Of a stretch of DNA of 47,675 nucleotides, positions 1 through 47,675 are shown one piece after another. The translations under genes and the position numbers were made by a program. The stretch is from Actinomycetota bacterium (GTDB lineage: Bacteria; Actinomycetota; Thermoleophilia; Gaiellales; Gaiellaceae), in NCBI GenBank assembly GCA_013812235.1, contig JACCTU010000047.1, positions 1-47,675 on the forward strand, given 5' to 3'. How positions within the stretch are numbered: position 1 is the stretch's first letter; every line of letters begins with the position of its first letter. The notes beneath the pieces were generated by a model, which worked only from the letters and a program-made list of their open reading frames with translations, was not told where the DNA came from and did no database searches.

Positions 1-490
1 CGTTGGCGCCGACGTTGGACAGGACGTCCTCGAGCCACTCTGCGGCCTCTTCGGCGTCCATGCCCTTCGCGTACATCAGCTCGGAGGCGAGGATCTTCTT
101 CGCCTTCACGAACATCTGCTTCTCGCCGGTCGACAGACCCTTCTCGTGGTCCCGGAGCGAGAGGTTGCGAACGACCTCTGCAAGCTCCAGCACGTCGCCG
201 GTCTTCATCTTGTCGCGGTTGTGCTTGAAGCGACGGTTCCAGTTCTTCGGCATCTGCGTGCCGCCGCCCTTGAGCGCCTTCACGACGACTTCGACCATCT
301 TCTCGTCGATCACGGGCCGAAGGCCTACGGCCTCGGCGTTCTCGGCGGGAACCTGAACGGTCATGTCGTTGTGGAGGATCCGGATCGTCAGGTAGTCGCG
401 CTTCTGACCCAGCACCTCGCGCGATTCCTTCTTGACAACTGTTCCCGCCCCGTGGTGGGGGTAGACCACCTTCGCGCCGACCTTGAACAA
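1..490 (-). CDS. carD: CarD/CdnL-family RNA-polymerase-binding transcription regulator (C-terminus cut by window edge)
   Basis: Absent from the ORF track because it runs off the window. Reading the reverse complement from TTG at 490 gives LFKVGAKVVYPHHGAGTVVKKESREVLGQKRDYLTIRILHNDMTV...LSLRDHEKGLSTGEKQMF...YAKGMDAEEAAEWLEDVLSNVGAN, a typical CarD N-terminal pattern. A GGGAGGA Shine-Dalgarno lies 6 nt upstream. It sits next to disA/radA as in other Actinobacteria. Confidence 0.85.
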   Translation of the reverse strand, partial: MFKVGAKVVYPHHGAGTVVKKESREVLGQKRDYLTIRILHNDMTVQVPAENAEAVGLRPVIDEKMVEVVVKALKGGGTQMPKNWNRRFKHNRDKMKTGDVLELAEVVRNLSLRDHEKGLSTGEKQMFVKAKKILASELMYAKGMDAEEAAEWLEDVLSNVGAN

Positions 491-566
491 GCCGCGTCCT
501 CCCGTTCTGGAATGCCTCATCCGCCAAGAAGCCGGCGCTTGGTGCGGCGCCGGCGACAGTTACAGA

Positions 567-595
567 ATCGTAGCATTTCCAGGGGTTTTCGGCAA
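567..595 (-). promoter_or_regulatory. Candidate carD promoter (-35 TTGCCG, 17-nt spacer, -10 TACGAT on minus strand)
   Basis: The minus-strand hexamers are read directly from the sequence: plus-strand cggcaa at 590-595 and atcgta at 567-572. The -35 lies in the loop of a 9-bp hairpin, AGGGGTTTT-cggc-AAAACCCCT (581-602). This rests on consensus matching only. Confidence 0.3.
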
Positions 596-786
596 AACCC
601 CTGCTCGTTGCGAACTTCAGGAGTCACTCCCGGCGGGAGATCGGTAGTCCGCGGTGCGCTGGGCGGCGCCGAGGAAAGGACGCAGGGAGCGTTCGTACCC
701 AGAGGGTACGTACGCGACTGAGGACGCAGGCTCGCGACGCCCAGCGCGGCGCGGGCGCCGAGGTCTCGCCGGGAGGGGCTCCCTCC

Positions 787-1938
787 CTACAACTGGAGGT
801 AGCGGTCGACGAGGTTGTGCTCCTGGAGACGTCGCAGCCCCTCCCGGATGTCCCTGGCCCGAACGCCCCCTACCCCGTCCACCGCTTCCAGGTCGCGCTG
901 GGACGCCCGGACGATCGCCTCGAGGTTCGCCATTTGCTCGACAACGTGCCGGATGACGCTGTCCGGCAGGCGCGGGATCTGGGAGAGAACGCGGTAGCCG
1001 CGGGGCTGCACCGAGTGGTCGAGGGGGTTCGCCGTGGCCGGGTAGCCGAGCACGGCCAGGAGCTCGAACTCGAGCAGCTCCTTGTAGGCCAACTCGGTGA
1101 CCGCCTGGAGGCCCTCGCGCGTGGCGTCGATGCCGCCCTGAGCGTGGTAGTCGTAGACGACGGCGGCCTTCTCGCGCGGGACCTCGCCGACGAGCTCCTC
1201 GAGTTGCATCCGGATCATCCTCCCCTCGCTGCCGAGCTCGACGCAGGCACGCTCGATCTCCTCGGCCATCCGCGTCGTCAGCTCGGCGCGCTGGAGGACG
1301 ACGAGCACGTCGTCGAGCACGACGGCGTTCTGGAACTCGAGCGCCGTCAGGCGCGTCAGCACGTGGTCGAGGCGCTGCCGGTACGTCTCGAGCGTCGCCA
1401 GCGCCTGGTTCGTCTTGGCGAGTACGTCGGCGACGACCTCGAGCTGGTAGCGGCGCTTGCCGAGGAACACCGTCACGGTCTCGCGCTGCTGCGAGATCGA
1501 GATCACAAGCGCTTCGGTTTGCTTGGCGACGCGCTCGGCCGTGCGGTGCCGGGTCCCCGTCTCCAACGAGGCGATCGTCGGGTCGGGCATCAGCTGGACG
1601 TTCGCGTAGGCGAGCCGGCCGATGTCGGGGCTGACGATGATCGCCCCGTCCATTTTCGCCACCTCGTAGAGCAGCTGCTGGGTGAAGGGCAGGTTCAGCT
1701 TCATCCCACCCGAGTAGAGAAACGCCAGCTCGTCGGGATCGCCAATCACGATCAGCGCGCCCTCTTTCGAGCGGATGATGTCGTCGATCCCTCCGCGCAG
1801 CTCGGTACCCGGCGCGACCTGCGCGATCGCGGCGAGGAGGATCGGATCGCGGCGCTGGTCGAGCTCGGCGCGGGTGCGTGGGACGCCGACTTCGGACGCC
1901 CAGCCTGCGCGGTCAGTCGTCTTGCGCTCTGCGCTCAT
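787..1938 (-). CDS. disA: DNA integrity scanning protein DisA (diadenylate cyclase)
   Basis: 383-aa ORF with a DAC-domain pattern (GTELRGGIDDIIRSKEGALIVIGDPDE...DGAIIVS...GTRHRTAERVAKQT) and a C-terminal HhH region (VDGVGGVRARDIREGLRRL). It overlaps the radA stop by 26 nt, the usual radA-disA operon arrangement. Confidence 0.9.
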   Translation of the reverse strand: MSAERKTTDRAGWASEVGVPRTRAELDQRRDPILLAAIAQVAPGTELRGGIDDIIRSKEGALIVIGDPDELAFLYSGGMKLNLPFTQQLLYEVAKMDGAIIVSPDIGRLAYANVQLMPDPTIASLETGTRHRTAERVAKQTEALVISISQQRETVTVFLGKRRYQLEVVADVLAKTNQALATLETYRQRLDHVLTRLTALEFQNAVVLDDVLVVLQRAELTTRMAEEIERACVELGSEGRMIRMQLEELVGEVPREKAAVVYDYHAQGGIDATREGLQAVTELAYKELLEFELLAVLGYPATANPLDHSVQPRGYRVLSQIPRLPDSVIRHVVEQMANLEAIVRASQRDLEAVDGVGGVRARDIREGLRRLQEHNLVDRYLQL

Positions 1939-3262
1939 CGAGCCCTGCTCTCGTCGCTTCCCGCAACGTCTCTACCGTGAGCAAGGCTAGCGTCCCGCGC
2001 CCGGTGGTGCCGCTCGGCACCAGGGCGGTCTTCAACCCGAGCTTGGCGCACTCCTCGAGGCGTCGCTCTGCCTGCGCGGCCGGCCGGAGCCGCCCGGTCA
2101 GGCCGATCTCTCCGAACGTGGCGAGCCCTTCATGCACCGCCTGGCTCTTCGCCGCGGACGCGATCGCGAGCGCGATCGGCAGGTCCGCGCCCGGCTCGTC
2201 GACGCGCACACCGCCGGCGACGTTCACGAACACGTCCGCCTGGCCGAGCGCGAGCCCCGCGTGCCGGGAGAGCACCGCGACGATCATCGCGAGCCGCTTC
2301 GGGTCGACGCCCGTTCCGACGCGTCGCGGCATGGCAAGGTCGGTCGGCGAGACGAGCGCCTGCACCTCGAGCAGGATCGGCCGCGTGCCCTCGAGCGCGC
2401 AGGCGACGGCGCTACCCGGCTCGCCGGCGACGGTGCGCCCGAAGAGCTCGGAGGGATCGGGGACGCCGACCAGACCGGCGCCGGTCATCTCGAAGACGCC
2501 GAGCTCGTTCGTCGAGCCGAATCGGTTCTTCGTCGCACGCAACACGCGGTGCGCGTGGTACCGATCACCCTCGAACTGCAGCACGCAGTCGACGAGGTGC
2601 TCGAGCACGCGCGGGCCCGCGACGGCGCCGTCCTTCGTCACGTGGCCGACGAGGATCGTCGCGACGCCAGACTCCTTCGCGACGCGGAGCAGCCGAGAGG
2701 CCGCCTCGCGCACCTGCGCTACCGAGCCGGGCGCGGACCCGAGCTCCGACGAGTAGAGCGTCTGCACGGAGTCGATCACGCACACGTCGGGCCGCTCACG
2801 CTCGAGCGTGGCGCACACGGTCTCGAGCTCGGTCTCCGCGAGGATCTCGACCCGCTCCGCCCCGCCGAGCCGCTGCGCGCGGAGCTTCACCTGCGCAGTG
2901 GACTCCTCGCCCGTCACGAGCAGCGCGCGCCGGTCGGCCGAGATCGCGCTCAGCGCCGAGAGCAGCAGCGTCGACTTGCCGACCCCGGGCTCGCCGCCGA
3001 CCAGGACGAGCGAGGCGGGGACGAGCCCGCCGCCGAGCACGCGATCGAGCTCCGGCACGCCGGTGCTGATCCGCTCTGCCTCTTCGACGTCGACGTCGAC
3101 GAGGCGCAGGAGCGGCTTCGCGCGGGCCGCCGCGGCCCGCACCTCGGGCAGCGCCTCCTCCACCAGGCTTCCGAACGTGCCGCAGCCGGGGCATTTGCCG
3201 AACCAGCGCCCGGCCGAATAGCCGCACTCCGCGCACGCGTAGACCGTCGCCGCCTTCGCCAC
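1913..3262 (-). CDS. radA: DNA repair protein RadA/Sms
   Basis: 449 aa with a GTG start. It has an N-terminal zinc ribbon (CAECGYSAGRWFGKCPGCGTFGS), Walker A (GGEPGVGKSTLLL), the KNRFG motif (ATKNRFGSTNELGVFEM) and a Lon-like C-terminal domain. Confidence 0.93.
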   Translation of the reverse strand: MAKAATVYACAECGYSAGRWFGKCPGCGTFGSLVEEALPEVRAAAARAKPLLRLVDVDVEEAERISTGVPELDRVLGGGLVPASLVLVGGEPGVGKSTLLLSALSAISADRRALLVTGEESTAQVKLRAQRLGGAERVEILAETELETVCATLERERPDVCVIDSVQTLYSSELGSAPGSVAQVREAASRLLRVAKESGVATILVGHVTKDGAVAGPRVLEHLVDCVLQFEGDRYHAHRVLRATKNRFGSTNELGVFEMTGAGLVGVPDPSELFGRTVAGEPGSAVACALEGTRPILLEVQALVSPTDLAMPRRVGTGVDPKRLAMIVAVLSRHAGLALGQADVFVNVAGGVRVDEPGADLPIALAIASAAKSQAVHEGLATFGEIGLTGRLRPAAQAERRLEECAKLGLKTALVPSGTTGRGTLALLTVETLREATRAGLDERRAQDD

Positions 3263-3317
3263 CCGGTCATCGTACGGACGGCGCAGGACGACGAGAGTGA
3301 CGGAAGTGTAAAACCTG

Positions 3318-3338
3318 GCGCAACAAAATTTGTTGCGC
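3318..3338. promoter_or_regulatory. Perfect palindrome GCGCAACAAA-a-TTTGTTGCGC, candidate operator of the Xre antitoxin
   Basis: 10+10 bp perfect inverted repeat with a 1-nt centre, lying 13 nt upstream of the antitoxin ATG. It directly abuts a -10-like TAAGCT (3339-3344) that ends 6 nt before the ATG, which suggests a leaderless mRNA. Confidence 0.5.
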
Positions 3339-3350
3339 TAAGCTTCGACC

Positions 3351-3683
3351 ATGCCCGTGGCCACGCTCGTCAAGATTCGCGCGCTGAGGAAGGATTTGGG
3401 CACCCAGTCCCGCCTGGCCGAGCTCCTCGGCGTCAGCCGCTCCCGAGTGACCAGGTGGCTGGACGGCGAGGGCATCGACGAGACGAACGCCGACCGGATC
3501 GACCAGCTCGAGCTCGTGATGGCGATGGCCTTCCGCACCTACGAGCCCGAAGCCGTGCGCGCCTGGCTGACCGGGCTCAACCCTCTCTTGGGCTACCGCC
3601 AACCGATCTGGTTCATCCGGCAGGGCAGGTTCGAGGAAGTGGTGGCTGCGCTCAGGCAGGAGCGCGCCGGCTCCTTCGCATGA
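3351..3683 (+). CDS. Xre-family antitoxin with C-terminal DUF2384-like domain (MbcA/ParS-type)
   Basis: 110 aa with an N-terminal HTH (LGTQSRLAELLGVSRSRVTRWLDG) and a C-terminal segment typical of RES-partner antitoxins (WLTGLNPLLGYRQPIWFIRQGRFEEVVAAL). An ATGA stop/start overlap couples it to the downstream RES gene. Confidence 0.8.
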   Translation: MPVATLVKIRALRKDLGTQSRLAELLGVSRSRVTRWLDGEGIDETNADRIDQLELVMAMAFRTYEPEAVRAWLTGLNPLLGYRQPIWFIRQGRFEEVVAALRQERAGSFA

Positions 3684-4237
3684 TCCTGTACCGGACGTTC
3701 GCGCGAGACCGGGACGCCCGTCCGACCGAGGCCGGTGGCCCGCTCTGGTTTCCGCGGAGGCGGCAGGGCGGCGGGCGCCACGACAATCCCGAGCAGTATG
3801 GCTGTCTCTACGCGAGCGAGGACGAGAGCTCCGGGGTCGCCGAGGTGCTGTCGCGATTCCTCGGCGAGAAGGCGCTCGCACCCTGGATGGTCAGTCGCGA
3901 GGGACGTCCGCTTGCGCTAGCGACGATCGAGGTCGCCGACAACGCCGAGTTTGTCGACCTCGACCGTCCCCCAGTGCTGACCCGCGAGCGGCTGCGGCCG
4001 TCGCTCGTCGCGACGAGGGAGCGCGAGCTCACCCAGCCGCAGGCGCTGGCGATCTACGAGCGGGATCCGCGGGCCGTAGGGCTCCGCTGGTGGTCAACCC
4101 TCGAGTCACTCTGGGCGAACGTGACGCTGTTCGACCGCGCCGCTCCGTCAATGAGCGTCGTCGACGTGCGCGAGCTCAGCCTGACCGATCCCGCCGTCAC
4201 CGAAGCGGCCGAGTTCCTCGGCCTTGCCCCGGCGTAA
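3680..4237 (+). CDS. RES-domain toxin (MbcT/ParT-type NAD+-targeting or ADP-ribosyltransferase fold)
   Basis: This is the C-terminal 185 codons of track ORF 2132..4237, starting at the ATG that overlaps the antitoxin stop. The Arg/Glu/Ser triad context is present (GGGRHDNP ... CLYASEDESSGVAEV ... RWWSTLES), and size and gene order fit RES-Xre type II TA pairs. Confidence 0.8.
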   Translation: MILYRTFARDRDARPTEAGGPLWFPRRRQGGGRHDNPEQYGCLYASEDESSGVAEVLSRFLGEKALAPWMVSREGRPLALATIEVADNAEFVDLDRPPVLTRERLRPSLVATRERELTQPQALAIYERDPRAVGLRWWSTLESLWANVTLFDRAAPSMSVVDVRELSLTDPAVTEAAEFLGLAPA

Positions 4238-4298
4238 TGCGCCCGACCCGCGTTCGTTTTCAGTTGTGCCCCTCTCGACGTCCGAGCCCGCGGGGTGC

Positions 4299-4578
4299 CT
4301 ATGCGTCGAGGTCGACGAAGGCTTCGACGCGTCGTCGAGAGGAAGAGCCGTCGATGGCCGGAAAGCGGTAGAGCTCGGCAGCTGCGCCGAGCCGGCGCAT
4401 GAACCGGCGGATCGCCGCCTGGTCGGCAGCTCGCGCACTCGGCGGCGCGCTCGAAGCTCACGAGCCGTCTGACGATCGACACGAGCAGAGCCTCCGGCGA
4501 CTCGACCTGCGCGCGGAGGTCGTCGATTCCCACCCGGACGAGATCTGCGTCGGGAAGCCTCGCCACTGCGTCGTTCAT
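4299..4578 (-). pseudogene. Small ORF with an apparent frameshift (about 93 codons if repaired); function unknown
   Basis: Track ORF 4054..4578 starts plausibly (MNDAVARLPDADLVRVGIDDLRAQVESPEALLVSIVRRLVSFERAA) with G/C-rich third positions. After about codon 50 the third-position G/C signal moves to another frame, which reads ...RAADQAAIRRFMRRLGAAAELYRFPAIDGSSSRRRVEAFVDLDA and stops at 4299-4301. The original frame runs on into the RES gene as low-complexity junk. Confidence 0.35.
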
Positions 4579-4599
4579 GGTCTGACGGTAGCGACCGGC

Positions 4600-5511
4600 T
4601 CAGCCGGCGAGCTCGGGCTCCGGCACGGGCTGCGGTCGCCGCGTGACCGTCGCGACCAGGAGACCCGCGAGGATGCACGCCGCACCCAAGAGCTGCGCGC
4701 GCGACGGCGACTCGTCGAGGAGCAGTGCGGCGAACAGGACCGCGCAGAGCGGCTGGAAGGTCAGCATCACCGAGGTGAGCGCGGCGGGCAGGCGCGGCAG
4801 CGAGATAGAGATCAGGAGCCAGCCGAAGACCTGCGAGCTGAGCGCGAGCACGATCAGCCAGCCGGTCGCGCCGAGCGACGGCGTCAGGTCGAGGTCGCCG
4901 GCGACTGCACCGTAGAGGCCGGAGCCGATCGCCGCGGTGAGTGTCGCGTCGAAGAGCGGGCCGGCCGGCCGGCGCAGGTCACGGCCTCCTTCGCGCAGCG
5001 TCAGCAGAAACCCGGAGTACGCCACACCGGTCAGCACGCCGAAGATCGCGCCGAACGCCGGGTTCGCGCCGTATGCGCCTTCCTCGAGGACGCCGGAGAT
5101 CAGGACCACCCCCACGCCGACGATCGGGATCGACGCGAGCGCGCGCGGCGGCCGCTCGCCGAGCACGGCCCACGCGAGCACCGCGACCAGCACGACCTGC
5201 GTGTTCCCGAGCACCGTCGCGAGGCCCGCGCCGACCTGCTCGATCGCGTGGTGCCAGAGGATCAGATCGGCGGCGAAGAATACGCCCGCCGCCCACGCGA
5301 TCACGCGCGCCCGACGAGGACGCTTGCCGAAGCGCCGGTCCTCGAGCCGTGCGATCAGCCAGAGCGGCGGCAGCGCCCAGAGGCAGCGAAAGAACGCGCC
5401 GGTGCTGGGAGAGACCTCCGAGTAGCGGTAGAGGATCGCCGAGAACGAGATCGCGAGCGCTCCCGCGAGCACGAGCGGGACCGGTCGCCGGCCGAGCCAT
5501 GTCGCGGGCAT
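4600..5511 (-). CDS. EamA/DMT-superfamily transporter (10 TM)
   Basis: 303 codons from the internal ATG (MPATWLGRRPVPLVLAGALAISFSAILYR...). It is hydrophobic throughout, with two EamA-like halves. The upstream 150 codons of track ORF 4600..5961 are Arg/Pro/Gly-rich junk. Confidence 0.85.
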   Translation of the reverse strand: MPATWLGRRPVPLVLAGALAISFSAILYRYSEVSPSTGAFFRCLWALPPLWLIARLEDRRFGKRPRRARVIAWAAGVFFAADLILWHHAIEQVGAGLATVLGNTQVVLVAVLAWAVLGERPPRALASIPIVGVGVVLISGVLEEGAYGANPAFGAIFGVLTGVAYSGFLLTLREGGRDLRRPAGPLFDATLTAAIGSGLYGAVAGDLDLTPSLGATGWLIVLALSSQVFGWLLISISLPRLPAALTSVMLTFQPLCAVLFAALLLDESPSRAQLLGAACILAGLLVATVTRRPQPVPEPELAG

Positions 5512-5572
5512 CGGAGCGGTTCTACCGCGGGCTAGCCAGGGCGAACCTGCGTCGCCCACCGGCTGTGCTGTC

Positions 5573-5725
5573 TCAGCGGGCGTTCGGATCGACGCGCCGG
5601 CGAGCCTCGAGCTCGGCCTGACCGCGTGCGACGAGCTCACGGAGCCGGCGGACGGTCGGGCTGTTCTCGGCCTCGATCCGTGCCTGCTCGCTGATCTCCT
5701 TCTTACTCCGCTTCCGCTTCGCCAT
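5573..5725 (-). CDS. Possible small basic protein (50 aa), unknown function
   Basis: MAKRKRSKKEISEQARIEAENSPTVRRLRELVARGQAELEARRRVDPNAR, with an ATG start, good third-position G/C and helical charged character. No family was recognised. Confidence 0.3.
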   Translation of the reverse strand: MAKRKRSKKEISEQARIEAENSPTVRRLRELVARGQAELEARRRVDPNAR

Positions 5726-5840
5726 CGTCCTCCGCGATCGTGTCGCGGATGCGACGCACGTCGACGACGAGGTCCGCGAGGGCACCAAGGATAGCCAGCA
5801 CCTCCTCGCGGTAGACGACCGGCTCGGCGCTCGCGCCCAC
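5703..5840 (-). CDS. Possible small acidic protein (45 aa), unknown function
   Basis: GTG-initiated VGASAEPVVYREEVLAILGALADLVVDVRRIRDTIAEDDGEAEAE, overlapping the next small ORF by 23 nt. Support is weak and rests only on coding-like codon bias. Confidence 0.2.
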   Translation of the reverse strand: MGASAEPVVYREEVLAILGALADLVVDVRRIRDTIAEDDGEAEAE

Positions 5841-5944
5841 GCACGGATGGTCTCGGAAGGAGCGCGCAGCGCGCAAGTGACTTTGGGCGACAGGCCCCGG
5901 GGTGGAGAGGGCGGCGCCCACCGGCCGTCGGTCGATCGAAAACG

Positions 5945-5975
5945 AAAAGGCGGGCCGCCACATCGCCCGCCTTTT
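5945..5975. terminator. Bidirectional intrinsic terminator
   Basis: AAAAGGCGGGC-cgccacatc-GCCCGCCTTTT forms an 11-bp stem. The minus-strand reading is followed by CGTTTTCG and the plus-strand reading by a T4 run. Confidence 0.7.
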
Positions 5976-6152
5976 CGCCTCGTCAGGGGCACCCGCCGCA
6001 TCGGCGCCCCGTGCCAGCCTGAAGGAGTCTCCCCCCGGCGAGCTCGGTTGATTCCTACCCCTTTCGCTGATTCACCCCCTTCGGTTCACTTTCTCCCCCA
6101 CCTGGGGTAGGCGGGACGGGAGAACCTGGCGCAGAGTGAGCTTGCGAGAGTC

Positions 6153-6515
6153 GTGGGGGGCCGCAGCCCACTCTCTCGCAGCAGACGGCGGCTCGGGGAC
6201 TACCCGGGTCGCCGTGATGTTTCCGGGGTCGCCTACACGTGGGTGCGTCGGCAGGTGGCGCTCGGTCCGAGGCCCGCCGGCTCGGCAGAGAACCTGCCAG
6301 GCTTCGTCGGCGCGAACGACGGAGCGTCCGGCGTTGCGGTCGTGCTCGAGCTCGCACGGGTCGTGCGCGAGCGGCGCGTACGCCCGACGATCGTCTTCGC
6401 GCTCTTCGACGGAGAAGAAAGCCCGAGTAATGAGCCGGGGGACGACTTCTACGAGCACGGCCTGCGAGGCAGCAAGGTCATCCGGCTCGTCGTGTCCGAG
6501 TGGGTTATGCCTTAA
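6153..6515 (+). pseudogene. Remnant of an M28-family (glutaminyl-cyclase-like) metallopeptidase
   Basis: The ORF contains the M28 core ...LGPRPAGSAENL-PGFVGANDGASGVAVVLELARVV...RPTIVFALFDGEE...GLRGSK. The roughly 60 residues that normally separate the GPRxAGS and GAxDxxSG blocks are missing. The protein stops about 150 aa short of a full-length enzyme, and the N-terminal 25 codons are junk. Confidence 0.55.
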
Positions 6516-6582
6516 AAGAAGGGTGGAACGTAGCGCAGATCGGCGCCCCCTCTGGCCCACCGATACGCCTCGCGGCGAACGG

Positions 6583-9096
<2,514 letters not shown>

Positions 9097-9279
9097 GGTA
9101 GTCGGATGGTAGCGCAGGGTCCCGCGGCTGCCGAGGCGCCCTCAGGGGCCTCTGCGGGTGCCGTTCCCGGTTTAGACAAGCCGGTTCGGGAGCATCAGCA
9201 AATTCACGGCGCTGCGGCCACGGGGCTTTGTTCCCTCTCCCCTCCCGTTGCCGCGGCGCCGGCTTCGGTCGGCGACGTT

Positions 9280-10767
9280 CTAGGTCGGTCGGAGAGTCGT
9301 CCTGAGAGTCGACAACGCTCCGCCGACGACGGTCCAGCCGGTGAGGAGGATGATCTTCGCATCCAGCCAGAGCGAGAAATTCTCGATGTAGAAGTTGTCC
9401 CACTCGGCACGATCGGCGACCGACGTCTGACCGCGGAGGCCGTTAACTTGTGACCAGCCGGTGATTCCCGCCTTGACCCGGGTCCGATCGGCGTAGCGGT
9501 AGACGTCCCGGTCGAAGCGCTCGGCGAACTCGGGGCGCTCGGGGCGTGGACCGACCAGGCTCATCTCGCCCTTCAGCACGTTGAAGAGCTGCGGGAGCTC
9601 ATCGATCGCGGTGTCCCGGAGCAGCGCGCCGATCCGCGACCTGCGGTCGGCTCCTTCCACGCCGCCGGGAGCGAGGCCGTCGGCGATGCTGCGTCGGCCG
9701 ACGTCGAGCTCATGCGTCGTGGCTGGACGCATCGAACGGAACTTCAACATGTCGAACGGCTTTTTGTCACGCCCGATTCGCTGCTGCCGGAAGAGGATGG
9801 GGCGGCCGAGTGAGAGGAAGACGGCGAGCGCGGCGGCGAGCATCACCGGCGCAGCGAACAGGATCAGGATCCCGCCGACCACGCGGTCGATTGCGTACTT
9901 GACCGAGAACTGCCAGTCCCGTGGGCTGGCGGGTCGGGCGGTCACCAGGGGCAACCCCCCCAGGTACTCCAGCTCCACCGACCCCTGCACCTGCTCGAAG
10001 AACCGTGGTACGAACGAGACACGGATCCCGAGCCGCTCGCAGCGCTGCACGAGATCGACGAGCACGTTCTGAGGCGCGGTCGAGAAGGCGAGGATCACGT
10101 GCCGGACTCCGTACTCCTCGACCACGCGCTCGAGGTCCCAGCTGGCTCCGAGCACCCGTAGCTCGTCATCGGTGTCGAGGGGTTCCTTGTCCAGGTAGCC
10201 GATCGGCTCGAGACCGTGCTCGGGATGCGCGAGCAGGCGGTGGGCCACCTGCCGGCCGACGCGACCGGCCCCGATCACGAGCGTCGGCTGGCTTGCTTCG
10301 CCTACCCGGCGTGCTTCTCGTTCCGCGAAGCAGAGGAGCGCACGACCGGCGACAATGTACGCCGTCGCGAACAGCCACAAGCGGGCCGTTTGGGGCCCTG
10401 CCCACGACGCGTCCCCGGCGAGCACGCGCAATGTGAGGACGACCATCCCGGCAAGCGACGCAACCGCGATACAGGACTTGAGGTGGTCGAGCGTGTGCAC
10501 GAAGAGCGGCGTGCGGTACAGGCCACGTAGGGCGAGCAGCCCGACCACCAGGACCGGAAAGGCCGCTTGCCAGAACAACGAGGGCGGCCGAACGCCGGCT
10601 CGTTCTGCGCCGACGGTCGCGAAGAACGACGCCGCCAGGAGGGCGAAAGCGTCGATCGACAGCGCCCGCCACGTCCACCCGAGCCGACGGGTCGGCGCAG
10701 TGGTTCGCGCGGGAACGACAACGCTGCCGTCGAAGACGGCGAGCTCAGTTTGCCCAGGCGGGGTCAT
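9280..10767 (-). CDS. Polyprenyl-phosphate sugar-phosphate transferase (WbaP/WcaJ-type priming enzyme)
   Basis: 495 aa with N-terminal TM helices, a central Rossmann-like region and a C-terminal bacterial sugar transferase domain (KPFDMLKFRSMRP...IDELPQLFNVLKGEMSLVGPRPERPEF...RVKAGITGWSQVNG). Confidence 0.9.
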   Translation of the reverse strand: MTPPGQTELAVFDGSVVVPARTTAPTRRLGWTWRALSIDAFALLAASFFATVGAERAGVRPPSLFWQAAFPVLVVGLLALRGLYRTPLFVHTLDHLKSCIAVASLAGMVVLTLRVLAGDASWAGPQTARLWLFATAYIVAGRALLCFAEREARRVGEASQPTLVIGAGRVGRQVAHRLLAHPEHGLEPIGYLDKEPLDTDDELRVLGASWDLERVVEEYGVRHVILAFSTAPQNVLVDLVQRCERLGIRVSFVPRFFEQVQGSVELEYLGGLPLVTARPASPRDWQFSVKYAIDRVVGGILILFAAPVMLAAALAVFLSLGRPILFRQQRIGRDKKPFDMLKFRSMRPATTHELDVGRRSIADGLAPGGVEGADRRSRIGALLRDTAIDELPQLFNVLKGEMSLVGPRPERPEFAERFDRDVYRYADRTRVKAGITGWSQVNGLRGQTSVADRAEWDNFYIENFSLWLDAKIILLTGWTVVGGALSTLRTTLRPT

Positions 10768-10796
10768 CGCCGGTTTATACGCGCCGCAGGACCGAT

Positions 10797-11060
10797 CTAC
10801 CGGCTACGAACGGGTGCCGTCTTCCGCATGACGAACCCTGCCGCAACGAGCACGACACCCGCGGTCAAGATCCACGCGAGGTCGAGTCCCGTGAACGGGA
10901 GACCTGCCAGGCCGGCCGTCCCGCTTGCAGCGACGTCGCTCTGGGGCGCGCCGCCCTGACCGCCGTAGACATCCTGTGGCGGCTGCTGGGCAACCGCTAC
11001 CGCAGAACCCACAAGCAGCCAGACAAACGCCCCCATCCCGATACCAACCAGCTTCCGCAT
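10797..11060 (-). CDS. Miniature secreted protein with LPXTG-type sorting signal
   Basis: 87 aa. The signal peptide is MRKLVGIGMGAFVWLLVGSAVAVA|QQ. A Gly/Gln/Ala-rich segment of about 30 aa follows, then LPFTG, a hydrophobic helix (LDLAWILTAGVVLVAAGFV) and a basic tail (MRKTAPVRSR). A strong SD, AGGAGGGAG, lies 5 nt upstream of the ATG. Confidence 0.6.
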   Translation of the reverse strand: MRKLVGIGMGAFVWLLVGSAVAVAQQPPQDVYGGQGGAPQSDVAASGTAGLAGLPFTGLDLAWILTAGVVLVAAGFVMRKTAPVRSR

Positions 11061-11142
11061 TCCGACTCCCTCCTAGACGCCAACTCGTTTTGGCCTTGTC
11101 TCCAGTAGATGCCGCTTAGCCCGGGGCATTGCGGTGTGCTCT

Positions 11143-11168
11143 ATTTCCTGCTGGGCAGAGCAGGAAAT
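11143..11168. promoter_or_regulatory. 10-bp perfect palindrome ATTTCCTGCT-gggcag-AGCAGGAAAT in a locally AT-richer leader
   Basis: Read directly from the sequence. It lies 83-108 nt upstream of the LPXTG-protein start and has no adjacent T-tract, so an operator or RNA hairpin is more likely than a terminator. CTACGT boxes occur nearby at 11177 and 11211. Confidence 0.4.
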
Positions 11169-11280
11169 CCCCACTTCTACGTAGGTGAAAACCCCCGAGA
11201 AAGCAAGGCCCCTACGTGTTAGGAATCGCCGCCCTGAGTACCCTTCGCTGCAAACGGTGCCCCGGTTCGCCGTCCGACGG

Positions 11281-11468
11281 TCACCGTTCGCCCCCACGAT
11301 CGTCTCTCGGCCGAACATGCCCCGGAACTCCTCGCACAGGCTCTCGAGCTGTTTCTCGAGATGTCTGCGCGTGACGGGGTCGAACGCGGCGGTCACGAAC
11401 CTCATTCAAAGGCGCGCTGCGACGTCGTTGGGCATCGGACCGGTGAAGATCGTGGGGGCGAACGGTGA
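11281..11468. repeat. Perfect 21-bp inverted repeat bracketing a 146-bp segment
   Basis: The left arm TCACCGTTCGCCCCCACGATC (11281-11301) is the exact reverse complement of the right arm GATCGTGGGGGCGAACGGTGA (11448-11468). The pairing can be extended outward by GTCCG with a 4-nt bulge. The repeat sits between the stop of the Wzy/TPR gene and the LPXTG-protein gene. Confidence 0.8.
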
Positions 11469-11523
11469 CGGACACCGCGCGGACGGGCTAGTTGCGGAGA
11501 ACACGCTCGTCAAACCGTCCATG

Positions 11524-13506
11524 TCAGCGCGCGCGATCACGCGCCCGCTTGAGGAAGAACGCGTCGATCTCGGACGGTCTGACCCGCTCGCCGTCGCGGA
11601 TCATCCGGCGGACGATCCCGACCATCGGCTCGTCCGGGTTCAGCTCGGCGGCGAGGTCGAGCTCGCGGAGGGCCGCGCCACGCTCGCCGAGCTGCGCGTC
11701 GGCGAGTGCGAGTTCGAAGTGCGCGTACCAGCTCCACGGATTTCGCTCGAGGGAGCGTACGAACGCGGCACGCATCCGCTCCCAGTCACCCATGCGGCCC
11801 GCGATCACCCCTTCGACCTGGTCCGGACGATCGGTCAGAGGGTTCAGCGACCGCGCGCGGCCGAGCCGCTCGTAGGCGGCATGCGGGCTCTCCCGCCAGA
11901 CCGCAGATGCCCGCCGGGCCTCGACCGCGGCGAGCCAAGGCAAGAGCAGCGACAAGCCTGCGACGGTCGCCACCGGCACGAGTATCGCCCCACCCGCGAC
12001 ACCGAGCCGACGCGGCTCGCGCCCAGCGCTCTCCCGCAACCCGCCCGCGAGGGCGAGACACGCCAGCGCCGGCGCAGTCACCCCCGGAAACTGCCAGAAC
12101 CAGTCGACGGAAGCATGCGCGAGCCAGTACGCGAACGAGGCGATCGCGGCGCCAGCGAGGCCGACGCCGAACGTCGAGAGCTGCGCGCGGGCGAGCGCGA
12201 ACGCGCCCAGCGCGGCCGCCAAGGCGGCGAGGATCAGGGCCACGCCGACGATCCCCGTCTGCGACAGGATGTCGAGCTGGATGCTGTGTGAATACAGCGG
12301 CTCCTCGTCGCTTCGCCGCTCGCGCAGGTACGGGACAGCGAAGTTGTCGGCGCCGATGCCGACCACGGGCGACGACCGCGCTTCCCGGAGCGCGACTCGC
12401 CAGAAGTCGTAGCGGTTGCTCCCGAGCCCACTCGTCAGATGCAGCTCCGACGAGGGTGGAGGCGCGCCTCGGCGAAAGTCGTCCCACCCGCGTTCGAGCC
12501 ACCCGGACGGGCTGCTGACGACGAAGGCCGTAACGGTTGCGAGCACGGCGACGACGGCGGCCCCGGCAAGACCGATGCGACTCAGATTGCGAACGAGCCC
12601 CGCGGAGGGGTTGACGCGACGATCGACGACTGCGATCGCGAGTCCGACAACCGCGACCGCCGCGCCGGACGCGAGGACGACGGTCAGCGAATCCTGCAGC
12701 TCGCCGTCGAACCGAGGAGTGTCGAACGCCTCGTGGACATCCAGAAGCTGCGGCGCTGCGAGGGCGGTCGCGAGCGCGGCCGGCACGAGAGCAAGCAAAG
12801 CGCGCAGCCGCCCCGGCACGAGCGCGAGATAGACGATGAGCGCGATCGGGAGAGCAACGACCGAGCCGCGACTCTGGCTGAGGAACGCCAGCTCGAGCAG
12901 CACGACGGACACGCCGAAGAGCACCGCCCGCGCGGCTGGGTGTACCTCACGCCGAGCCGCGAGGTACGCCACCGGCCAGAGCGCGCCGAGCAGAATGGCA
13001 GCGGTCGCGTTGTAGTAGCCGGTCGGCTCCGCCAGCCGTCGACCGATGAAGGACGTCGTCGGATCCTCCGAAACGATCGCCGACGCCAGCGCGAAGACCA
13101 CAACACCCGCGATTGCGACGGACAGCGCTCCGAGGAGCACCGCGGCATGGCGGACACGCCACGGCCAGAGTGCGAACGCTGCGAAGACGACGAGGTACAG
13201 CAGCGTCCGGTTCGCACCCTCCCACGCGTCGCCGCGGACGTCTGCCCAGGCGATCGAGCAGAAGCTCCAGATAGTGAAGGCGGAGAAGCAGGCGAGTGCC
13301 AGGAGCGTGCGACGCGAGGGCGCGACACCGCCCCCCAACCACGCGACCACCATGAGCAGGGCGCCGATGAAGAGCGCAGCCGGCATCCACGCCGTGGCGG
13401 AATAGCCGCCGTCGCGCGTCGTCCAGAGCACGAAGATGAGGGCGGTGGGGACGCCTGCCGCCAGCGGCGCCACCATGCTCGCTGCCCGCCCAGGCGCCTC
13501 GGCCAC
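11524..13506 (-). CDS. O-antigen ligase/polymerase-family (Wzy_C-like) membrane protein with C-terminal TPR-like domain
   Basis: 660 aa with at least 10 TM helices and a Wzy_C-type loop (YSHSIQLDILSQTGIVGVALILA). The soluble C-terminal tail of about 130 aa contains TPR-like repeats (AYERLGRARSLNP...WYAHFELALADAQLGERGAALRELDLAAELNP). Confidence 0.8.
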   Translation of the reverse strand: MAEAPGRAASMVAPLAAGVPTALIFVLWTTRDGGYSATAWMPAALFIGALLMVVAWLGGGVAPSRRTLLALACFSAFTIWSFCSIAWADVRGDAWEGANRTLLYLVVFAAFALWPWRVRHAAVLLGALSVAIAGVVVFALASAIVSEDPTTSFIGRRLAEPTGYYNATAAILLGALWPVAYLAARREVHPAARAVLFGVSVVLLELAFLSQSRGSVVALPIALIVYLALVPGRLRALLALVPAALATALAAPQLLDVHEAFDTPRFDGELQDSLTVVLASGAAVAVVGLAIAVVDRRVNPSAGLVRNLSRIGLAGAAVVAVLATVTAFVVSSPSGWLERGWDDFRRGAPPPSSELHLTSGLGSNRYDFWRVALREARSSPVVGIGADNFAVPYLRERRSDEEPLYSHSIQLDILSQTGIVGVALILAALAAALGAFALARAQLSTFGVGLAGAAIASFAYWLAHASVDWFWQFPGVTAPALACLALAGGLRESAGREPRRLGVAGGAILVPVATVAGLSLLLPWLAAVEARRASAVWRESPHAAYERLGRARSLNPLTDRPDQVEGVIAGRMGDWERMRAAFVRSLERNPWSWYAHFELALADAQLGERGAALRELDLAAELNPDEPMVGIVRRMIRDGERVRPSEIDAFFLKRARDRAR

Positions 13507-13538
13507 GGGGCAACCGTACCGCCATGGGCCAGGCTCTC

Positions 13539-14255
13539 CTAACGAGAAGGAACAGCGTCGCCGGCCACGATCGCCGCGGGCACGTCTTCAGTGAGGTGTC
13601 GCGCGAGCGCAGCGTCGCCGACCGCAGCTGTCGCCTTTGCGAGACCCGCCTCGCGAATGTGCGGCCCGTGCGCGTCGCTTGCGATCACGTCGACGAGGCC
13701 GAGCCCGAGTAGTCGCTCAGCGGTCAGCTTCGCGGCAGGGCCGAGGCGACCGTCGAGCGAAGCCGCCGTGATCTGCACGAGCGCCCCTTGGTCGACGAGC
13801 TCGCGGAGCACGGCCGGACGATCCTGGACCTCCGGGTTCCTCTCGGGATGCCCGAGCAACGGCACGATCCCCTGTGAGCGTAGAAGGCTCATCGCCCCCG
13901 CGAAGCCGTGCGGCCAGCCCCGGTACGGGAACTCGACGAGCACGTAGCGCCCCGTTTGGGCCAGCGTCAGCCGCGCCAGCTCCTCGGGCGGGATCTCGAA
14001 CAGCCGCCCCAGCTCGACCTCGGCGCCGTGGAGCACCTCAACCGCGATCGCCTGCTCGGCGAAGTCGCGACGCAGAGCGTCCACCTCGAACTCCATCCGC
14101 GCGGCGCGCGTCGGGTAGTCCGTCCGGACATGCGGTGTCGCAGCGATCATCCGTACGCCCTCGGAGGCCGCGTGGCGAGCCATGGAGCGTGAATCTTCGA
14201 GCGAGCGGGCGCCGTCGTCGATTTCCGGAAGGATGTGGCAGTGGAGATCGATCAT
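13539..14255 (-). CDS. PHP-family protein-tyrosine phosphatase (CpsB/YwqE type)
   Basis: 238 aa from the internal ATG. MIDLHCHILPEIDDGARSLEDSRSMARHAASEGVRMIAATPH... matches the CpsB N-terminus, and later H/D metal-ligand motifs are present (GHPERN, VIASDAHG). The upstream part of the track ORF is junk. Confidence 0.85.
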   Translation of the reverse strand: MIDLHCHILPEIDDGARSLEDSRSMARHAASEGVRMIAATPHVRTDYPTRAARMEFEVDALRRDFAEQAIAVEVLHGAEVELGRLFEIPPEELARLTLAQTGRYVLVEFPYRGWPHGFAGAMSLLRSQGIVPLLGHPERNPEVQDRPAVLRELVDQGALVQITAASLDGRLGPAAKLTAERLLGLGLVDVIASDAHGPHIREAGLAKATAAVGDAALARHLTEDVPAAIVAGDAVPSR

Positions 14256-15336
14256 GTCTGAGCTGTCTGGCCCGTCAGATGGCGCCTCGCTTGGCTGGGC
14301 GCGACGCCAGCTGCTCGGACTCATGCTGGTCGCGGCAGCGATCCCGTGCACGGTCGTTGCGGCAACTGTCGTGCCGAAGGCGCCCCCGGCCGTCGGTGTG
14401 CAGTTCCACTGCACGTGGACCGACTACACGAACAGCACGCGGACGAGCGTCGCGGATCGGCTGCGCGCGGCCTCTGTGCAGTGGGTCCGCATCGACGTGG
14501 GCTGGAAGTCGCTTCGTCCCCGGCGCGGCTCGATCGGCCGCGCGTACCAGACCCGCCTCGACAACTGTGTCGACCTCGCGCGCCGACGCGGCTTTCGCGT
14601 GCTGCTCACGCTCGGGTGGACGCCGCGCTGGGCGAGCGCAGACGGCGACGACCGCTCTCCGCCGACTCAGGCGCGGGACTACGCAGCGATCGCCCAGTGG
14701 CTCGCTCGCCGCTACCGCGGTCGCGTCGCCGCGTACGAGGTCTGGAACGAGCCGAACCTGACCGACTTCTGGACGGGTACGGTCGAGGACTACGTTCGTG
14801 TGCTGCGCGCGGCCTATCCTGCGTTCAAGCGCGGCGACCGCAAAGCGCTTGTCGTCTTCGGCGGCCCCTCCGGGAACGACGACGTGTTCATCCGTCGCGC
14901 CTACGCCGCAGGTGCGCGGGGCTCGTTCGACGTCATGGCGACGCATCCCTACCAGGGGTCGGCCGACGCGCCGCCCGAGTACGTCGACGACGGGGAGCGC
15001 TGGTGGCTGACCCACGTACCTTCGGTCAGGCGGGCGATGATCGACGCCGGCGACGCCAAGAAGCCGATCTGGTTCACCGAGACAGGGTGGTCCGCTCACG
15101 CGAATGACCCCGACACCGCACGCTGGCGACTGGGCGTCGACGAGCGGATCCAGGCGGACTACGCAACGCGCATGCTCCGGCTTGTGCGGACGACCTACCC
15201 CTACGTCACCCATGTCTTCTGGTACAGCGAATGGGCGCGCCTCGAAGGTGAGGACGTGCACCTGCGCGGGTTCGGGCTCCTGAGGCCTGACCTCTCGCCG
15301 CGACCCGTGTACGACGCCCTCAAGAACCGTCCTTAG
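14254..15336 (+). CDS. Secreted clan GH-A glycoside hydrolase (GH5/GH39-like), Tat-type signal
   Basis: Starts at MSELSG...ARRQLLGLMLVAAAI, which includes a twin-arginine motif. The (beta/alpha)8 catalytic signatures are YEVWNEPNL (acid/base) and PIWFTETGWSAH (nucleophile). It is a paralogue of 27058-28353. Confidence 0.75.
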   Translation: MSELSGPSDGASLGWARRQLLGLMLVAAAIPCTVVAATVVPKAPPAVGVQFHCTWTDYTNSTRTSVADRLRAASVQWVRIDVGWKSLRPRRGSIGRAYQTRLDNCVDLARRRGFRVLLTLGWTPRWASADGDDRSPPTQARDYAAIAQWLARRYRGRVAAYEVWNEPNLTDFWTGTVEDYVRVLRAAYPAFKRGDRKALVVFGGPSGNDDVFIRRAYAAGARGSFDVMATHPYQGSADAPPEYVDDGERWWLTHVPSVRRAMIDAGDAKKPIWFTETGWSAHANDPDTARWRLGVDERIQADYATRMLRLVRTTYPYVTHVFWYSEWARLEGEDVHLRGFGLLRPDLSPRPVYDALKNRP

Positions 15337-16406
15337 GGGCACTCGAGCAGCTTTCGGAGTATCGGTACCGCAACGCGTGTTGCGCTGTTCTCATCGGAGA
15401 CGAGTGCGTGATGGTGCAGTCCCGGCAACGCGTTCACCTCGAGCACTACACCGCCGGTCGTTGCGAGCGGCTCCGTGACCGACCGTGCGATGAGGTCGAC
15501 TCCGGCGAGGCGCAGCCCCACGGCCTTTGCTGACGCGACGACCGCGGCGCGGACGTCCGGGTGCAGCTCGTGCACGGTGTGGTTCTCGTGCGCGGCATTC
15601 TGGTTCGTCGCCGTCTTGACGGCGATAGTCGTCCCCGCGGGAAGAACCGAACGCGGGCCGAGGCCAGCAGCGCGCAGGGTGAAGAGCATCTCGTGGTCGA
15701 TCCTAAGGAGCCACAGACCCGCTTGCCCGCGCGCAGCCAGCCGACGATCGTTCTCGGTCGCAACGAGCTGAGCGATCGTCGAGCGGCCGTCACCGGTCAC
15801 GCGCGGCGCCTCCCGGCGAACGGCTCCGATCACCTCGCCGTCCAGCACGAGAATCCGGAACGATTCCCCCGGCACCTCCAGTTCGACGAGGACGCGTTCC
15901 GAGAATCGCCGGGCGACCAACCGAGCACGGCGGAGCTGAGCGGGTGTCCGCACGCCGCAGGTCACTCCCGCGCCAACTCCCGCGTCGGCCGGCTTGACGA
16001 CCCAAGGGCACGGACCGAGCGCCGGGAGGCCCGCCGTTCCTGTGCGCCCGAGCTCAACGTGCGTCGGAACCGGGAGACCTCTGGCCGCCAGCATGCGGTG
16101 AACGAGTGGCTTGTCGAAGGAAACCTCGATTGCGGCCGCGTCGTCCAGCGAAACTACCTCCTGCTGCACGAGCGTCGACCGCCCACCCAGGCTGACCTCG
16201 AGGACTCCCGACCCTCCGTCCATCACGTCTGCGCCGACCTCGGCCGCGGCGTCCTCCCAGAGCCCGCGGTAGATGTGCGCCCGGTAGGTCCGAAGCAGCT
16301 CGAGTCCGGCGAGGCTTCGGAGCACGACCCGAGCGCTCCGTGGACCGACCGACCGGAGCAGATCGAGCCGGACGAGCAGATCGCGTGCGGGCGCGGAAAG
16401 CGTCAC
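15333..16406 (-). CDS. Stand-alone ATP-grasp ligase resembling the N-terminal ATP-grasp module of cyanophycin synthetase
   Basis: 357 aa. The pattern is VVKPADAGVGAGV...FRILVLDGEVIGAVRRE.PRVTGDGRSTIAQLV..EN..R......LRID......L...G....SVLPAG..I.VKTATNQNAAHEN..V..ELHPD......SAKAVGLRLAGVDLI.......PL...GGVVLEVNALPGLHHH. There are no Mur-ligase domains. A 4-nt overlap joins it to the flippase gene. Confidence 0.75.
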   Translation of the reverse strand: MTLSAPARDLLVRLDLLRSVGPRSARVVLRSLAGLELLRTYRAHIYRGLWEDAAAEVGADVMDGGSGVLEVSLGGRSTLVQQEVVSLDDAAAIEVSFDKPLVHRMLAARGLPVPTHVELGRTGTAGLPALGPCPWVVKPADAGVGAGVTCGVRTPAQLRRARLVARRFSERVLVELEVPGESFRILVLDGEVIGAVRREAPRVTGDGRSTIAQLVATENDRRLAARGQAGLWLLRIDHEMLFTLRAAGLGPRSVLPAGTTIAVKTATNQNAAHENHTVHELHPDVRAAVVASAKAVGLRLAGVDLIARSVTEPLATTGGVVLEVNALPGLHHHALVSDENSATRVAVPILRKLLECP

Positions 16407-17878
16407 GGTCCGGCGCCGTCGATGTCGGATTCCAGTGCCGTCGGCGCTGCCGCCGGGCGGCGACGCAGCAGCTCGAAGAATCCGTGTGCATCCTCCGGGA
16501 ACGCTCGTCGCTCATAAGAGGCGAGCACGCCGACATACACAGCGGCGGCGCTTGCGAGCGCGAGAAGCGGGCGGTCGACCAGCGCGATCATCGTCGCGGC
16601 GCATGCCGTCCCTGCGATCGCCGCGCCGCTGAGCATTCTTCGCCAGTGGAGGTCCCCGCAGATGCGTCCGGAGACGATGAGGAGGGGAATCGCCGCGAGG
16701 AACTGCGAGACCGATGTCCCGAGCGCCGCGCCGTCGAGCGACAGCCAGGGAATGAGGAAGAAGTTGCAGAGAATGTTCTGAAGCGCGACGACGCCGAGCA
16801 CGATCGTCAAGACACGCTGCCTGTCCCGCGCGACGCAGAGCAGGCCGGCGAGGTACGCAACCGGGTAGAGCGGGATCGCAGGGGCAAGCAGCCGTAGCGC
16901 ATTCGCTGCCTCGTCATAGTCGGCGCCGTACAAGAGCTCGACGATCGGTTCCGCGAGCACGGCGGCGCACAGCGCGAGGGGCAGGGTCGCAAGGATCGAG
17001 AACTTGATCGCACGTTCGAACACCGCGCCGACGGGCGGACTCGTCGTCGGGGTCAGCCGTGAGAACACGGGATACACTGCCGCGCCGATGCTCCAACCGA
17101 CGAAGAGTGTCGCCTCGAAGAGCCGGTACGCCGCGCCGTAGTTACCAACGACGTCCTCCGACTCGAACGCCGCGAGCATCGCCGTGTCGACGCGGAACAA
17201 CACCGTGCCGAACACGCCCGCGAGACCGATCGGAAGAGCGGCACGCATGAGCGGCCGCCAGACGCCGACGTCGAGCTCGAGTTGCGGGCGCACGACGTAC
17301 CGGAAGAGCAGCGCGAGCGTGAACACGAAGGCGAAGAGCGCGCCTGCGAGATAGATGGCCGAGACTGCGACCACGCCTGCCCCGAGCAGCAGAGCAACGA
17401 CGCCGACGATCGTCGTCAAGAACCGCTGAGCGCTCAGGGCGATCGGGATGAAGACGAGCCGTTCGTGCGCCTCGAAGACCGCGAAGCACGTGCCGCGCAA
17501 CAGCTCGGCGACGACCGCAGTACCTAGGAGCGCCACAACGAGCACCGCCTCTTGGTTGCTCGTCGCCGAGGCATAGGCGAGCGCGAGCCCCAGCGCGGGA
17601 ACCGCGAGGATCAGCTTGAGCGCGATGTTGTTGGCGAACTGGCGATCGACCTCGGCACGGTTTCTCGCAACTTCCCGCGTCAGGACGGAGTTCTGACCGA
17701 AGTCGGCCAGCACGGTCACGAGCGTCACAAGGGCCAGCGCGAACGTGAAGACGCCGAAGTCCTCGTCACCGAGCTTGCGGGCCATGACGATGAAGAGCAC
17801 CGTCGTCGCCACCTTCGAAGCGAGGTCCGCGACGCCACGGTAGGCCGTGTTTGCGAAGATCCGGCGCCCCGTGCTCAT
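16403..17878 (-). CDS. Wzx-type oligosaccharide flippase (MOP superfamily polysaccharide biosynthesis protein)
   Basis: 491 aa with about 14 TM helices and a typical N-terminus (NTAYRGVADLASKVATTVLFIVMARKLGDEDFGVFTFALA). Confidence 0.85.
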   Translation of the reverse strand: MSTGRRIFANTAYRGVADLASKVATTVLFIVMARKLGDEDFGVFTFALALVTLVTVLADFGQNSVLTREVARNRAEVDRQFANNIALKLILAVPALGLALAYASATSNQEAVLVVALLGTAVVAELLRGTCFAVFEAHERLVFIPIALSAQRFLTTIVGVVALLLGAGVVAVSAIYLAGALFAFVFTLALLFRYVVRPQLELDVGVWRPLMRAALPIGLAGVFGTVLFRVDTAMLAAFESEDVVGNYGAAYRLFEATLFVGWSIGAAVYPVFSRLTPTTSPPVGAVFERAIKFSILATLPLALCAAVLAEPIVELLYGADYDEAANALRLLAPAIPLYPVAYLAGLLCVARDRQRVLTIVLGVVALQNILCNFFLIPWLSLDGAALGTSVSQFLAAIPLLIVSGRICGDLHWRRMLSGAAIAGTACAATMIALVDRPLLALASAAAVYVGVLASYERRAFPEDAHGFFELLRRRPAAAPTALESDIDGAGP

Positions 17879-18999
17879 CGATCGCCTCTTCGCAGCACGC
17901 GCTTCAACAGGGTCTTCTGCCGGTCAGGGATCCGTTCCGCTGCGAAGCGGCGGAGACGCTTCGCGCGGACGACGCCTCTCGTCCGGACAGCACCGCGTCC
18001 CGCCGGTATTACGTGTGCCCACCGCAGAAGCTGCTCGCTCTCCGCCCAGCGCCGCTTGAAGCCCTGTGCACCGGGACCGAAGTCGACGCAGCGCTCCCCA
18101 CGTACAAACGCATCGCGTACCGCCTCGTCGAGGCACAGGATCGACGGCTCGCAGTCCGCGAACGCGTCGTCGAAGCCGCCGAGCCACGAAGAGACCGTCC
18201 CACCGGCGGCAAGAAGGATCTCGGCGGCGACGATCCGCCCGCCGGCCTCGATCACCCAGACCCGCAGGTGCTCTGGGGCGAGCGTCCGAGGCAGCTCTTC
18301 GACCATTCGCTCGACGCCCGGCGACAGAGCGCCCGTTCCGCCCCTGCTGTTCCACCGCGCGTGATGAAGCTCGACGAACGCCCCAAGCGCATTTGCGAGG
18401 TCTGCCGGCTCGACCAGGATCGGCCCCCTACCTCCGACGTCGTCCAGCCGGCGACGCCGTCTACGCATGGCCTTTCGGTACTTGGAGCTCTGCGACGCGA
18501 TCCAGGCGACGTGGTCGCGACCGGCGATGTCGAGGAGGGGCGCCGCCGTCCTGCGCTCGTCGTCCACAGCGGGCCGCTTACCCCCCGGCCAGGATTCGCG
18601 CAGCAGGTCCGGCCACGGAGAGTCGTGAGGCACTCCCTCGAAGGCGACGGCGATCGGCACCTCGGTCGACTCCGCAAGGACGCGTGCCAAAGCGTCCGCC
18701 ACCTCGCGCTCCCGCCCGGATCGCGCCACCGGCTCGACGGAGGTCGACGTGCCGGAAGCGAGGAACCGCAGCCACCGTCCGCCGGGGACCGGCTCGTAGA
18801 GCGGAGCGACTCCGATCAGGTCGTCGCCGTCGTAGACGAGCACGGTGCGTAGGCGTGCCCCCTCAGGCGAGGCATTCCGCCACCACGGCAGCATCCAACC
18901 GGAGAGCGCATACGGCCGCCCGGCCGCGATGGCCAGCTCGTCCCACTGCGAACGGGCAGACTCGAGTTTGGCGACGTCCTCGACGAGCTCCCCGCGCAC
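17875..18999 (-). CDS. CelD/BcsL-like GNAT-fold acyltransferase (FemAB-like, Acetyltransf_6 type)
   Basis: 374 aa with a GTG start. The N-terminus (LESARSQWDELAIAAGRPYALSGWMLPWW...VLVYDGDDLIGVAPLY) and C-terminus (ILCLDEAVRDAFVRGERCVDFGPGAQGFKRRWA) follow the CelD family layout. It is a paralogue of 19819-20913. Confidence 0.75.
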   Translation of the reverse strand: MRGELVEDVAKLESARSQWDELAIAAGRPYALSGWMLPWWRNASPEGARLRTVLVYDGDDLIGVAPLYEPVPGGRWLRFLASGTSTSVEPVARSGREREVADALARVLAESTEVPIAVAFEGVPHDSPWPDLLRESWPGGKRPAVDDERRTAAPLLDIAGRDHVAWIASQSSKYRKAMRRRRRRLDDVGGRGPILVEPADLANALGAFVELHHARWNSRGGTGALSPGVERMVEELPRTLAPEHLRVWVIEAGGRIVAAEILLAAGGTVSSWLGGFDDAFADCEPSILCLDEAVRDAFVRGERCVDFGPGAQGFKRRWAESEQLLRWAHVIPAGRGAVRTRGVVRAKRLRRFAAERIPDRQKTLLKRVLRRGDR

Positions 19000-19060
19000 G
19001 GGATGCGAGTGTACGGCACGTCCTGCGAGCTCCCTGCTCTGGCTCTGCGACGATCCGGAG

Positions 19061-19822
19061 GTGTCGATCCCTCCACCTCTCGCGCTGACCTACCACGGCG
19101 TCGCAGACGTCCCGTTGCGGCGCGACCGGCACCACCTGTTCGTCCGGCCGCGGGATCTGAGACGCCAGATCGCGAAGCTCCGCAGCTGGGGCTACGAGCT
19201 CGTGACATTCGGCGAGCTGGCGCGTCGCGCGGCCCGAGGAGAGGCGGCCGGCTCCGCGGCGCTCACCTTCGACGACGGCTTCGTGGACAACCTCGAGACG
19301 CTGGTGCCTCTCCTCTACGAGGAGGGAGCGCCGGCAACGGTCTTCGTCGTCTCGGGTTGGCTCGGCGACGTGCACCCGGTCGCCAGCTGGACCCGGCTGA
19401 TGACGGACGACGAGGTGCGTGAGCTCGCCCGAGCGGGGATCGAGGTCGGCGCGCACACGCACACCCACCCGGACCTGACGAAGCTGAAGCGCGACGGCGC
19501 GTTGGCCGAGCTCGTCGAGTCCAAGGAACTGCTGGAGCGCGCGACCGAGCAGCCGATCGACGTCGCGGCGTATCCCTTCGGTGCGGCCAACGCCGCCACG
19601 CGCCTGCTCGCATGCGAAGCGGGCTTCCGGGCGGCGTGCCGGACGCTGGGGCAAGGCCGTTGGAAGGACCCCTACGACCTCCCCCGCCAGGCGATGGAGA
19701 ACCGCGCGAGCGATCTGGGGCTCTGGCTGAAGCGCGAGGGCCGCTACGAGACGCTGATGCGCTTCTATCCCGCGCGCGTCGTTCGCAAGCTGAGCCGTCG
19801 CGGAAAGGCGCTCCTCGGGTGA
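19061..19822 (+). CDS. Polysaccharide deacetylase (NodB homology, CE4)
   Basis: Motifs LTFDDGF, VGAHTHTHPDL and AAYPFG are present. The start is uncertain: GTG 19061 was chosen because the upstream part of track ORF 18845.. overlaps the divergent gene and is Ser/Arg junk. Confidence 0.8.
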   Translation: MSIPPPLALTYHGVADVPLRRDRHHLFVRPRDLRRQIAKLRSWGYELVTFGELARRAARGEAAGSAALTFDDGFVDNLETLVPLLYEEGAPATVFVVSGWLGDVHPVASWTRLMTDDEVRELARAGIEVGAHTHTHPDLTKLKRDGALAELVESKELLERATEQPIDVAAYPFGAANAATRLLACEAGFRAACRTLGQGRWKDPYDLPRQAMENRASDLGLWLKREGRYETLMRFYPARVVRKLSRRGKALLG

Positions 19823-20913
19823 CCGATGAGGTAGCGCTGGAGCACGCCGTGGACGAGCGGGCCTCGGACTGGGACGAGCTCGCCACGCGGACTGCCGCGC
19901 TGCCCTTCGTGCGGCCCGGGTGGATCCGGTCCTGGTGGGAAGCGTTCGGCCACGGTGACCTCGCCGTGCTCGTCGCCCGACGCGACGGTCGGGTCACGGG
20001 AGTGCTCCCGATCCAGCGAGTCGGCGGCCGCGTTCGACTTCCGGCGAACATGGAGTCCGGCGCATTCGAGCTCGTGGCCGAGGACGACCGCGCCCGTGGT
20101 GCGCTCGTGGTAGGTCTTTATCGCCTGCCCTCCTGGTCGACGGAGCTCCAGTTCCTCGATGTGAACGGCGGCGACTTGCCGGTCGCCCGTCGCGAGGCGG
20201 ACGCTGCGCGACGCCGCCGGACCGAGCGGTTCGTCGAGCGTTCCCCCTACGTCCCCGTCGTTGGCGGCTTCGATGTCTTCCTGGAAAACCGGAGCGCGAA
20301 GCTGGTCGCCGATGTGCGCCGCCGGCGTCGTCGACTCGCGGAAGAGGCCGGTAGCGTCGAGCTCGTCGTCTCGGACGGCAGCGAGCAGCTTCACGCGCTC
20401 CGCGAGGCCGGCTACGCCCTCGAAGCTTCCGGCTGGAAGGGCGAGGAACGCACCTCGATCGGAGCGCGACCTGCGGCGCGCCGGTTCTACGACGCCATGA
20501 CAGAGTGGGCTGCCGAGGAAGGGATTCTGCGGCTTGCGTTCCTGCGTGCCGGCGGCCGCGACGTCGCGTTCCAGCTCGGGATCGAGAGCGACAACGTCTA
20601 CTACTTCTGCAAGGGCGGCTACGACGTCGAGTACCACCGGTTCGCGCCCGGCAAGCTCCTCGTGCACGACATGTTGGAGCGCGCGTTCGAGCTGCGCCTG
20701 CGCTCATTCGAGTTCCTCGGCGACGCGGAGGCGTGGAAGCTCGACTGGACCGACGCCGTGCGCGAGCGCCGCGCACTCGAGACGTTCGACCGCTCGATCC
20801 GCGGTTCTGCGGCGTGGGCCGCCGAGCGGTACGGGCGACCCGTCGCGAAGCGCGCACGCCTCAAGACGGCGCTGCTTGCAGCGCGCCGCGGTCTCGCGCG
20901 CGTGCGGCGCTAA
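19819..20913 (+). CDS. CelD/BcsL-like GNAT-fold acyltransferase (second copy)
   Basis: Its GTG start overlaps the deacetylase stop (GTGA). The sequence includes WDELATRTAALPFVRPGWIRSWW...LVARRDGRVTGVLPIQ and ...YYFCKGGYDVEYHRFAPGKLLVHDMLERAFELRLRSFEFLGDAEAWKLDW. Confidence 0.75.
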   Translation: MTDEVALEHAVDERASDWDELATRTAALPFVRPGWIRSWWEAFGHGDLAVLVARRDGRVTGVLPIQRVGGRVRLPANMESGAFELVAEDDRARGALVVGLYRLPSWSTELQFLDVNGGDLPVARREADAARRRRTERFVERSPYVPVVGGFDVFLENRSAKLVADVRRRRRRLAEEAGSVELVVSDGSEQLHALREAGYALEASGWKGEERTSIGARPAARRFYDAMTEWAAEEGILRLAFLRAGGRDVAFQLGIESDNVYYFCKGGYDVEYHRFAPGKLLVHDMLERAFELRLRSFEFLGDAEAWKLDWTDAVRERRALETFDRSIRGSAAWAAERYGRPVAKRARLKTALLAARRGLARVRR

Positions 20914-21713
20914 CCCGAGCCTGGGCTCGGCGGGCGTAGGTTCTCGTGCTGGAACGCGTCGGAGTGGAGGCCTCGGCGGTAGATCTCCACACGCAAGAGC
21001 TCTTCCAGCCGCACGTTGCAGAGTCGGACGCGCGGGCCGAAGTGGTTCATAAACTGGAACTGGCTCGACTTGTTGGGCGCCTCGAAGGTGACGGTGTCGA
21101 GCCCGAAAGCGGAGGCGAAACGATCGGCGAACGCGGCGTCGAGACGTCCGTGCTCGTCGAACGTCCCGACGCCCGCCGCGCTCTCACGCGCCTCGACGAC
21201 GATTTCCCGCGCACCGACGTCGAGCCAGTGCTTTCCCTGTTCGATCAAGTCGTCGACTACGGAGTTCGTGAAGGCGCCGCCGTGCTTCTTCCCGAGCTCG
21301 AACTGGATCTCGAGCCCGCGCTCGTGTGCAAGGCGTGCGATGTCCGAGGGCTCGAGCGCCAGGTCTGTGAAGCCCTCGCCGCACTCCACTCGCGTCGCAC
21401 CGACGTCCGCGCAAAGGTCGAGGTACTCCTCGAGTCGTTCCTGTTGGACGGCGACCTCGAACGGCCCACCACCGGTCGTTGTTGCGACGCCGCACCGTTT
21501 CGCCGCGTCGAACTTCCGGCGCGTTGCGCCTTCGTCGGCGATCAGCCAGCACGCCATCGAGATCTTGAGGATCGACATCAAGTGTCCGCTTTGCTCGAGG
21601 TGGCTCTCCACCGTGACCGGGTCGTACCCGGGATCGAACGGGCTCGTGGCGGGCTCGAGGTCGCGGACCCCGAGACTCCGCAGAAAGTCGCCCGTGTGAT
21701 GCTCGCCGCTCAC
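20910..21713 (-). CDS. comA: (2R)-phospho-3-sulfolactate synthase (ComA family)
   Basis: 267 aa that lines up block by block with my recollection of archaeal ComA: LKISMACWLI, TTGGGPFEVA, GATRVECGEGF, FELGKK, GAREIVVEARESAAGVGTFDEHGRL, VTFEAPNKSSQFQFMNHFGPRVRLCNVRLEELLRVEIYRRGLHSDAF. The GTG start overlaps the upstream stop (GTGA). Confidence 0.85.
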   Translation of the reverse strand: MSGEHHTGDFLRSLGVRDLEPATSPFDPGYDPVTVESHLEQSGHLMSILKISMACWLIADEGATRRKFDAAKRCGVATTTGGGPFEVAVQQERLEEYLDLCADVGATRVECGEGFTDLALEPSDIARLAHERGLEIQFELGKKHGGAFTNSVVDDLIEQGKHWLDVGAREIVVEARESAAGVGTFDEHGRLDAAFADRFASAFGLDTVTFEAPNKSSQFQFMNHFGPRVRLCNVRLEELLRVEIYRRGLHSDAFQHENLRPPSPGSG

Positions 21714-22945
21714 GTCGGCTCCGAGAACAGCCCGAAGCGCCCTGGGCCCGCCGCGCCTCGTGCCTTCGTCAGCAGGAAGCGACCGGCCATGGCGGCGAAC
21801 GGTAGCGGGTCGTCGGCGGCGAACCAGGCCGCCTCATCGACTCCGCGAAACGCGCGTGCCCAGTCGCCGACCGTGAGCGCGCCGTCGCGGAAGTAACGCC
21901 GCGACGAGACGAGGTCGAGGTTCTCGACGAGCCAGCGCCTGCCCTCGCGAGGGCGGGACGACGGAACGGTCTGACCGGTGAGGTCGAGATACGCCGCACG
22001 TACGACGTCCAGCCCGTCGGAGCCGACGAACAGGCGAAACGACGCGCCCAGGCGCGGGTTGACGTCGAGGAGCTTGTACCGGCCGTCGCGGGCGTCGTAG
22101 CGCCAACCGATATCGAGCACCCCACGATACCCGACCTGGTGCATCAGCTGCACGGTCGATGCCTCGACCTCGTCGTTCCGGAGACAGATGCCGAGGCTCG
22201 TCATGCCCGTGTAGGGAGGGAACTGGCGCAGCTTTCGACCCGTGACCGCGAACAGGCAGCGCGACAAGGCGTCGAAGTAGCCGTTGAACATCCAGACCGA
22301 CTCCGCACCACCCGGGATGTACTCCTGGAGCATCAAGTTCGGATCCTCGGGATCGGCGAGGCGACCGTAAGCAGCCCGGAGCTCGTCCGCGGACTCGACG
22401 ATCACCATGCGGACACCCGTTCTCGCCTGCAGCTTCCACGAGTCGATGCCCTTCACGACGACGGGGAAGACCGCGTCCGAAAGAAACCGCTCGACGTCGC
22501 TATCCGATTCGGGGAAAGCCGTCTCCGGAGTCGGCACGTGGAGGCGCTTGCACAGGAGATACATCTGCTTCTTGTCGTACAGCGTGTTCGCGACGCCCTC
22601 CGGTTGTTCCGGGAACACGAACCATTCAGCCAGCAGTCGGGCGTTCTCCGACAGGAACACGCTCGACACGTCGTCGGTCGCTAGGAGAACTGCCTTGCGC
22701 CCGATCCGCGCCGCGAGCGCCTCGAGCATCGCGAGCGGATCGTCCTCCGGTCGCTCGTCGCGATTCCAGAAGATGCGCTTACGTGCGTATCGCGAGCGAG
22801 CGGCAGGTGCGCTGGGATCGTCGTGGAACGTCCAGGTCTCAACGCCGAGCCTGCCGAGTGAGCGCGCCATACCCAACGTCGCGTGGTCGAAGAGCTCGGG
22901 AACGAGCTTCAGGCCTACGAAGGGCGTGCTCGTGTCGACGGTCAC
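21710..22945 (-). CDS. ATP-grasp carboxylate-amine ligase (COG3919 / D-aspartate-ligase-like)
   Basis: 411 aa. The pattern is ...LYDKKQMYLLCKRLHVPTPETAF...FPVVVKGIDS...MLQEYIPGGAESVWMFNGYFD...GYRGVLDIGWRYDARDGRYKLLDVNPRLG. It lies between comB and comA. Confidence 0.8.
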   Translation of the reverse strand: MTVDTSTPFVGLKLVPELFDHATLGMARSLGRLGVETWTFHDDPSAPAARSRYARKRIFWNRDERPEDDPLAMLEALAARIGRKAVLLATDDVSSVFLSENARLLAEWFVFPEQPEGVANTLYDKKQMYLLCKRLHVPTPETAFPESDSDVERFLSDAVFPVVVKGIDSWKLQARTGVRMVIVESADELRAAYGRLADPEDPNLMLQEYIPGGAESVWMFNGYFDALSRCLFAVTGRKLRQFPPYTGMTSLGICLRNDEVEASTVQLMHQVGYRGVLDIGWRYDARDGRYKLLDVNPRLGASFRLFVGSDGLDVVRAAYLDLTGQTVPSSRPREGRRWLVENLDLVSSRRYFRDGALTVGDWARAFRGVDEAAWFAADDPLPFAAMAGRFLLTKARGAAGPGRFGLFSEPT

Positions 22946-22949
22946 CGAC

Positions 22950-23660
22950 TCAGCTCATCCCAGGGAGCTCGATCAGCTCGCTCCCCGATAGGGCGAACGC
23001 CGACGTGAGGTCGTCGACGTGCGCGAGGATGAAGTCGAGGTCACGGAGTTGGTCCGTGCGGCGCAGGTACTCGACGCTGTTGCTGTTGAGAAACGCCTCG
23101 ACCGGCTCGTTGCCCCACTGCGCGATCAAGCTCTCCGTCTGCTCGTTCTCTGGCTGGTGGCCGAGCTGCACGAGGCGCGAGGCGATCCACGCCGCACAGA
23201 GTTGATCCTCCTCCCGGAACTCTCCGCGGGCCCCGGCTCCGACGATCGCCACGCGCTCGTGCCGTGCCGCCGCGCGACTCTGCGCCTCAACGTTGCGCAA
23301 CGAGGCGGCATAGGCAGCCTCCGCGCCCCGGGACTCGTGCAGGACCTGAGTCCCCGAGGTCGAGAGCAGAACGACGGGCCGACGGTTGCCGGGCTGCGCC
23401 GCCAGCGCCGCCGGGCTGTTTTGGAGCTCGAAGCCGAACGGGACGCTGCCGCCGAGCTCTCCCATGAGCAGTGGATCCTCGAGCTCTGCCGCCGTCGCGA
23501 GAGCGTTTTCCAGGGTCGGCACGGGAAAGCACCGCCGGCCGAGCGCAACGGCCGTTTGCGCTGTCGTCGTCGCCCGGATCACATCCACCGCGACGATGGC
23601 ATGGTCCGAGACGTATCTCGCCACGCTCGCCGGGAAGCAGTCGATGACGACGGTCGCCAC
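22950..23660 (-). CDS. comB: 2-phosphosulfolactate phosphatase (ComB family)
   Basis: 236 aa with a GTG start. Family pattern: IVAVDVIRATTTAQTAVALG, LLMGELGGSVPFGFELQNSP, VVLLSTSGTQVL, VAIVGAGARGEFREEDQLCAAWI. Confidence 0.8.
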   Translation of the reverse strand: MATVVIDCFPASVARYVSDHAIVAVDVIRATTTAQTAVALGRRCFPVPTLENALATAAELEDPLLMGELGGSVPFGFELQNSPAALAAQPGNRRPVVLLSTSGTQVLHESRGAEAAYAASLRNVEAQSRAAARHERVAIVGAGARGEFREEDQLCAAWIASRLVQLGHQPENEQTESLIAQWGNEPVEAFLNSNSVEYLRRTDQLRDLDFILAHVDDLTSAFALSGSELIELPGMS

Positions 23661-23717
23661 CGCGAGACCGTAGCCGACACTCTTTCCACGGACCCCGAGG
23701 TCTATCCTGCGCGCGCG

Positions 23718-24593
23718 ATGCGGTTCTCAGTTGTCATTGCCACTCTGCGCCGCCCCGAGCTGCTCAGGGAGACGCTGGCGAGCGTGGTCGCGACGGTCCC
23801 TCCGCCGAGGGAGATCGTGGTCGTCGACGGTGACGAAGCAGGCTCGGCGAGAGAAGTCGTCGAGTCGATTTCCGCGCCCGCGGGCACGTTGGTCTCGTAC
23901 GTCGCCGGCGTGCCGAACGTGACTCATCAACGAAACGAGGGCACGCGTGTCGCGTCGGGCGACGTCGTCGTCTTCGTCGACGACGACGTCGAGCTTGACA
24001 CACGCTTCTTCGCTGCTCTGAGCGCCGCCTACGAGGATCCGAAGGTCGTCGGCGCGACAGGTCGGGTGATCGAGCCGCAGGCACATCGCGTGGGCGACCA
24101 TCGCTCCCGCGTCCGTCGATGGCTGCTCTCAGGCGGGAGGCTCGGGACATTCACGACGTTCGGCTACCCCAGGTACATCCTGGACACCACGCGTGCGCAA
24201 GACCTCGAGATGATGCCCGGCTGCCTGATGACCGCGCGCCGGGAACTGGCCCTCGCAGTCGGTTTCGACGAGAGCTTGGAGGGCTACGCCCTCGCAGAGG
24301 ACGAAGACTTCTCGTATCGGCTCTCCCGGCACGGGCGTATCCGCTTCGATCCTGCGGTCAGCCTCTGGCACAAGAAACTCGGCTTCGGGGAACGCGATCC
24401 ACGCGCATTCCACCGAAAGGTCGTGGTCAATCGCGCGTACCTTTTCCGAAAGAATTTCCCGCAGACGATCCGCGCGCGCACGAGGTTCGTCCTCCTGATC
24501 CTGCTGATGATCACGCACCGTGTCGCCAATCGAGACGCGCAAGGCGCCCGTGGGCTCCTCGAGGGCAGCGTCGAGGCGTGGCGGAGGAGGTAG
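23718..24593 (+). CDS. Family 2 glycosyltransferase
   Basis: Starts at the internal ATG (MRFSVVIATLRRPELLRETLASV...). It has a DxD region (VVFVDDDVEL) and a later EDEDFSYRL motif. Confidence 0.85.
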   Translation: MRFSVVIATLRRPELLRETLASVVATVPPPREIVVVDGDEAGSAREVVESISAPAGTLVSYVAGVPNVTHQRNEGTRVASGDVVVFVDDDVELDTRFFAALSAAYEDPKVVGATGRVIEPQAHRVGDHRSRVRRWLLSGGRLGTFTTFGYPRYILDTTRAQDLEMMPGCLMTARRELALAVGFDESLEGYALAEDEDFSYRLSRHGRIRFDPAVSLWHKKLGFGERDPRAFHRKVVVNRAYLFRKNFPQTIRARTRFVLLILLMITHRVANRDAQGARGLLEGSVEAWRRR

Positions 24594-25651
24594 ACCCTCT
24601 CGGGATCGCGTTCGTCTCCTCCCACGCGCGAAAGGGTGGATCCGAGCGATACCTCGAGTCGCTGATCCGTCGGCTCGGCTCGGATTGGACACGTGTTGTG
24701 GTGTGCCTGGAGCGGGGCCCACTGGCCGACCGTCTGCGGGAAAACGGGATCCCGGTCGAGGTCGTCCACTCCTCGGGCCGGCCACTTTCCGTTGCGGCCG
24801 CTGCGTGGCGATTACGCGCGGTGCTGCGGCGCACGCGACCGGCCCTCGTACACGCGAACGGCGTAAAGGCTGCGCTTGTCGCGGGCCTCGCAACGCTCGG
24901 GACGAGCACGCCGGTCGTCTGGGTGAAGCATGACTTCAGCTGGGATGGCCCCCTGTCGGCGCTCATCGCGGGGCGATGCCGGTTCGTCGTCGGAGTCAGC
25001 GAGGCTGTGACGAGGTCGCTCCCCCGACGCGGTCGCGTGCGCGTCGTGCCAACGGGGGTCGACGCCGTCCCGGCCTTCGCAGCAGCGGGCGAGACAGTCC
25101 AAGGGAACCGAATCGGTGTCTTCGGCTACCTGCACCCCGTCAAAGCGCAACTCGAGCTCGTCGAGGCGGCACCCCGCGTGCTCGAGCGAGTGCCAGATGC
25201 CCGGTTCCTCGTGGTCGGGGGCGACGACCCCAGCGTTCCGGGCTACCGCGAGATCGTCCTCGAACGCGTCCGTGCGCTGGGGCTTGAGCAAGCCATTTCC
25301 TTCCTCGGTCATCGCGAGGATGCGCGGGAGATCATGCGAACCTGCTCGGTGGTAACGGTCACAACGCTTTCCCGCGGTGAGGGGTTCGGCCTTGTTGCCG
25401 TCGAGGCGCTCCTGGCCGGTAAACCGGTGGTCGGGTACGCGCTCGGCGCGCTGCCCGAGGTGGTGGGCGAGTGCGGGAGGCTCGTCGAGCCGGGCAATCG
25501 AGTCGCGCTCGCGGACGCACTCGTAGAGCTGCTCGAGAACGACCGTCTCCGCGACGAGCTCTCCCGCTGCGGCGAGCGGCGAGCCCTGGAGCGGTTCTCG
25601 CCCGAGCGTTGGATCGCCGAGATGCGAACGATCTACCGAGAGGCAGTCTGA
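24578..25651 (+). CDS. Family 4 (GT-B) glycosyltransferase
   Basis: A GTG start overlaps the GT2 stop by 16 nt. The N-terminus reads GIAFVSSHARKGGSERYL, and the C-terminal EX7E region reads TLSRGEGFGLVAVEALLAGKPVVG. Confidence 0.8.
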   Translation: MAEEVDPLGIAFVSSHARKGGSERYLESLIRRLGSDWTRVVVCLERGPLADRLRENGIPVEVVHSSGRPLSVAAAAWRLRAVLRRTRPALVHANGVKAALVAGLATLGTSTPVVWVKHDFSWDGPLSALIAGRCRFVVGVSEAVTRSLPRRGRVRVVPTGVDAVPAFAAAGETVQGNRIGVFGYLHPVKAQLELVEAAPRVLERVPDARFLVVGGDDPSVPGYREIVLERVRALGLEQAISFLGHREDAREIMRTCSVVTVTTLSRGEGFGLVAVEALLAGKPVVGYALGALPEVVGECGRLVEPGNRVALADALVELLENDRLRDELSRCGERRALERFSPERWIAEMRTIYREAV

Positions 25652-27105
25652 TGCCCGAACGGATCGACCCGATTTGGCCTGTGATCGCCGCGCTCATGGC
25701 GGCGGCCGTGCTTGGCGCGATGAGCCTCGCCACAGGGTTCGGCCTGCTGAAGATTTCGACCACGGTCGGCAACTCAGCGACGGTGATGATCTTTCTGCTG
25801 GTCGTCGGGCCGCTGGTCGCACTCGCGACATTCCTGTCCCCCCGGATCGCTATCGCGGCAACATTCGCTGCCTTCTTCGCCGGCCCGGAGGAGACAAGAG
25901 CGGCGATCTTCTTCTTCGGGATCCTCGTGATTCTCGGGCGCATCGCGGTCGGGCGCACGCCGATCGCCTGGTCACCGCCGCTCTGGTGGGCCGCAGCTTT
26001 CGCGAGTTGGTCGTTCGTCCTCATCGGCTATGCCGTGGAGCCCAACCTCGCCACGAAAGAGGTCGTGCTTCTGTTCGCGGGTGTCGTCTTCGCGTGCATC
26101 GTGCTCGCTGCCTGCCGCACGATGGATGACGCTCGCTGGATCGCCGGCGTCTTCGTCCTCGTTGGCGCCGCAATAACGGCTCGCGCGTTCACCGACCTGA
26201 GCCAACTGAAGACGACGTTCCAGGGGGCGTCTGTCGAGGGTCGCCTGGCAGGGGACTTTGGTTCGCCGAACCAGCTCGGCTCGTTTTGCGCGATGGCGAC
26301 GTTTGTCGCCGCCGGGCTCGCGCTCGGCGGCAGAACCGTGATCACGCGGATCGGCGCCGCGCTCGCGATGGCGGTCCTCCTGCTCGGTTTGACCTTCTCT
26401 CTGTCCCGCGGTGCCTGGATCGGATCGATTGCCGGTTTTGTCTTCCTGCTCTTGTCCCTTCGGCAGGCGCGGCGAATCGCGCTCGCGATCGGACTGCCGA
26501 TGATCTTGATCGCGTGGGCGCTGGGCTCCTTCGCCGCCGAGAACACGCAGATCAAGGTCATTACGCAGCGGGTCGGTGCGCTCACGTTCACGAGCCCCTA
26601 CGACGCGCGTCCGGCGATCTGGGACGAGGCGTTGCGCGAGATCCGCACGCGTCCTTGGACGGGCTACGGCCCAGGCAGCTTCCCCGTCTCGAGCCTACGA
26701 GCGGGTGCCGAGACGAGGTCGACCTATGCGCTACACGCGCACAACATCTTTCTCAACGTCGGCGCCGAGTCGGGCCTCCCCGCGCTGGCGATGCTGCTCG
26801 GCTTGATCGGTGCGCTGGCGCTTGCAGGACGACGCGCATTACGTGGCGCACGCGAGCGAGGTGACTTCCGCGATGCAGCGTTCATTGCCGGGGTCCTCGC
26901 CGCCCTCGTGAGCGTGCTCGGTCAGGCGTTTGTCGACTACACGCTGCGCAACGTCGTCATCTACGTCGCGCTCTGGGGTCTGATCGGGATCCTACTCGTG
27001 GCGAGGCGGACAGCTTCGGGTCAGACGCGCCGCCATGACCGCCACCGGCGCGACCCGCTATTCGGCTCGGAGCAGGCGGTACGTCGGTCGAGGCCATCGG
27101 GCTGA
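25651..27105 (+). CDS. O-antigen ligase/polymerase-family (Wzy-like) membrane protein
   Basis: The ATG overlaps the upstream TGA (TGATG). The protein has about 12 TM helices and a Wzy_C-type loop (LSRGAWIGSIAGF...YALHAHNIFLNVGAESGLPALAMLL). Confidence 0.8.
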   Translation: MPERIDPIWPVIAALMAAAVLGAMSLATGFGLLKISTTVGNSATVMIFLLVVGPLVALATFLSPRIAIAATFAAFFAGPEETRAAIFFFGILVILGRIAVGRTPIAWSPPLWWAAAFASWSFVLIGYAVEPNLATKEVVLLFAGVVFACIVLAACRTMDDARWIAGVFVLVGAAITARAFTDLSQLKTTFQGASVEGRLAGDFGSPNQLGSFCAMATFVAAGLALGGRTVITRIGAALAMAVLLLGLTFSLSRGAWIGSIAGFVFLLLSLRQARRIALAIGLPMILIAWALGSFAAENTQIKVITQRVGALTFTSPYDARPAIWDEALREIRTRPWTGYGPGSFPVSSLRAGAETRSTYALHAHNIFLNVGAESGLPALAMLLGLIGALALAGRRALRGARERGDFRDAAFIAGVLAALVSVLGQAFVDYTLRNVVIYVALWGLIGILLVARRTASGQTRRHDRHRRDPLFGSEQAVRRSRPSG

Positions 27106-28353
27106 CTGGGCGGCCTCCCGGCGCTGGGGCTTCGAGCGTCCCTTCGGAGGGACCTGCGCGGGCGCGGTCGTCGGCGGCGGCGCAGTCGTGGTGGTCGTCG
27201 GCGGAGCGGTGGTCGTAGGCGGCGCAGGCGCTGTCGGGGCGGGTGCCGACGGAGACGTGGTGCTCGGCGCAGGTGCAGGTGCCGGTGCCGAGGAGAGGTA
27301 CGCATGCAGCGCCGTGTACGCGGGCTTCGGAGAGAGGTCTCGGTTGAGCAGCCCGTAATTGTCCAGCTGAGCGTTGCCGCTTGCGAGGTTGCGCTCGTTG
27401 TACCAGAACATGTTCGTGACATACGGGAAATTGGCATTGACGTACTCGATTGCCCTGACGAGATAATCCGCCTGCTGCTCTGCGGTTACACCGCGGTTCC
27501 AATTCTCGACGTCGCTCCAGTTCGCGTGCGAGGACCAGCCAAACTCGGTGAACCAGATCGGCTTGCTTCCGTCGCCATTCGCCTTCATCAGCTCGTAGAC
27601 GGCGGCAACGTGCGCGAGCGTGTACTTCGTCCCGTCGTCTGGAGTTTCGGGCGGAGCGTCGGCCATCCCCATGTACGGGTGTGTCGCCATGACGTCGAAC
27701 GCACCCTTTGCTCCGGCGTCGTACACCGACTTGAGCCAGGCCGTGTCGTTCGTTGACGGCCCTCCGAGCACGACGAGGGCGTTCGGATCGCCTGCCTTCA
27801 GGCCGGCGTAGCCTGCACGCAGCAGCTCTGTGTATTCCGCTGCGCTCCCTGCGAAGAAGTCATTCAGGTTCGGCTCGTTCCAGACCTCCCACGCGTTGAT
27901 GCGGCCGCGAAAGTGCGCCCCGGCCCACGTTGCGACGCGCGAATAGTCAGCGACGTTCTGCGGCGGCACGTTGGTGGCGCCTCCGCCGTTGGCCCACGAG
28001 GGCGTAGCCCACAGTGTCGCCAGCACCTTGAGCCCTCGCGCCCGAGCCTGATCTACGGCGCGGTCGGCGAGGTCGACGTACCACTGGCTGTAGCTCGCTG
28101 AGCCCTGCTCCTGAAGCGACGCCCAGCCAAGGTCGATCCGCACCCATTGGACACCCGCAGCCTGCAACTTGTCGAGGAGCGCGGCACGCTCGGCGTCGGT
28201 GTAGTCGGCCCAGGTGGCATGGAACTGCACGCCGAAAGCGGGAGGCGTCGACGCAGGTTGCGTCGTTGCACTCTGTGCCGCTTCGGCGAGGCCTGCCGAG
28301 AAGAGTGCGGTGACGACGAGAACGAAGCTGAGCACGCGCACATAGCGCGGCAT
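27058..28353 (-). CDS. Secreted clan GH-A glycoside hydrolase with C-terminal Pro/Thr/Ala-rich tail
   Basis: 431 aa from ATG 28353, preceded by a GGGGAGGAG Shine-Dalgarno. The Sec signal is MPRYVRVLSFVLVVTALFSAGLAEA. Catalytic signatures are WEVWNEPNL and PIWFTEFGWSSH. The C-terminus reads SSAPAPAPAPSTTSPSAPAPTAPAPPTTTAPPTTTTTAPPPTTAPAQ followed by a short basic tail. Confidence 0.75.
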   Translation of the reverse strand: MPRYVRVLSFVLVVTALFSAGLAEAAQSATTQPASTPPAFGVQFHATWADYTDAERAALLDKLQAAGVQWVRIDLGWASLQEQGSASYSQWYVDLADRAVDQARARGLKVLATLWATPSWANGGGATNVPPQNVADYSRVATWAGAHFRGRINAWEVWNEPNLNDFFAGSAAEYTELLRAGYAGLKAGDPNALVVLGGPSTNDTAWLKSVYDAGAKGAFDVMATHPYMGMADAPPETPDDGTKYTLAHVAAVYELMKANGDGSKPIWFTEFGWSSHANWSDVENWNRGVTAEQQADYLVRAIEYVNANFPYVTNMFWYNERNLASGNAQLDNYGLLNRDLSPKPAYTALHAYLSSAPAPAPAPSTTSPSAPAPTAPAPPTTTAPPTTTTTAPPPTTAPAQVPPKGRSKPQRREAAQSARWPRPTYRLLRAE

Positions 28354-28390
28354 CAAGGTTATGCGACTCCTCCCCACTACTTTGGCTATC

Positions 28391-28403
28391 GGCGGGCTTT
28401 GCC
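28391..28403 (-). repeat. Copy 1 of recurring intergenic 13-mer GGCGGGCTTTGCC
   Basis: Exact 13-mer, 38 nt upstream of the minus-strand hydrolase start at 28353. Confidence 0.6.
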
Positions 28404-28550
28404 GGCCTGCCGGATCCCCCGAAAGCGTCACTCGAACGAGGGAGGGGTGACGCACTGTCACCCGAACGGGGAAACGACCTTGTGCGCTAGATTCGCGTCG
28501 CACGATTGCCGACGGCCAGCGGACCCGGGTACCGGCGCGTGACACACACC

Positions 28551-29834
28551 ATGAGCGAGCAAGCACTTCCCGACCTTGTAGATGCCCTACGCTGGCGCTG
28601 GAAGCCCGCGGTCTTGATTGCGGCTTGCATCTTCGCCGGAGCCCTGCTCTATGTCTCGACCCTTCCGGCTCAGTACGACGGCCAAGCCGTCATCGCGATC
28701 TCCCCACGTCCCGACGCGCCATCGGCGGGGGCCGACACGGTTCGTGTGGGCGCACCGAAGTTTGTTTCGTTCGTCGAGGCGCCAAAGACCGCCGCACAGG
28801 TCTCGGCCGAAGTCGGAGAGAGCCGCGCGACGCTCGAGGAGTCCGTCAACGCCACCGTGCCCGTCGATACCGGCAATGTTGCGATCACGGTTCGACACCC
28901 TGATCCACAACGTGCAGCGGTGATCGCGAACGTCTATGCGAGACGCGTGCTGGAGTTCGCCGCCAAGGACCCGCTCCTCAGCGCCCAGCTCGTGGCACAA
29001 GCGATTCCGCCGACACAGCCGGCCGCGCCGCCGCGAAGGCTGCTCCAGGCAGCTTCCCTGATCGTTGCGGTGCTCGTCGGGATCGCCGTGTCGCTGCTGC
29101 TCGAACGTGGTCGCCCGCGCCTCCGGTCGTGGAGGGACATCGCGCGCGCGACGGGGTACCCGATCCTCGGCCGCATCCCCCGCTCCCGCATCCTTCGGGC
29201 ACGGCCCACGGAGGCGTTCTCCGACCCGGTGACAGGAGCGGCCTTCCGAACGCTTCGCGCGAATCTCGAGCCCCAGATCCGGGAGCGCAAGATCAGAGTG
29301 CTCCTCGTGACTTCGCCCGGCAAGGCCGAGGGCAAGACGACAGTCTCCGCGTTGCTCGCAGAGTCCCTAGGCCGTCTCGGGATGAGCGTGCTGCTCGTCG
29401 ACGCCGACCTTCGACGCCCGCGCCTCGCCCCACTCGCACAGGTCGACGGTCGGCCTGGCCTGTCCGACATCCTCCGCGACCGCGTTCCCCTCGAGCGCGG
29501 AGTTCATCCCGGCTGGTCCACGGACCTCGATCTGCTCCCGACGGCCGCCGACCCAGAGGCGGGCGATCTTTTGGCGCGACGTTTCGCGGACGTCATGGAG
29601 GAGGCGAAAAGAAAGTACGACATCGTCGTGATCGATAGTCCGCCACTGCTGGGCACCGACGATACGAGGGCGCTCGCTCCGATCGCGGACGGTGTTCTCA
29701 TCGTTGTGGCCGCGGGATCGGTCGCAAGCCCGGTGAACGAAGCGATTCTCGCGGTCGAGTCTTTGAAGGCGCCCCTGCTGGGGATCATCGGCAACCGCAT
29801 CAAGGAAGCGCGCAGCCTTTACTACTCCAGCTAA
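28551..29834 (+). CDS. Polysaccharide co-polymerase / BY-type tyrosine autokinase fusion (Wzz domain + CpsD-like kinase)
   Basis: 427 aa. It has an N-terminal TM plus Wzz-like periplasmic segment and a second TM. The kinase motifs are Walker A SPGKAEGKTT, Walker A' VLLVDADLRRP and Walker B VVIDSPP. The C-terminal tail SLYYSS is a very short Tyr cluster. Confidence 0.85.
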   Translation: MSEQALPDLVDALRWRWKPAVLIAACIFAGALLYVSTLPAQYDGQAVIAISPRPDAPSAGADTVRVGAPKFVSFVEAPKTAAQVSAEVGESRATLEESVNATVPVDTGNVAITVRHPDPQRAAVIANVYARRVLEFAAKDPLLSAQLVAQAIPPTQPAAPPRRLLQAASLIVAVLVGIAVSLLLERGRPRLRSWRDIARATGYPILGRIPRSRILRARPTEAFSDPVTGAAFRTLRANLEPQIRERKIRVLLVTSPGKAEGKTTVSALLAESLGRLGMSVLLVDADLRRPRLAPLAQVDGRPGLSDILRDRVPLERGVHPGWSTDLDLLPTAADPEAGDLLARRFADVMEEAKRKYDIVVIDSPPLLGTDDTRALAPIADGVLIVVAAGSVASPVNEAILAVESLKAPLLGIIGNRIKEARSLYYSS

Positions 29835-30955
29835 CGGTTCGCGATCACCACTCGGTAGAGCGCGGCGACCGCACCGGTGGTGACGCGAACATCGTGAAAG
29901 CGCTCGGCCCGGGAACGCGCTGCAGAGCCCTCCCCCCGGGCTAGGGCTGGATCGAGCAGCCGGCGCGCGAGGGCATCGGCAAGCGCGCGTGTGTCCGACG
30001 TCGGCACAACGGCACCCGCCTCATCCGAGATCGCCTCGCGCGCACCTGCCACCTGTGTCGCGACGACGGACCGACCTCGCCCCATTGCCTCGAGCATCGT
30101 CAGCGCCATTCCCTCGCGTCGGGAAGGGACGGCGACGACGTCGGCAGCCGCCAGCCAATCCGGGACATCCACTCGCTCCCCTGCGAACAGGACGCTCTCG
30201 TGGGCACGTTCGCGCAGTGCACGCTCGTCGCGGCCTGACCCGACGAGCGCGAGCCTTGCCGAACCGAGCCGCGCGAGCACGCCTGGCCAGCTCTCGAGGA
30301 GGATGTCCTGTCCCTTCTCCCGCGAGAGGCGGCCTACGCAGACGACCAGCGGCGCGGCGGCGTCCAGGCCAAGCCGGGTGCGTGCTTCCAGACGATCAGC
30401 GTCGGTCGCCGCCGAGAACCGATCGAGGTCGATGCCGTTCGGGATGACGACGTAGCTGCCGGCGATGCGCTCGGCTCGGCCCAACTGCAGTTCGTCCTCG
30501 CTTACGCACACGATCGCGTGAGCCCAAAGCGCTGCGAGCCGCTCCCAGTGCTTCGTGGCGCGCCGGAGAGCGCCGGTAACCGCGAGAAACGGCCAGCCGT
30601 GGGGCTGGAAGATCGTCGTCTGCCTTCCCCGCAGCACCGCGCGCCCCGCCAGACCGGCCTTCGAGGCGTGCAGGTGCACGACGTCGTACTGCTCATTCCG
30701 CAGGATCCGCGCGAGCCGAGCCATCTCCAGGAGGCTCCTCGGGCTCGGCGCACGTCGCGCGCGCCAGAGGACATGCCTCGCCCCGGCAGCCGAAGCGTAG
30801 GGCGCCAGCGTGCCAACGTCGCCGGGAAGCAGGCCCGCGGTCGGACACGCCACCGTGACCTCCCAGCCGCGTCGGAGCTGGTCATCCACGAGAGCCCCGA
30901 CGGCGTTCGCGACGCCGCCCTCGCACGGCTGGCTGACGTGCAGGACACGCATCAC
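29831..30955 (-). CDS. Family 4 (GT-B) glycosyltransferase
   Basis: 374 aa. The start is GTG 30955 or the adjacent ATG 30952. The N-terminus is MRVLHVSQPCEGGVANAV, and the EX7E region reads PSRREGMALTMLEAMGRGRSVVAT. Confidence 0.85.
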   Translation of the reverse strand: MMRVLHVSQPCEGGVANAVGALVDDQLRRGWEVTVACPTAGLLPGDVGTLAPYASAAGARHVLWRARRAPSPRSLLEMARLARILRNEQYDVVHLHASKAGLAGRAVLRGRQTTIFQPHGWPFLAVTGALRRATKHWERLAALWAHAIVCVSEDELQLGRAERIAGSYVVIPNGIDLDRFSAATDADRLEARTRLGLDAAAPLVVCVGRLSREKGQDILLESWPGVLARLGSARLALVGSGRDERALRERAHESVLFAGERVDVPDWLAAADVVAVPSRREGMALTMLEAMGRGRSVVATQVAGAREAISDEAGAVVPTSDTRALADALARRLLDPALARGEGSAARSRAERFHDVRVTTGAVAALYRVVIANR

Positions 30956-31103
30956 GGGTTTACGCGCGCGACTCGTCGATCGTGAGTGGGAACTGTTCGG
31001 AAAGAGCCATCGCGTCGCGATCCTACGCGGCGGGATACTCTTTCTCGTTCACGGGAGCGTGTTCGCCCGCCCCCGTGGCTTGCGAGGCGGTTAGCGTGGG
31101 ATC

Positions 31104-31682
31104 GTGCCCGCCGACCACTTCCGCCTGGCCTTCATCTGCACGGGAAACCGTTTTCGGAGTCCTCTCGCCGCCGCCGTCGCGGCCGACGCGGTTGCGGGCC
31201 TGCCGGTCACCGTGGAGTCGGCCGGCCTGCTCGAGCTAGGCGAGGTGGGAGCGCTCATCGAGGCAATCGATGCGGGCCGCGTGTTCGGAGTCGACCTCGC
31301 CGCGCATCGGTGCCGTCGGCTCGCGCCAGGGAGCCTGACCGGAACCGACCTTGTGATCGGCTTCGAGCGCAAGCACCTGAACGCGGCGATCGCCGACGGC
31401 GCCGCGAGCGTCGCGCACGTCTTCACGCTTCCTGAAGCGGTCAGCCTCCTCGACCGGGTCGACCGACCAACCGACTCGGAACCGGTCGCACGGGCGCGCG
31501 CACTCGTGCGCAGCGCTCATGAGGTCCGCGCAAACCTCACCCAGCAGCCACCCGGCGAGATCCCCGATCCGCTCGGCCAAGCCGATTCCCTGCAGCGGAA
31601 GATCGCCGGGAGCGTTGCGGATCTGTCGAAGCGGCTCGCGGCGGCCCTGTTCGACTCGACGGGTAGAATCACCCCTCCATGA
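31104..31682 (+). CDS. Low-molecular-weight protein-tyrosine phosphatase (Wzb-like)
   Basis: 192 aa with a GTG start. It has the P-loop CTGNRFRS (CX5R-S) and a downstream DP motif (IPDPLG). Confidence 0.8.
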   Translation: MPADHFRLAFICTGNRFRSPLAAAVAADAVAGLPVTVESAGLLELGEVGALIEAIDAGRVFGVDLAAHRCRRLAPGSLTGTDLVIGFERKHLNAAIADGAASVAHVFTLPEAVSLLDRVDRPTDSEPVARARALVRSAHEVRANLTQQPPGEIPDPLGQADSLQRKIAGSVADLSKRLAAALFDSTGRITPP

Positions 31683-32704
31683 ACGCGGCACGCGCAGGCG
31701 CCGGCTGCGCTCTCATCACCGGCGGCGCCGGGTTCATCGGCTCCCACCTCACCGAGCTACTCCTCGCCGACGGCTGGGAGGTCTACGCGCTCGACGACCT
31801 CTCGACCGGCTCGCAGCGGAACGTTGCCCACCTGCGCGACCGGCGCGACTACCACCTCGTCGTCGACTCGGTCCTGAACCAGGCGGTCGTCAGCGAGCTC
31901 GTGCACCGTTGCGACGTCGTCTTCCACCTCGCCGCGGCGGTCGGCGTTCGGCTGATCGTCGAGCAGCCCGTGCACACGCTCGTGACGAACATCCAGGGGA
32001 CCGAGACCGTGCTCGAGTACTGCAACCGCTTCGGCCGGCGCGTGCTCGTCGCGTCGACGTCGGAGGTCTACGGCGACCACCGCGAGGAGAAGCCGCTCGA
32101 GGAGACCGCTCGCCGCGTGTACGGGCCGACGACGGAGAAGCGCTGGCTTTACGCGGACTCGAAAGCAATCGACGAGTTCCTCGCGCTCGCGTACCACCAG
32201 GAGCGCGGTCTCGACTGCGTGATCGTGCGCCTGTTCAACACCGTCGGCCCGCGCCAGAGCGGCCAGTACGGGATGGTCATCCCCCGCTTCGTGCAGAACG
32301 CGCTCTCCGGCACGGCGCTCGATATCCACGGCGACGGGATGCAGACCCGCTCGTTCTGCCACGTCGAAGACACGGTCCGCGCGCTGAAGGACCTGATGGA
32401 CGACCGCTCGATCAAAGGTGAGATCTTCAACGTCGGGTCGACCGACCGCATCACGATCCTCGAGCTCGCCGAGCGGATCAAGCAGTTGACCGACTCGCAG
32501 TCGGAGAACCTTTTCGTGCCCTACGACCAGGTCTACGGCCAGGGGATCGAGGACACGCTCCATCGCGAGCCCGCGATCGACAAGATCGGCGCCGCGATCG
32601 GCTGGGCGCCGACGCGGAACCTCGAGGACATCCTGCGCGACGTGATCGAGCACGCGAGACGTGCGCCGGTGCTGCCCGAGGCCGAGCCGGTCGTCGCGCC
32701 CTAG
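31679..32704 (+). CDS. NAD-dependent sugar-nucleotide epimerase/dehydratase (UDP-glucuronate decarboxylase / ArnA-C-terminal-like SDR)
   Basis: 341 aa with an ATGA overlap onto the phosphatase gene. Motifs are GGAGFIGSHL, STSEVYG and YADSKAIDE (YxxxK), plus the RW-Y context typical of decarboxylating extended SDRs. Confidence 0.85.
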   Translation: MNAARAGAGCALITGGAGFIGSHLTELLLADGWEVYALDDLSTGSQRNVAHLRDRRDYHLVVDSVLNQAVVSELVHRCDVVFHLAAAVGVRLIVEQPVHTLVTNIQGTETVLEYCNRFGRRVLVASTSEVYGDHREEKPLEETARRVYGPTTEKRWLYADSKAIDEFLALAYHQERGLDCVIVRLFNTVGPRQSGQYGMVIPRFVQNALSGTALDIHGDGMQTRSFCHVEDTVRALKDLMDDRSIKGEIFNVGSTDRITILELAERIKQLTDSQSENLFVPYDQVYGQGIEDTLHREPAIDKIGAAIGWAPTRNLEDILRDVIEHARRAPVLPEAEPVVAP

Positions 32705-33399
32705 CGCAGCCGTCGCAGCAACGGCGACGTCCGGAGCCGGAAGCCGGCGGTCGTGTCGTGGCGGTACACCGCCAGCCTCGGCAGGCCGAAGCGGTCGCTG
32801 CGCACCCTGCCGGGCTTCACCGCGAACGCCGCGGCGTAGCCCGCGCGGCGCGCCGCTCTCCGCACCCGGTCGTCCTCCTCACCGTACGGGTACGCGAGGT
32901 ACCGACACGGCACGCTCAGCTCGTCCTCGAGCTCGACCTTGGACTCGCGCAGCTCGCGATCCAGGTCTGCGTCGGAGAGCCGCGGCAGATGCGGATGCGA
33001 CACAGTGTGCGAGCCGATCTCCACGCCGCCCGACGCCGCCGCACGAAGCGCCGAGAAGTCCATCGTCGCGAACGCGGCGGGGTCGGCTGCCGCGTCCTCT
33101 CGGAGCTCGGGCACGTCGAACGGACGGCCGTCACGCGCAGTGCCCGTGCACGCGAAGATCGTGGCCGGGACGCCGAGCTCGGCCAGGAGCGGCAAGGTAT
33201 CGGCAGCGCTCCGGTAGGCGTCGTCGAACGTCACGTGGAGCAGGCGGCCCCGCCGCTCGACCGCGTCGGTCGCCGTGACGGGCTCGTAGCCGCGGCGAAG
33301 CAGCGACCTGAGCTGCGACTCGAGCGTCTCTCGCCGGACGGCAAGCCGCTGCGGCTCTCCTTCGACGACCGCGTGGTAGCAGAGGACGAGCGCCCTCAA
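32701..33399 (-). CDS. Polysaccharide deacetylase (CE4), second copy
   Basis: 232 aa with a TTG start. Motifs are VTFDDAY, IGSHTVSHPHL and LAYPYG. It is a paralogue of 19061-19822. Confidence 0.8.
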   Translation of the reverse strand: MRALVLCYHAVVEGEPQRLAVRRETLESQLRSLLRRGYEPVTATDAVERRGRLLHVTFDDAYRSAADTLPLLAELGVPATIFACTGTARDGRPFDVPELREDAAADPAAFATMDFSALRAAASGGVEIGSHTVSHPHLPRLSDADLDRELRESKVELEDELSVPCRYLAYPYGEEDDRVRRAARRAGYAAAFAVKPGRVRSDRFGLPRLAVYRHDTTAGFRLRTSPLLRRLR

Positions 33400-33737
33400 C
33401 CGACAAGCTCGTGAGTCACGACGTTCGAGTTCTCGCGCAAGCGCACGGTCACCGCGTCGAGCACGTCCTCGCGGTCGAGCCGCAGCTGCACGGCGGCCGA
33501 ATCGACGACGGACGGCCGCTCGACGAGGTCGGCGACCGTCTCGGCGGCACTCGCGCCGCCGGAAACACGCGGAAGCGCGAATCCCTCGAACGCCCGGTCA
33601 CCCGCCGGAAGCGGCACGACCTGCAGCTTCGCCTCAGCCGCGTAGCGGTCGTCCGCCAGCACCAGATAGGCGTTGCCGGCGGCAAGGCCGAGCACGACGG
33701 CGGCGACGATCGGCTTCCAGTGCGCGAGAACCCTCAA
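33396..33737 (-). CDS. Short Wzz/chain-length-determinant-like protein (N-terminal fragment type, one TM)
   Basis: This is the C-terminal part of track ORF 33396..34688: (L)RVLAHWKPIVAAVVLGLAAGNAYLVLADDRYAAEAKLQVVPLP...VTVRLRENSNVV. It parallels the N-terminus of the BY-kinase (RWRWKPAVLIAACIFAGALLYVSTLPAQYDGQAVIAISP...). The start is TTG 33737 (alternative GTG 33794). The stop overlaps the deacetylase TTG start (TTGA). Confidence 0.45.
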   Translation of the reverse strand: MRVLAHWKPIVAAVVLGLAAGNAYLVLADDRYAAEAKLQVVPLPAGDRAFEGFALPRVSGGASAAETVADLVERPSVVDSAAVQLRLDREDVLDAVTVRLRENSNVVTHELVG

Positions 33738-33794
33738 TCTGCTCGTGGTCTCTTCCCTCCGCAGCGCGCTCGTCCTGCGGGCAGTATTCCGCAC

Positions 33795-34730
33795 GTGCCC
33801 GGCAAGCCTGGACGTGTCGTCGTCACCGGAGGAGCCGGCTTCATCGGCTCGCACGTCGCCGACGCGTTTCTCGCGGACGGCGCAACGGTGCTCGTGATCG
33901 ACGATCTCTCGACCGGTCTGGAGGCGAACGTCCCCGCCGCCGCCGAGCTCCAGCGCGTGGACATCGTCGATGCGCGCCAACTCCGGGAAGCGCTCGACGG
34001 CTTCAACCCCGACGTCGTCTGCCACCTCGCGGCGCAGGCGAGCGTCACCGTGTCGGTCGAGCGCCCGGAGCACGACCTCGAAGTGAACGTCCGGGGGACG
34101 CTGATCGTCTGCGAAGCGGCACGCGCCGCGGGCGCCCCGGTGGTCTTCGCATCGACCGGCGGCGCGATCTACGGAAACGATGCTCCGCTGCCCACGCCGG
34201 AGTCGTTTCCGCCCGCACCGCTCGCGCCGTACGGTGCGTCGAAGCTCGCCGGGGAGGCGTACGTCGCAACCTGGGGGCGCCTCCACGGGCTCCCAAACGT
34301 CGTGCTGCGCCTCGGCAACGTGTACGGGCCGCGACAGCAGCCACACGGCGAGGCCGGCGTCGTCGCGATCTTCTCCAACCGTTTGGCTCGTGGCGAGCAG
34401 CTCGTCGTGTACGGCTTTGGCGAACCGACGCGGGACTACGTGCACGTAAGCGACGTTGCGCGCGCCTTCGCCACCGCGGCCTCCGCCGGACGCTCGGGCA
34501 CGTTCAACGTCGGCACCGCTCGAGAGACGAGCGTCCTCGAGTTGCTCGAGATCCTGCAGCGCGAGGCCGGCACCGGGGTTCAGCCGGAGCTGATGCCCCT
34601 CCGCCCCGGCGAGCTCGAGCGGAGCGCGCTCGACCCTTCGGCGACCGAGCGCGAGCTCGGCTGGCGCGCCGAGATCGCCGTCGAGCAAGGGTTGCCCGAG
34701 ACGTTCCGCGAGTTCGTCCCGTCGGCGTAG
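33795..34730 (+). CDS. NAD-dependent sugar-nucleotide epimerase (GalE-like SDR)
   Basis: 311 aa from GTG 33795 (VPGKPGRVVVTGGAGFIGSHVADAF...), with STGGAIYG and YGASKLAGE (YxxxK). The upstream 128 codons of the track ORF are antisense to the Wzz-like gene. Confidence 0.8.
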   Translation: MPGKPGRVVVTGGAGFIGSHVADAFLADGATVLVIDDLSTGLEANVPAAAELQRVDIVDARQLREALDGFNPDVVCHLAAQASVTVSVERPEHDLEVNVRGTLIVCEAARAAGAPVVFASTGGAIYGNDAPLPTPESFPPAPLAPYGASKLAGEAYVATWGRLHGLPNVVLRLGNVYGPRQQPHGEAGVVAIFSNRLARGEQLVVYGFGEPTRDYVHVSDVARAFATAASAGRSGTFNVGTARETSVLELLEILQREAGTGVQPELMPLRPGELERSALDPSATERELGWRAEIAVEQGLPETFREFVPSA

Positions 34731-36149
34731 CTACGCGCGCTCGCGCAGCGCGGGGAAGAGGATCACGTCACGGATCGTGTCGCGACCCGCGAGCACCATC
34801 GTGAGCCGATCGATACCGAGCCCGAGACCGCCGGTGGGCGGCATCCCGTAGGAGAGCGCCTCGACGTAGTCATCGTCGCCGAGCTCCGTCTCACCAGCCC
34901 CCGCAGCACGTTCGGACGCCTGCATCGCGAACCGCTGCGCCTGCTCCTCGGAGTCGTTTAGCTCGCTGAACGCGTTGCCGAGCTCCATCCCGCCGACGAA
35001 GTACTCGAAGCGCTCGACGATCGACGGATCGTCGTCCGTCGCGCGCGCGAACGGTGAGAGCTCGATCGGGTAGTCGTGGAGGATCGTCGGCTCGATCAGC
35101 GCCGGCTCGACGAAGCGCTCGAGCGCGTGGTCGAGGAGCTGCGCCCACGTCTTGTCGTGCTTCGTGTCGACGTCACGCTCGGTCAGCCGCTTGCGCAGCT
35201 CGTCGGCATCGCGCGTCCACAGCCCGTGCTCGTCGAGCGCGTCGGCGAGCTTCAGCCTCCGCCAGCTCGCGAAGTCGACTTCGTGCGCGCGGAACGTGAC
35301 CTTCGTGGTCCCGTTCACCTCCTGCGCGACGGTTGCCGCGAGCTGCTCCATGCGCGCCATCGTGTCCCGGTAGTCGGCGTACGCCTCGTACCACTCGAGC
35401 ATCGTGAACTCCGGCTGGTGTTTGTACGACGTGCCCTCGTTGCGGAAGTCCTTGCCGATCTCGTAGACCTTTTCAAGCCCGCCGACGATCAGACGCTTGA
35501 GGTAGAGCTCGGTGGCGATGCGGAGGTAGTAGTCGGCGTCGAGTGCGTTGTAGTGGGTGACGAACGGCTCGGCGAAGGCACCGCCGTAGCGCGGCTGCAG
35601 GATCGGCGTCTCGACCTCGACGAAGCCTTGCTCGTCGAGGTATCGCCTGATCGCGGTCACCACGCGCGTGCGCAAGAGCGCATCCGCGCGCGACTCGTCG
35701 TTCACGAGCAGATCGAGGTAGCGCTGCCGGTATCGGGTCTCGACGTCCTGCAGGCCGTGGAACGTGTCGGGCAGCGGCTTGCGGTTCTTCGCGAGCAGCA
35801 CCGGCTGCTCGAACATGAACAGCGTGGGCTCGCCACGACGCGTTCGTCCGGGCACCCCGCTCACTCCGACAATGTCTCCGAGATTGACATCGAGTTGTTG
35901 TGCGATCTCCTTGACGAGAAAAGCGAGCTGCATTCGCCCTGACCGATCGACGAGATCGAGGAAAACGGCACTGCCCATATCTCGTCGCGCCATGATTCGA
36001 CCAGCGACCACAGCTCGCGGCGCCGATTCGCCCTCGACATCCGCCTCCGCAACCTCGCCTGGTTCGAGACGCTCTCCCCACGCCCTCGCCTCGGCGATCG
36101 AGATGCGCGGCGGTTGACCCTTTCCGGGGAAGCGCTTCGGGAGTGACAC
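34731..36149 (-). CDS. lysS: Lysine--tRNA ligase (class II)
   Basis: 472 aa with a GTG start. It has an OB anticodon-binding domain (GRIMARRDMGSAVFLDLVDRSGRMQL) and class II motifs (FVEVETPILQ; FRNEGTSYKHQPEFTMLEWYEAY; GGLGLGIDRLTMVL). Confidence 0.93.
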   Translation of the reverse strand: MSLPKRFPGKGQPPRISIAEARAWGERLEPGEVAEADVEGESAPRAVVAGRIMARRDMGSAVFLDLVDRSGRMQLAFLVKEIAQQLDVNLGDIVGVSGVPGRTRRGEPTLFMFEQPVLLAKNRKPLPDTFHGLQDVETRYRQRYLDLLVNDESRADALLRTRVVTAIRRYLDEQGFVEVETPILQPRYGGAFAEPFVTHYNALDADYYLRIATELYLKRLIVGGLEKVYEIGKDFRNEGTSYKHQPEFTMLEWYEAYADYRDTMARMEQLAATVAQEVNGTTKVTFRAHEVDFASWRRLKLADALDEHGLWTRDADELRKRLTERDVDTKHDKTWAQLLDHALERFVEPALIEPTILHDYPIELSPFARATDDDPSIVERFEYFVGGMELGNAFSELNDSEEQAQRFAMQASERAAGAGETELGDDDYVEALSYGMPPTGGLGLGIDRLTMVLAGRDTIRDVILFPALRERA

Positions 36150-36177
36150 TGCGCGAGTCTAGAGCCGGAGCCGCGAG

Positions 36178-36190
36178 GGCGGGCTTTGCC
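36178..36190 (-). repeat. Copy 2 of recurring intergenic 13-mer GGCGGGCTTTGCC
   Basis: Exact 13-mer, 29 nt upstream of the lysS GTG. A -10-like TAGACT (plus-strand agtcta, 36156-36161) ends 6 nt before the GTG, which suggests a leaderless lysS mRNA. Confidence 0.6.
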
Positions 36191-36255
36191 CGTCCTCGTT
36201 CGAGCGTGAGTCGGGTAAAAGCCGCCGCAGAAGTTGAGGCGCCGAAGGCGCCGAC

Positions 36256-36729
36256 TTATGCGGCCCTGATCTCCATGATCTTGAACTTGAGCGCGCCGCG
36301 CGGCGTGGAGACCTCGACCGTCTCGCCCTTCTTGCGGCCGATGATCGCCTTGCCGACCGGCGACTCGTTGGACAGCTTGTTCTCCGCGGGGTTGGCTTCC
36401 GCCGACCCGACGATGTGGTACTCGAGGGTCTTCTTCGCCTCGACGTCGCGGAGCTTCACGTGCGAGCCGAGGGAGACGACGTCCTTGGAGATCTCCTTCT
36501 TCTCGATCACGCGCGCCGACAGGAGCCGCTCCTCGAGCTGGGCGATTCGGTGCTCAAGCATCGCCTGCTCGTTCTTGGCGTCGTCGTACTCCGCGTTCTC
36601 GGCGATGTCGCCGAACTCCCGGGCGATCCGGATGCGGTCGGCTACCTCCCGCCGCTTGTTGCCGCGGAGGTGGTCGATCTCATCCTTCAGCTTCTCGTAC
36701 CCCTCTTTGGTAAGGACGACTTCCTTCAA
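36256..36729 (-). CDS. greA: Transcription elongation factor GreA
   Basis: The sequence is LKEVVLTKEGYEKLKDEIDHLRGNKRREVADRIRIAREFGDIAENAEYDDAKNEQAMLEHRIAQLEERL..., followed by a C-terminal FKBP-like domain. TTG 36729 is preferred because an AAAGGGG SD lies 5 nt upstream. The track ORF extends to another TTG at 36765 that has no SD. Confidence 0.9.
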   Translation of the reverse strand: MKEVVLTKEGYEKLKDEIDHLRGNKRREVADRIRIAREFGDIAENAEYDDAKNEQAMLEHRIAQLEERLLSARVIEKKEISKDVVSLGSHVKLRDVEAKKTLEYHIVGSAEANPAENKLSNESPVGKAIIGRKKGETVEVSTPRGALKFKIMEIRAA

Positions 36730-36784
36730 GACTGCCCCTTTAGATGCACAAAGCGCGGCGCTCAAGCGCCGCCGCGAATCGGGA

Positions 36785-36814
36785 AGTGTAGCCTCGTGGG
36801 TCCAGGCTCGTCAA
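36785..36814 (-). promoter_or_regulatory. Candidate greA promoter (-35 TTGACG, 18-nt spacer, -10 TACACT)
   Basis: The hexamers were read on the minus strand: plus-strand cgtcaa at 36809-36814 and agtgta at 36785-36790. A divergent dusB -10-like TACAAT lies at 36828-36833. This rests on consensus matching only. Confidence 0.35.
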
Positions 36815-36843
36815 CAACGAGAGGCGCTACAATTTCCCGCTCT

Positions 36844-37923
36844 ATGCAGGCAAAACGAGAGCCGTCGCAGGTAGATCTTCACGAACCCTGGCGGATCCGC
36901 GACGTCGAGATCCCGACGCGGCTCGTCCTCGCCCCGATGGCGGGCGTCAGTGTGCAGGCCTTTCGGCGCCAGGGCCGTCGCTACGGGGCCGGCCTCGTCT
37001 GCTCGGAGATGGTCAGCTGCGCCGGGCTCCACCACGGGAACGAGCGGACGCTCGGCTACCTGAGGATCGCCGGCGACGAGCACCCGCTCGCCGTGCAGAT
37101 CTTCGGGTCGGAGCCGGCCGTGATGGCCGAGGCCGCGCGCATGGTCGCGGACGCGGGAGCGGACATCGTCGACATCAACTTCGGCTGCCCCGTCCGCAAG
37201 GTCACGAAGACCGGCGCGGGCGCGACCTTGCTCGAGGATCCGGGCCGCGCCTGCGCGATCGTGGCCGCGGTCGCGTCAGCGGTCGACCTGCCGGTAAGCG
37301 TGAAGATGCGCCGCGGTCTCGAGGACGGCTCGAGGGCGTGCCTCGCCGTCGGGCCGAGGCTCGTCGAGGTCGGGGCCGCGTCGCTGACCCTGCACCCGCG
37401 CTCGGCGAAGCAGATGTACACCGGCACCGCGGATCACGCGCTCACGGCCGAGCTCGTGGAGCTTGTCGACGTGCCGATCATCGCCTCGGGCGACGTCACC
37501 TCCCGCGCGCGGGCCCAGGCCGTCCTCGCGGCGACCGGCGCTTCGGCCGTGATGATCGGCCGTGCCGCGCAAGGCAACCCGTGGGTGCTGCGTGAGATCC
37601 TCGAAGAGGGCACCGGCGAGCCGAGCCGGGAGGAGGTCGTCGCCGAGCTCGTCCTGTTCATGCGCGAGACCGTCCGCGAGCTCGGAGATCGGAAGGCCAA
37701 CGGGTTCCTGAAGAAGTTCTACGGCTGGTACCTCGGCCGAGGGCGCTTCCCGCGGGCCTTCAAGGCCGAGCTGACGCAGCTGGACGACTTCGTCGAGGTC
37801 GAGTGCAGGCTCTTTGCGGCCGCCCCGGGAGCGCGGTTCGTCCTCGCGCGGCTCGAGGAGGAGCAGCCGACGGCCGACGAGGTCACGCTCGACCTTCCGA
37901 TCTCGATCTACGGGGGCGGTTAG
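36844..37923 (+). CDS. dusB: tRNA-dihydrouridine synthase (DusB-like)
   Basis: 359 aa from the internal ATG. The sequence includes LVLAPMAGVSVQAFRRQGRRYGAGLVCSEMVS...VQIFGSEP...DIVDINFGCPVRKVTKTGAGATLL...SVKMRRG...LTLHPRSAKQMYTG. Confidence 0.9.
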   Translation: MQAKREPSQVDLHEPWRIRDVEIPTRLVLAPMAGVSVQAFRRQGRRYGAGLVCSEMVSCAGLHHGNERTLGYLRIAGDEHPLAVQIFGSEPAVMAEAARMVADAGADIVDINFGCPVRKVTKTGAGATLLEDPGRACAIVAAVASAVDLPVSVKMRRGLEDGSRACLAVGPRLVEVGAASLTLHPRSAKQMYTGTADHALTAELVELVDVPIIASGDVTSRARAQAVLAATGASAVMIGRAAQGNPWVLREILEEGTGEPSREEVVAELVLFMRETVRELGDRKANGFLKKFYGWYLGRGRFPRAFKAELTQLDDFVEVECRLFAAAPGARFVLARLEEEQPTADEVTLDLPISIYGGG

Positions 37924-37968
37924 CGGCCAGCAAGTCGGGAACGCTCACCCCAACGGTAAAGGGGGGTT

Positions 37969-38622
37969 ATGAGCGTGCACGGAGACCGGCCGGCGACGCT
38001 GGGCGAGACGCCCACCGCGGCGGCCGAACGTGAGGCCAAGGCGATCGAGCGGCACGAGGCCAGGGCCCCAGTGCACCCGATCGCGGCAGCGCGAGACCGC
38101 TTCGGCGGGATCGACCTGCCGGCGAGCCTCGTCGGGATGCTGACCGCGATCGCGATGCTGATCCTGCTCGGTGGGATCGTCGGCGCGGCGATCGGGGCGA
38201 TCGGCTACCAGACCGGCCTGAGCGGCGACAACGTCGAGGACGTCTCGCTGGCGAGCTTGATCGGTGGGCTCGTCGTACTCGCTGTCGCATACCTCGTCGG
38301 GGGTTGGACAGCCGGCCGCATCGCTCGGTACGACGGCGCGCGCAACGGCCTGATGACCGCCGTCTGGACGATCGTGCTTGCGGGCGCGTTGTCCGCGCTG
38401 GCCGCCTGGTTCGGCAGCGAGTACGACGTGTTCGCCAACGTCGAGCTGCCGCAGTGGTTCGACCGCGACGCGCTGACAACCGCCGCACTCGCCTCGGGCG
38501 TCGCGGCCGTAGCGACGATGGTCGTCGCGGGTCTGCTCGGCGGGCTGTGGGGCACGCGCTACCACCGCCTAGCGGACGAGACGCTGCTCGACGCACGGGA
38601 GCTGCACGAGGTCGAGGTCTAG
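37969..38622 (+). CDS. Hypothetical integral membrane protein (4 predicted TM)
   Basis: 217 aa with a GGGGGG SD 4 nt upstream. It has a polar N-terminus followed by four Gly/Ala/Leu-rich hydrophobic segments. No family was recognised. Confidence 0.6.
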   Translation: MSVHGDRPATLGETPTAAAEREAKAIERHEARAPVHPIAAARDRFGGIDLPASLVGMLTAIAMLILLGGIVGAAIGAIGYQTGLSGDNVEDVSLASLIGGLVVLAVAYLVGGWTAGRIARYDGARNGLMTAVWTIVLAGALSALAAWFGSEYDVFANVELPQWFDRDALTTAALASGVAAVATMVVAGLLGGLWGTRYHRLADETLLDARELHEVEV

Positions 38623-38659
38623 GCGACGGGCGTGGGAGCGGTGCCCAGCCGCTCCCACG

Positions 38660-39406
38660 TCAACTGTTCCGCGCGTAGACGAGCCGCAGGCCCTCGAGCG
38701 TGAGGTGCGGATCGACCTTCGCGAGCGTGCGCGAGTGCGACGCGACGAGCTCGGCGAGGCCTCCGGTGGCGATCGCCTGCGCGTCGACGCCGAGCTCCGC
38801 GCGGATGCGCGTCACGAGCTCGTCGACCTGCCCGACGAAGCCGTAGACAAGGCCCGACTGCAGCGCAGTCTGCGTCGTCTTCCCGATCACCGATGGTGGC
38901 GCGGTGAAGTCGACGCGGAAGAGACGCGCCGCCCGCGAGAACAGCGCGTCCATCGATATCTCGATTCCCGGCGCGAGGACGCCGCCGACGTACTCTCCCT
39001 CGGACGAGACGACGTCGAAGTTCGTCGAAGTTCCGAAGTCGACGACGATGCACGGCGAGCCGTAGCGCTCCTTGGCGGCCACGGCGTTCGCGATCCGGTC
39101 GGGCCCGACTTCGCGCGGGTCGTCGTAGCGGATCGCGATCCCTGTGCTCACGCCTGGACCCATGACGAGTACAGGCACTCCGGCCCGGCCGGCGAACTCT
39201 TCGTACTCGCGAACGAGCGCCGGCACGGTCGACGACAGGCAAACGCCGTCGATCGCGTCGAGGTCGAGCAGCCCGTTGATCAGGACGTAGAGCTCGTCCG
39301 CGGTTCGGCGACGCTCGGTCGCGACGCGGTAGTGCTCGGCGAGCCGGTCGCCGTCGAACACTCCGTAGACGGTTTGCGTATTACCGGCATCCACGGCGAG
39401 CAGCAT
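38660..39406 (-). CDS. coaX: Type III pantothenate kinase
   Basis: 248 aa. The sequence includes MLLAVDAGNTQTVYGVF...CIVVDFGTSTNFDVVS...GGVLAPGIEIS...ATGGLA. Confidence 0.9.
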   Translation of the reverse strand: MLLAVDAGNTQTVYGVFDGDRLAEHYRVATERRRTADELYVLINGLLDLDAIDGVCLSSTVPALVREYEEFAGRAGVPVLVMGPGVSTGIAIRYDDPREVGPDRIANAVAAKERYGSPCIVVDFGTSTNFDVVSSEGEYVGGVLAPGIEISMDALFSRAARLFRVDFTAPPSVIGKTTQTALQSGLVYGFVGQVDELVTRIRAELGVDAQAIATGGLAELVASHSRTLAKVDPHLTLEGLRLVYARNS

Positions 39407-39430
39407 CGTCAGAAGCGTATTCGCCGCGCT

Positions 39431-39443
39431 GGCGGGCTTTGCC
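39431..39443 (-). repeat. Copy 3 of recurring intergenic 13-mer GGCGGGCTTTGCC
   Basis: Exact 13-mer, 25 nt upstream of the coaX ATG. A -10-like TACGCT ends 7 nt before the ATG. Confidence 0.6.
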
Positions 39444-39499
39444 CGGTAGCGCTCAGAGCCGCCATCGGAGACCGGAAGTCAGATCCGACGAAGAGTCCG

Positions 39500-39865
39500 T
39501 CAGGACTCTGAGTCGTCAGACGAGAGCGCCTCGCGCATCCGCTCGGCGAGGGCGTCCGCGGAGAGCGCGGGGTCGTCCTCGCCGCGCAACTCCTCGACCG
39601 AGACGTCGCCCGAGGTGTAGACCTCGGCGCGCGGGATCATCCGCGTGGGCCGGGCCTTGTCCCAGACCCAGACGTCGTCCATCGTCAAGTGGAAGAACGG
39701 GTAGTTCCCCTGCGGCACGTACTGCAGGTCGAGCCGGTTGCAGAGGTACGTCGCGTCCTGCGTCAGCACGCAGTATTTGAAGAGGCCGAAGACGGCGGAG
39801 TACTCCTTCTTCAGGAGCAGCTCGGCCTCGGCCTCGAACTCGTCGAGCTCGTCGAGGTGGGACAT
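39500..39865 (-). CDS. DUF2469-like conserved actinobacterial protein
   Basis: 121 aa. LDEFEAEAELLLKKEYSAVFGLFKYCVLTQDATYLCNRLDLQYV...FFHLTMDDVWVWDKARPTRMIPRAEVYTSGDVSVEEL resembles the DUF2469 family pattern as I remember it. Confidence 0.65.
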   Translation of the reverse strand: MSHLDELDEFEAEAELLLKKEYSAVFGLFKYCVLTQDATYLCNRLDLQYVPQGNYPFFHLTMDDVWVWDKARPTRMIPRAEVYTSGDVSVEELRGEDDPALSADALAERMREALSSDDSES

Positions 39866-39869
39866 GGGC

Positions 39870-40331
39870 TCAGTCTAGTTTTCGCGGCAAGGTCTCCAGC
39901 GGCCCGTGCCCGGGGACGACGAGGCCCGGGTCGAGCTCGGCCAGCGGCTCGAGCGCGAAAGCCCGCTCGTGGAGCCGCGGATGCGGGATCGTGAGACCCG
40001 GTTCGTCGAACGACTCGTCGCCGTAGAGGAGCAGGTCGAGGTCGATCGTCCTCGGCCCGAAGCGCGGGCCGTCGCGGGTCCGCCCGAGCGAGCGTTCGAC
40101 GGCCAGGAGGGCGTCCAGCAGCTCCCGCGGCGTGAGCGTCGTGTCGATCGCAACGGCTCCGTTCAGGAAGCGCGGCTGGTCGAGGTAGTCCACCGGGTCG
40201 GTCTCGCGTAAGGTCGAGACCGCGACCACCTCGACTCCCTCCGTCGCGTCCAGCGCCGCGACCGCCGCGCGGAGCGCTCCCTCGCGCTCACCGAGGTTCG
40301 CGCCGAGGCCGACGTAGGCGCGCGCCATCAC
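39870..40331 (-). CDS. folK: 2-amino-4-hydroxy-6-hydroxymethyldihydropteridine diphosphokinase
   Basis: 153 aa. The sequence includes AYVGLGANLGERE...VSTLRETDPV...QPRFLNGAV...GPRTIDLDLLLYG...LTIPHPRLHERAFAL.PL. Confidence 0.9.
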   Translation of the reverse strand: MMARAYVGLGANLGEREGALRAAVAALDATEGVEVVAVSTLRETDPVDYLDQPRFLNGAVAIDTTLTPRELLDALLAVERSLGRTRDGPRFGPRTIDLDLLLYGDESFDEPGLTIPHPRLHERAFALEPLAELDPGLVVPGHGPLETLPRKLD

Positions 40332-40364
40332 GCGACGTTAACCGTCCAGGGCTACCCTGCGGCC

Positions 40365-41948
40365 TTGGCTCGCGCGTCGATCGCCTTCAGCCTGCTCGCG
40401 CTCGTTCTCTCGCCCTCCGCGCTCGCAGGCAGGGCGGCCTCGCCTTCTCCCGCGACTCCGGGCCTGCTCTCGATCGGCGCATACGAGCGCACCCTCGTGC
40501 AGCTCGAGCGAGGCTCGCTCACCGCGGAGGGCGGCACCCTCCTCTCAGGCTCTCAGAAGATCTGGGTACTCCCGACCGACGCGGCACAGCGTGTCCTGCC
40601 GGCCCTGCTCGCGCGCGGACTCGTGCGGACGGTCGAGCCCGACCGGCCGATCGAGCTCCTCCGTGCGAGCGCCGAGCCGTTGATCGGGCTCGAGTACTGG
40701 CGCACGCTCGTCGGCGCCGACGCCGCGACCGCACCGGGCCCGGGCAAGCCGATCACCGTGGTCGACACGGGGCTCGACGTGACCCACGAGGAGTTCGCGG
40801 GGCGCCCGAACACCTTCCTGCTCGGCCCGCAGAACCTGACCGACTCGGACGACGACTTCCACGGGAGCGCGGTCTCGTCCGTGGCTGCCGCGCCGGAGAA
40901 CGGGCTCGGCGTCCTCGGCGTCTATCCACAGGCGGTGCTCCGCTCGGTCGACGTCGGCGATCTGACCGTCGCGAACGTCATCGCCGCGCTCGGCGAGGCG
41001 ATGCGAGCCGGCCCGAGTGTGATCAACATGAGCTTCGGCCTTCCGTACACACGTCTGCTCGAGGACACGCTGCTGACGGCATTCCGCACGGGGTCGATTC
41101 TCGTCGCGGCCTCCGGGAACGAGCGTCAAGAGCGCACCCCCGCGGGCCCTCCCGGCAGCCTGCCTCACGTGCTCACCGTGGCCGCCACCGGCCAGCGGAA
41201 CGAACCGGCCAGCTTCTCGACGGCCTCGCTCGGCGTCGACCTCGCGGCCCCTGGGGTCGACATCCCCGGCGCGGTACCGCGCTTCTTCGACTCGAGCGGC
41301 TACTACTTGTCGATGAACGGGACGAGCTTCTCGGCGCCGATCGTCTCCGGTGCGACCGCGTGGGTCTGGACAGCCCGGCCGACGCTGGACAACACGCAGA
41401 TCTTCGAGCTGATGCGCGCGACCGCAACCGACGTCGCAGACGAGGGCTTCGACCGCGACACCGGGTTCGGCGTGCTGAGCATCCCGAACGCGCTCGCCTC
41501 CCAGGCCCCGCCGAAGGACCCGAGCGAGCCGAACGACGACATCCGCCACGTGCGCGCACGTGGTCTCTTCCGGGCGGCGGTCTCGCCGATCACCGCGCCG
41601 AACCGACCACGCACGACGTTCCGCGCACGGCTCGACGTCACCGAGGACCCGGAGGACGTCTACCGCGTGTACGTGCCCCCGGGACGGACCGTGCGAATCA
41701 CCGCGACGCCCGACACCGACGTCGACGTCGAGGTCTGGAAGGCGAGCGCGTCCTCCGTGTTCCTGCGCGGTTCGGCCCGCACGCGGAACCTGCTCGCGAC
41801 GAGCGGCAAGGACGGACGGGCGGCGGAGCGGGTCTCGGTCCGCAACCGCACGAAGGCCGGCTTTTACGCGTACCTCGACGTCTACCTGCCGCGCAGCGGC
41901 CCGCTCGACGCGCGGTACACGCTCACGGTCTCGACCGTTCGACCGTAG
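40365..41948 (+). CDS. Secreted S8-family (subtilisin-like) serine peptidase with C-terminal beta-rich (PPC-like) domain
   Basis: 527 aa with a TTG start and signal peptide LARASIAFSLLALVLSPSALA. The catalytic triad contexts are VVDTGLDVTHEEF (Asp), FHGSAVSS (His) and NGTSFSAPIVSGA (Ser). A C-terminal SEPNDD...YRVYVPPGRTV...VEVW domain follows. Confidence 0.85.
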   Translation: MARASIAFSLLALVLSPSALAGRAASPSPATPGLLSIGAYERTLVQLERGSLTAEGGTLLSGSQKIWVLPTDAAQRVLPALLARGLVRTVEPDRPIELLRASAEPLIGLEYWRTLVGADAATAPGPGKPITVVDTGLDVTHEEFAGRPNTFLLGPQNLTDSDDDFHGSAVSSVAAAPENGLGVLGVYPQAVLRSVDVGDLTVANVIAALGEAMRAGPSVINMSFGLPYTRLLEDTLLTAFRTGSILVAASGNERQERTPAGPPGSLPHVLTVAATGQRNEPASFSTASLGVDLAAPGVDIPGAVPRFFDSSGYYLSMNGTSFSAPIVSGATAWVWTARPTLDNTQIFELMRATATDVADEGFDRDTGFGVLSIPNALASQAPPKDPSEPNDDIRHVRARGLFRAAVSPITAPNRPRTTFRARLDVTEDPEDVYRVYVPPGRTVRITATPDTDVDVEVWKASASSVFLRGSARTRNLLATSGKDGRAAERVSVRNRTKAGFYAYLDVYLPRSGPLDARYTLTVSTVRP

Positions 41949-42276
41949 CCGCGCTGTACTCGACCGGCGGATCGAGCTTGAGGTCGGGCTTGCGAACGCG
42001 CACGCGAACCCGCTCGACTGGGAAGCGCGAGAGCAACTCGTCCGCCACCCCCGCCGCGAGCGCCTCGAGTAGGTGGTACGCGCGCGTGTCGGAGACTTCA
42101 CGCACGGCCAGCGCCACGTCGCGGTAATCGATCGCGTCCTCGAGGCGGTCGGAGAGCACCGCTTCGGGCACGGAGAGCCAGACGTCGAAGAGGAAGCGCT
42201 GCCCGCGCTCGCGCTCCTCCGGCAAGGCACCGTGGAAGCCGCGCACCTCGAGCGCGTGCAGCTCGAGCTCGATCAT
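41923..42276 (-). CDS. folB: Dihydroneopterin aldolase
   Basis: 117 aa. The sequence includes IELELHALEVRGFHGALPEERERGQRFLFDVWL...DAIDYRDV...HLLEALA. A 4-nt overlap joins it to folP. Confidence 0.9.
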   Translation of the reverse strand: MIELELHALEVRGFHGALPEERERGQRFLFDVWLSVPEAVLSDRLEDAIDYRDVALAVREVSDTRAYHLLEALAAGVADELLSRFPVERVRVRVRKPDLKLDPPVEYSAATVERSRP

Positions 42277-43097
42277 GCGACAACCTCGCGCGCCACGGCG
42301 AGCGCCTCGACGTGCTCGCGGACGTCGTGCACACGGAGGATCGTCGCGCCGCGCTCGTACGCGGTCACCGCGGCAGCGAGGCTCGCCGAGAGCGGCCCCG
42401 TGTTGGCGTCGGGATCACCCAGCACCCGGCCTAGCGACCGCTTGCGGGAGAACCCGATCACGACGGGCCTCCCGAGCGACGCGATCACGTCGAGCCGGCG
42501 CAGCAGCTCGAAGTTGTGCTCGGTCGTCTTGCCGAAGCCGATCCCCGGGTCGACACAGATGCGGTCCTCCCGAACGCCCTCCTGGACGGCGAAGGCGATG
42601 CGCTGCTCGAGGAACGACGCGACCTCGGACGCTACGTCGCCGTAGCGCGGGTCGACCTGCATGGTCCGCGGCTCCCCCTGCATGTGCATCAGGCAGAGAT
42701 AGGCGCCTGCGTCGGCGACGACGGCGCCCAGCGCCGGGTCTCCCCGGAGCGCGGTCACGTCGTTCACGAGCTCCGCGCCGAGCTCGAGCGCGCGGCGGGC
42801 GACCTCCGCCTTCGCGGTGTCGATCGAGACCGGGAGCTCGCTCGCGACGGCCTCGACCACCGGCAGCACCCGACGAAGCTCCTCGTCGACCCCGACGCCC
42901 TCGGAGCCCGGCCGCGTCGACTCGCCGCCGACGTCGACGATCGCCGCGCCGTCGGCCACCATGCGCCGCGCGGACGCGATCGCATCCTCCGCGCGGAAGT
43001 GCACGCCGCCGTCCGAGAACGAGTCGGGAGTGACGTTGACGACGCCCATCACGGACGGGCGAGCGAATCGTTGCTCGATCGGGGGCCTGCTTGGCAC
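42273..43097 (-). CDS. folP: Dihydropteroate synthase
   Basis: 274 aa with a GTG start. The sequence includes VMGVVNVTPDSFSDGG...IVDVGGESTRPG...SIDT...VNDV...DPGIGFGKT...GFSRKR. Confidence 0.9.
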   Translation of the reverse strand: MPSRPPIEQRFARPSVMGVVNVTPDSFSDGGVHFRAEDAIASARRMVADGAAIVDVGGESTRPGSEGVGVDEELRRVLPVVEAVASELPVSIDTAKAEVARRALELGAELVNDVTALRGDPALGAVVADAGAYLCLMHMQGEPRTMQVDPRYGDVASEVASFLEQRIAFAVQEGVREDRICVDPGIGFGKTTEHNFELLRRLDVIASLGRPVVIGFSRKRSLGRVLGDPDANTGPLSASLAAAVTAYERGATILRVHDVREHVEALAVAREVVA

Positions 43098-43117
43098 GTT
43101 CGTGCAGAGTCTGCCCG

Positions 43118-44866
43118 GTGGAGGAGCACGAGGCCGAGCGACGACGCGCCGCCTGGCGGTATCTCCGACGCCTGATCGTGCGCGAGCGCCGGGGCGTGCT
43201 CGGCGCCATCGCAGGGGGACTCATCTGGCAGGGGGCGGCGGTCCTGACGCCGCTCGTCGTCGAGCGTGCGATCGACCGCGGGGTCGTCCCCGAGAACCGG
43301 CAGGCACTCCTCCTGTGGTGCGGCGCGCTCGTCTTGCTCGGGCTGGTCGAGGCCAGCGCGGGCGGGATGCGCCACTTCTTCGCGATTCGCAACCGCGCGA
43401 ACGCCGACGCCGCGGTGCGCGACGGGCTCTTCACGCGCGCATTGGAACTCGACGCCCGCTTCCACGACCGCGTCGGCGCCGGCGAGTTGATGAGCCGCGC
43501 GTCGAACGACGCGGAGCTGATCGCACGGCTGCTCGATGCGGCCGGCCACACGGTCGGCTACGTGCTGACCGTCGTCGCGGTCTCGGTCATCCTGCTGACG
43601 ATCGACCTGCCACTCGCTCTGATCGTGCTGCTGCCGCTGCCGCTCGTCTCGATCGGCTTCTGGCGCTACTCGTCACGCTACGGCGGTACGACGCGGCGGC
43701 TCCAGGAGGAGCTCGGCAAGACGACCGCGCTCGCGGAGGAGACGATCGCCGGAATCCGCGTCGCGAAGGGGCTCGGAGCGGGCGCGGCGCTCAACGCACG
43801 CTTCCGCACCGCGAGCGACAGCGTCGTCGACCGCGCCCTCGACGTCGCCCGGGTCGACGCGGTCTTCCTGCCGGCGCTCGAGGCGCTGCCGCTGCTCGGG
43901 ATCCTCGCGACGCTCTGGTTCGGGACGCAACGCGTGGTCGACGGCGAGCTCACGCTCGGCCAGCTCGCGGCCTTCAGCCTCTACCTCGCGATCCTCGTTT
44001 GGCCCCTACGCACGCTCGGCCAGCGCGTGCAGACGGTGCAGCAGGCCGTCGCCGCGGCGATGCGGATCACCGAGGTGCTCGAGTCGGAGCCTGCGGTCGT
44101 CGAGCCGGCCAGTCCCAAGCGGCTCGTGCAGAGAGGCGCCGCCGACGTCGCGTTCGAGGACGTCGTCTTCGGCTACGAGCCCCGGCGACCGGTGCTCGAC
44201 GGCTTCACGCTGGAGATTCCCGCAGGGAGCTCGGTCGCGCTCGTCGGCGGCACCGGCTCCGGGAAGACCACGGCGGCCGCGCTGCTCGCACGCTTCTACG
44301 ACCCGCAGTTCGGGCGCGTCGTCGTCGGCGGCGTCGACGTCCGCGAGCTGCGTGTGGACGACCTCCGCCACACCGTGGGAATCGTGTTCGAGGACACCTT
44401 TCTCTTCTCGGACACGGTTGCAGCCAACATCGCGTTCGCGCGTCCCGAGGCGTCGCGCGAGGAGATCGAGTCCGCGGCACGCCTCGGCGGTGCCCACGAG
44501 TTCGTCGCATCGCTTCCGCTTGGCTACGACACGGTGCTCGGGGAGCGTGGCTACTCGCTTTCGGGCGGACAGCGGCAGCGGCTCGCGATCGCGCGCGCGA
44601 TCCTCGCCGACCCTGCGGTGCTGATCCTCGACGACGCGACGTCCGCAGTCGACGCGACGAAGGAGCACGAGATTCGCGCTGCGCTCTCGACCGTGATGGA
44701 GGGGCGTACGACGCTCGTGATCGCGCACCGCGCAGCGACGATCGCGCTCGCGGACCGGGTCGTCGTGCTCGAAGTGGGTCGCGTCGTCGAGGAGGGCACA
44801 CACGCCGAGCTGCTCCGCCGCTCGACGCGCTACCGGACGCTGCTCGCAATTGAGGCGGCCGCGTGA
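43118..44866 (+). CDS. ABC exporter, fused permease/ATPase (heterodimer subunit 1)
   Basis: Six-TM exporter domain followed by an NBD with Walker A GGTGSGKTT, signature LSGGQRQRLAIARA and Walker B LILDDATSAVD. The start is uncertain: GTG 43118 is preferred because track start TTG 43091 would overlap the divergent folP start codon. Confidence 0.8.
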   Translation: MEEHEAERRRAAWRYLRRLIVRERRGVLGAIAGGLIWQGAAVLTPLVVERAIDRGVVPENRQALLLWCGALVLLGLVEASAGGMRHFFAIRNRANADAAVRDGLFTRALELDARFHDRVGAGELMSRASNDAELIARLLDAAGHTVGYVLTVVAVSVILLTIDLPLALIVLLPLPLVSIGFWRYSSRYGGTTRRLQEELGKTTALAEETIAGIRVAKGLGAGAALNARFRTASDSVVDRALDVARVDAVFLPALEALPLLGILATLWFGTQRVVDGELTLGQLAAFSLYLAILVWPLRTLGQRVQTVQQAVAAAMRITEVLESEPAVVEPASPKRLVQRGAADVAFEDVVFGYEPRRPVLDGFTLEIPAGSSVALVGGTGSGKTTAAALLARFYDPQFGRVVVGGVDVRELRVDDLRHTVGIVFEDTFLFSDTVAANIAFARPEASREEIESAARLGGAHEFVASLPLGYDTVLGERGYSLSGGQRQRLAIARAILADPAVLILDDATSAVDATKEHEIRAALSTVMEGRTTLVIAHRAATIALADRVVVLEVGRVVEEGTHAELLRRSTRYRTLLAIEAAA

Positions 44867-44954
44867 GCGCCCTGTCCACGAAGTGGATCGGTGGAGGGGC
44901 TCTGGGGGAACTGGGAGGTTCCCCCAGCGGGAGCCCGCGGCGAGAGGGCTTGGC

Positions 44955-46682
44955 GTGAAGCTGCCGGTGCTCGCGCGCTCGTGGAGCTTCATGCGCCCGT
45001 ACCGCGGCTTGATCACGCTCGCCGCGCTCGGGATCGTCGGCTCGACGCTGGTCACGGTGGCGGGGCCTGCGCTTCTCAAGTACGCGATCGACGAGGGGAT
45101 CCAGGGCGGCGACGAGGGGGCGATCCGCCGGGCCGCGCTTGTCTACCTCGGCCTCGTGCTCGCACGCCCGCTGCTCGAGCGGCTCGTCGTCGTGTGCTCC
45201 GCGCGGGCGGGCGAGCGCTTCCTCGGCCGCCTGCGGGTGGCAGCGTACGAGCACCTCCAACAGCTCTCCATGCCCTTCTTCGAGAGCGAGCGCGCCGGCG
45301 TGCTGATCGCGCGGCTGACGTCGGACGTCCAGACGCTCACCACGTTCACCCGACACGTGCTGGTCGAGGTCGTCGGAAGCATCCTGCTGCTCCTGCTCAC
45401 GGGGATCGCGATCGTGCTGCTCTCCCCCGTGCTCGCCGCGGTCGTGCTCGTCTCGTTCCCGCTGATCGTCGTCTCGGCGATCTCGTACCAGCGACGCTCC
45501 CACCCGTCGTACCTCTCGCTCCGAGAGCGCGTCGGCGACACGATGACGTCGCTTCAGGAAGGGCTGACCGGCGTGCGCGTCGTCAAGGCGTACGGGCGCG
45601 AGCAGGCGCAGTTCGAGCGGTACCGCGGCCGGTCGCGCGCGCAGGTGCACGCCTGGCGGCGGATCTCGCTCGTGAACATCTCGTTCTTCTCGGTGATCTC
45701 GTTCGCGCAGGCGCTCTCGAGCGCGGCGGTGGTGCTCGTCGGCGGCTGGCTCTACTGGCGCGGCGAGACGACGATCGGGACCGTCGTCGCGATCTCGCTC
45801 TACCTCTTCTCGCTCTTCGATCCGATCGGCCGGCTCGGCGACTGGTTGTCGCAGCTCCAGTCCGGGCGCGCCGCGCTGACCAAGCTCGTCGCGCTGCTCG
45901 AGACACCGGTGACGGTGCTCGGCGGTGGCGTCGAGCTCCCGGAGGGCGGCGCTCTGCGAGCAGAGCGCCTGACGTTCGGCTACGGCGACGAACCTGTCCT
46001 GCACAACGTCTCGCTGACCGTGCGGCAGGGCGAGCAGCTCGCGCTCGTCGGACCGACCGGTGCGGGGAAGTCGACGCTCGCGAAGCTGCTCACGCGCCAG
46101 TACGACCCGACCGAGGGCGTCGTGCGCCTCGGCGGCGTCGACCTGCGCGAGGCGACGCTCGACTCACTCCGCCGGCAGATCGTCTTCCTGCCACAGGAAG
46201 GACACCTGTTCTCCGGCACGCTCGCCGACAACGTCCGGCTCGCGCTGCCGGGCGCGAGCGACGAACAGGTGGCGGACGCGCTGCGCCGGATCGGCGCGCT
46301 CGCGCGCTTCGAGGCGCTGCCGAACGGGTTGCAGACCGACGTGCGCACGCGCGGGGTTCGGCTCTCGTCGGGCGAGCGGCAGCTCGTCGGGCTCGCCCGC
46401 GTCGCGCTCGCCGACCCGACGGTGATCGTGCTCGACGAGGCAACGTCGTCGCTCGACCCGGCAACGGAGGCGCTGGTCGAGAGGGCGCTCACCGCCGTCT
46501 CCCAGGGCCGCACCGTGATCACGATCGCGCATCGGCTCTCGACCGCCCAGCGCGCCGACCGGGTCGCCGTGATCGAGGGCGGCCGACTCGTCGAGCTCGC
46601 GACCCATGACGAGCTCGTCGCGCAGGGCGAACGCTACGCGGCGCTCTGGGCCAGCTGGGAAGCGGGAACTCGCGCCGCATGA
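44955..46682 (+). CDS. ABC exporter, fused permease/ATPase (heterodimer subunit 2)
   Basis: 575 aa from GTG 44955 (VKLPVLARSWSFMRPYRGL...). The NBD has Walker A GPTGAGKST, signature LSSGERQLVGLARV and Walker B IVLDEATSSLD. The first 35 codons of the track ORF are Arg/Gly junk containing an 8-bp hairpin. Confidence 0.8.
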   Translation: MKLPVLARSWSFMRPYRGLITLAALGIVGSTLVTVAGPALLKYAIDEGIQGGDEGAIRRAALVYLGLVLARPLLERLVVVCSARAGERFLGRLRVAAYEHLQQLSMPFFESERAGVLIARLTSDVQTLTTFTRHVLVEVVGSILLLLLTGIAIVLLSPVLAAVVLVSFPLIVVSAISYQRRSHPSYLSLRERVGDTMTSLQEGLTGVRVVKAYGREQAQFERYRGRSRAQVHAWRRISLVNISFFSVISFAQALSSAAVVLVGGWLYWRGETTIGTVVAISLYLFSLFDPIGRLGDWLSQLQSGRAALTKLVALLETPVTVLGGGVELPEGGALRAERLTFGYGDEPVLHNVSLTVRQGEQLALVGPTGAGKSTLAKLLTRQYDPTEGVVRLGGVDLREATLDSLRRQIVFLPQEGHLFSGTLADNVRLALPGASDEQVADALRRIGALARFEALPNGLQTDVRTRGVRLSSGERQLVGLARVALADPTVIVLDEATSSLDPATEALVERALTAVSQGRTVITIAHRLSTAQRADRVAVIEGGRLVELATHDELVAQGERYAALWASWEAGTRAA

Positions 46683-46683
46683 C

Positions 46684-46716
46684 GAAACGGCCCGCCCTTT
46701 CCAGGCGGGCCGTTTC
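46684..46716. terminator. Bidirectional intrinsic terminator between convergent genes
   Basis: GAAACGGCCCGCC-ctttcca-GGCGGGCCGTTTC forms a 13-bp stem. TTTC runs follow it on both strands. It starts 2 nt after the ABC gene stop. Confidence 0.75.
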
Positions 46717-46736
46717 TCCTCGGAGACCTCCTCGGT

Positions 46737-47225
46737 CTACGAGTGCGCCATCCGCTCCCGGTCGCGAACCATCGCGAGCGCGATCGCCGCCGCCGTCGCG
46801 AGGATCAAGCCGAGCCCGAATCCCAGCGCGAGATCGCCGCTGTCCAGGCTGCTCGAGCCCGCGGAGATCGAGACGACGTCCGCCTGCTTCGTCTGCGGCT
46901 GGAAGCCGTCCGGCGTGGCCCGGATCACGAGCTGCTCGTCGCCACGGAGCTGCGGCTGGTAGCCGTCCGGGTTCGAGACGCCCTCGAACCGCGCCACGTA
47001 GGCCCGCGAGAGGTTCGCCGGCGTGACACCGTCCTGCTGCGCCGCCGGCAGCTCGGCGGTGCCTCCGTACTGCTGCGCGACGCTCGTGATCGGCTCGAAC
47101 GTCGGGCCCACGAGCCCCGAGTCACGAACCTGCGCCGGCGCGGTGCCGGCGAAGACCGCGGAGGTCGCCAGCGAGAGCGCCAGCGCCTTCAGGGCCTTCC
47201 GATTGCTCTTCCTCGTCCAACGCAT
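46737..47225 (-). CDS. Hypothetical secreted protein with C-terminal membrane anchor
   Basis: 162 aa with a GAGGAGGA SD. The signal peptide is MRWTRKSNRKALKALALSLATSAVFAGTAPA, and the C-terminal hydrophobic helix with basic tail is LALGFGLGLILATAAAIALAMVRDRER. No family was recognised. Confidence 0.55.
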   Translation of the reverse strand: MRWTRKSNRKALKALALSLATSAVFAGTAPAQVRDSGLVGPTFEPITSVAQQYGGTAELPAAQQDGVTPANLSRAYVARFEGVSNPDGYQPQLRGDEQLVIRATPDGFQPQTKQADVVSISAGSSSLDSGDLALGFGLGLILATAAAIALAMVRDRERMAHS

Positions 47226-47328
47226 TGCTCTTCCTCCTCGTGTCTCGGTCTTGTTGACTGAGGGGAGGATGAGCGGCAGCGCTAAACGAACGTTGGCTCC
47301 GGGCCTAAACGAGCGCTAAAACTGAGCG

Positions 47329-47675
47329 GTGGACTACGCTCTGCTCGGCCCGCTCGAGGTGCGGAGCGACGGACGGCCGATCCCCGTCGGCCGTGGCAAG
47401 CAGCGCGCGCTGCTCGCCGTGCTCGCGCTGAACGCGGGCCGCGTCGTCCCTGCCGAGCGGCTGATCGACGAGCTCTGGGGCGACGAGCCGCCCGCGACCG
47501 CGGCCACAGCGCTGCAGGTCTACGTCTCGCGCCTGCGCAAGTCGCTCGGCGAGGGGGCGATCGAGACGCGCGCGCCGGGCTACCTCGTCGAGGGCGACGT
47601 CGACGTGCGGCGCTTCGACGAGCTCGTCTCGGAGGCGCGGCGCAGCGAGCCGGCGCGCACCGCGGAGCTGCTGAA
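47329..47675 (+). CDS. SARP-family (AfsR/DnrI/RedD-type) transcriptional regulator, N-terminal part (truncated by window)
   Basis: Absent from the ORF track because it runs off the edge. From GTG 47329 it reads VDYALLGPLEVRSDGRPIPVGRGKQRALLAVLALNAGRVVPAERLIDELWGDEPPATAATALQVYVSRLRKSLG...APGYLV...DVDVRRFDELV. This is an OmpR/PhoB-type winged helix followed by the start of a BTAD domain. Confidence 0.75.
   Translation, partial: MDYALLGPLEVRSDGRPIPVGRGKQRALLAVLALNAGRVVPAERLIDELWGDEPPATAATALQVYVSRLRKSLGEGAIETRAPGYLVEGDVDVRRFDELVSEARRSEPARTAELL

Follow-up and report, generated by a model that had tools for sequence, protein, structure and literature searches.

A cassette of three tightly linked genes, predicted to make the sulfonated acid sulfolactate and to join it to something, sits inside a polysaccharide-export locus in Gaiellaceae DNA, and the same trio recurs in hundreds of mostly uncultured soil bacteria, pointing to an undescribed way of putting a sulfonate group on bacterial surface sugars. 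The window, that is, the whole 47,675-nucleotide stretch analysed, carries a comB-like gene, an ATP-grasp ligase gene and a comA-like gene on the minus strand, in that order of transcription, within a Wzx/Wzy-type exopolysaccharide (EPS) locus that extends from about 9.3 to 34.7 kb. The trio and the genes of the locus that bear on its function are as follows.

22950..23660 (-): comB-like 2-phosphosulfolactate phosphatase family gene (236 aa), first gene of the trio.
21710..22945 (-): ATP-grasp carboxylate-amine ligase family gene (411 aa), middle gene.
20910..21713 (-): comA-like phosphosulfolactate synthase family gene (267 aa), last gene of the trio, its GTG start overlapping the ATP-grasp stop.
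18845..19822 (+): CE4 polysaccharide deacetylase (CE4a; Pfam Polysacc_deac_1, 1.7e-27), real start probably near 19061; candidate enzyme for unmasking the amine acceptor.
19612..20913 (+): FemAB-like GNAT (AcT6b; Acetyltransf_6, PF13480, 4e-29), convergent with comA. It is called as 364 aa on sibling contigs, which by arithmetic rather than by reading the sequence puts the start near 19819, overlapping the CE4a stop.
17875..18999 (-): second FemAB-like GNAT (AcT6a; Acetyltransf_6, PF13480, 6e-29), first gene of the AcT6a-wzx-ATPg2 run.
16403..17878 (-): Wzx-type flippase (Pfam Polysacc_synt, 1.3e-29).
15333..16406 (-): second, unrelated ATP-grasp (ATPg2) of the cyanophycin-synthetase / N-acetylglutaminylglutamine-synthetase type, an amino-acid ligase type (NCBIfam PRK14016, 3.5e-52; TIGR03103, 3.2e-44), with no similarity to the ATP-grasp of the trio.
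23727..24593 (+): GT2 glycosyltransferase (Pfam Glycos_transf_2, 7e-15), divergent from comB across a 66-bp spacer.
9280..10767 (-): priming polyprenyl glycosylphosphotransferase (PGT; Pfam Bac_transf, 2.8e-57; NCBIfam TIGR03025, 365 bits against a cut-off of 295), one edge of the EPS locus.
25471..27105 (+): Wzy_C-type polymerase/ligase, with a second one at 11524-13506 (-) (Pfam Wzy_C, 5e-22 and 7e-13).
28506..29834 (+): BY-kinase / chain-length regulator (Pfam AAA_31; NCBIfam TIGR01007, 3.8e-27).
32701..33399 (-): second CE4 deacetylase (CE4b; Pfam Polysacc_deac_1, 1.2e-23).

The observation made in the sequence-only reading, which had described this gene order, its junctions and its EPS setting, is confirmed in every particular we examined. 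All three reading frames begin with GTG and have a GC3 of 0.84-0.86, like the other real genes of the window. The ATP-grasp stop TGA overlaps the comA start GTG (gacGTGAgc, 21710-21713), whereas four bases (gtcg, 22946-22949) separate the comB stop from the ATP-grasp GTG. Independent gene calls on three other public contigs that carry the identical protein give the same 236/411/267-aa models, and assembly GCA_020063825.1 carries the same genes.

Family assignments for the outer proteins are secure at the level of Pfam, with ComA (PF02679) scoring 154 bits against a cut-off of 25.2 (6e-45) and 2-ph_phosp/ComB (PF04029) scoring 127.6 against 26.4 (5.4e-37). Both match their families over full length with the conserved motifs intact: the ComA-like protein aligns with M. 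jannaschii ComA (1QWG, 8.6e-34) and keeps the VE..(D/E)G, E.GKK, E.RES and FEAP.KS.Q motifs, whereas the ComB-like protein matches the solved ComB-family structures 2z0j (1.7e-18), 2yyv and 1vr0 and keeps the DVIRATTT, NSP and AG..G.F..ED motifs. However, both score below the NCBIfam equivalog cut-offs, so that a shift in substrate cannot be excluded. The middle protein is only a borderline Pfam ATP-grasp (CPSase_L_D2, 20.2 against 19.8), but its predicted structure (AF2 model, pLDDT 86.8, pTM 0.87) is a full, canonical three-domain ATP-grasp, and a Foldseek search with this model returned PurK, 2pn1, L-amino-acid ligases and Ddl at probability 1.0 and 11-18% identity. These are generic ATP-grasp matches and give no clue to substrate; likewise, the D-aspartate-ligase-type label attached to the protein in the sequence-only reading rests only on names given by sequence sources.

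Might the pair simply feed conventional coenzyme M biosynthesis? ComA and ComB are the first two enzymes of the archaeal pathway, and comC and comDE could in principle be encoded elsewhere in the genome. We consider this a remote possibility. As had been stated from the sequence alone, there is no comC or comDE in the window, and neither is among the recurrent neighbour families examined in 80 related genome loci (see below). The ComA-like protein scores 148 bits against a cut-off of 280 for the archaeal equivalog TIGR03849, the genes sit inside EPS loci of soil bacteria, and the bacterial coenzyme M route, represented by the Xanthobacter xcb genes, is not known to use ComB.

Although the sequence-only reading had treated the module as a local curiosity, it is in fact a widespread conserved cassette. 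The ATP-grasp family comprises 2,128 representatives (clusters at 50% identity) at E<=1e-30, and relatives occur in 534 species-representative genomes. In 80 such genome loci, spanning Acidobacteriota, Actinomycetota, Chloroflexota, Bacteroidota, Gemmatimonadota, Myxococcota and others, ComA and ComB each lie within 3 kb of the ATP-grasp in 68. The coupling is reciprocal: of 48 ComA-anchored metagenome loci with at least 2.3 kb of downstream sequence, 47 have ComB and 45 have the ATP-grasp. The ComA-like protein of the window is 63-66% identical to cassette ComA proteins from an isolate and two MAGs labelled as other phyla. Isolates that bear the trio include Aggregicoccus sp. 17bor-14. Frequent companions of the trio are a SAM methyltransferase, a malate-racemase-like LarA, a priming PGT and CE4 deacetylases. 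No sulfite-generating genes were found in the window, and none accompany the cassette in the loci examined.

The company that the trio keeps is, for the most part, that of glycan assembly. Of 42 trio loci with full flanks, 33 have a glycan hallmark gene and 25 have a PGT, Wzx, Wzy, BY-kinase or UpxY antiterminator, and a PGT sits immediately upstream of the cassette in at least 13 of the 80 genome loci. Relatives of the ATP-grasp are, moreover, fused to CE4 (fusion proteins P0164 and P0268), to a FemAB-like GNAT of the Acetyltransf_6 type (P0125, P0169), to two GT4 domains (P0205) and to a PGT (P0117). In P0164, the ATP-grasp half is 48% identical to the ATP-grasp of the window and the CE4 half is 53% identical (2e-78) to residues 77-325 of CE4a but only 36% identical to CE4b. 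Neither CE4a, CE4b nor any of the trio proteins has a signal peptide or transmembrane segment, whereas the two GH5 enzymes do, so that de-N-acetylation and ATP-dependent ligation could share the cytoplasm.

An alternative would be that the cassette makes a soluble small molecule, either free sulfolactate or an N-sulfolactyl amino acid or amine serving as a compatible solute, storage compound or signal, and that its position in EPS loci reflects nothing more than co-regulation. Bacillus subtilis accumulates free sulfolactate in spores using the yitCD ComB/ComA homologues (PMC517825), 9 of the 42 full-flank loci have no recognisable glycan gene nearby, the trio locus of Aggregicoccus (L001) likewise shows no glycan genes near the trio, and the methyltransferase and LarA companions would also suit small-molecule tailoring. 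Given the fusions to CE4, GT4, a PGT and a FemAB-like GNAT, along with the upstream PGT genes and the 33 loci that do carry glycan genes, we regard this scenario as unlikely.

What, then, might the trio do? We suggest that it is a self-contained glycan-tailoring cassette. In this view, ComA adds sulfite to phosphoenolpyruvate (PEP) to give 2-phospho-3-sulfolactate, ComB removes the phosphate to give (R)-3-sulfolactate, and the ATP-grasp enzyme activates the sulfolactate carboxylate as an acyl phosphate and joins it by an amide bond to a free amine on the lipid-linked or nucleotide-linked repeat unit of the exopolysaccharide, in the cytoplasm and before Wzx export. In this window the amine would most likely be that of a hexosamine de-N-acetylated by the apparently cytoplasmic CE4a encoded 1.1 kb away, and the product would be an N-sulfolactyl, permanently anionic, C-sulfonated polysaccharide. 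While the gene models, the family and fold assignments, the conservation of the trio, the fusions and the EPS context emerge directly from our analysis, the substrates and catalytic activities of all three enzymes, the direction of ligation, the acceptor and the order of steps are inferred from sequence, predicted structure and gene neighbourhood alone. We consider this model somewhat more likely than not, and we found no paper describing such a system. The sequence-only interpretation, which likewise had the pathway end at sulfolactate and the ATP-grasp amide-link it to an amino sugar unmasked by CE4, is partly supported: the comparative evidence makes it more likely, but it remains an inference.

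Several aspects of the data caution against a firmer conclusion. Three fused ATP-grasp loci that we examined (L170-L172) have no ComA or ComB within about 5-6 kb, so the family may accept other acids, and the link to CE4 and the link to sulfolactate are each shown in different subsets. CE4 lies within 10 kb in only 20 of the 80 genome loci, and the nearest relatives, the Gaiellaceae loci L006 and L007, show no CE4 in the 10-kb flanks retrieved; the same neighbour set as that around AcT6a is present in these two loci. Also counting against the model, no sulfite-generating genes accompany the cassette, and 9 of the 42 full-flank trio loci have no recognisable glycan gene nearby.

It is also conceivable that the product class is the same but that the order of steps or the acceptor differs. 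The ATP-grasp might ligate 2-phosphosulfolactate, with ComB removing the phosphate afterwards, much as in Campylobacter, where the C-terminal ligase of Cj1438 (Cj1438C) ligates a phosphorylated amine and the phosphatase Cj1435 acts after ligation (PMC11800397). Alternatively, the acceptor might be the alpha-amine of an amino acid first attached to the sugar by the FemAB-like GNATs or by the second ATP-grasp, giving an N-(sulfolactyl-aminoacyl) sugar. Consistent with the latter, two Acetyltransf_6 genes and a cyanophycin-synthetase-like ATP-grasp flank the trio here and in the Gaiellaceae-, Bacteroidota- and Gemmatimonadota-labelled loci, ATPg2 sits next to ComA in Gemmatimonadota-labelled and other loci, and relatives of the trio's ATP-grasp occur fused to Acetyltransf_6. 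Yet most trio loci lack both Acetyltransf_6 and the second ATP-grasp. As regards the order of steps, a LarA homologue closest to nickel-dependent malate racemases, with the THG/GG.K/HP motifs kept, flanks ComA in 13 of the 80 genome loci and 11 of the 48 metagenome loci. Malate is the carboxylate isostere of sulfolactate, and LarA enzymes act on free 2-hydroxy acids and need a free 2-hydroxyl, which supports dephosphorylated sulfolactate as a real intermediate and favours dephosphorylation before ligation. We view these variants as possible but rather unlikely.

Finally, the ATP-grasp might activate a carboxylate on the glycan itself, a uronic acid, as Cj1438C does in its role as an ATP-dependent amidoligase acting on polymer-bound glucuronate, with sulfolactate attached through its 2-hydroxyl as an ester, or the ligase might have a role unrelated to the ComA/ComB product. 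UDP-glucose dehydrogenase genes do recur near the trio, in 13 loci in a de novo clustering of neighbours and in 8 of the 42 full-flank loci. However, sulfolactate has no amine, ester-forming ATP-grasp enzymes are rare, the family shows no detectable sequence relationship to Cj1438C (hhalign probability 0.2%), and an unrelated role would leave the roughly 90% reciprocal linkage to ComA and ComB unexplained. We judge this explanation very unlikely.

How does the cassette relate to systems already described? The accessory families found beside the trio in some loci, namely CE4, Acetyltransf_6, an AMP-forming ligase, a TIGR03025 PGT and an XrtA-associated ATPase-like protein, also occur in EPS loci of the XrtA/PEP-CTERM and HfsH types, which have a cytoplasmic CE4 deacetylase, a FemAB-like GNAT and an acyl ligase; scores for the PEP-CTERM-specific models are nonetheless below their cut-offs, no exosortase was seen, and the trio is not known to be part of the described system. 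The LarA-like companion, which is absent from this window, matches broad-spectrum LarA (9eid, 7e-30), the malate racemase Mar2 (6d6z, 1.7e-29) and the NCBIfam malate-racemase models (4.8e-51) with catalytic motifs kept, but scores below all equivalog cut-offs, and its genomic partner suggests sulfolactate as substrate, an activity that is not known to have been described for the LarA family of nickel-pincer 2-hydroxyacid racemases. The ComA and ComB families themselves are those of archaeal coenzyme M biosynthesis and of B. subtilis YitD/YitC, the latter showing that the pair can end at sulfolactate in a bacterium (PMC517825). The present clade is 63-76% identical within itself across loci labelled as different phyla and is almost always linked to an ATP-grasp ligase in EPS loci, a link that neither the coenzyme M pathway nor the Bacillus operon is known to have.

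Two further systems offer parallels for the ligation step. In Campylobacter jejuni, Cj1438C and Cj1435 carry out ATP-dependent amide decoration of a capsular polysaccharide during assembly, paired with a phosphatase that removes a phosphate from the small-molecule partner (PMC11800397). There, however, the sugar's own carboxylate (glucuronate) is activated and an amine (serinol-P or ethanolamine-P) is added, whereas here the small molecule would be the acid, and Cj1435 is a HAD phosphatase rather than a ComB-family enzyme. Neisseria PglB2, an ATP-grasp/PGT, provides a published precedent for the chemistry we propose: its ATP-grasp domain is held responsible for putting a small 2-hydroxy acid, glycerate, onto a sugar amine during assembly of an undecaprenyl-linked glycan, giving the N-glyceroyl (4-glyceramido) sugar GATDH, and it is physically fused to the priming PGT (PMC11130364, PMC6959607). 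In our model the acid would be sulfolactate, made by a dedicated ComA/ComB pair, and the amine would come from CE4 de-N-acetylation, not from a dehydratase/aminotransferase pair, no DegT-type aminotransferase having been seen in the window. P0117, the member of the present family fused to a PglC-like PGT domain, has the reverse domain order to PglB2, and glycerate and sulfolactate differ only at C3, where the former carries OH and the latter SO3-.

The window carries three minus-strand ORFs exactly where the sequence-only reading had placed a comB - ATP-grasp ligase - comA operon, and that observation is correct in every detail that we examined:

22950-23660, minus strand, comB-like gene (236 aa)
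21710-22945, minus strand, ATP-grasp ligase family gene (411 aa)
20910-21713, minus strand, comA-like gene (267 aa)

Third-position GC of the three genes is 0.84-0.86, typical of real genes in this DNA of roughly 69% GC, and the junctions are as had been described, with the ATP-grasp stop overlapping the comA start in GTGA, four bases separating the comB stop from the ATP-grasp start, and, in addition, a 66-bp spacer between comB and the divergent GT2 gene. Three other public contigs, one from NCBI assembly GCA_020063825.1 and two from SRA assemblies, carry the identical ATP-grasp protein; independent gene callers give the same three gene models on two of them, whereas on the third (locus L169; throughout, L numbers designate loci and P numbers proteins of the ATP-grasp family) comB was not called. 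Scans for promoters and terminators around the trio found nothing.

To establish whether the family assignments hold, we compared the three proteins with profile libraries and solved structures. The ComA-like protein matches Pfam ComA (PF02679) at 6e-45, with 154 bits against a cut-off of 25.2 over profile positions 14-243 of 243. It aligns over its full length to the solved M. jannaschii enzyme 1QWG (8.6e-34), keeping the VE..(D/E)G, E.GKK, E.RES and FEAP.KS.Q motifs, including the E.GKK lysine, the proposed proton donor K137; these motifs are invariant among the four cassette ComA sequences that we aligned. The ComB-like protein matches Pfam 2-ph_phosp (PF04029) at 5.4e-37 (127.6 bits against a cut-off of 26.4) as well as the solved ComB-family structures 2z0j, 2yyv and 1vr0, with the DVIRATTT, NSP and AG..G.F..ED motifs intact. 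However, both proteins score well below the NCBIfam equivalog cut-offs, at 148.3 bits against 280 for the archaeal CoM-pathway ComA equivalog (TIGR03849) and, for the ComB equivalogs (TIGR00298, PRK00886 series), at best 80.5 against 235 and 73.7 against 175, so that they are members of the families but not of the CoM-pathway equivalog groups.

The middle protein is only marginally an ATP-grasp by sequence and has no close solved relative (best E 4.5e-4 in a sequence search of solved structures). Its confident AlphaFold model (pLDDT 86.8, pTM 0.87), by contrast, is a canonical three-domain ATP-grasp that resembles PurK, 2pn1, L-amino-acid ligases, Ddl and biotin carboxylase in a Foldseek search (probability 1.0, TM 0.57-0.78, 11-18% identity), all of them generic ATP-grasp matches, so that the predicted fold gives no hint of substrate. 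K125, K165, Q207-E208, D294, N296 and R298 are invariant in 20 family members, although their assignment to ATP/Mg binding is by position only, and many arginines are invariant as well (R28, R32, R286, R298, R304, R316, R336). The sequence-only reading had labelled the protein as COG3919/D-aspartate-ligase type; that label rests only on names given by sequence sources to homologues ("D-aspartate ligase", "predicted ATP-grasp superfamily ATP-dependent carboligase"), and NCBIfam gave only carbamoyl-phosphate-synthase-like hits.

The trio lies in a Wzx/Wzy-type EPS locus between 9.3 and 34.7 kb, where a TIGR03025 priming transferase (PGT), Wzx, two Wzy_C proteins, a BY-kinase with both PHP-type and LMW phosphatases, and one GT2 and two GT4 glycosyltransferases occur together with two GH5-type hydrolases, two SDR sugar-nucleotide enzymes, two CE4 deacetylases, two FemAB-like GNATs and a second ATP-grasp of the cyanophycin-synthetase / N-acetylglutaminylglutamine-synthetase type. 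Several of these functions are present in duplicate:

11524-13506 (minus strand) and 25471-27105 (plus strand), two Wzy_C proteins, one with a TPR tail
14182-15336 (plus strand) and 27058-28566 (minus strand), two secreted or anchored GH5-type hydrolases
13539-14414 (minus strand) and 31104-31682 (plus strand), a PHP-type (CpsB) and an LMW tyrosine phosphatase, alongside one BY-kinase

The second ATP-grasp (ATPg2; 15333-16406, minus strand) forms an overlapping run with a FemAB-like GNAT gene and the flippase gene (AcT6a-wzx-ATPg2); we rejected the idea that the two ATP-grasp genes are paralogues because they show no sequence similarity. The whole EPS locus (9280-34730) lies between clpC and lysS within a housekeeping block, with carD-disA-radA-clpC on one side and lysS-greA-dus-coaX-folKBP on the other, and around 21-29 kb its GC (0.66-0.67) is slightly lower than that of the flanks (0.70-0.72). 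A stretch of about 2.4 kb at 3684-6152, between an HTH gene and a short M28-peptidase-like ORF whose match covers only a fragment of that domain, has only overlapping ORFs that fail the GC3 test and is either unannotated or degraded. An Rfam scan of the window found no matching family.

One explanation for a ComA/ComB pair would be conventional coenzyme M synthesis. Neither comC nor comDE, nor the bacterial Xcb enzymes, are present in the window or among the recurrent neighbour families examined at related loci, and together with the ComA score below the archaeal equivalog cut-off and the EPS context this leads us to reject the CoM pathway as very unlikely. There are no sulfite-producing genes in the window either.

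Is the trio peculiar to this window? A scan of one genome per species found relatives of the ATP-grasp in 534 genomes, the best 80 of which include Acidobacteriota (the majority), Actinomycetota, Chloroflexota, Bacteroidota/Ignavibacteria, Gemmatimonadota, Myxococcota, Proteobacteria and three archaeal MAGs. The nearest are Gaiellaceae MAGs at 61% identity, with the same gene order as the window, so that the window probably comes from a Gaiellales-like actinobacterium. In the archaeal MAGs (L020, Methanomicrobiales; L075 and L085, Bathyarchaeia) the bacterial-type ComA-ComB-ATP-grasp trio has a ligase 48-52% identical to that of the window, which could reflect horizontal transfer or a binning error. 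Across the 80 loci, ComA and ComB each lie within 3 kb of the ATP-grasp in 68; ten loci lack one or both anywhere in the fetched sequence, several of these being truncated contigs. Anchoring on ComA instead gave at least 570 metagenome stretches, and of the 48 best loci with enough downstream sequence 47 have ComB and 45 have the ATP-grasp. ComA proteins from loci labelled as different phyla are 63-76% identical, and an exhaustive search gave 2,128 representatives of the ATP-grasp family (clusters at 50% identity) at E<=1e-30. The trio is, in short, a conserved and widespread cassette.

The cassette keeps recurrent company. A class I SAM methyltransferase (MT) accompanies the trio in about half of the loci (39-43 of 80 genome loci and 30 of 48 metagenome loci; L001-L003 and many of L006-L165) and is repeatedly fused to the ATP-grasp at either end (P0053, P0059, P0124, P0126, P0137 and others), although the window has no such gene next to the trio. 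A LarA-family (nickel-pincer) homologue, closest to nickel-dependent malate racemases and with the catalytic motifs kept, lies beside ComA in 13 of 80 genome loci and 11 of 48 metagenome loci (L004:6554-7936, also L029, L031, L041, L047, L057, L060, L071, L093, L100 and others), again with no copy in the window. LarA enzymes act on free 2-hydroxy acids and malate is the carboxylate isostere of sulfolactate, so that this companion provides independent support for dephosphorylated sulfolactate as the pathway intermediate; it is a candidate sulfolactate racemase, an activity that is not known to have been described for this family. Locus L071 belongs to a Candidatus Sulfotelmatobacter sp. MAG. 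This genus was proposed from peatland MAGs, some of which were reported to carry sulfolactate-degrading genes (suyAB, slcC, comC; PMC6018796), and the presence of the putative sulfolactate-making trio in one of its members hints at both production and consumption of sulfolactate within Acidobacteriota.

In loci labelled Acidobacteria, Terriglobia or Terriglobales the common unit is PGT-MT-ComA-ComB-ATP-grasp, whereas in loci labelled Longimicrobium or Gemmatimonadota, and in several unassigned metagenome contigs, it is ATPg2-ComA-ComB-ATP-grasp-CE4, with ATPg2 lying directly upstream of ComA in, for example, L044, L052, L059, L088 and L091; an Acidimicrobiales locus (L068) has the same genes in a different order. 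A PGT lies directly upstream of the cassette in at least 13 of the 80 genome loci and somewhere in 29 of 80, while in the window it is about 10 kb away. Other recurrent neighbours are UpxY antiterminators, BY-kinase-like proteins, UDP-glucose dehydrogenase, SDR enzymes, Wzy, sigma-54 activators, and GGDEF and PilZ proteins. Note that de novo clustering of neighbours chained adjacent genes, because stop-to-stop ORFs span gene boundaries in high-GC DNA, and that we therefore used only its clear clusters. Of 42 trio loci with at least 8 kb on both sides, 33 have a glycan hallmark gene and 25 an assembly-specific one. The remaining 9 lack glycan genes nearby, as does the Aggregicoccus locus L001 (Aggregicoccus sp. 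17bor-14, GCA_009659535.1; MT-ComA-ComB-ATP-grasp), so that a second possibility, namely that the cassette makes a soluble sulfolactyl metabolite, cannot be dismissed.

Fusion proteins tie the ligase family to glycan work. Relatives of the ATP-grasp are fused to a PglC-like PGT domain (Bac_transf; P0117), to CE4 (P0164, P0268), to an Acetyltransf_6 domain (P0125, P0169), to two GT4 domains (P0205) and to a second copy of the ATP-grasp itself (P0121, P0188). Tandem or fused duplicate copies occur in several lineages (also L012, L016, L021, L023, L024, L049, L073 and L077), suggesting two successive ligations or two acceptors. One relative (P0251, 851 aa) has an architecture unlike the glycan-linked fusions, with an N-terminal flavin-dependent Lys/Orn N-monooxygenase-like domain. 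P0164 is the most telling: its ATP-grasp half is 48% identical to the window's enzyme (3e-111), and its CE4 half is 53% identical (2e-78) to residues 77-325 of the CE4 encoded at 18845-19822 in the window but only 36% identical to the window's other CE4.

The sequence-only reading had proposed that the ligase joins sulfolactate to an amino sugar unmasked by the CE4 enzymes of the locus, and this Rosetta-stone link is what such an acceptor hypothesis predicts. It is also topologically sound, since both CE4 proteins and all trio proteins lack signal or TM segments whereas the GH5 enzymes have them. Keeping in mind, however, that the three fusion loci we examined are clear EPS loci but have no ComA/ComB within about 5-6 kb, the CE4 link and the sulfolactate link are documented in overlapping but not identical subsets of the family, and we regard that interpretation as partly supported.

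The best-supported reading has three steps: ComA would make phosphosulfolactate from PEP and sulfite, ComB would convert this to sulfolactate, and the ATP-grasp would activate its carboxylate and N-acylate a sugar amine, exposed in the cytoplasm by CE4, on the growing repeat unit before export. While the gene models, the family assignments, the predicted fold, the conservation of the trio, its companions and fusions and the EPS setting follow from our analysis, the chemistry is entirely inferred, including the addition of sulfite to PEP by ComA, the substrates of the other two enzymes and the acceptor. On present evidence ComB might act before or after ligation, and the acceptor might be the sugar nitrogen or an amino-acid amine added by the FemAB-like enzymes or by the second ATP-grasp. 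Activation of a uronate carboxylate by the ligase, on the other hand, is unlikely, because sulfolactate has no amine.

Why might this matter? Sulfonate (C-SO3-) groups occur on lipids and on free metabolites, whereas anionic bacterial polysaccharides normally owe their charge to uronic acids, pyruvate, phosphate or O-sulfate esters. An N-sulfolactyl decoration would be a new glycan substituent, permanently charged and stable to acid and phosphatase. Given that the cassette is common and concentrated in abundant, mostly uncultured soil lineages, it could bear on soil aggregation, metal binding, desiccation tolerance and the origin of soil organosulfonates. It would also give ComA/ComB a third physiological role besides coenzyme M and spore sulfolactate, it suggests a new substrate for nickel-pincer racemases, and it offers a compact gene set (ComA, ComB, ATP-grasp, with or without CE4) for engineering sulfonated polysaccharides. 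More tentatively, and on balance somewhat less likely than not, a widespread, undescribed pathway in soil bacteria (Acidobacteriota, Actinomycetota, Chloroflexota, Gemmatimonadota, Bacteroidota, Myxococcota) may build carbon-sulfonated, N-sulfolactyl exopolysaccharides from PEP and sulfite, with a sulfolactate racemase as a new activity of the LarA family and a dedicated methyltransferase. If so, microbial EPS would be a direct biological source of the large, poorly explained carbon-bonded sulfonate pool in soil organic sulfur.

Full-text literature searches on sulfolactate or phosphosulfolactate synthase in connection with ATP-grasp enzymes, polysaccharides or Acidobacteria found no description of sulfolactyl conjugates or of a ComA/ComB/ATP-grasp cassette, and a paper on peatland Acidobacteria concerns sulfolactate degradation genes only. 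Published precedents nevertheless exist for each kind of step. Campylobacter Cj1438C/Cj1435 carry out an ATP-dependent amide decoration followed by dephosphorylation, although a profile comparison with the Cj1438C sequence, taken from the supplement of the paper describing it, found no relationship to the present family (hhalign probability 0.2%, E 0.3). Neisseria PglB2, an ATP-grasp/PGT, gives the 4-glyceramido sugar GATDH, and association with the priming phosphoglycosyl transferase is likewise seen in the present family, both in the P0117 fusion and in the PGT genes next to the cassette. The enzyme families and the logic of ATP-grasp N-acylation of glycans are known; the dedicated supply of sulfolactate, inferred from the ComA/ComB pair, and the predicted sulfonated product are not.
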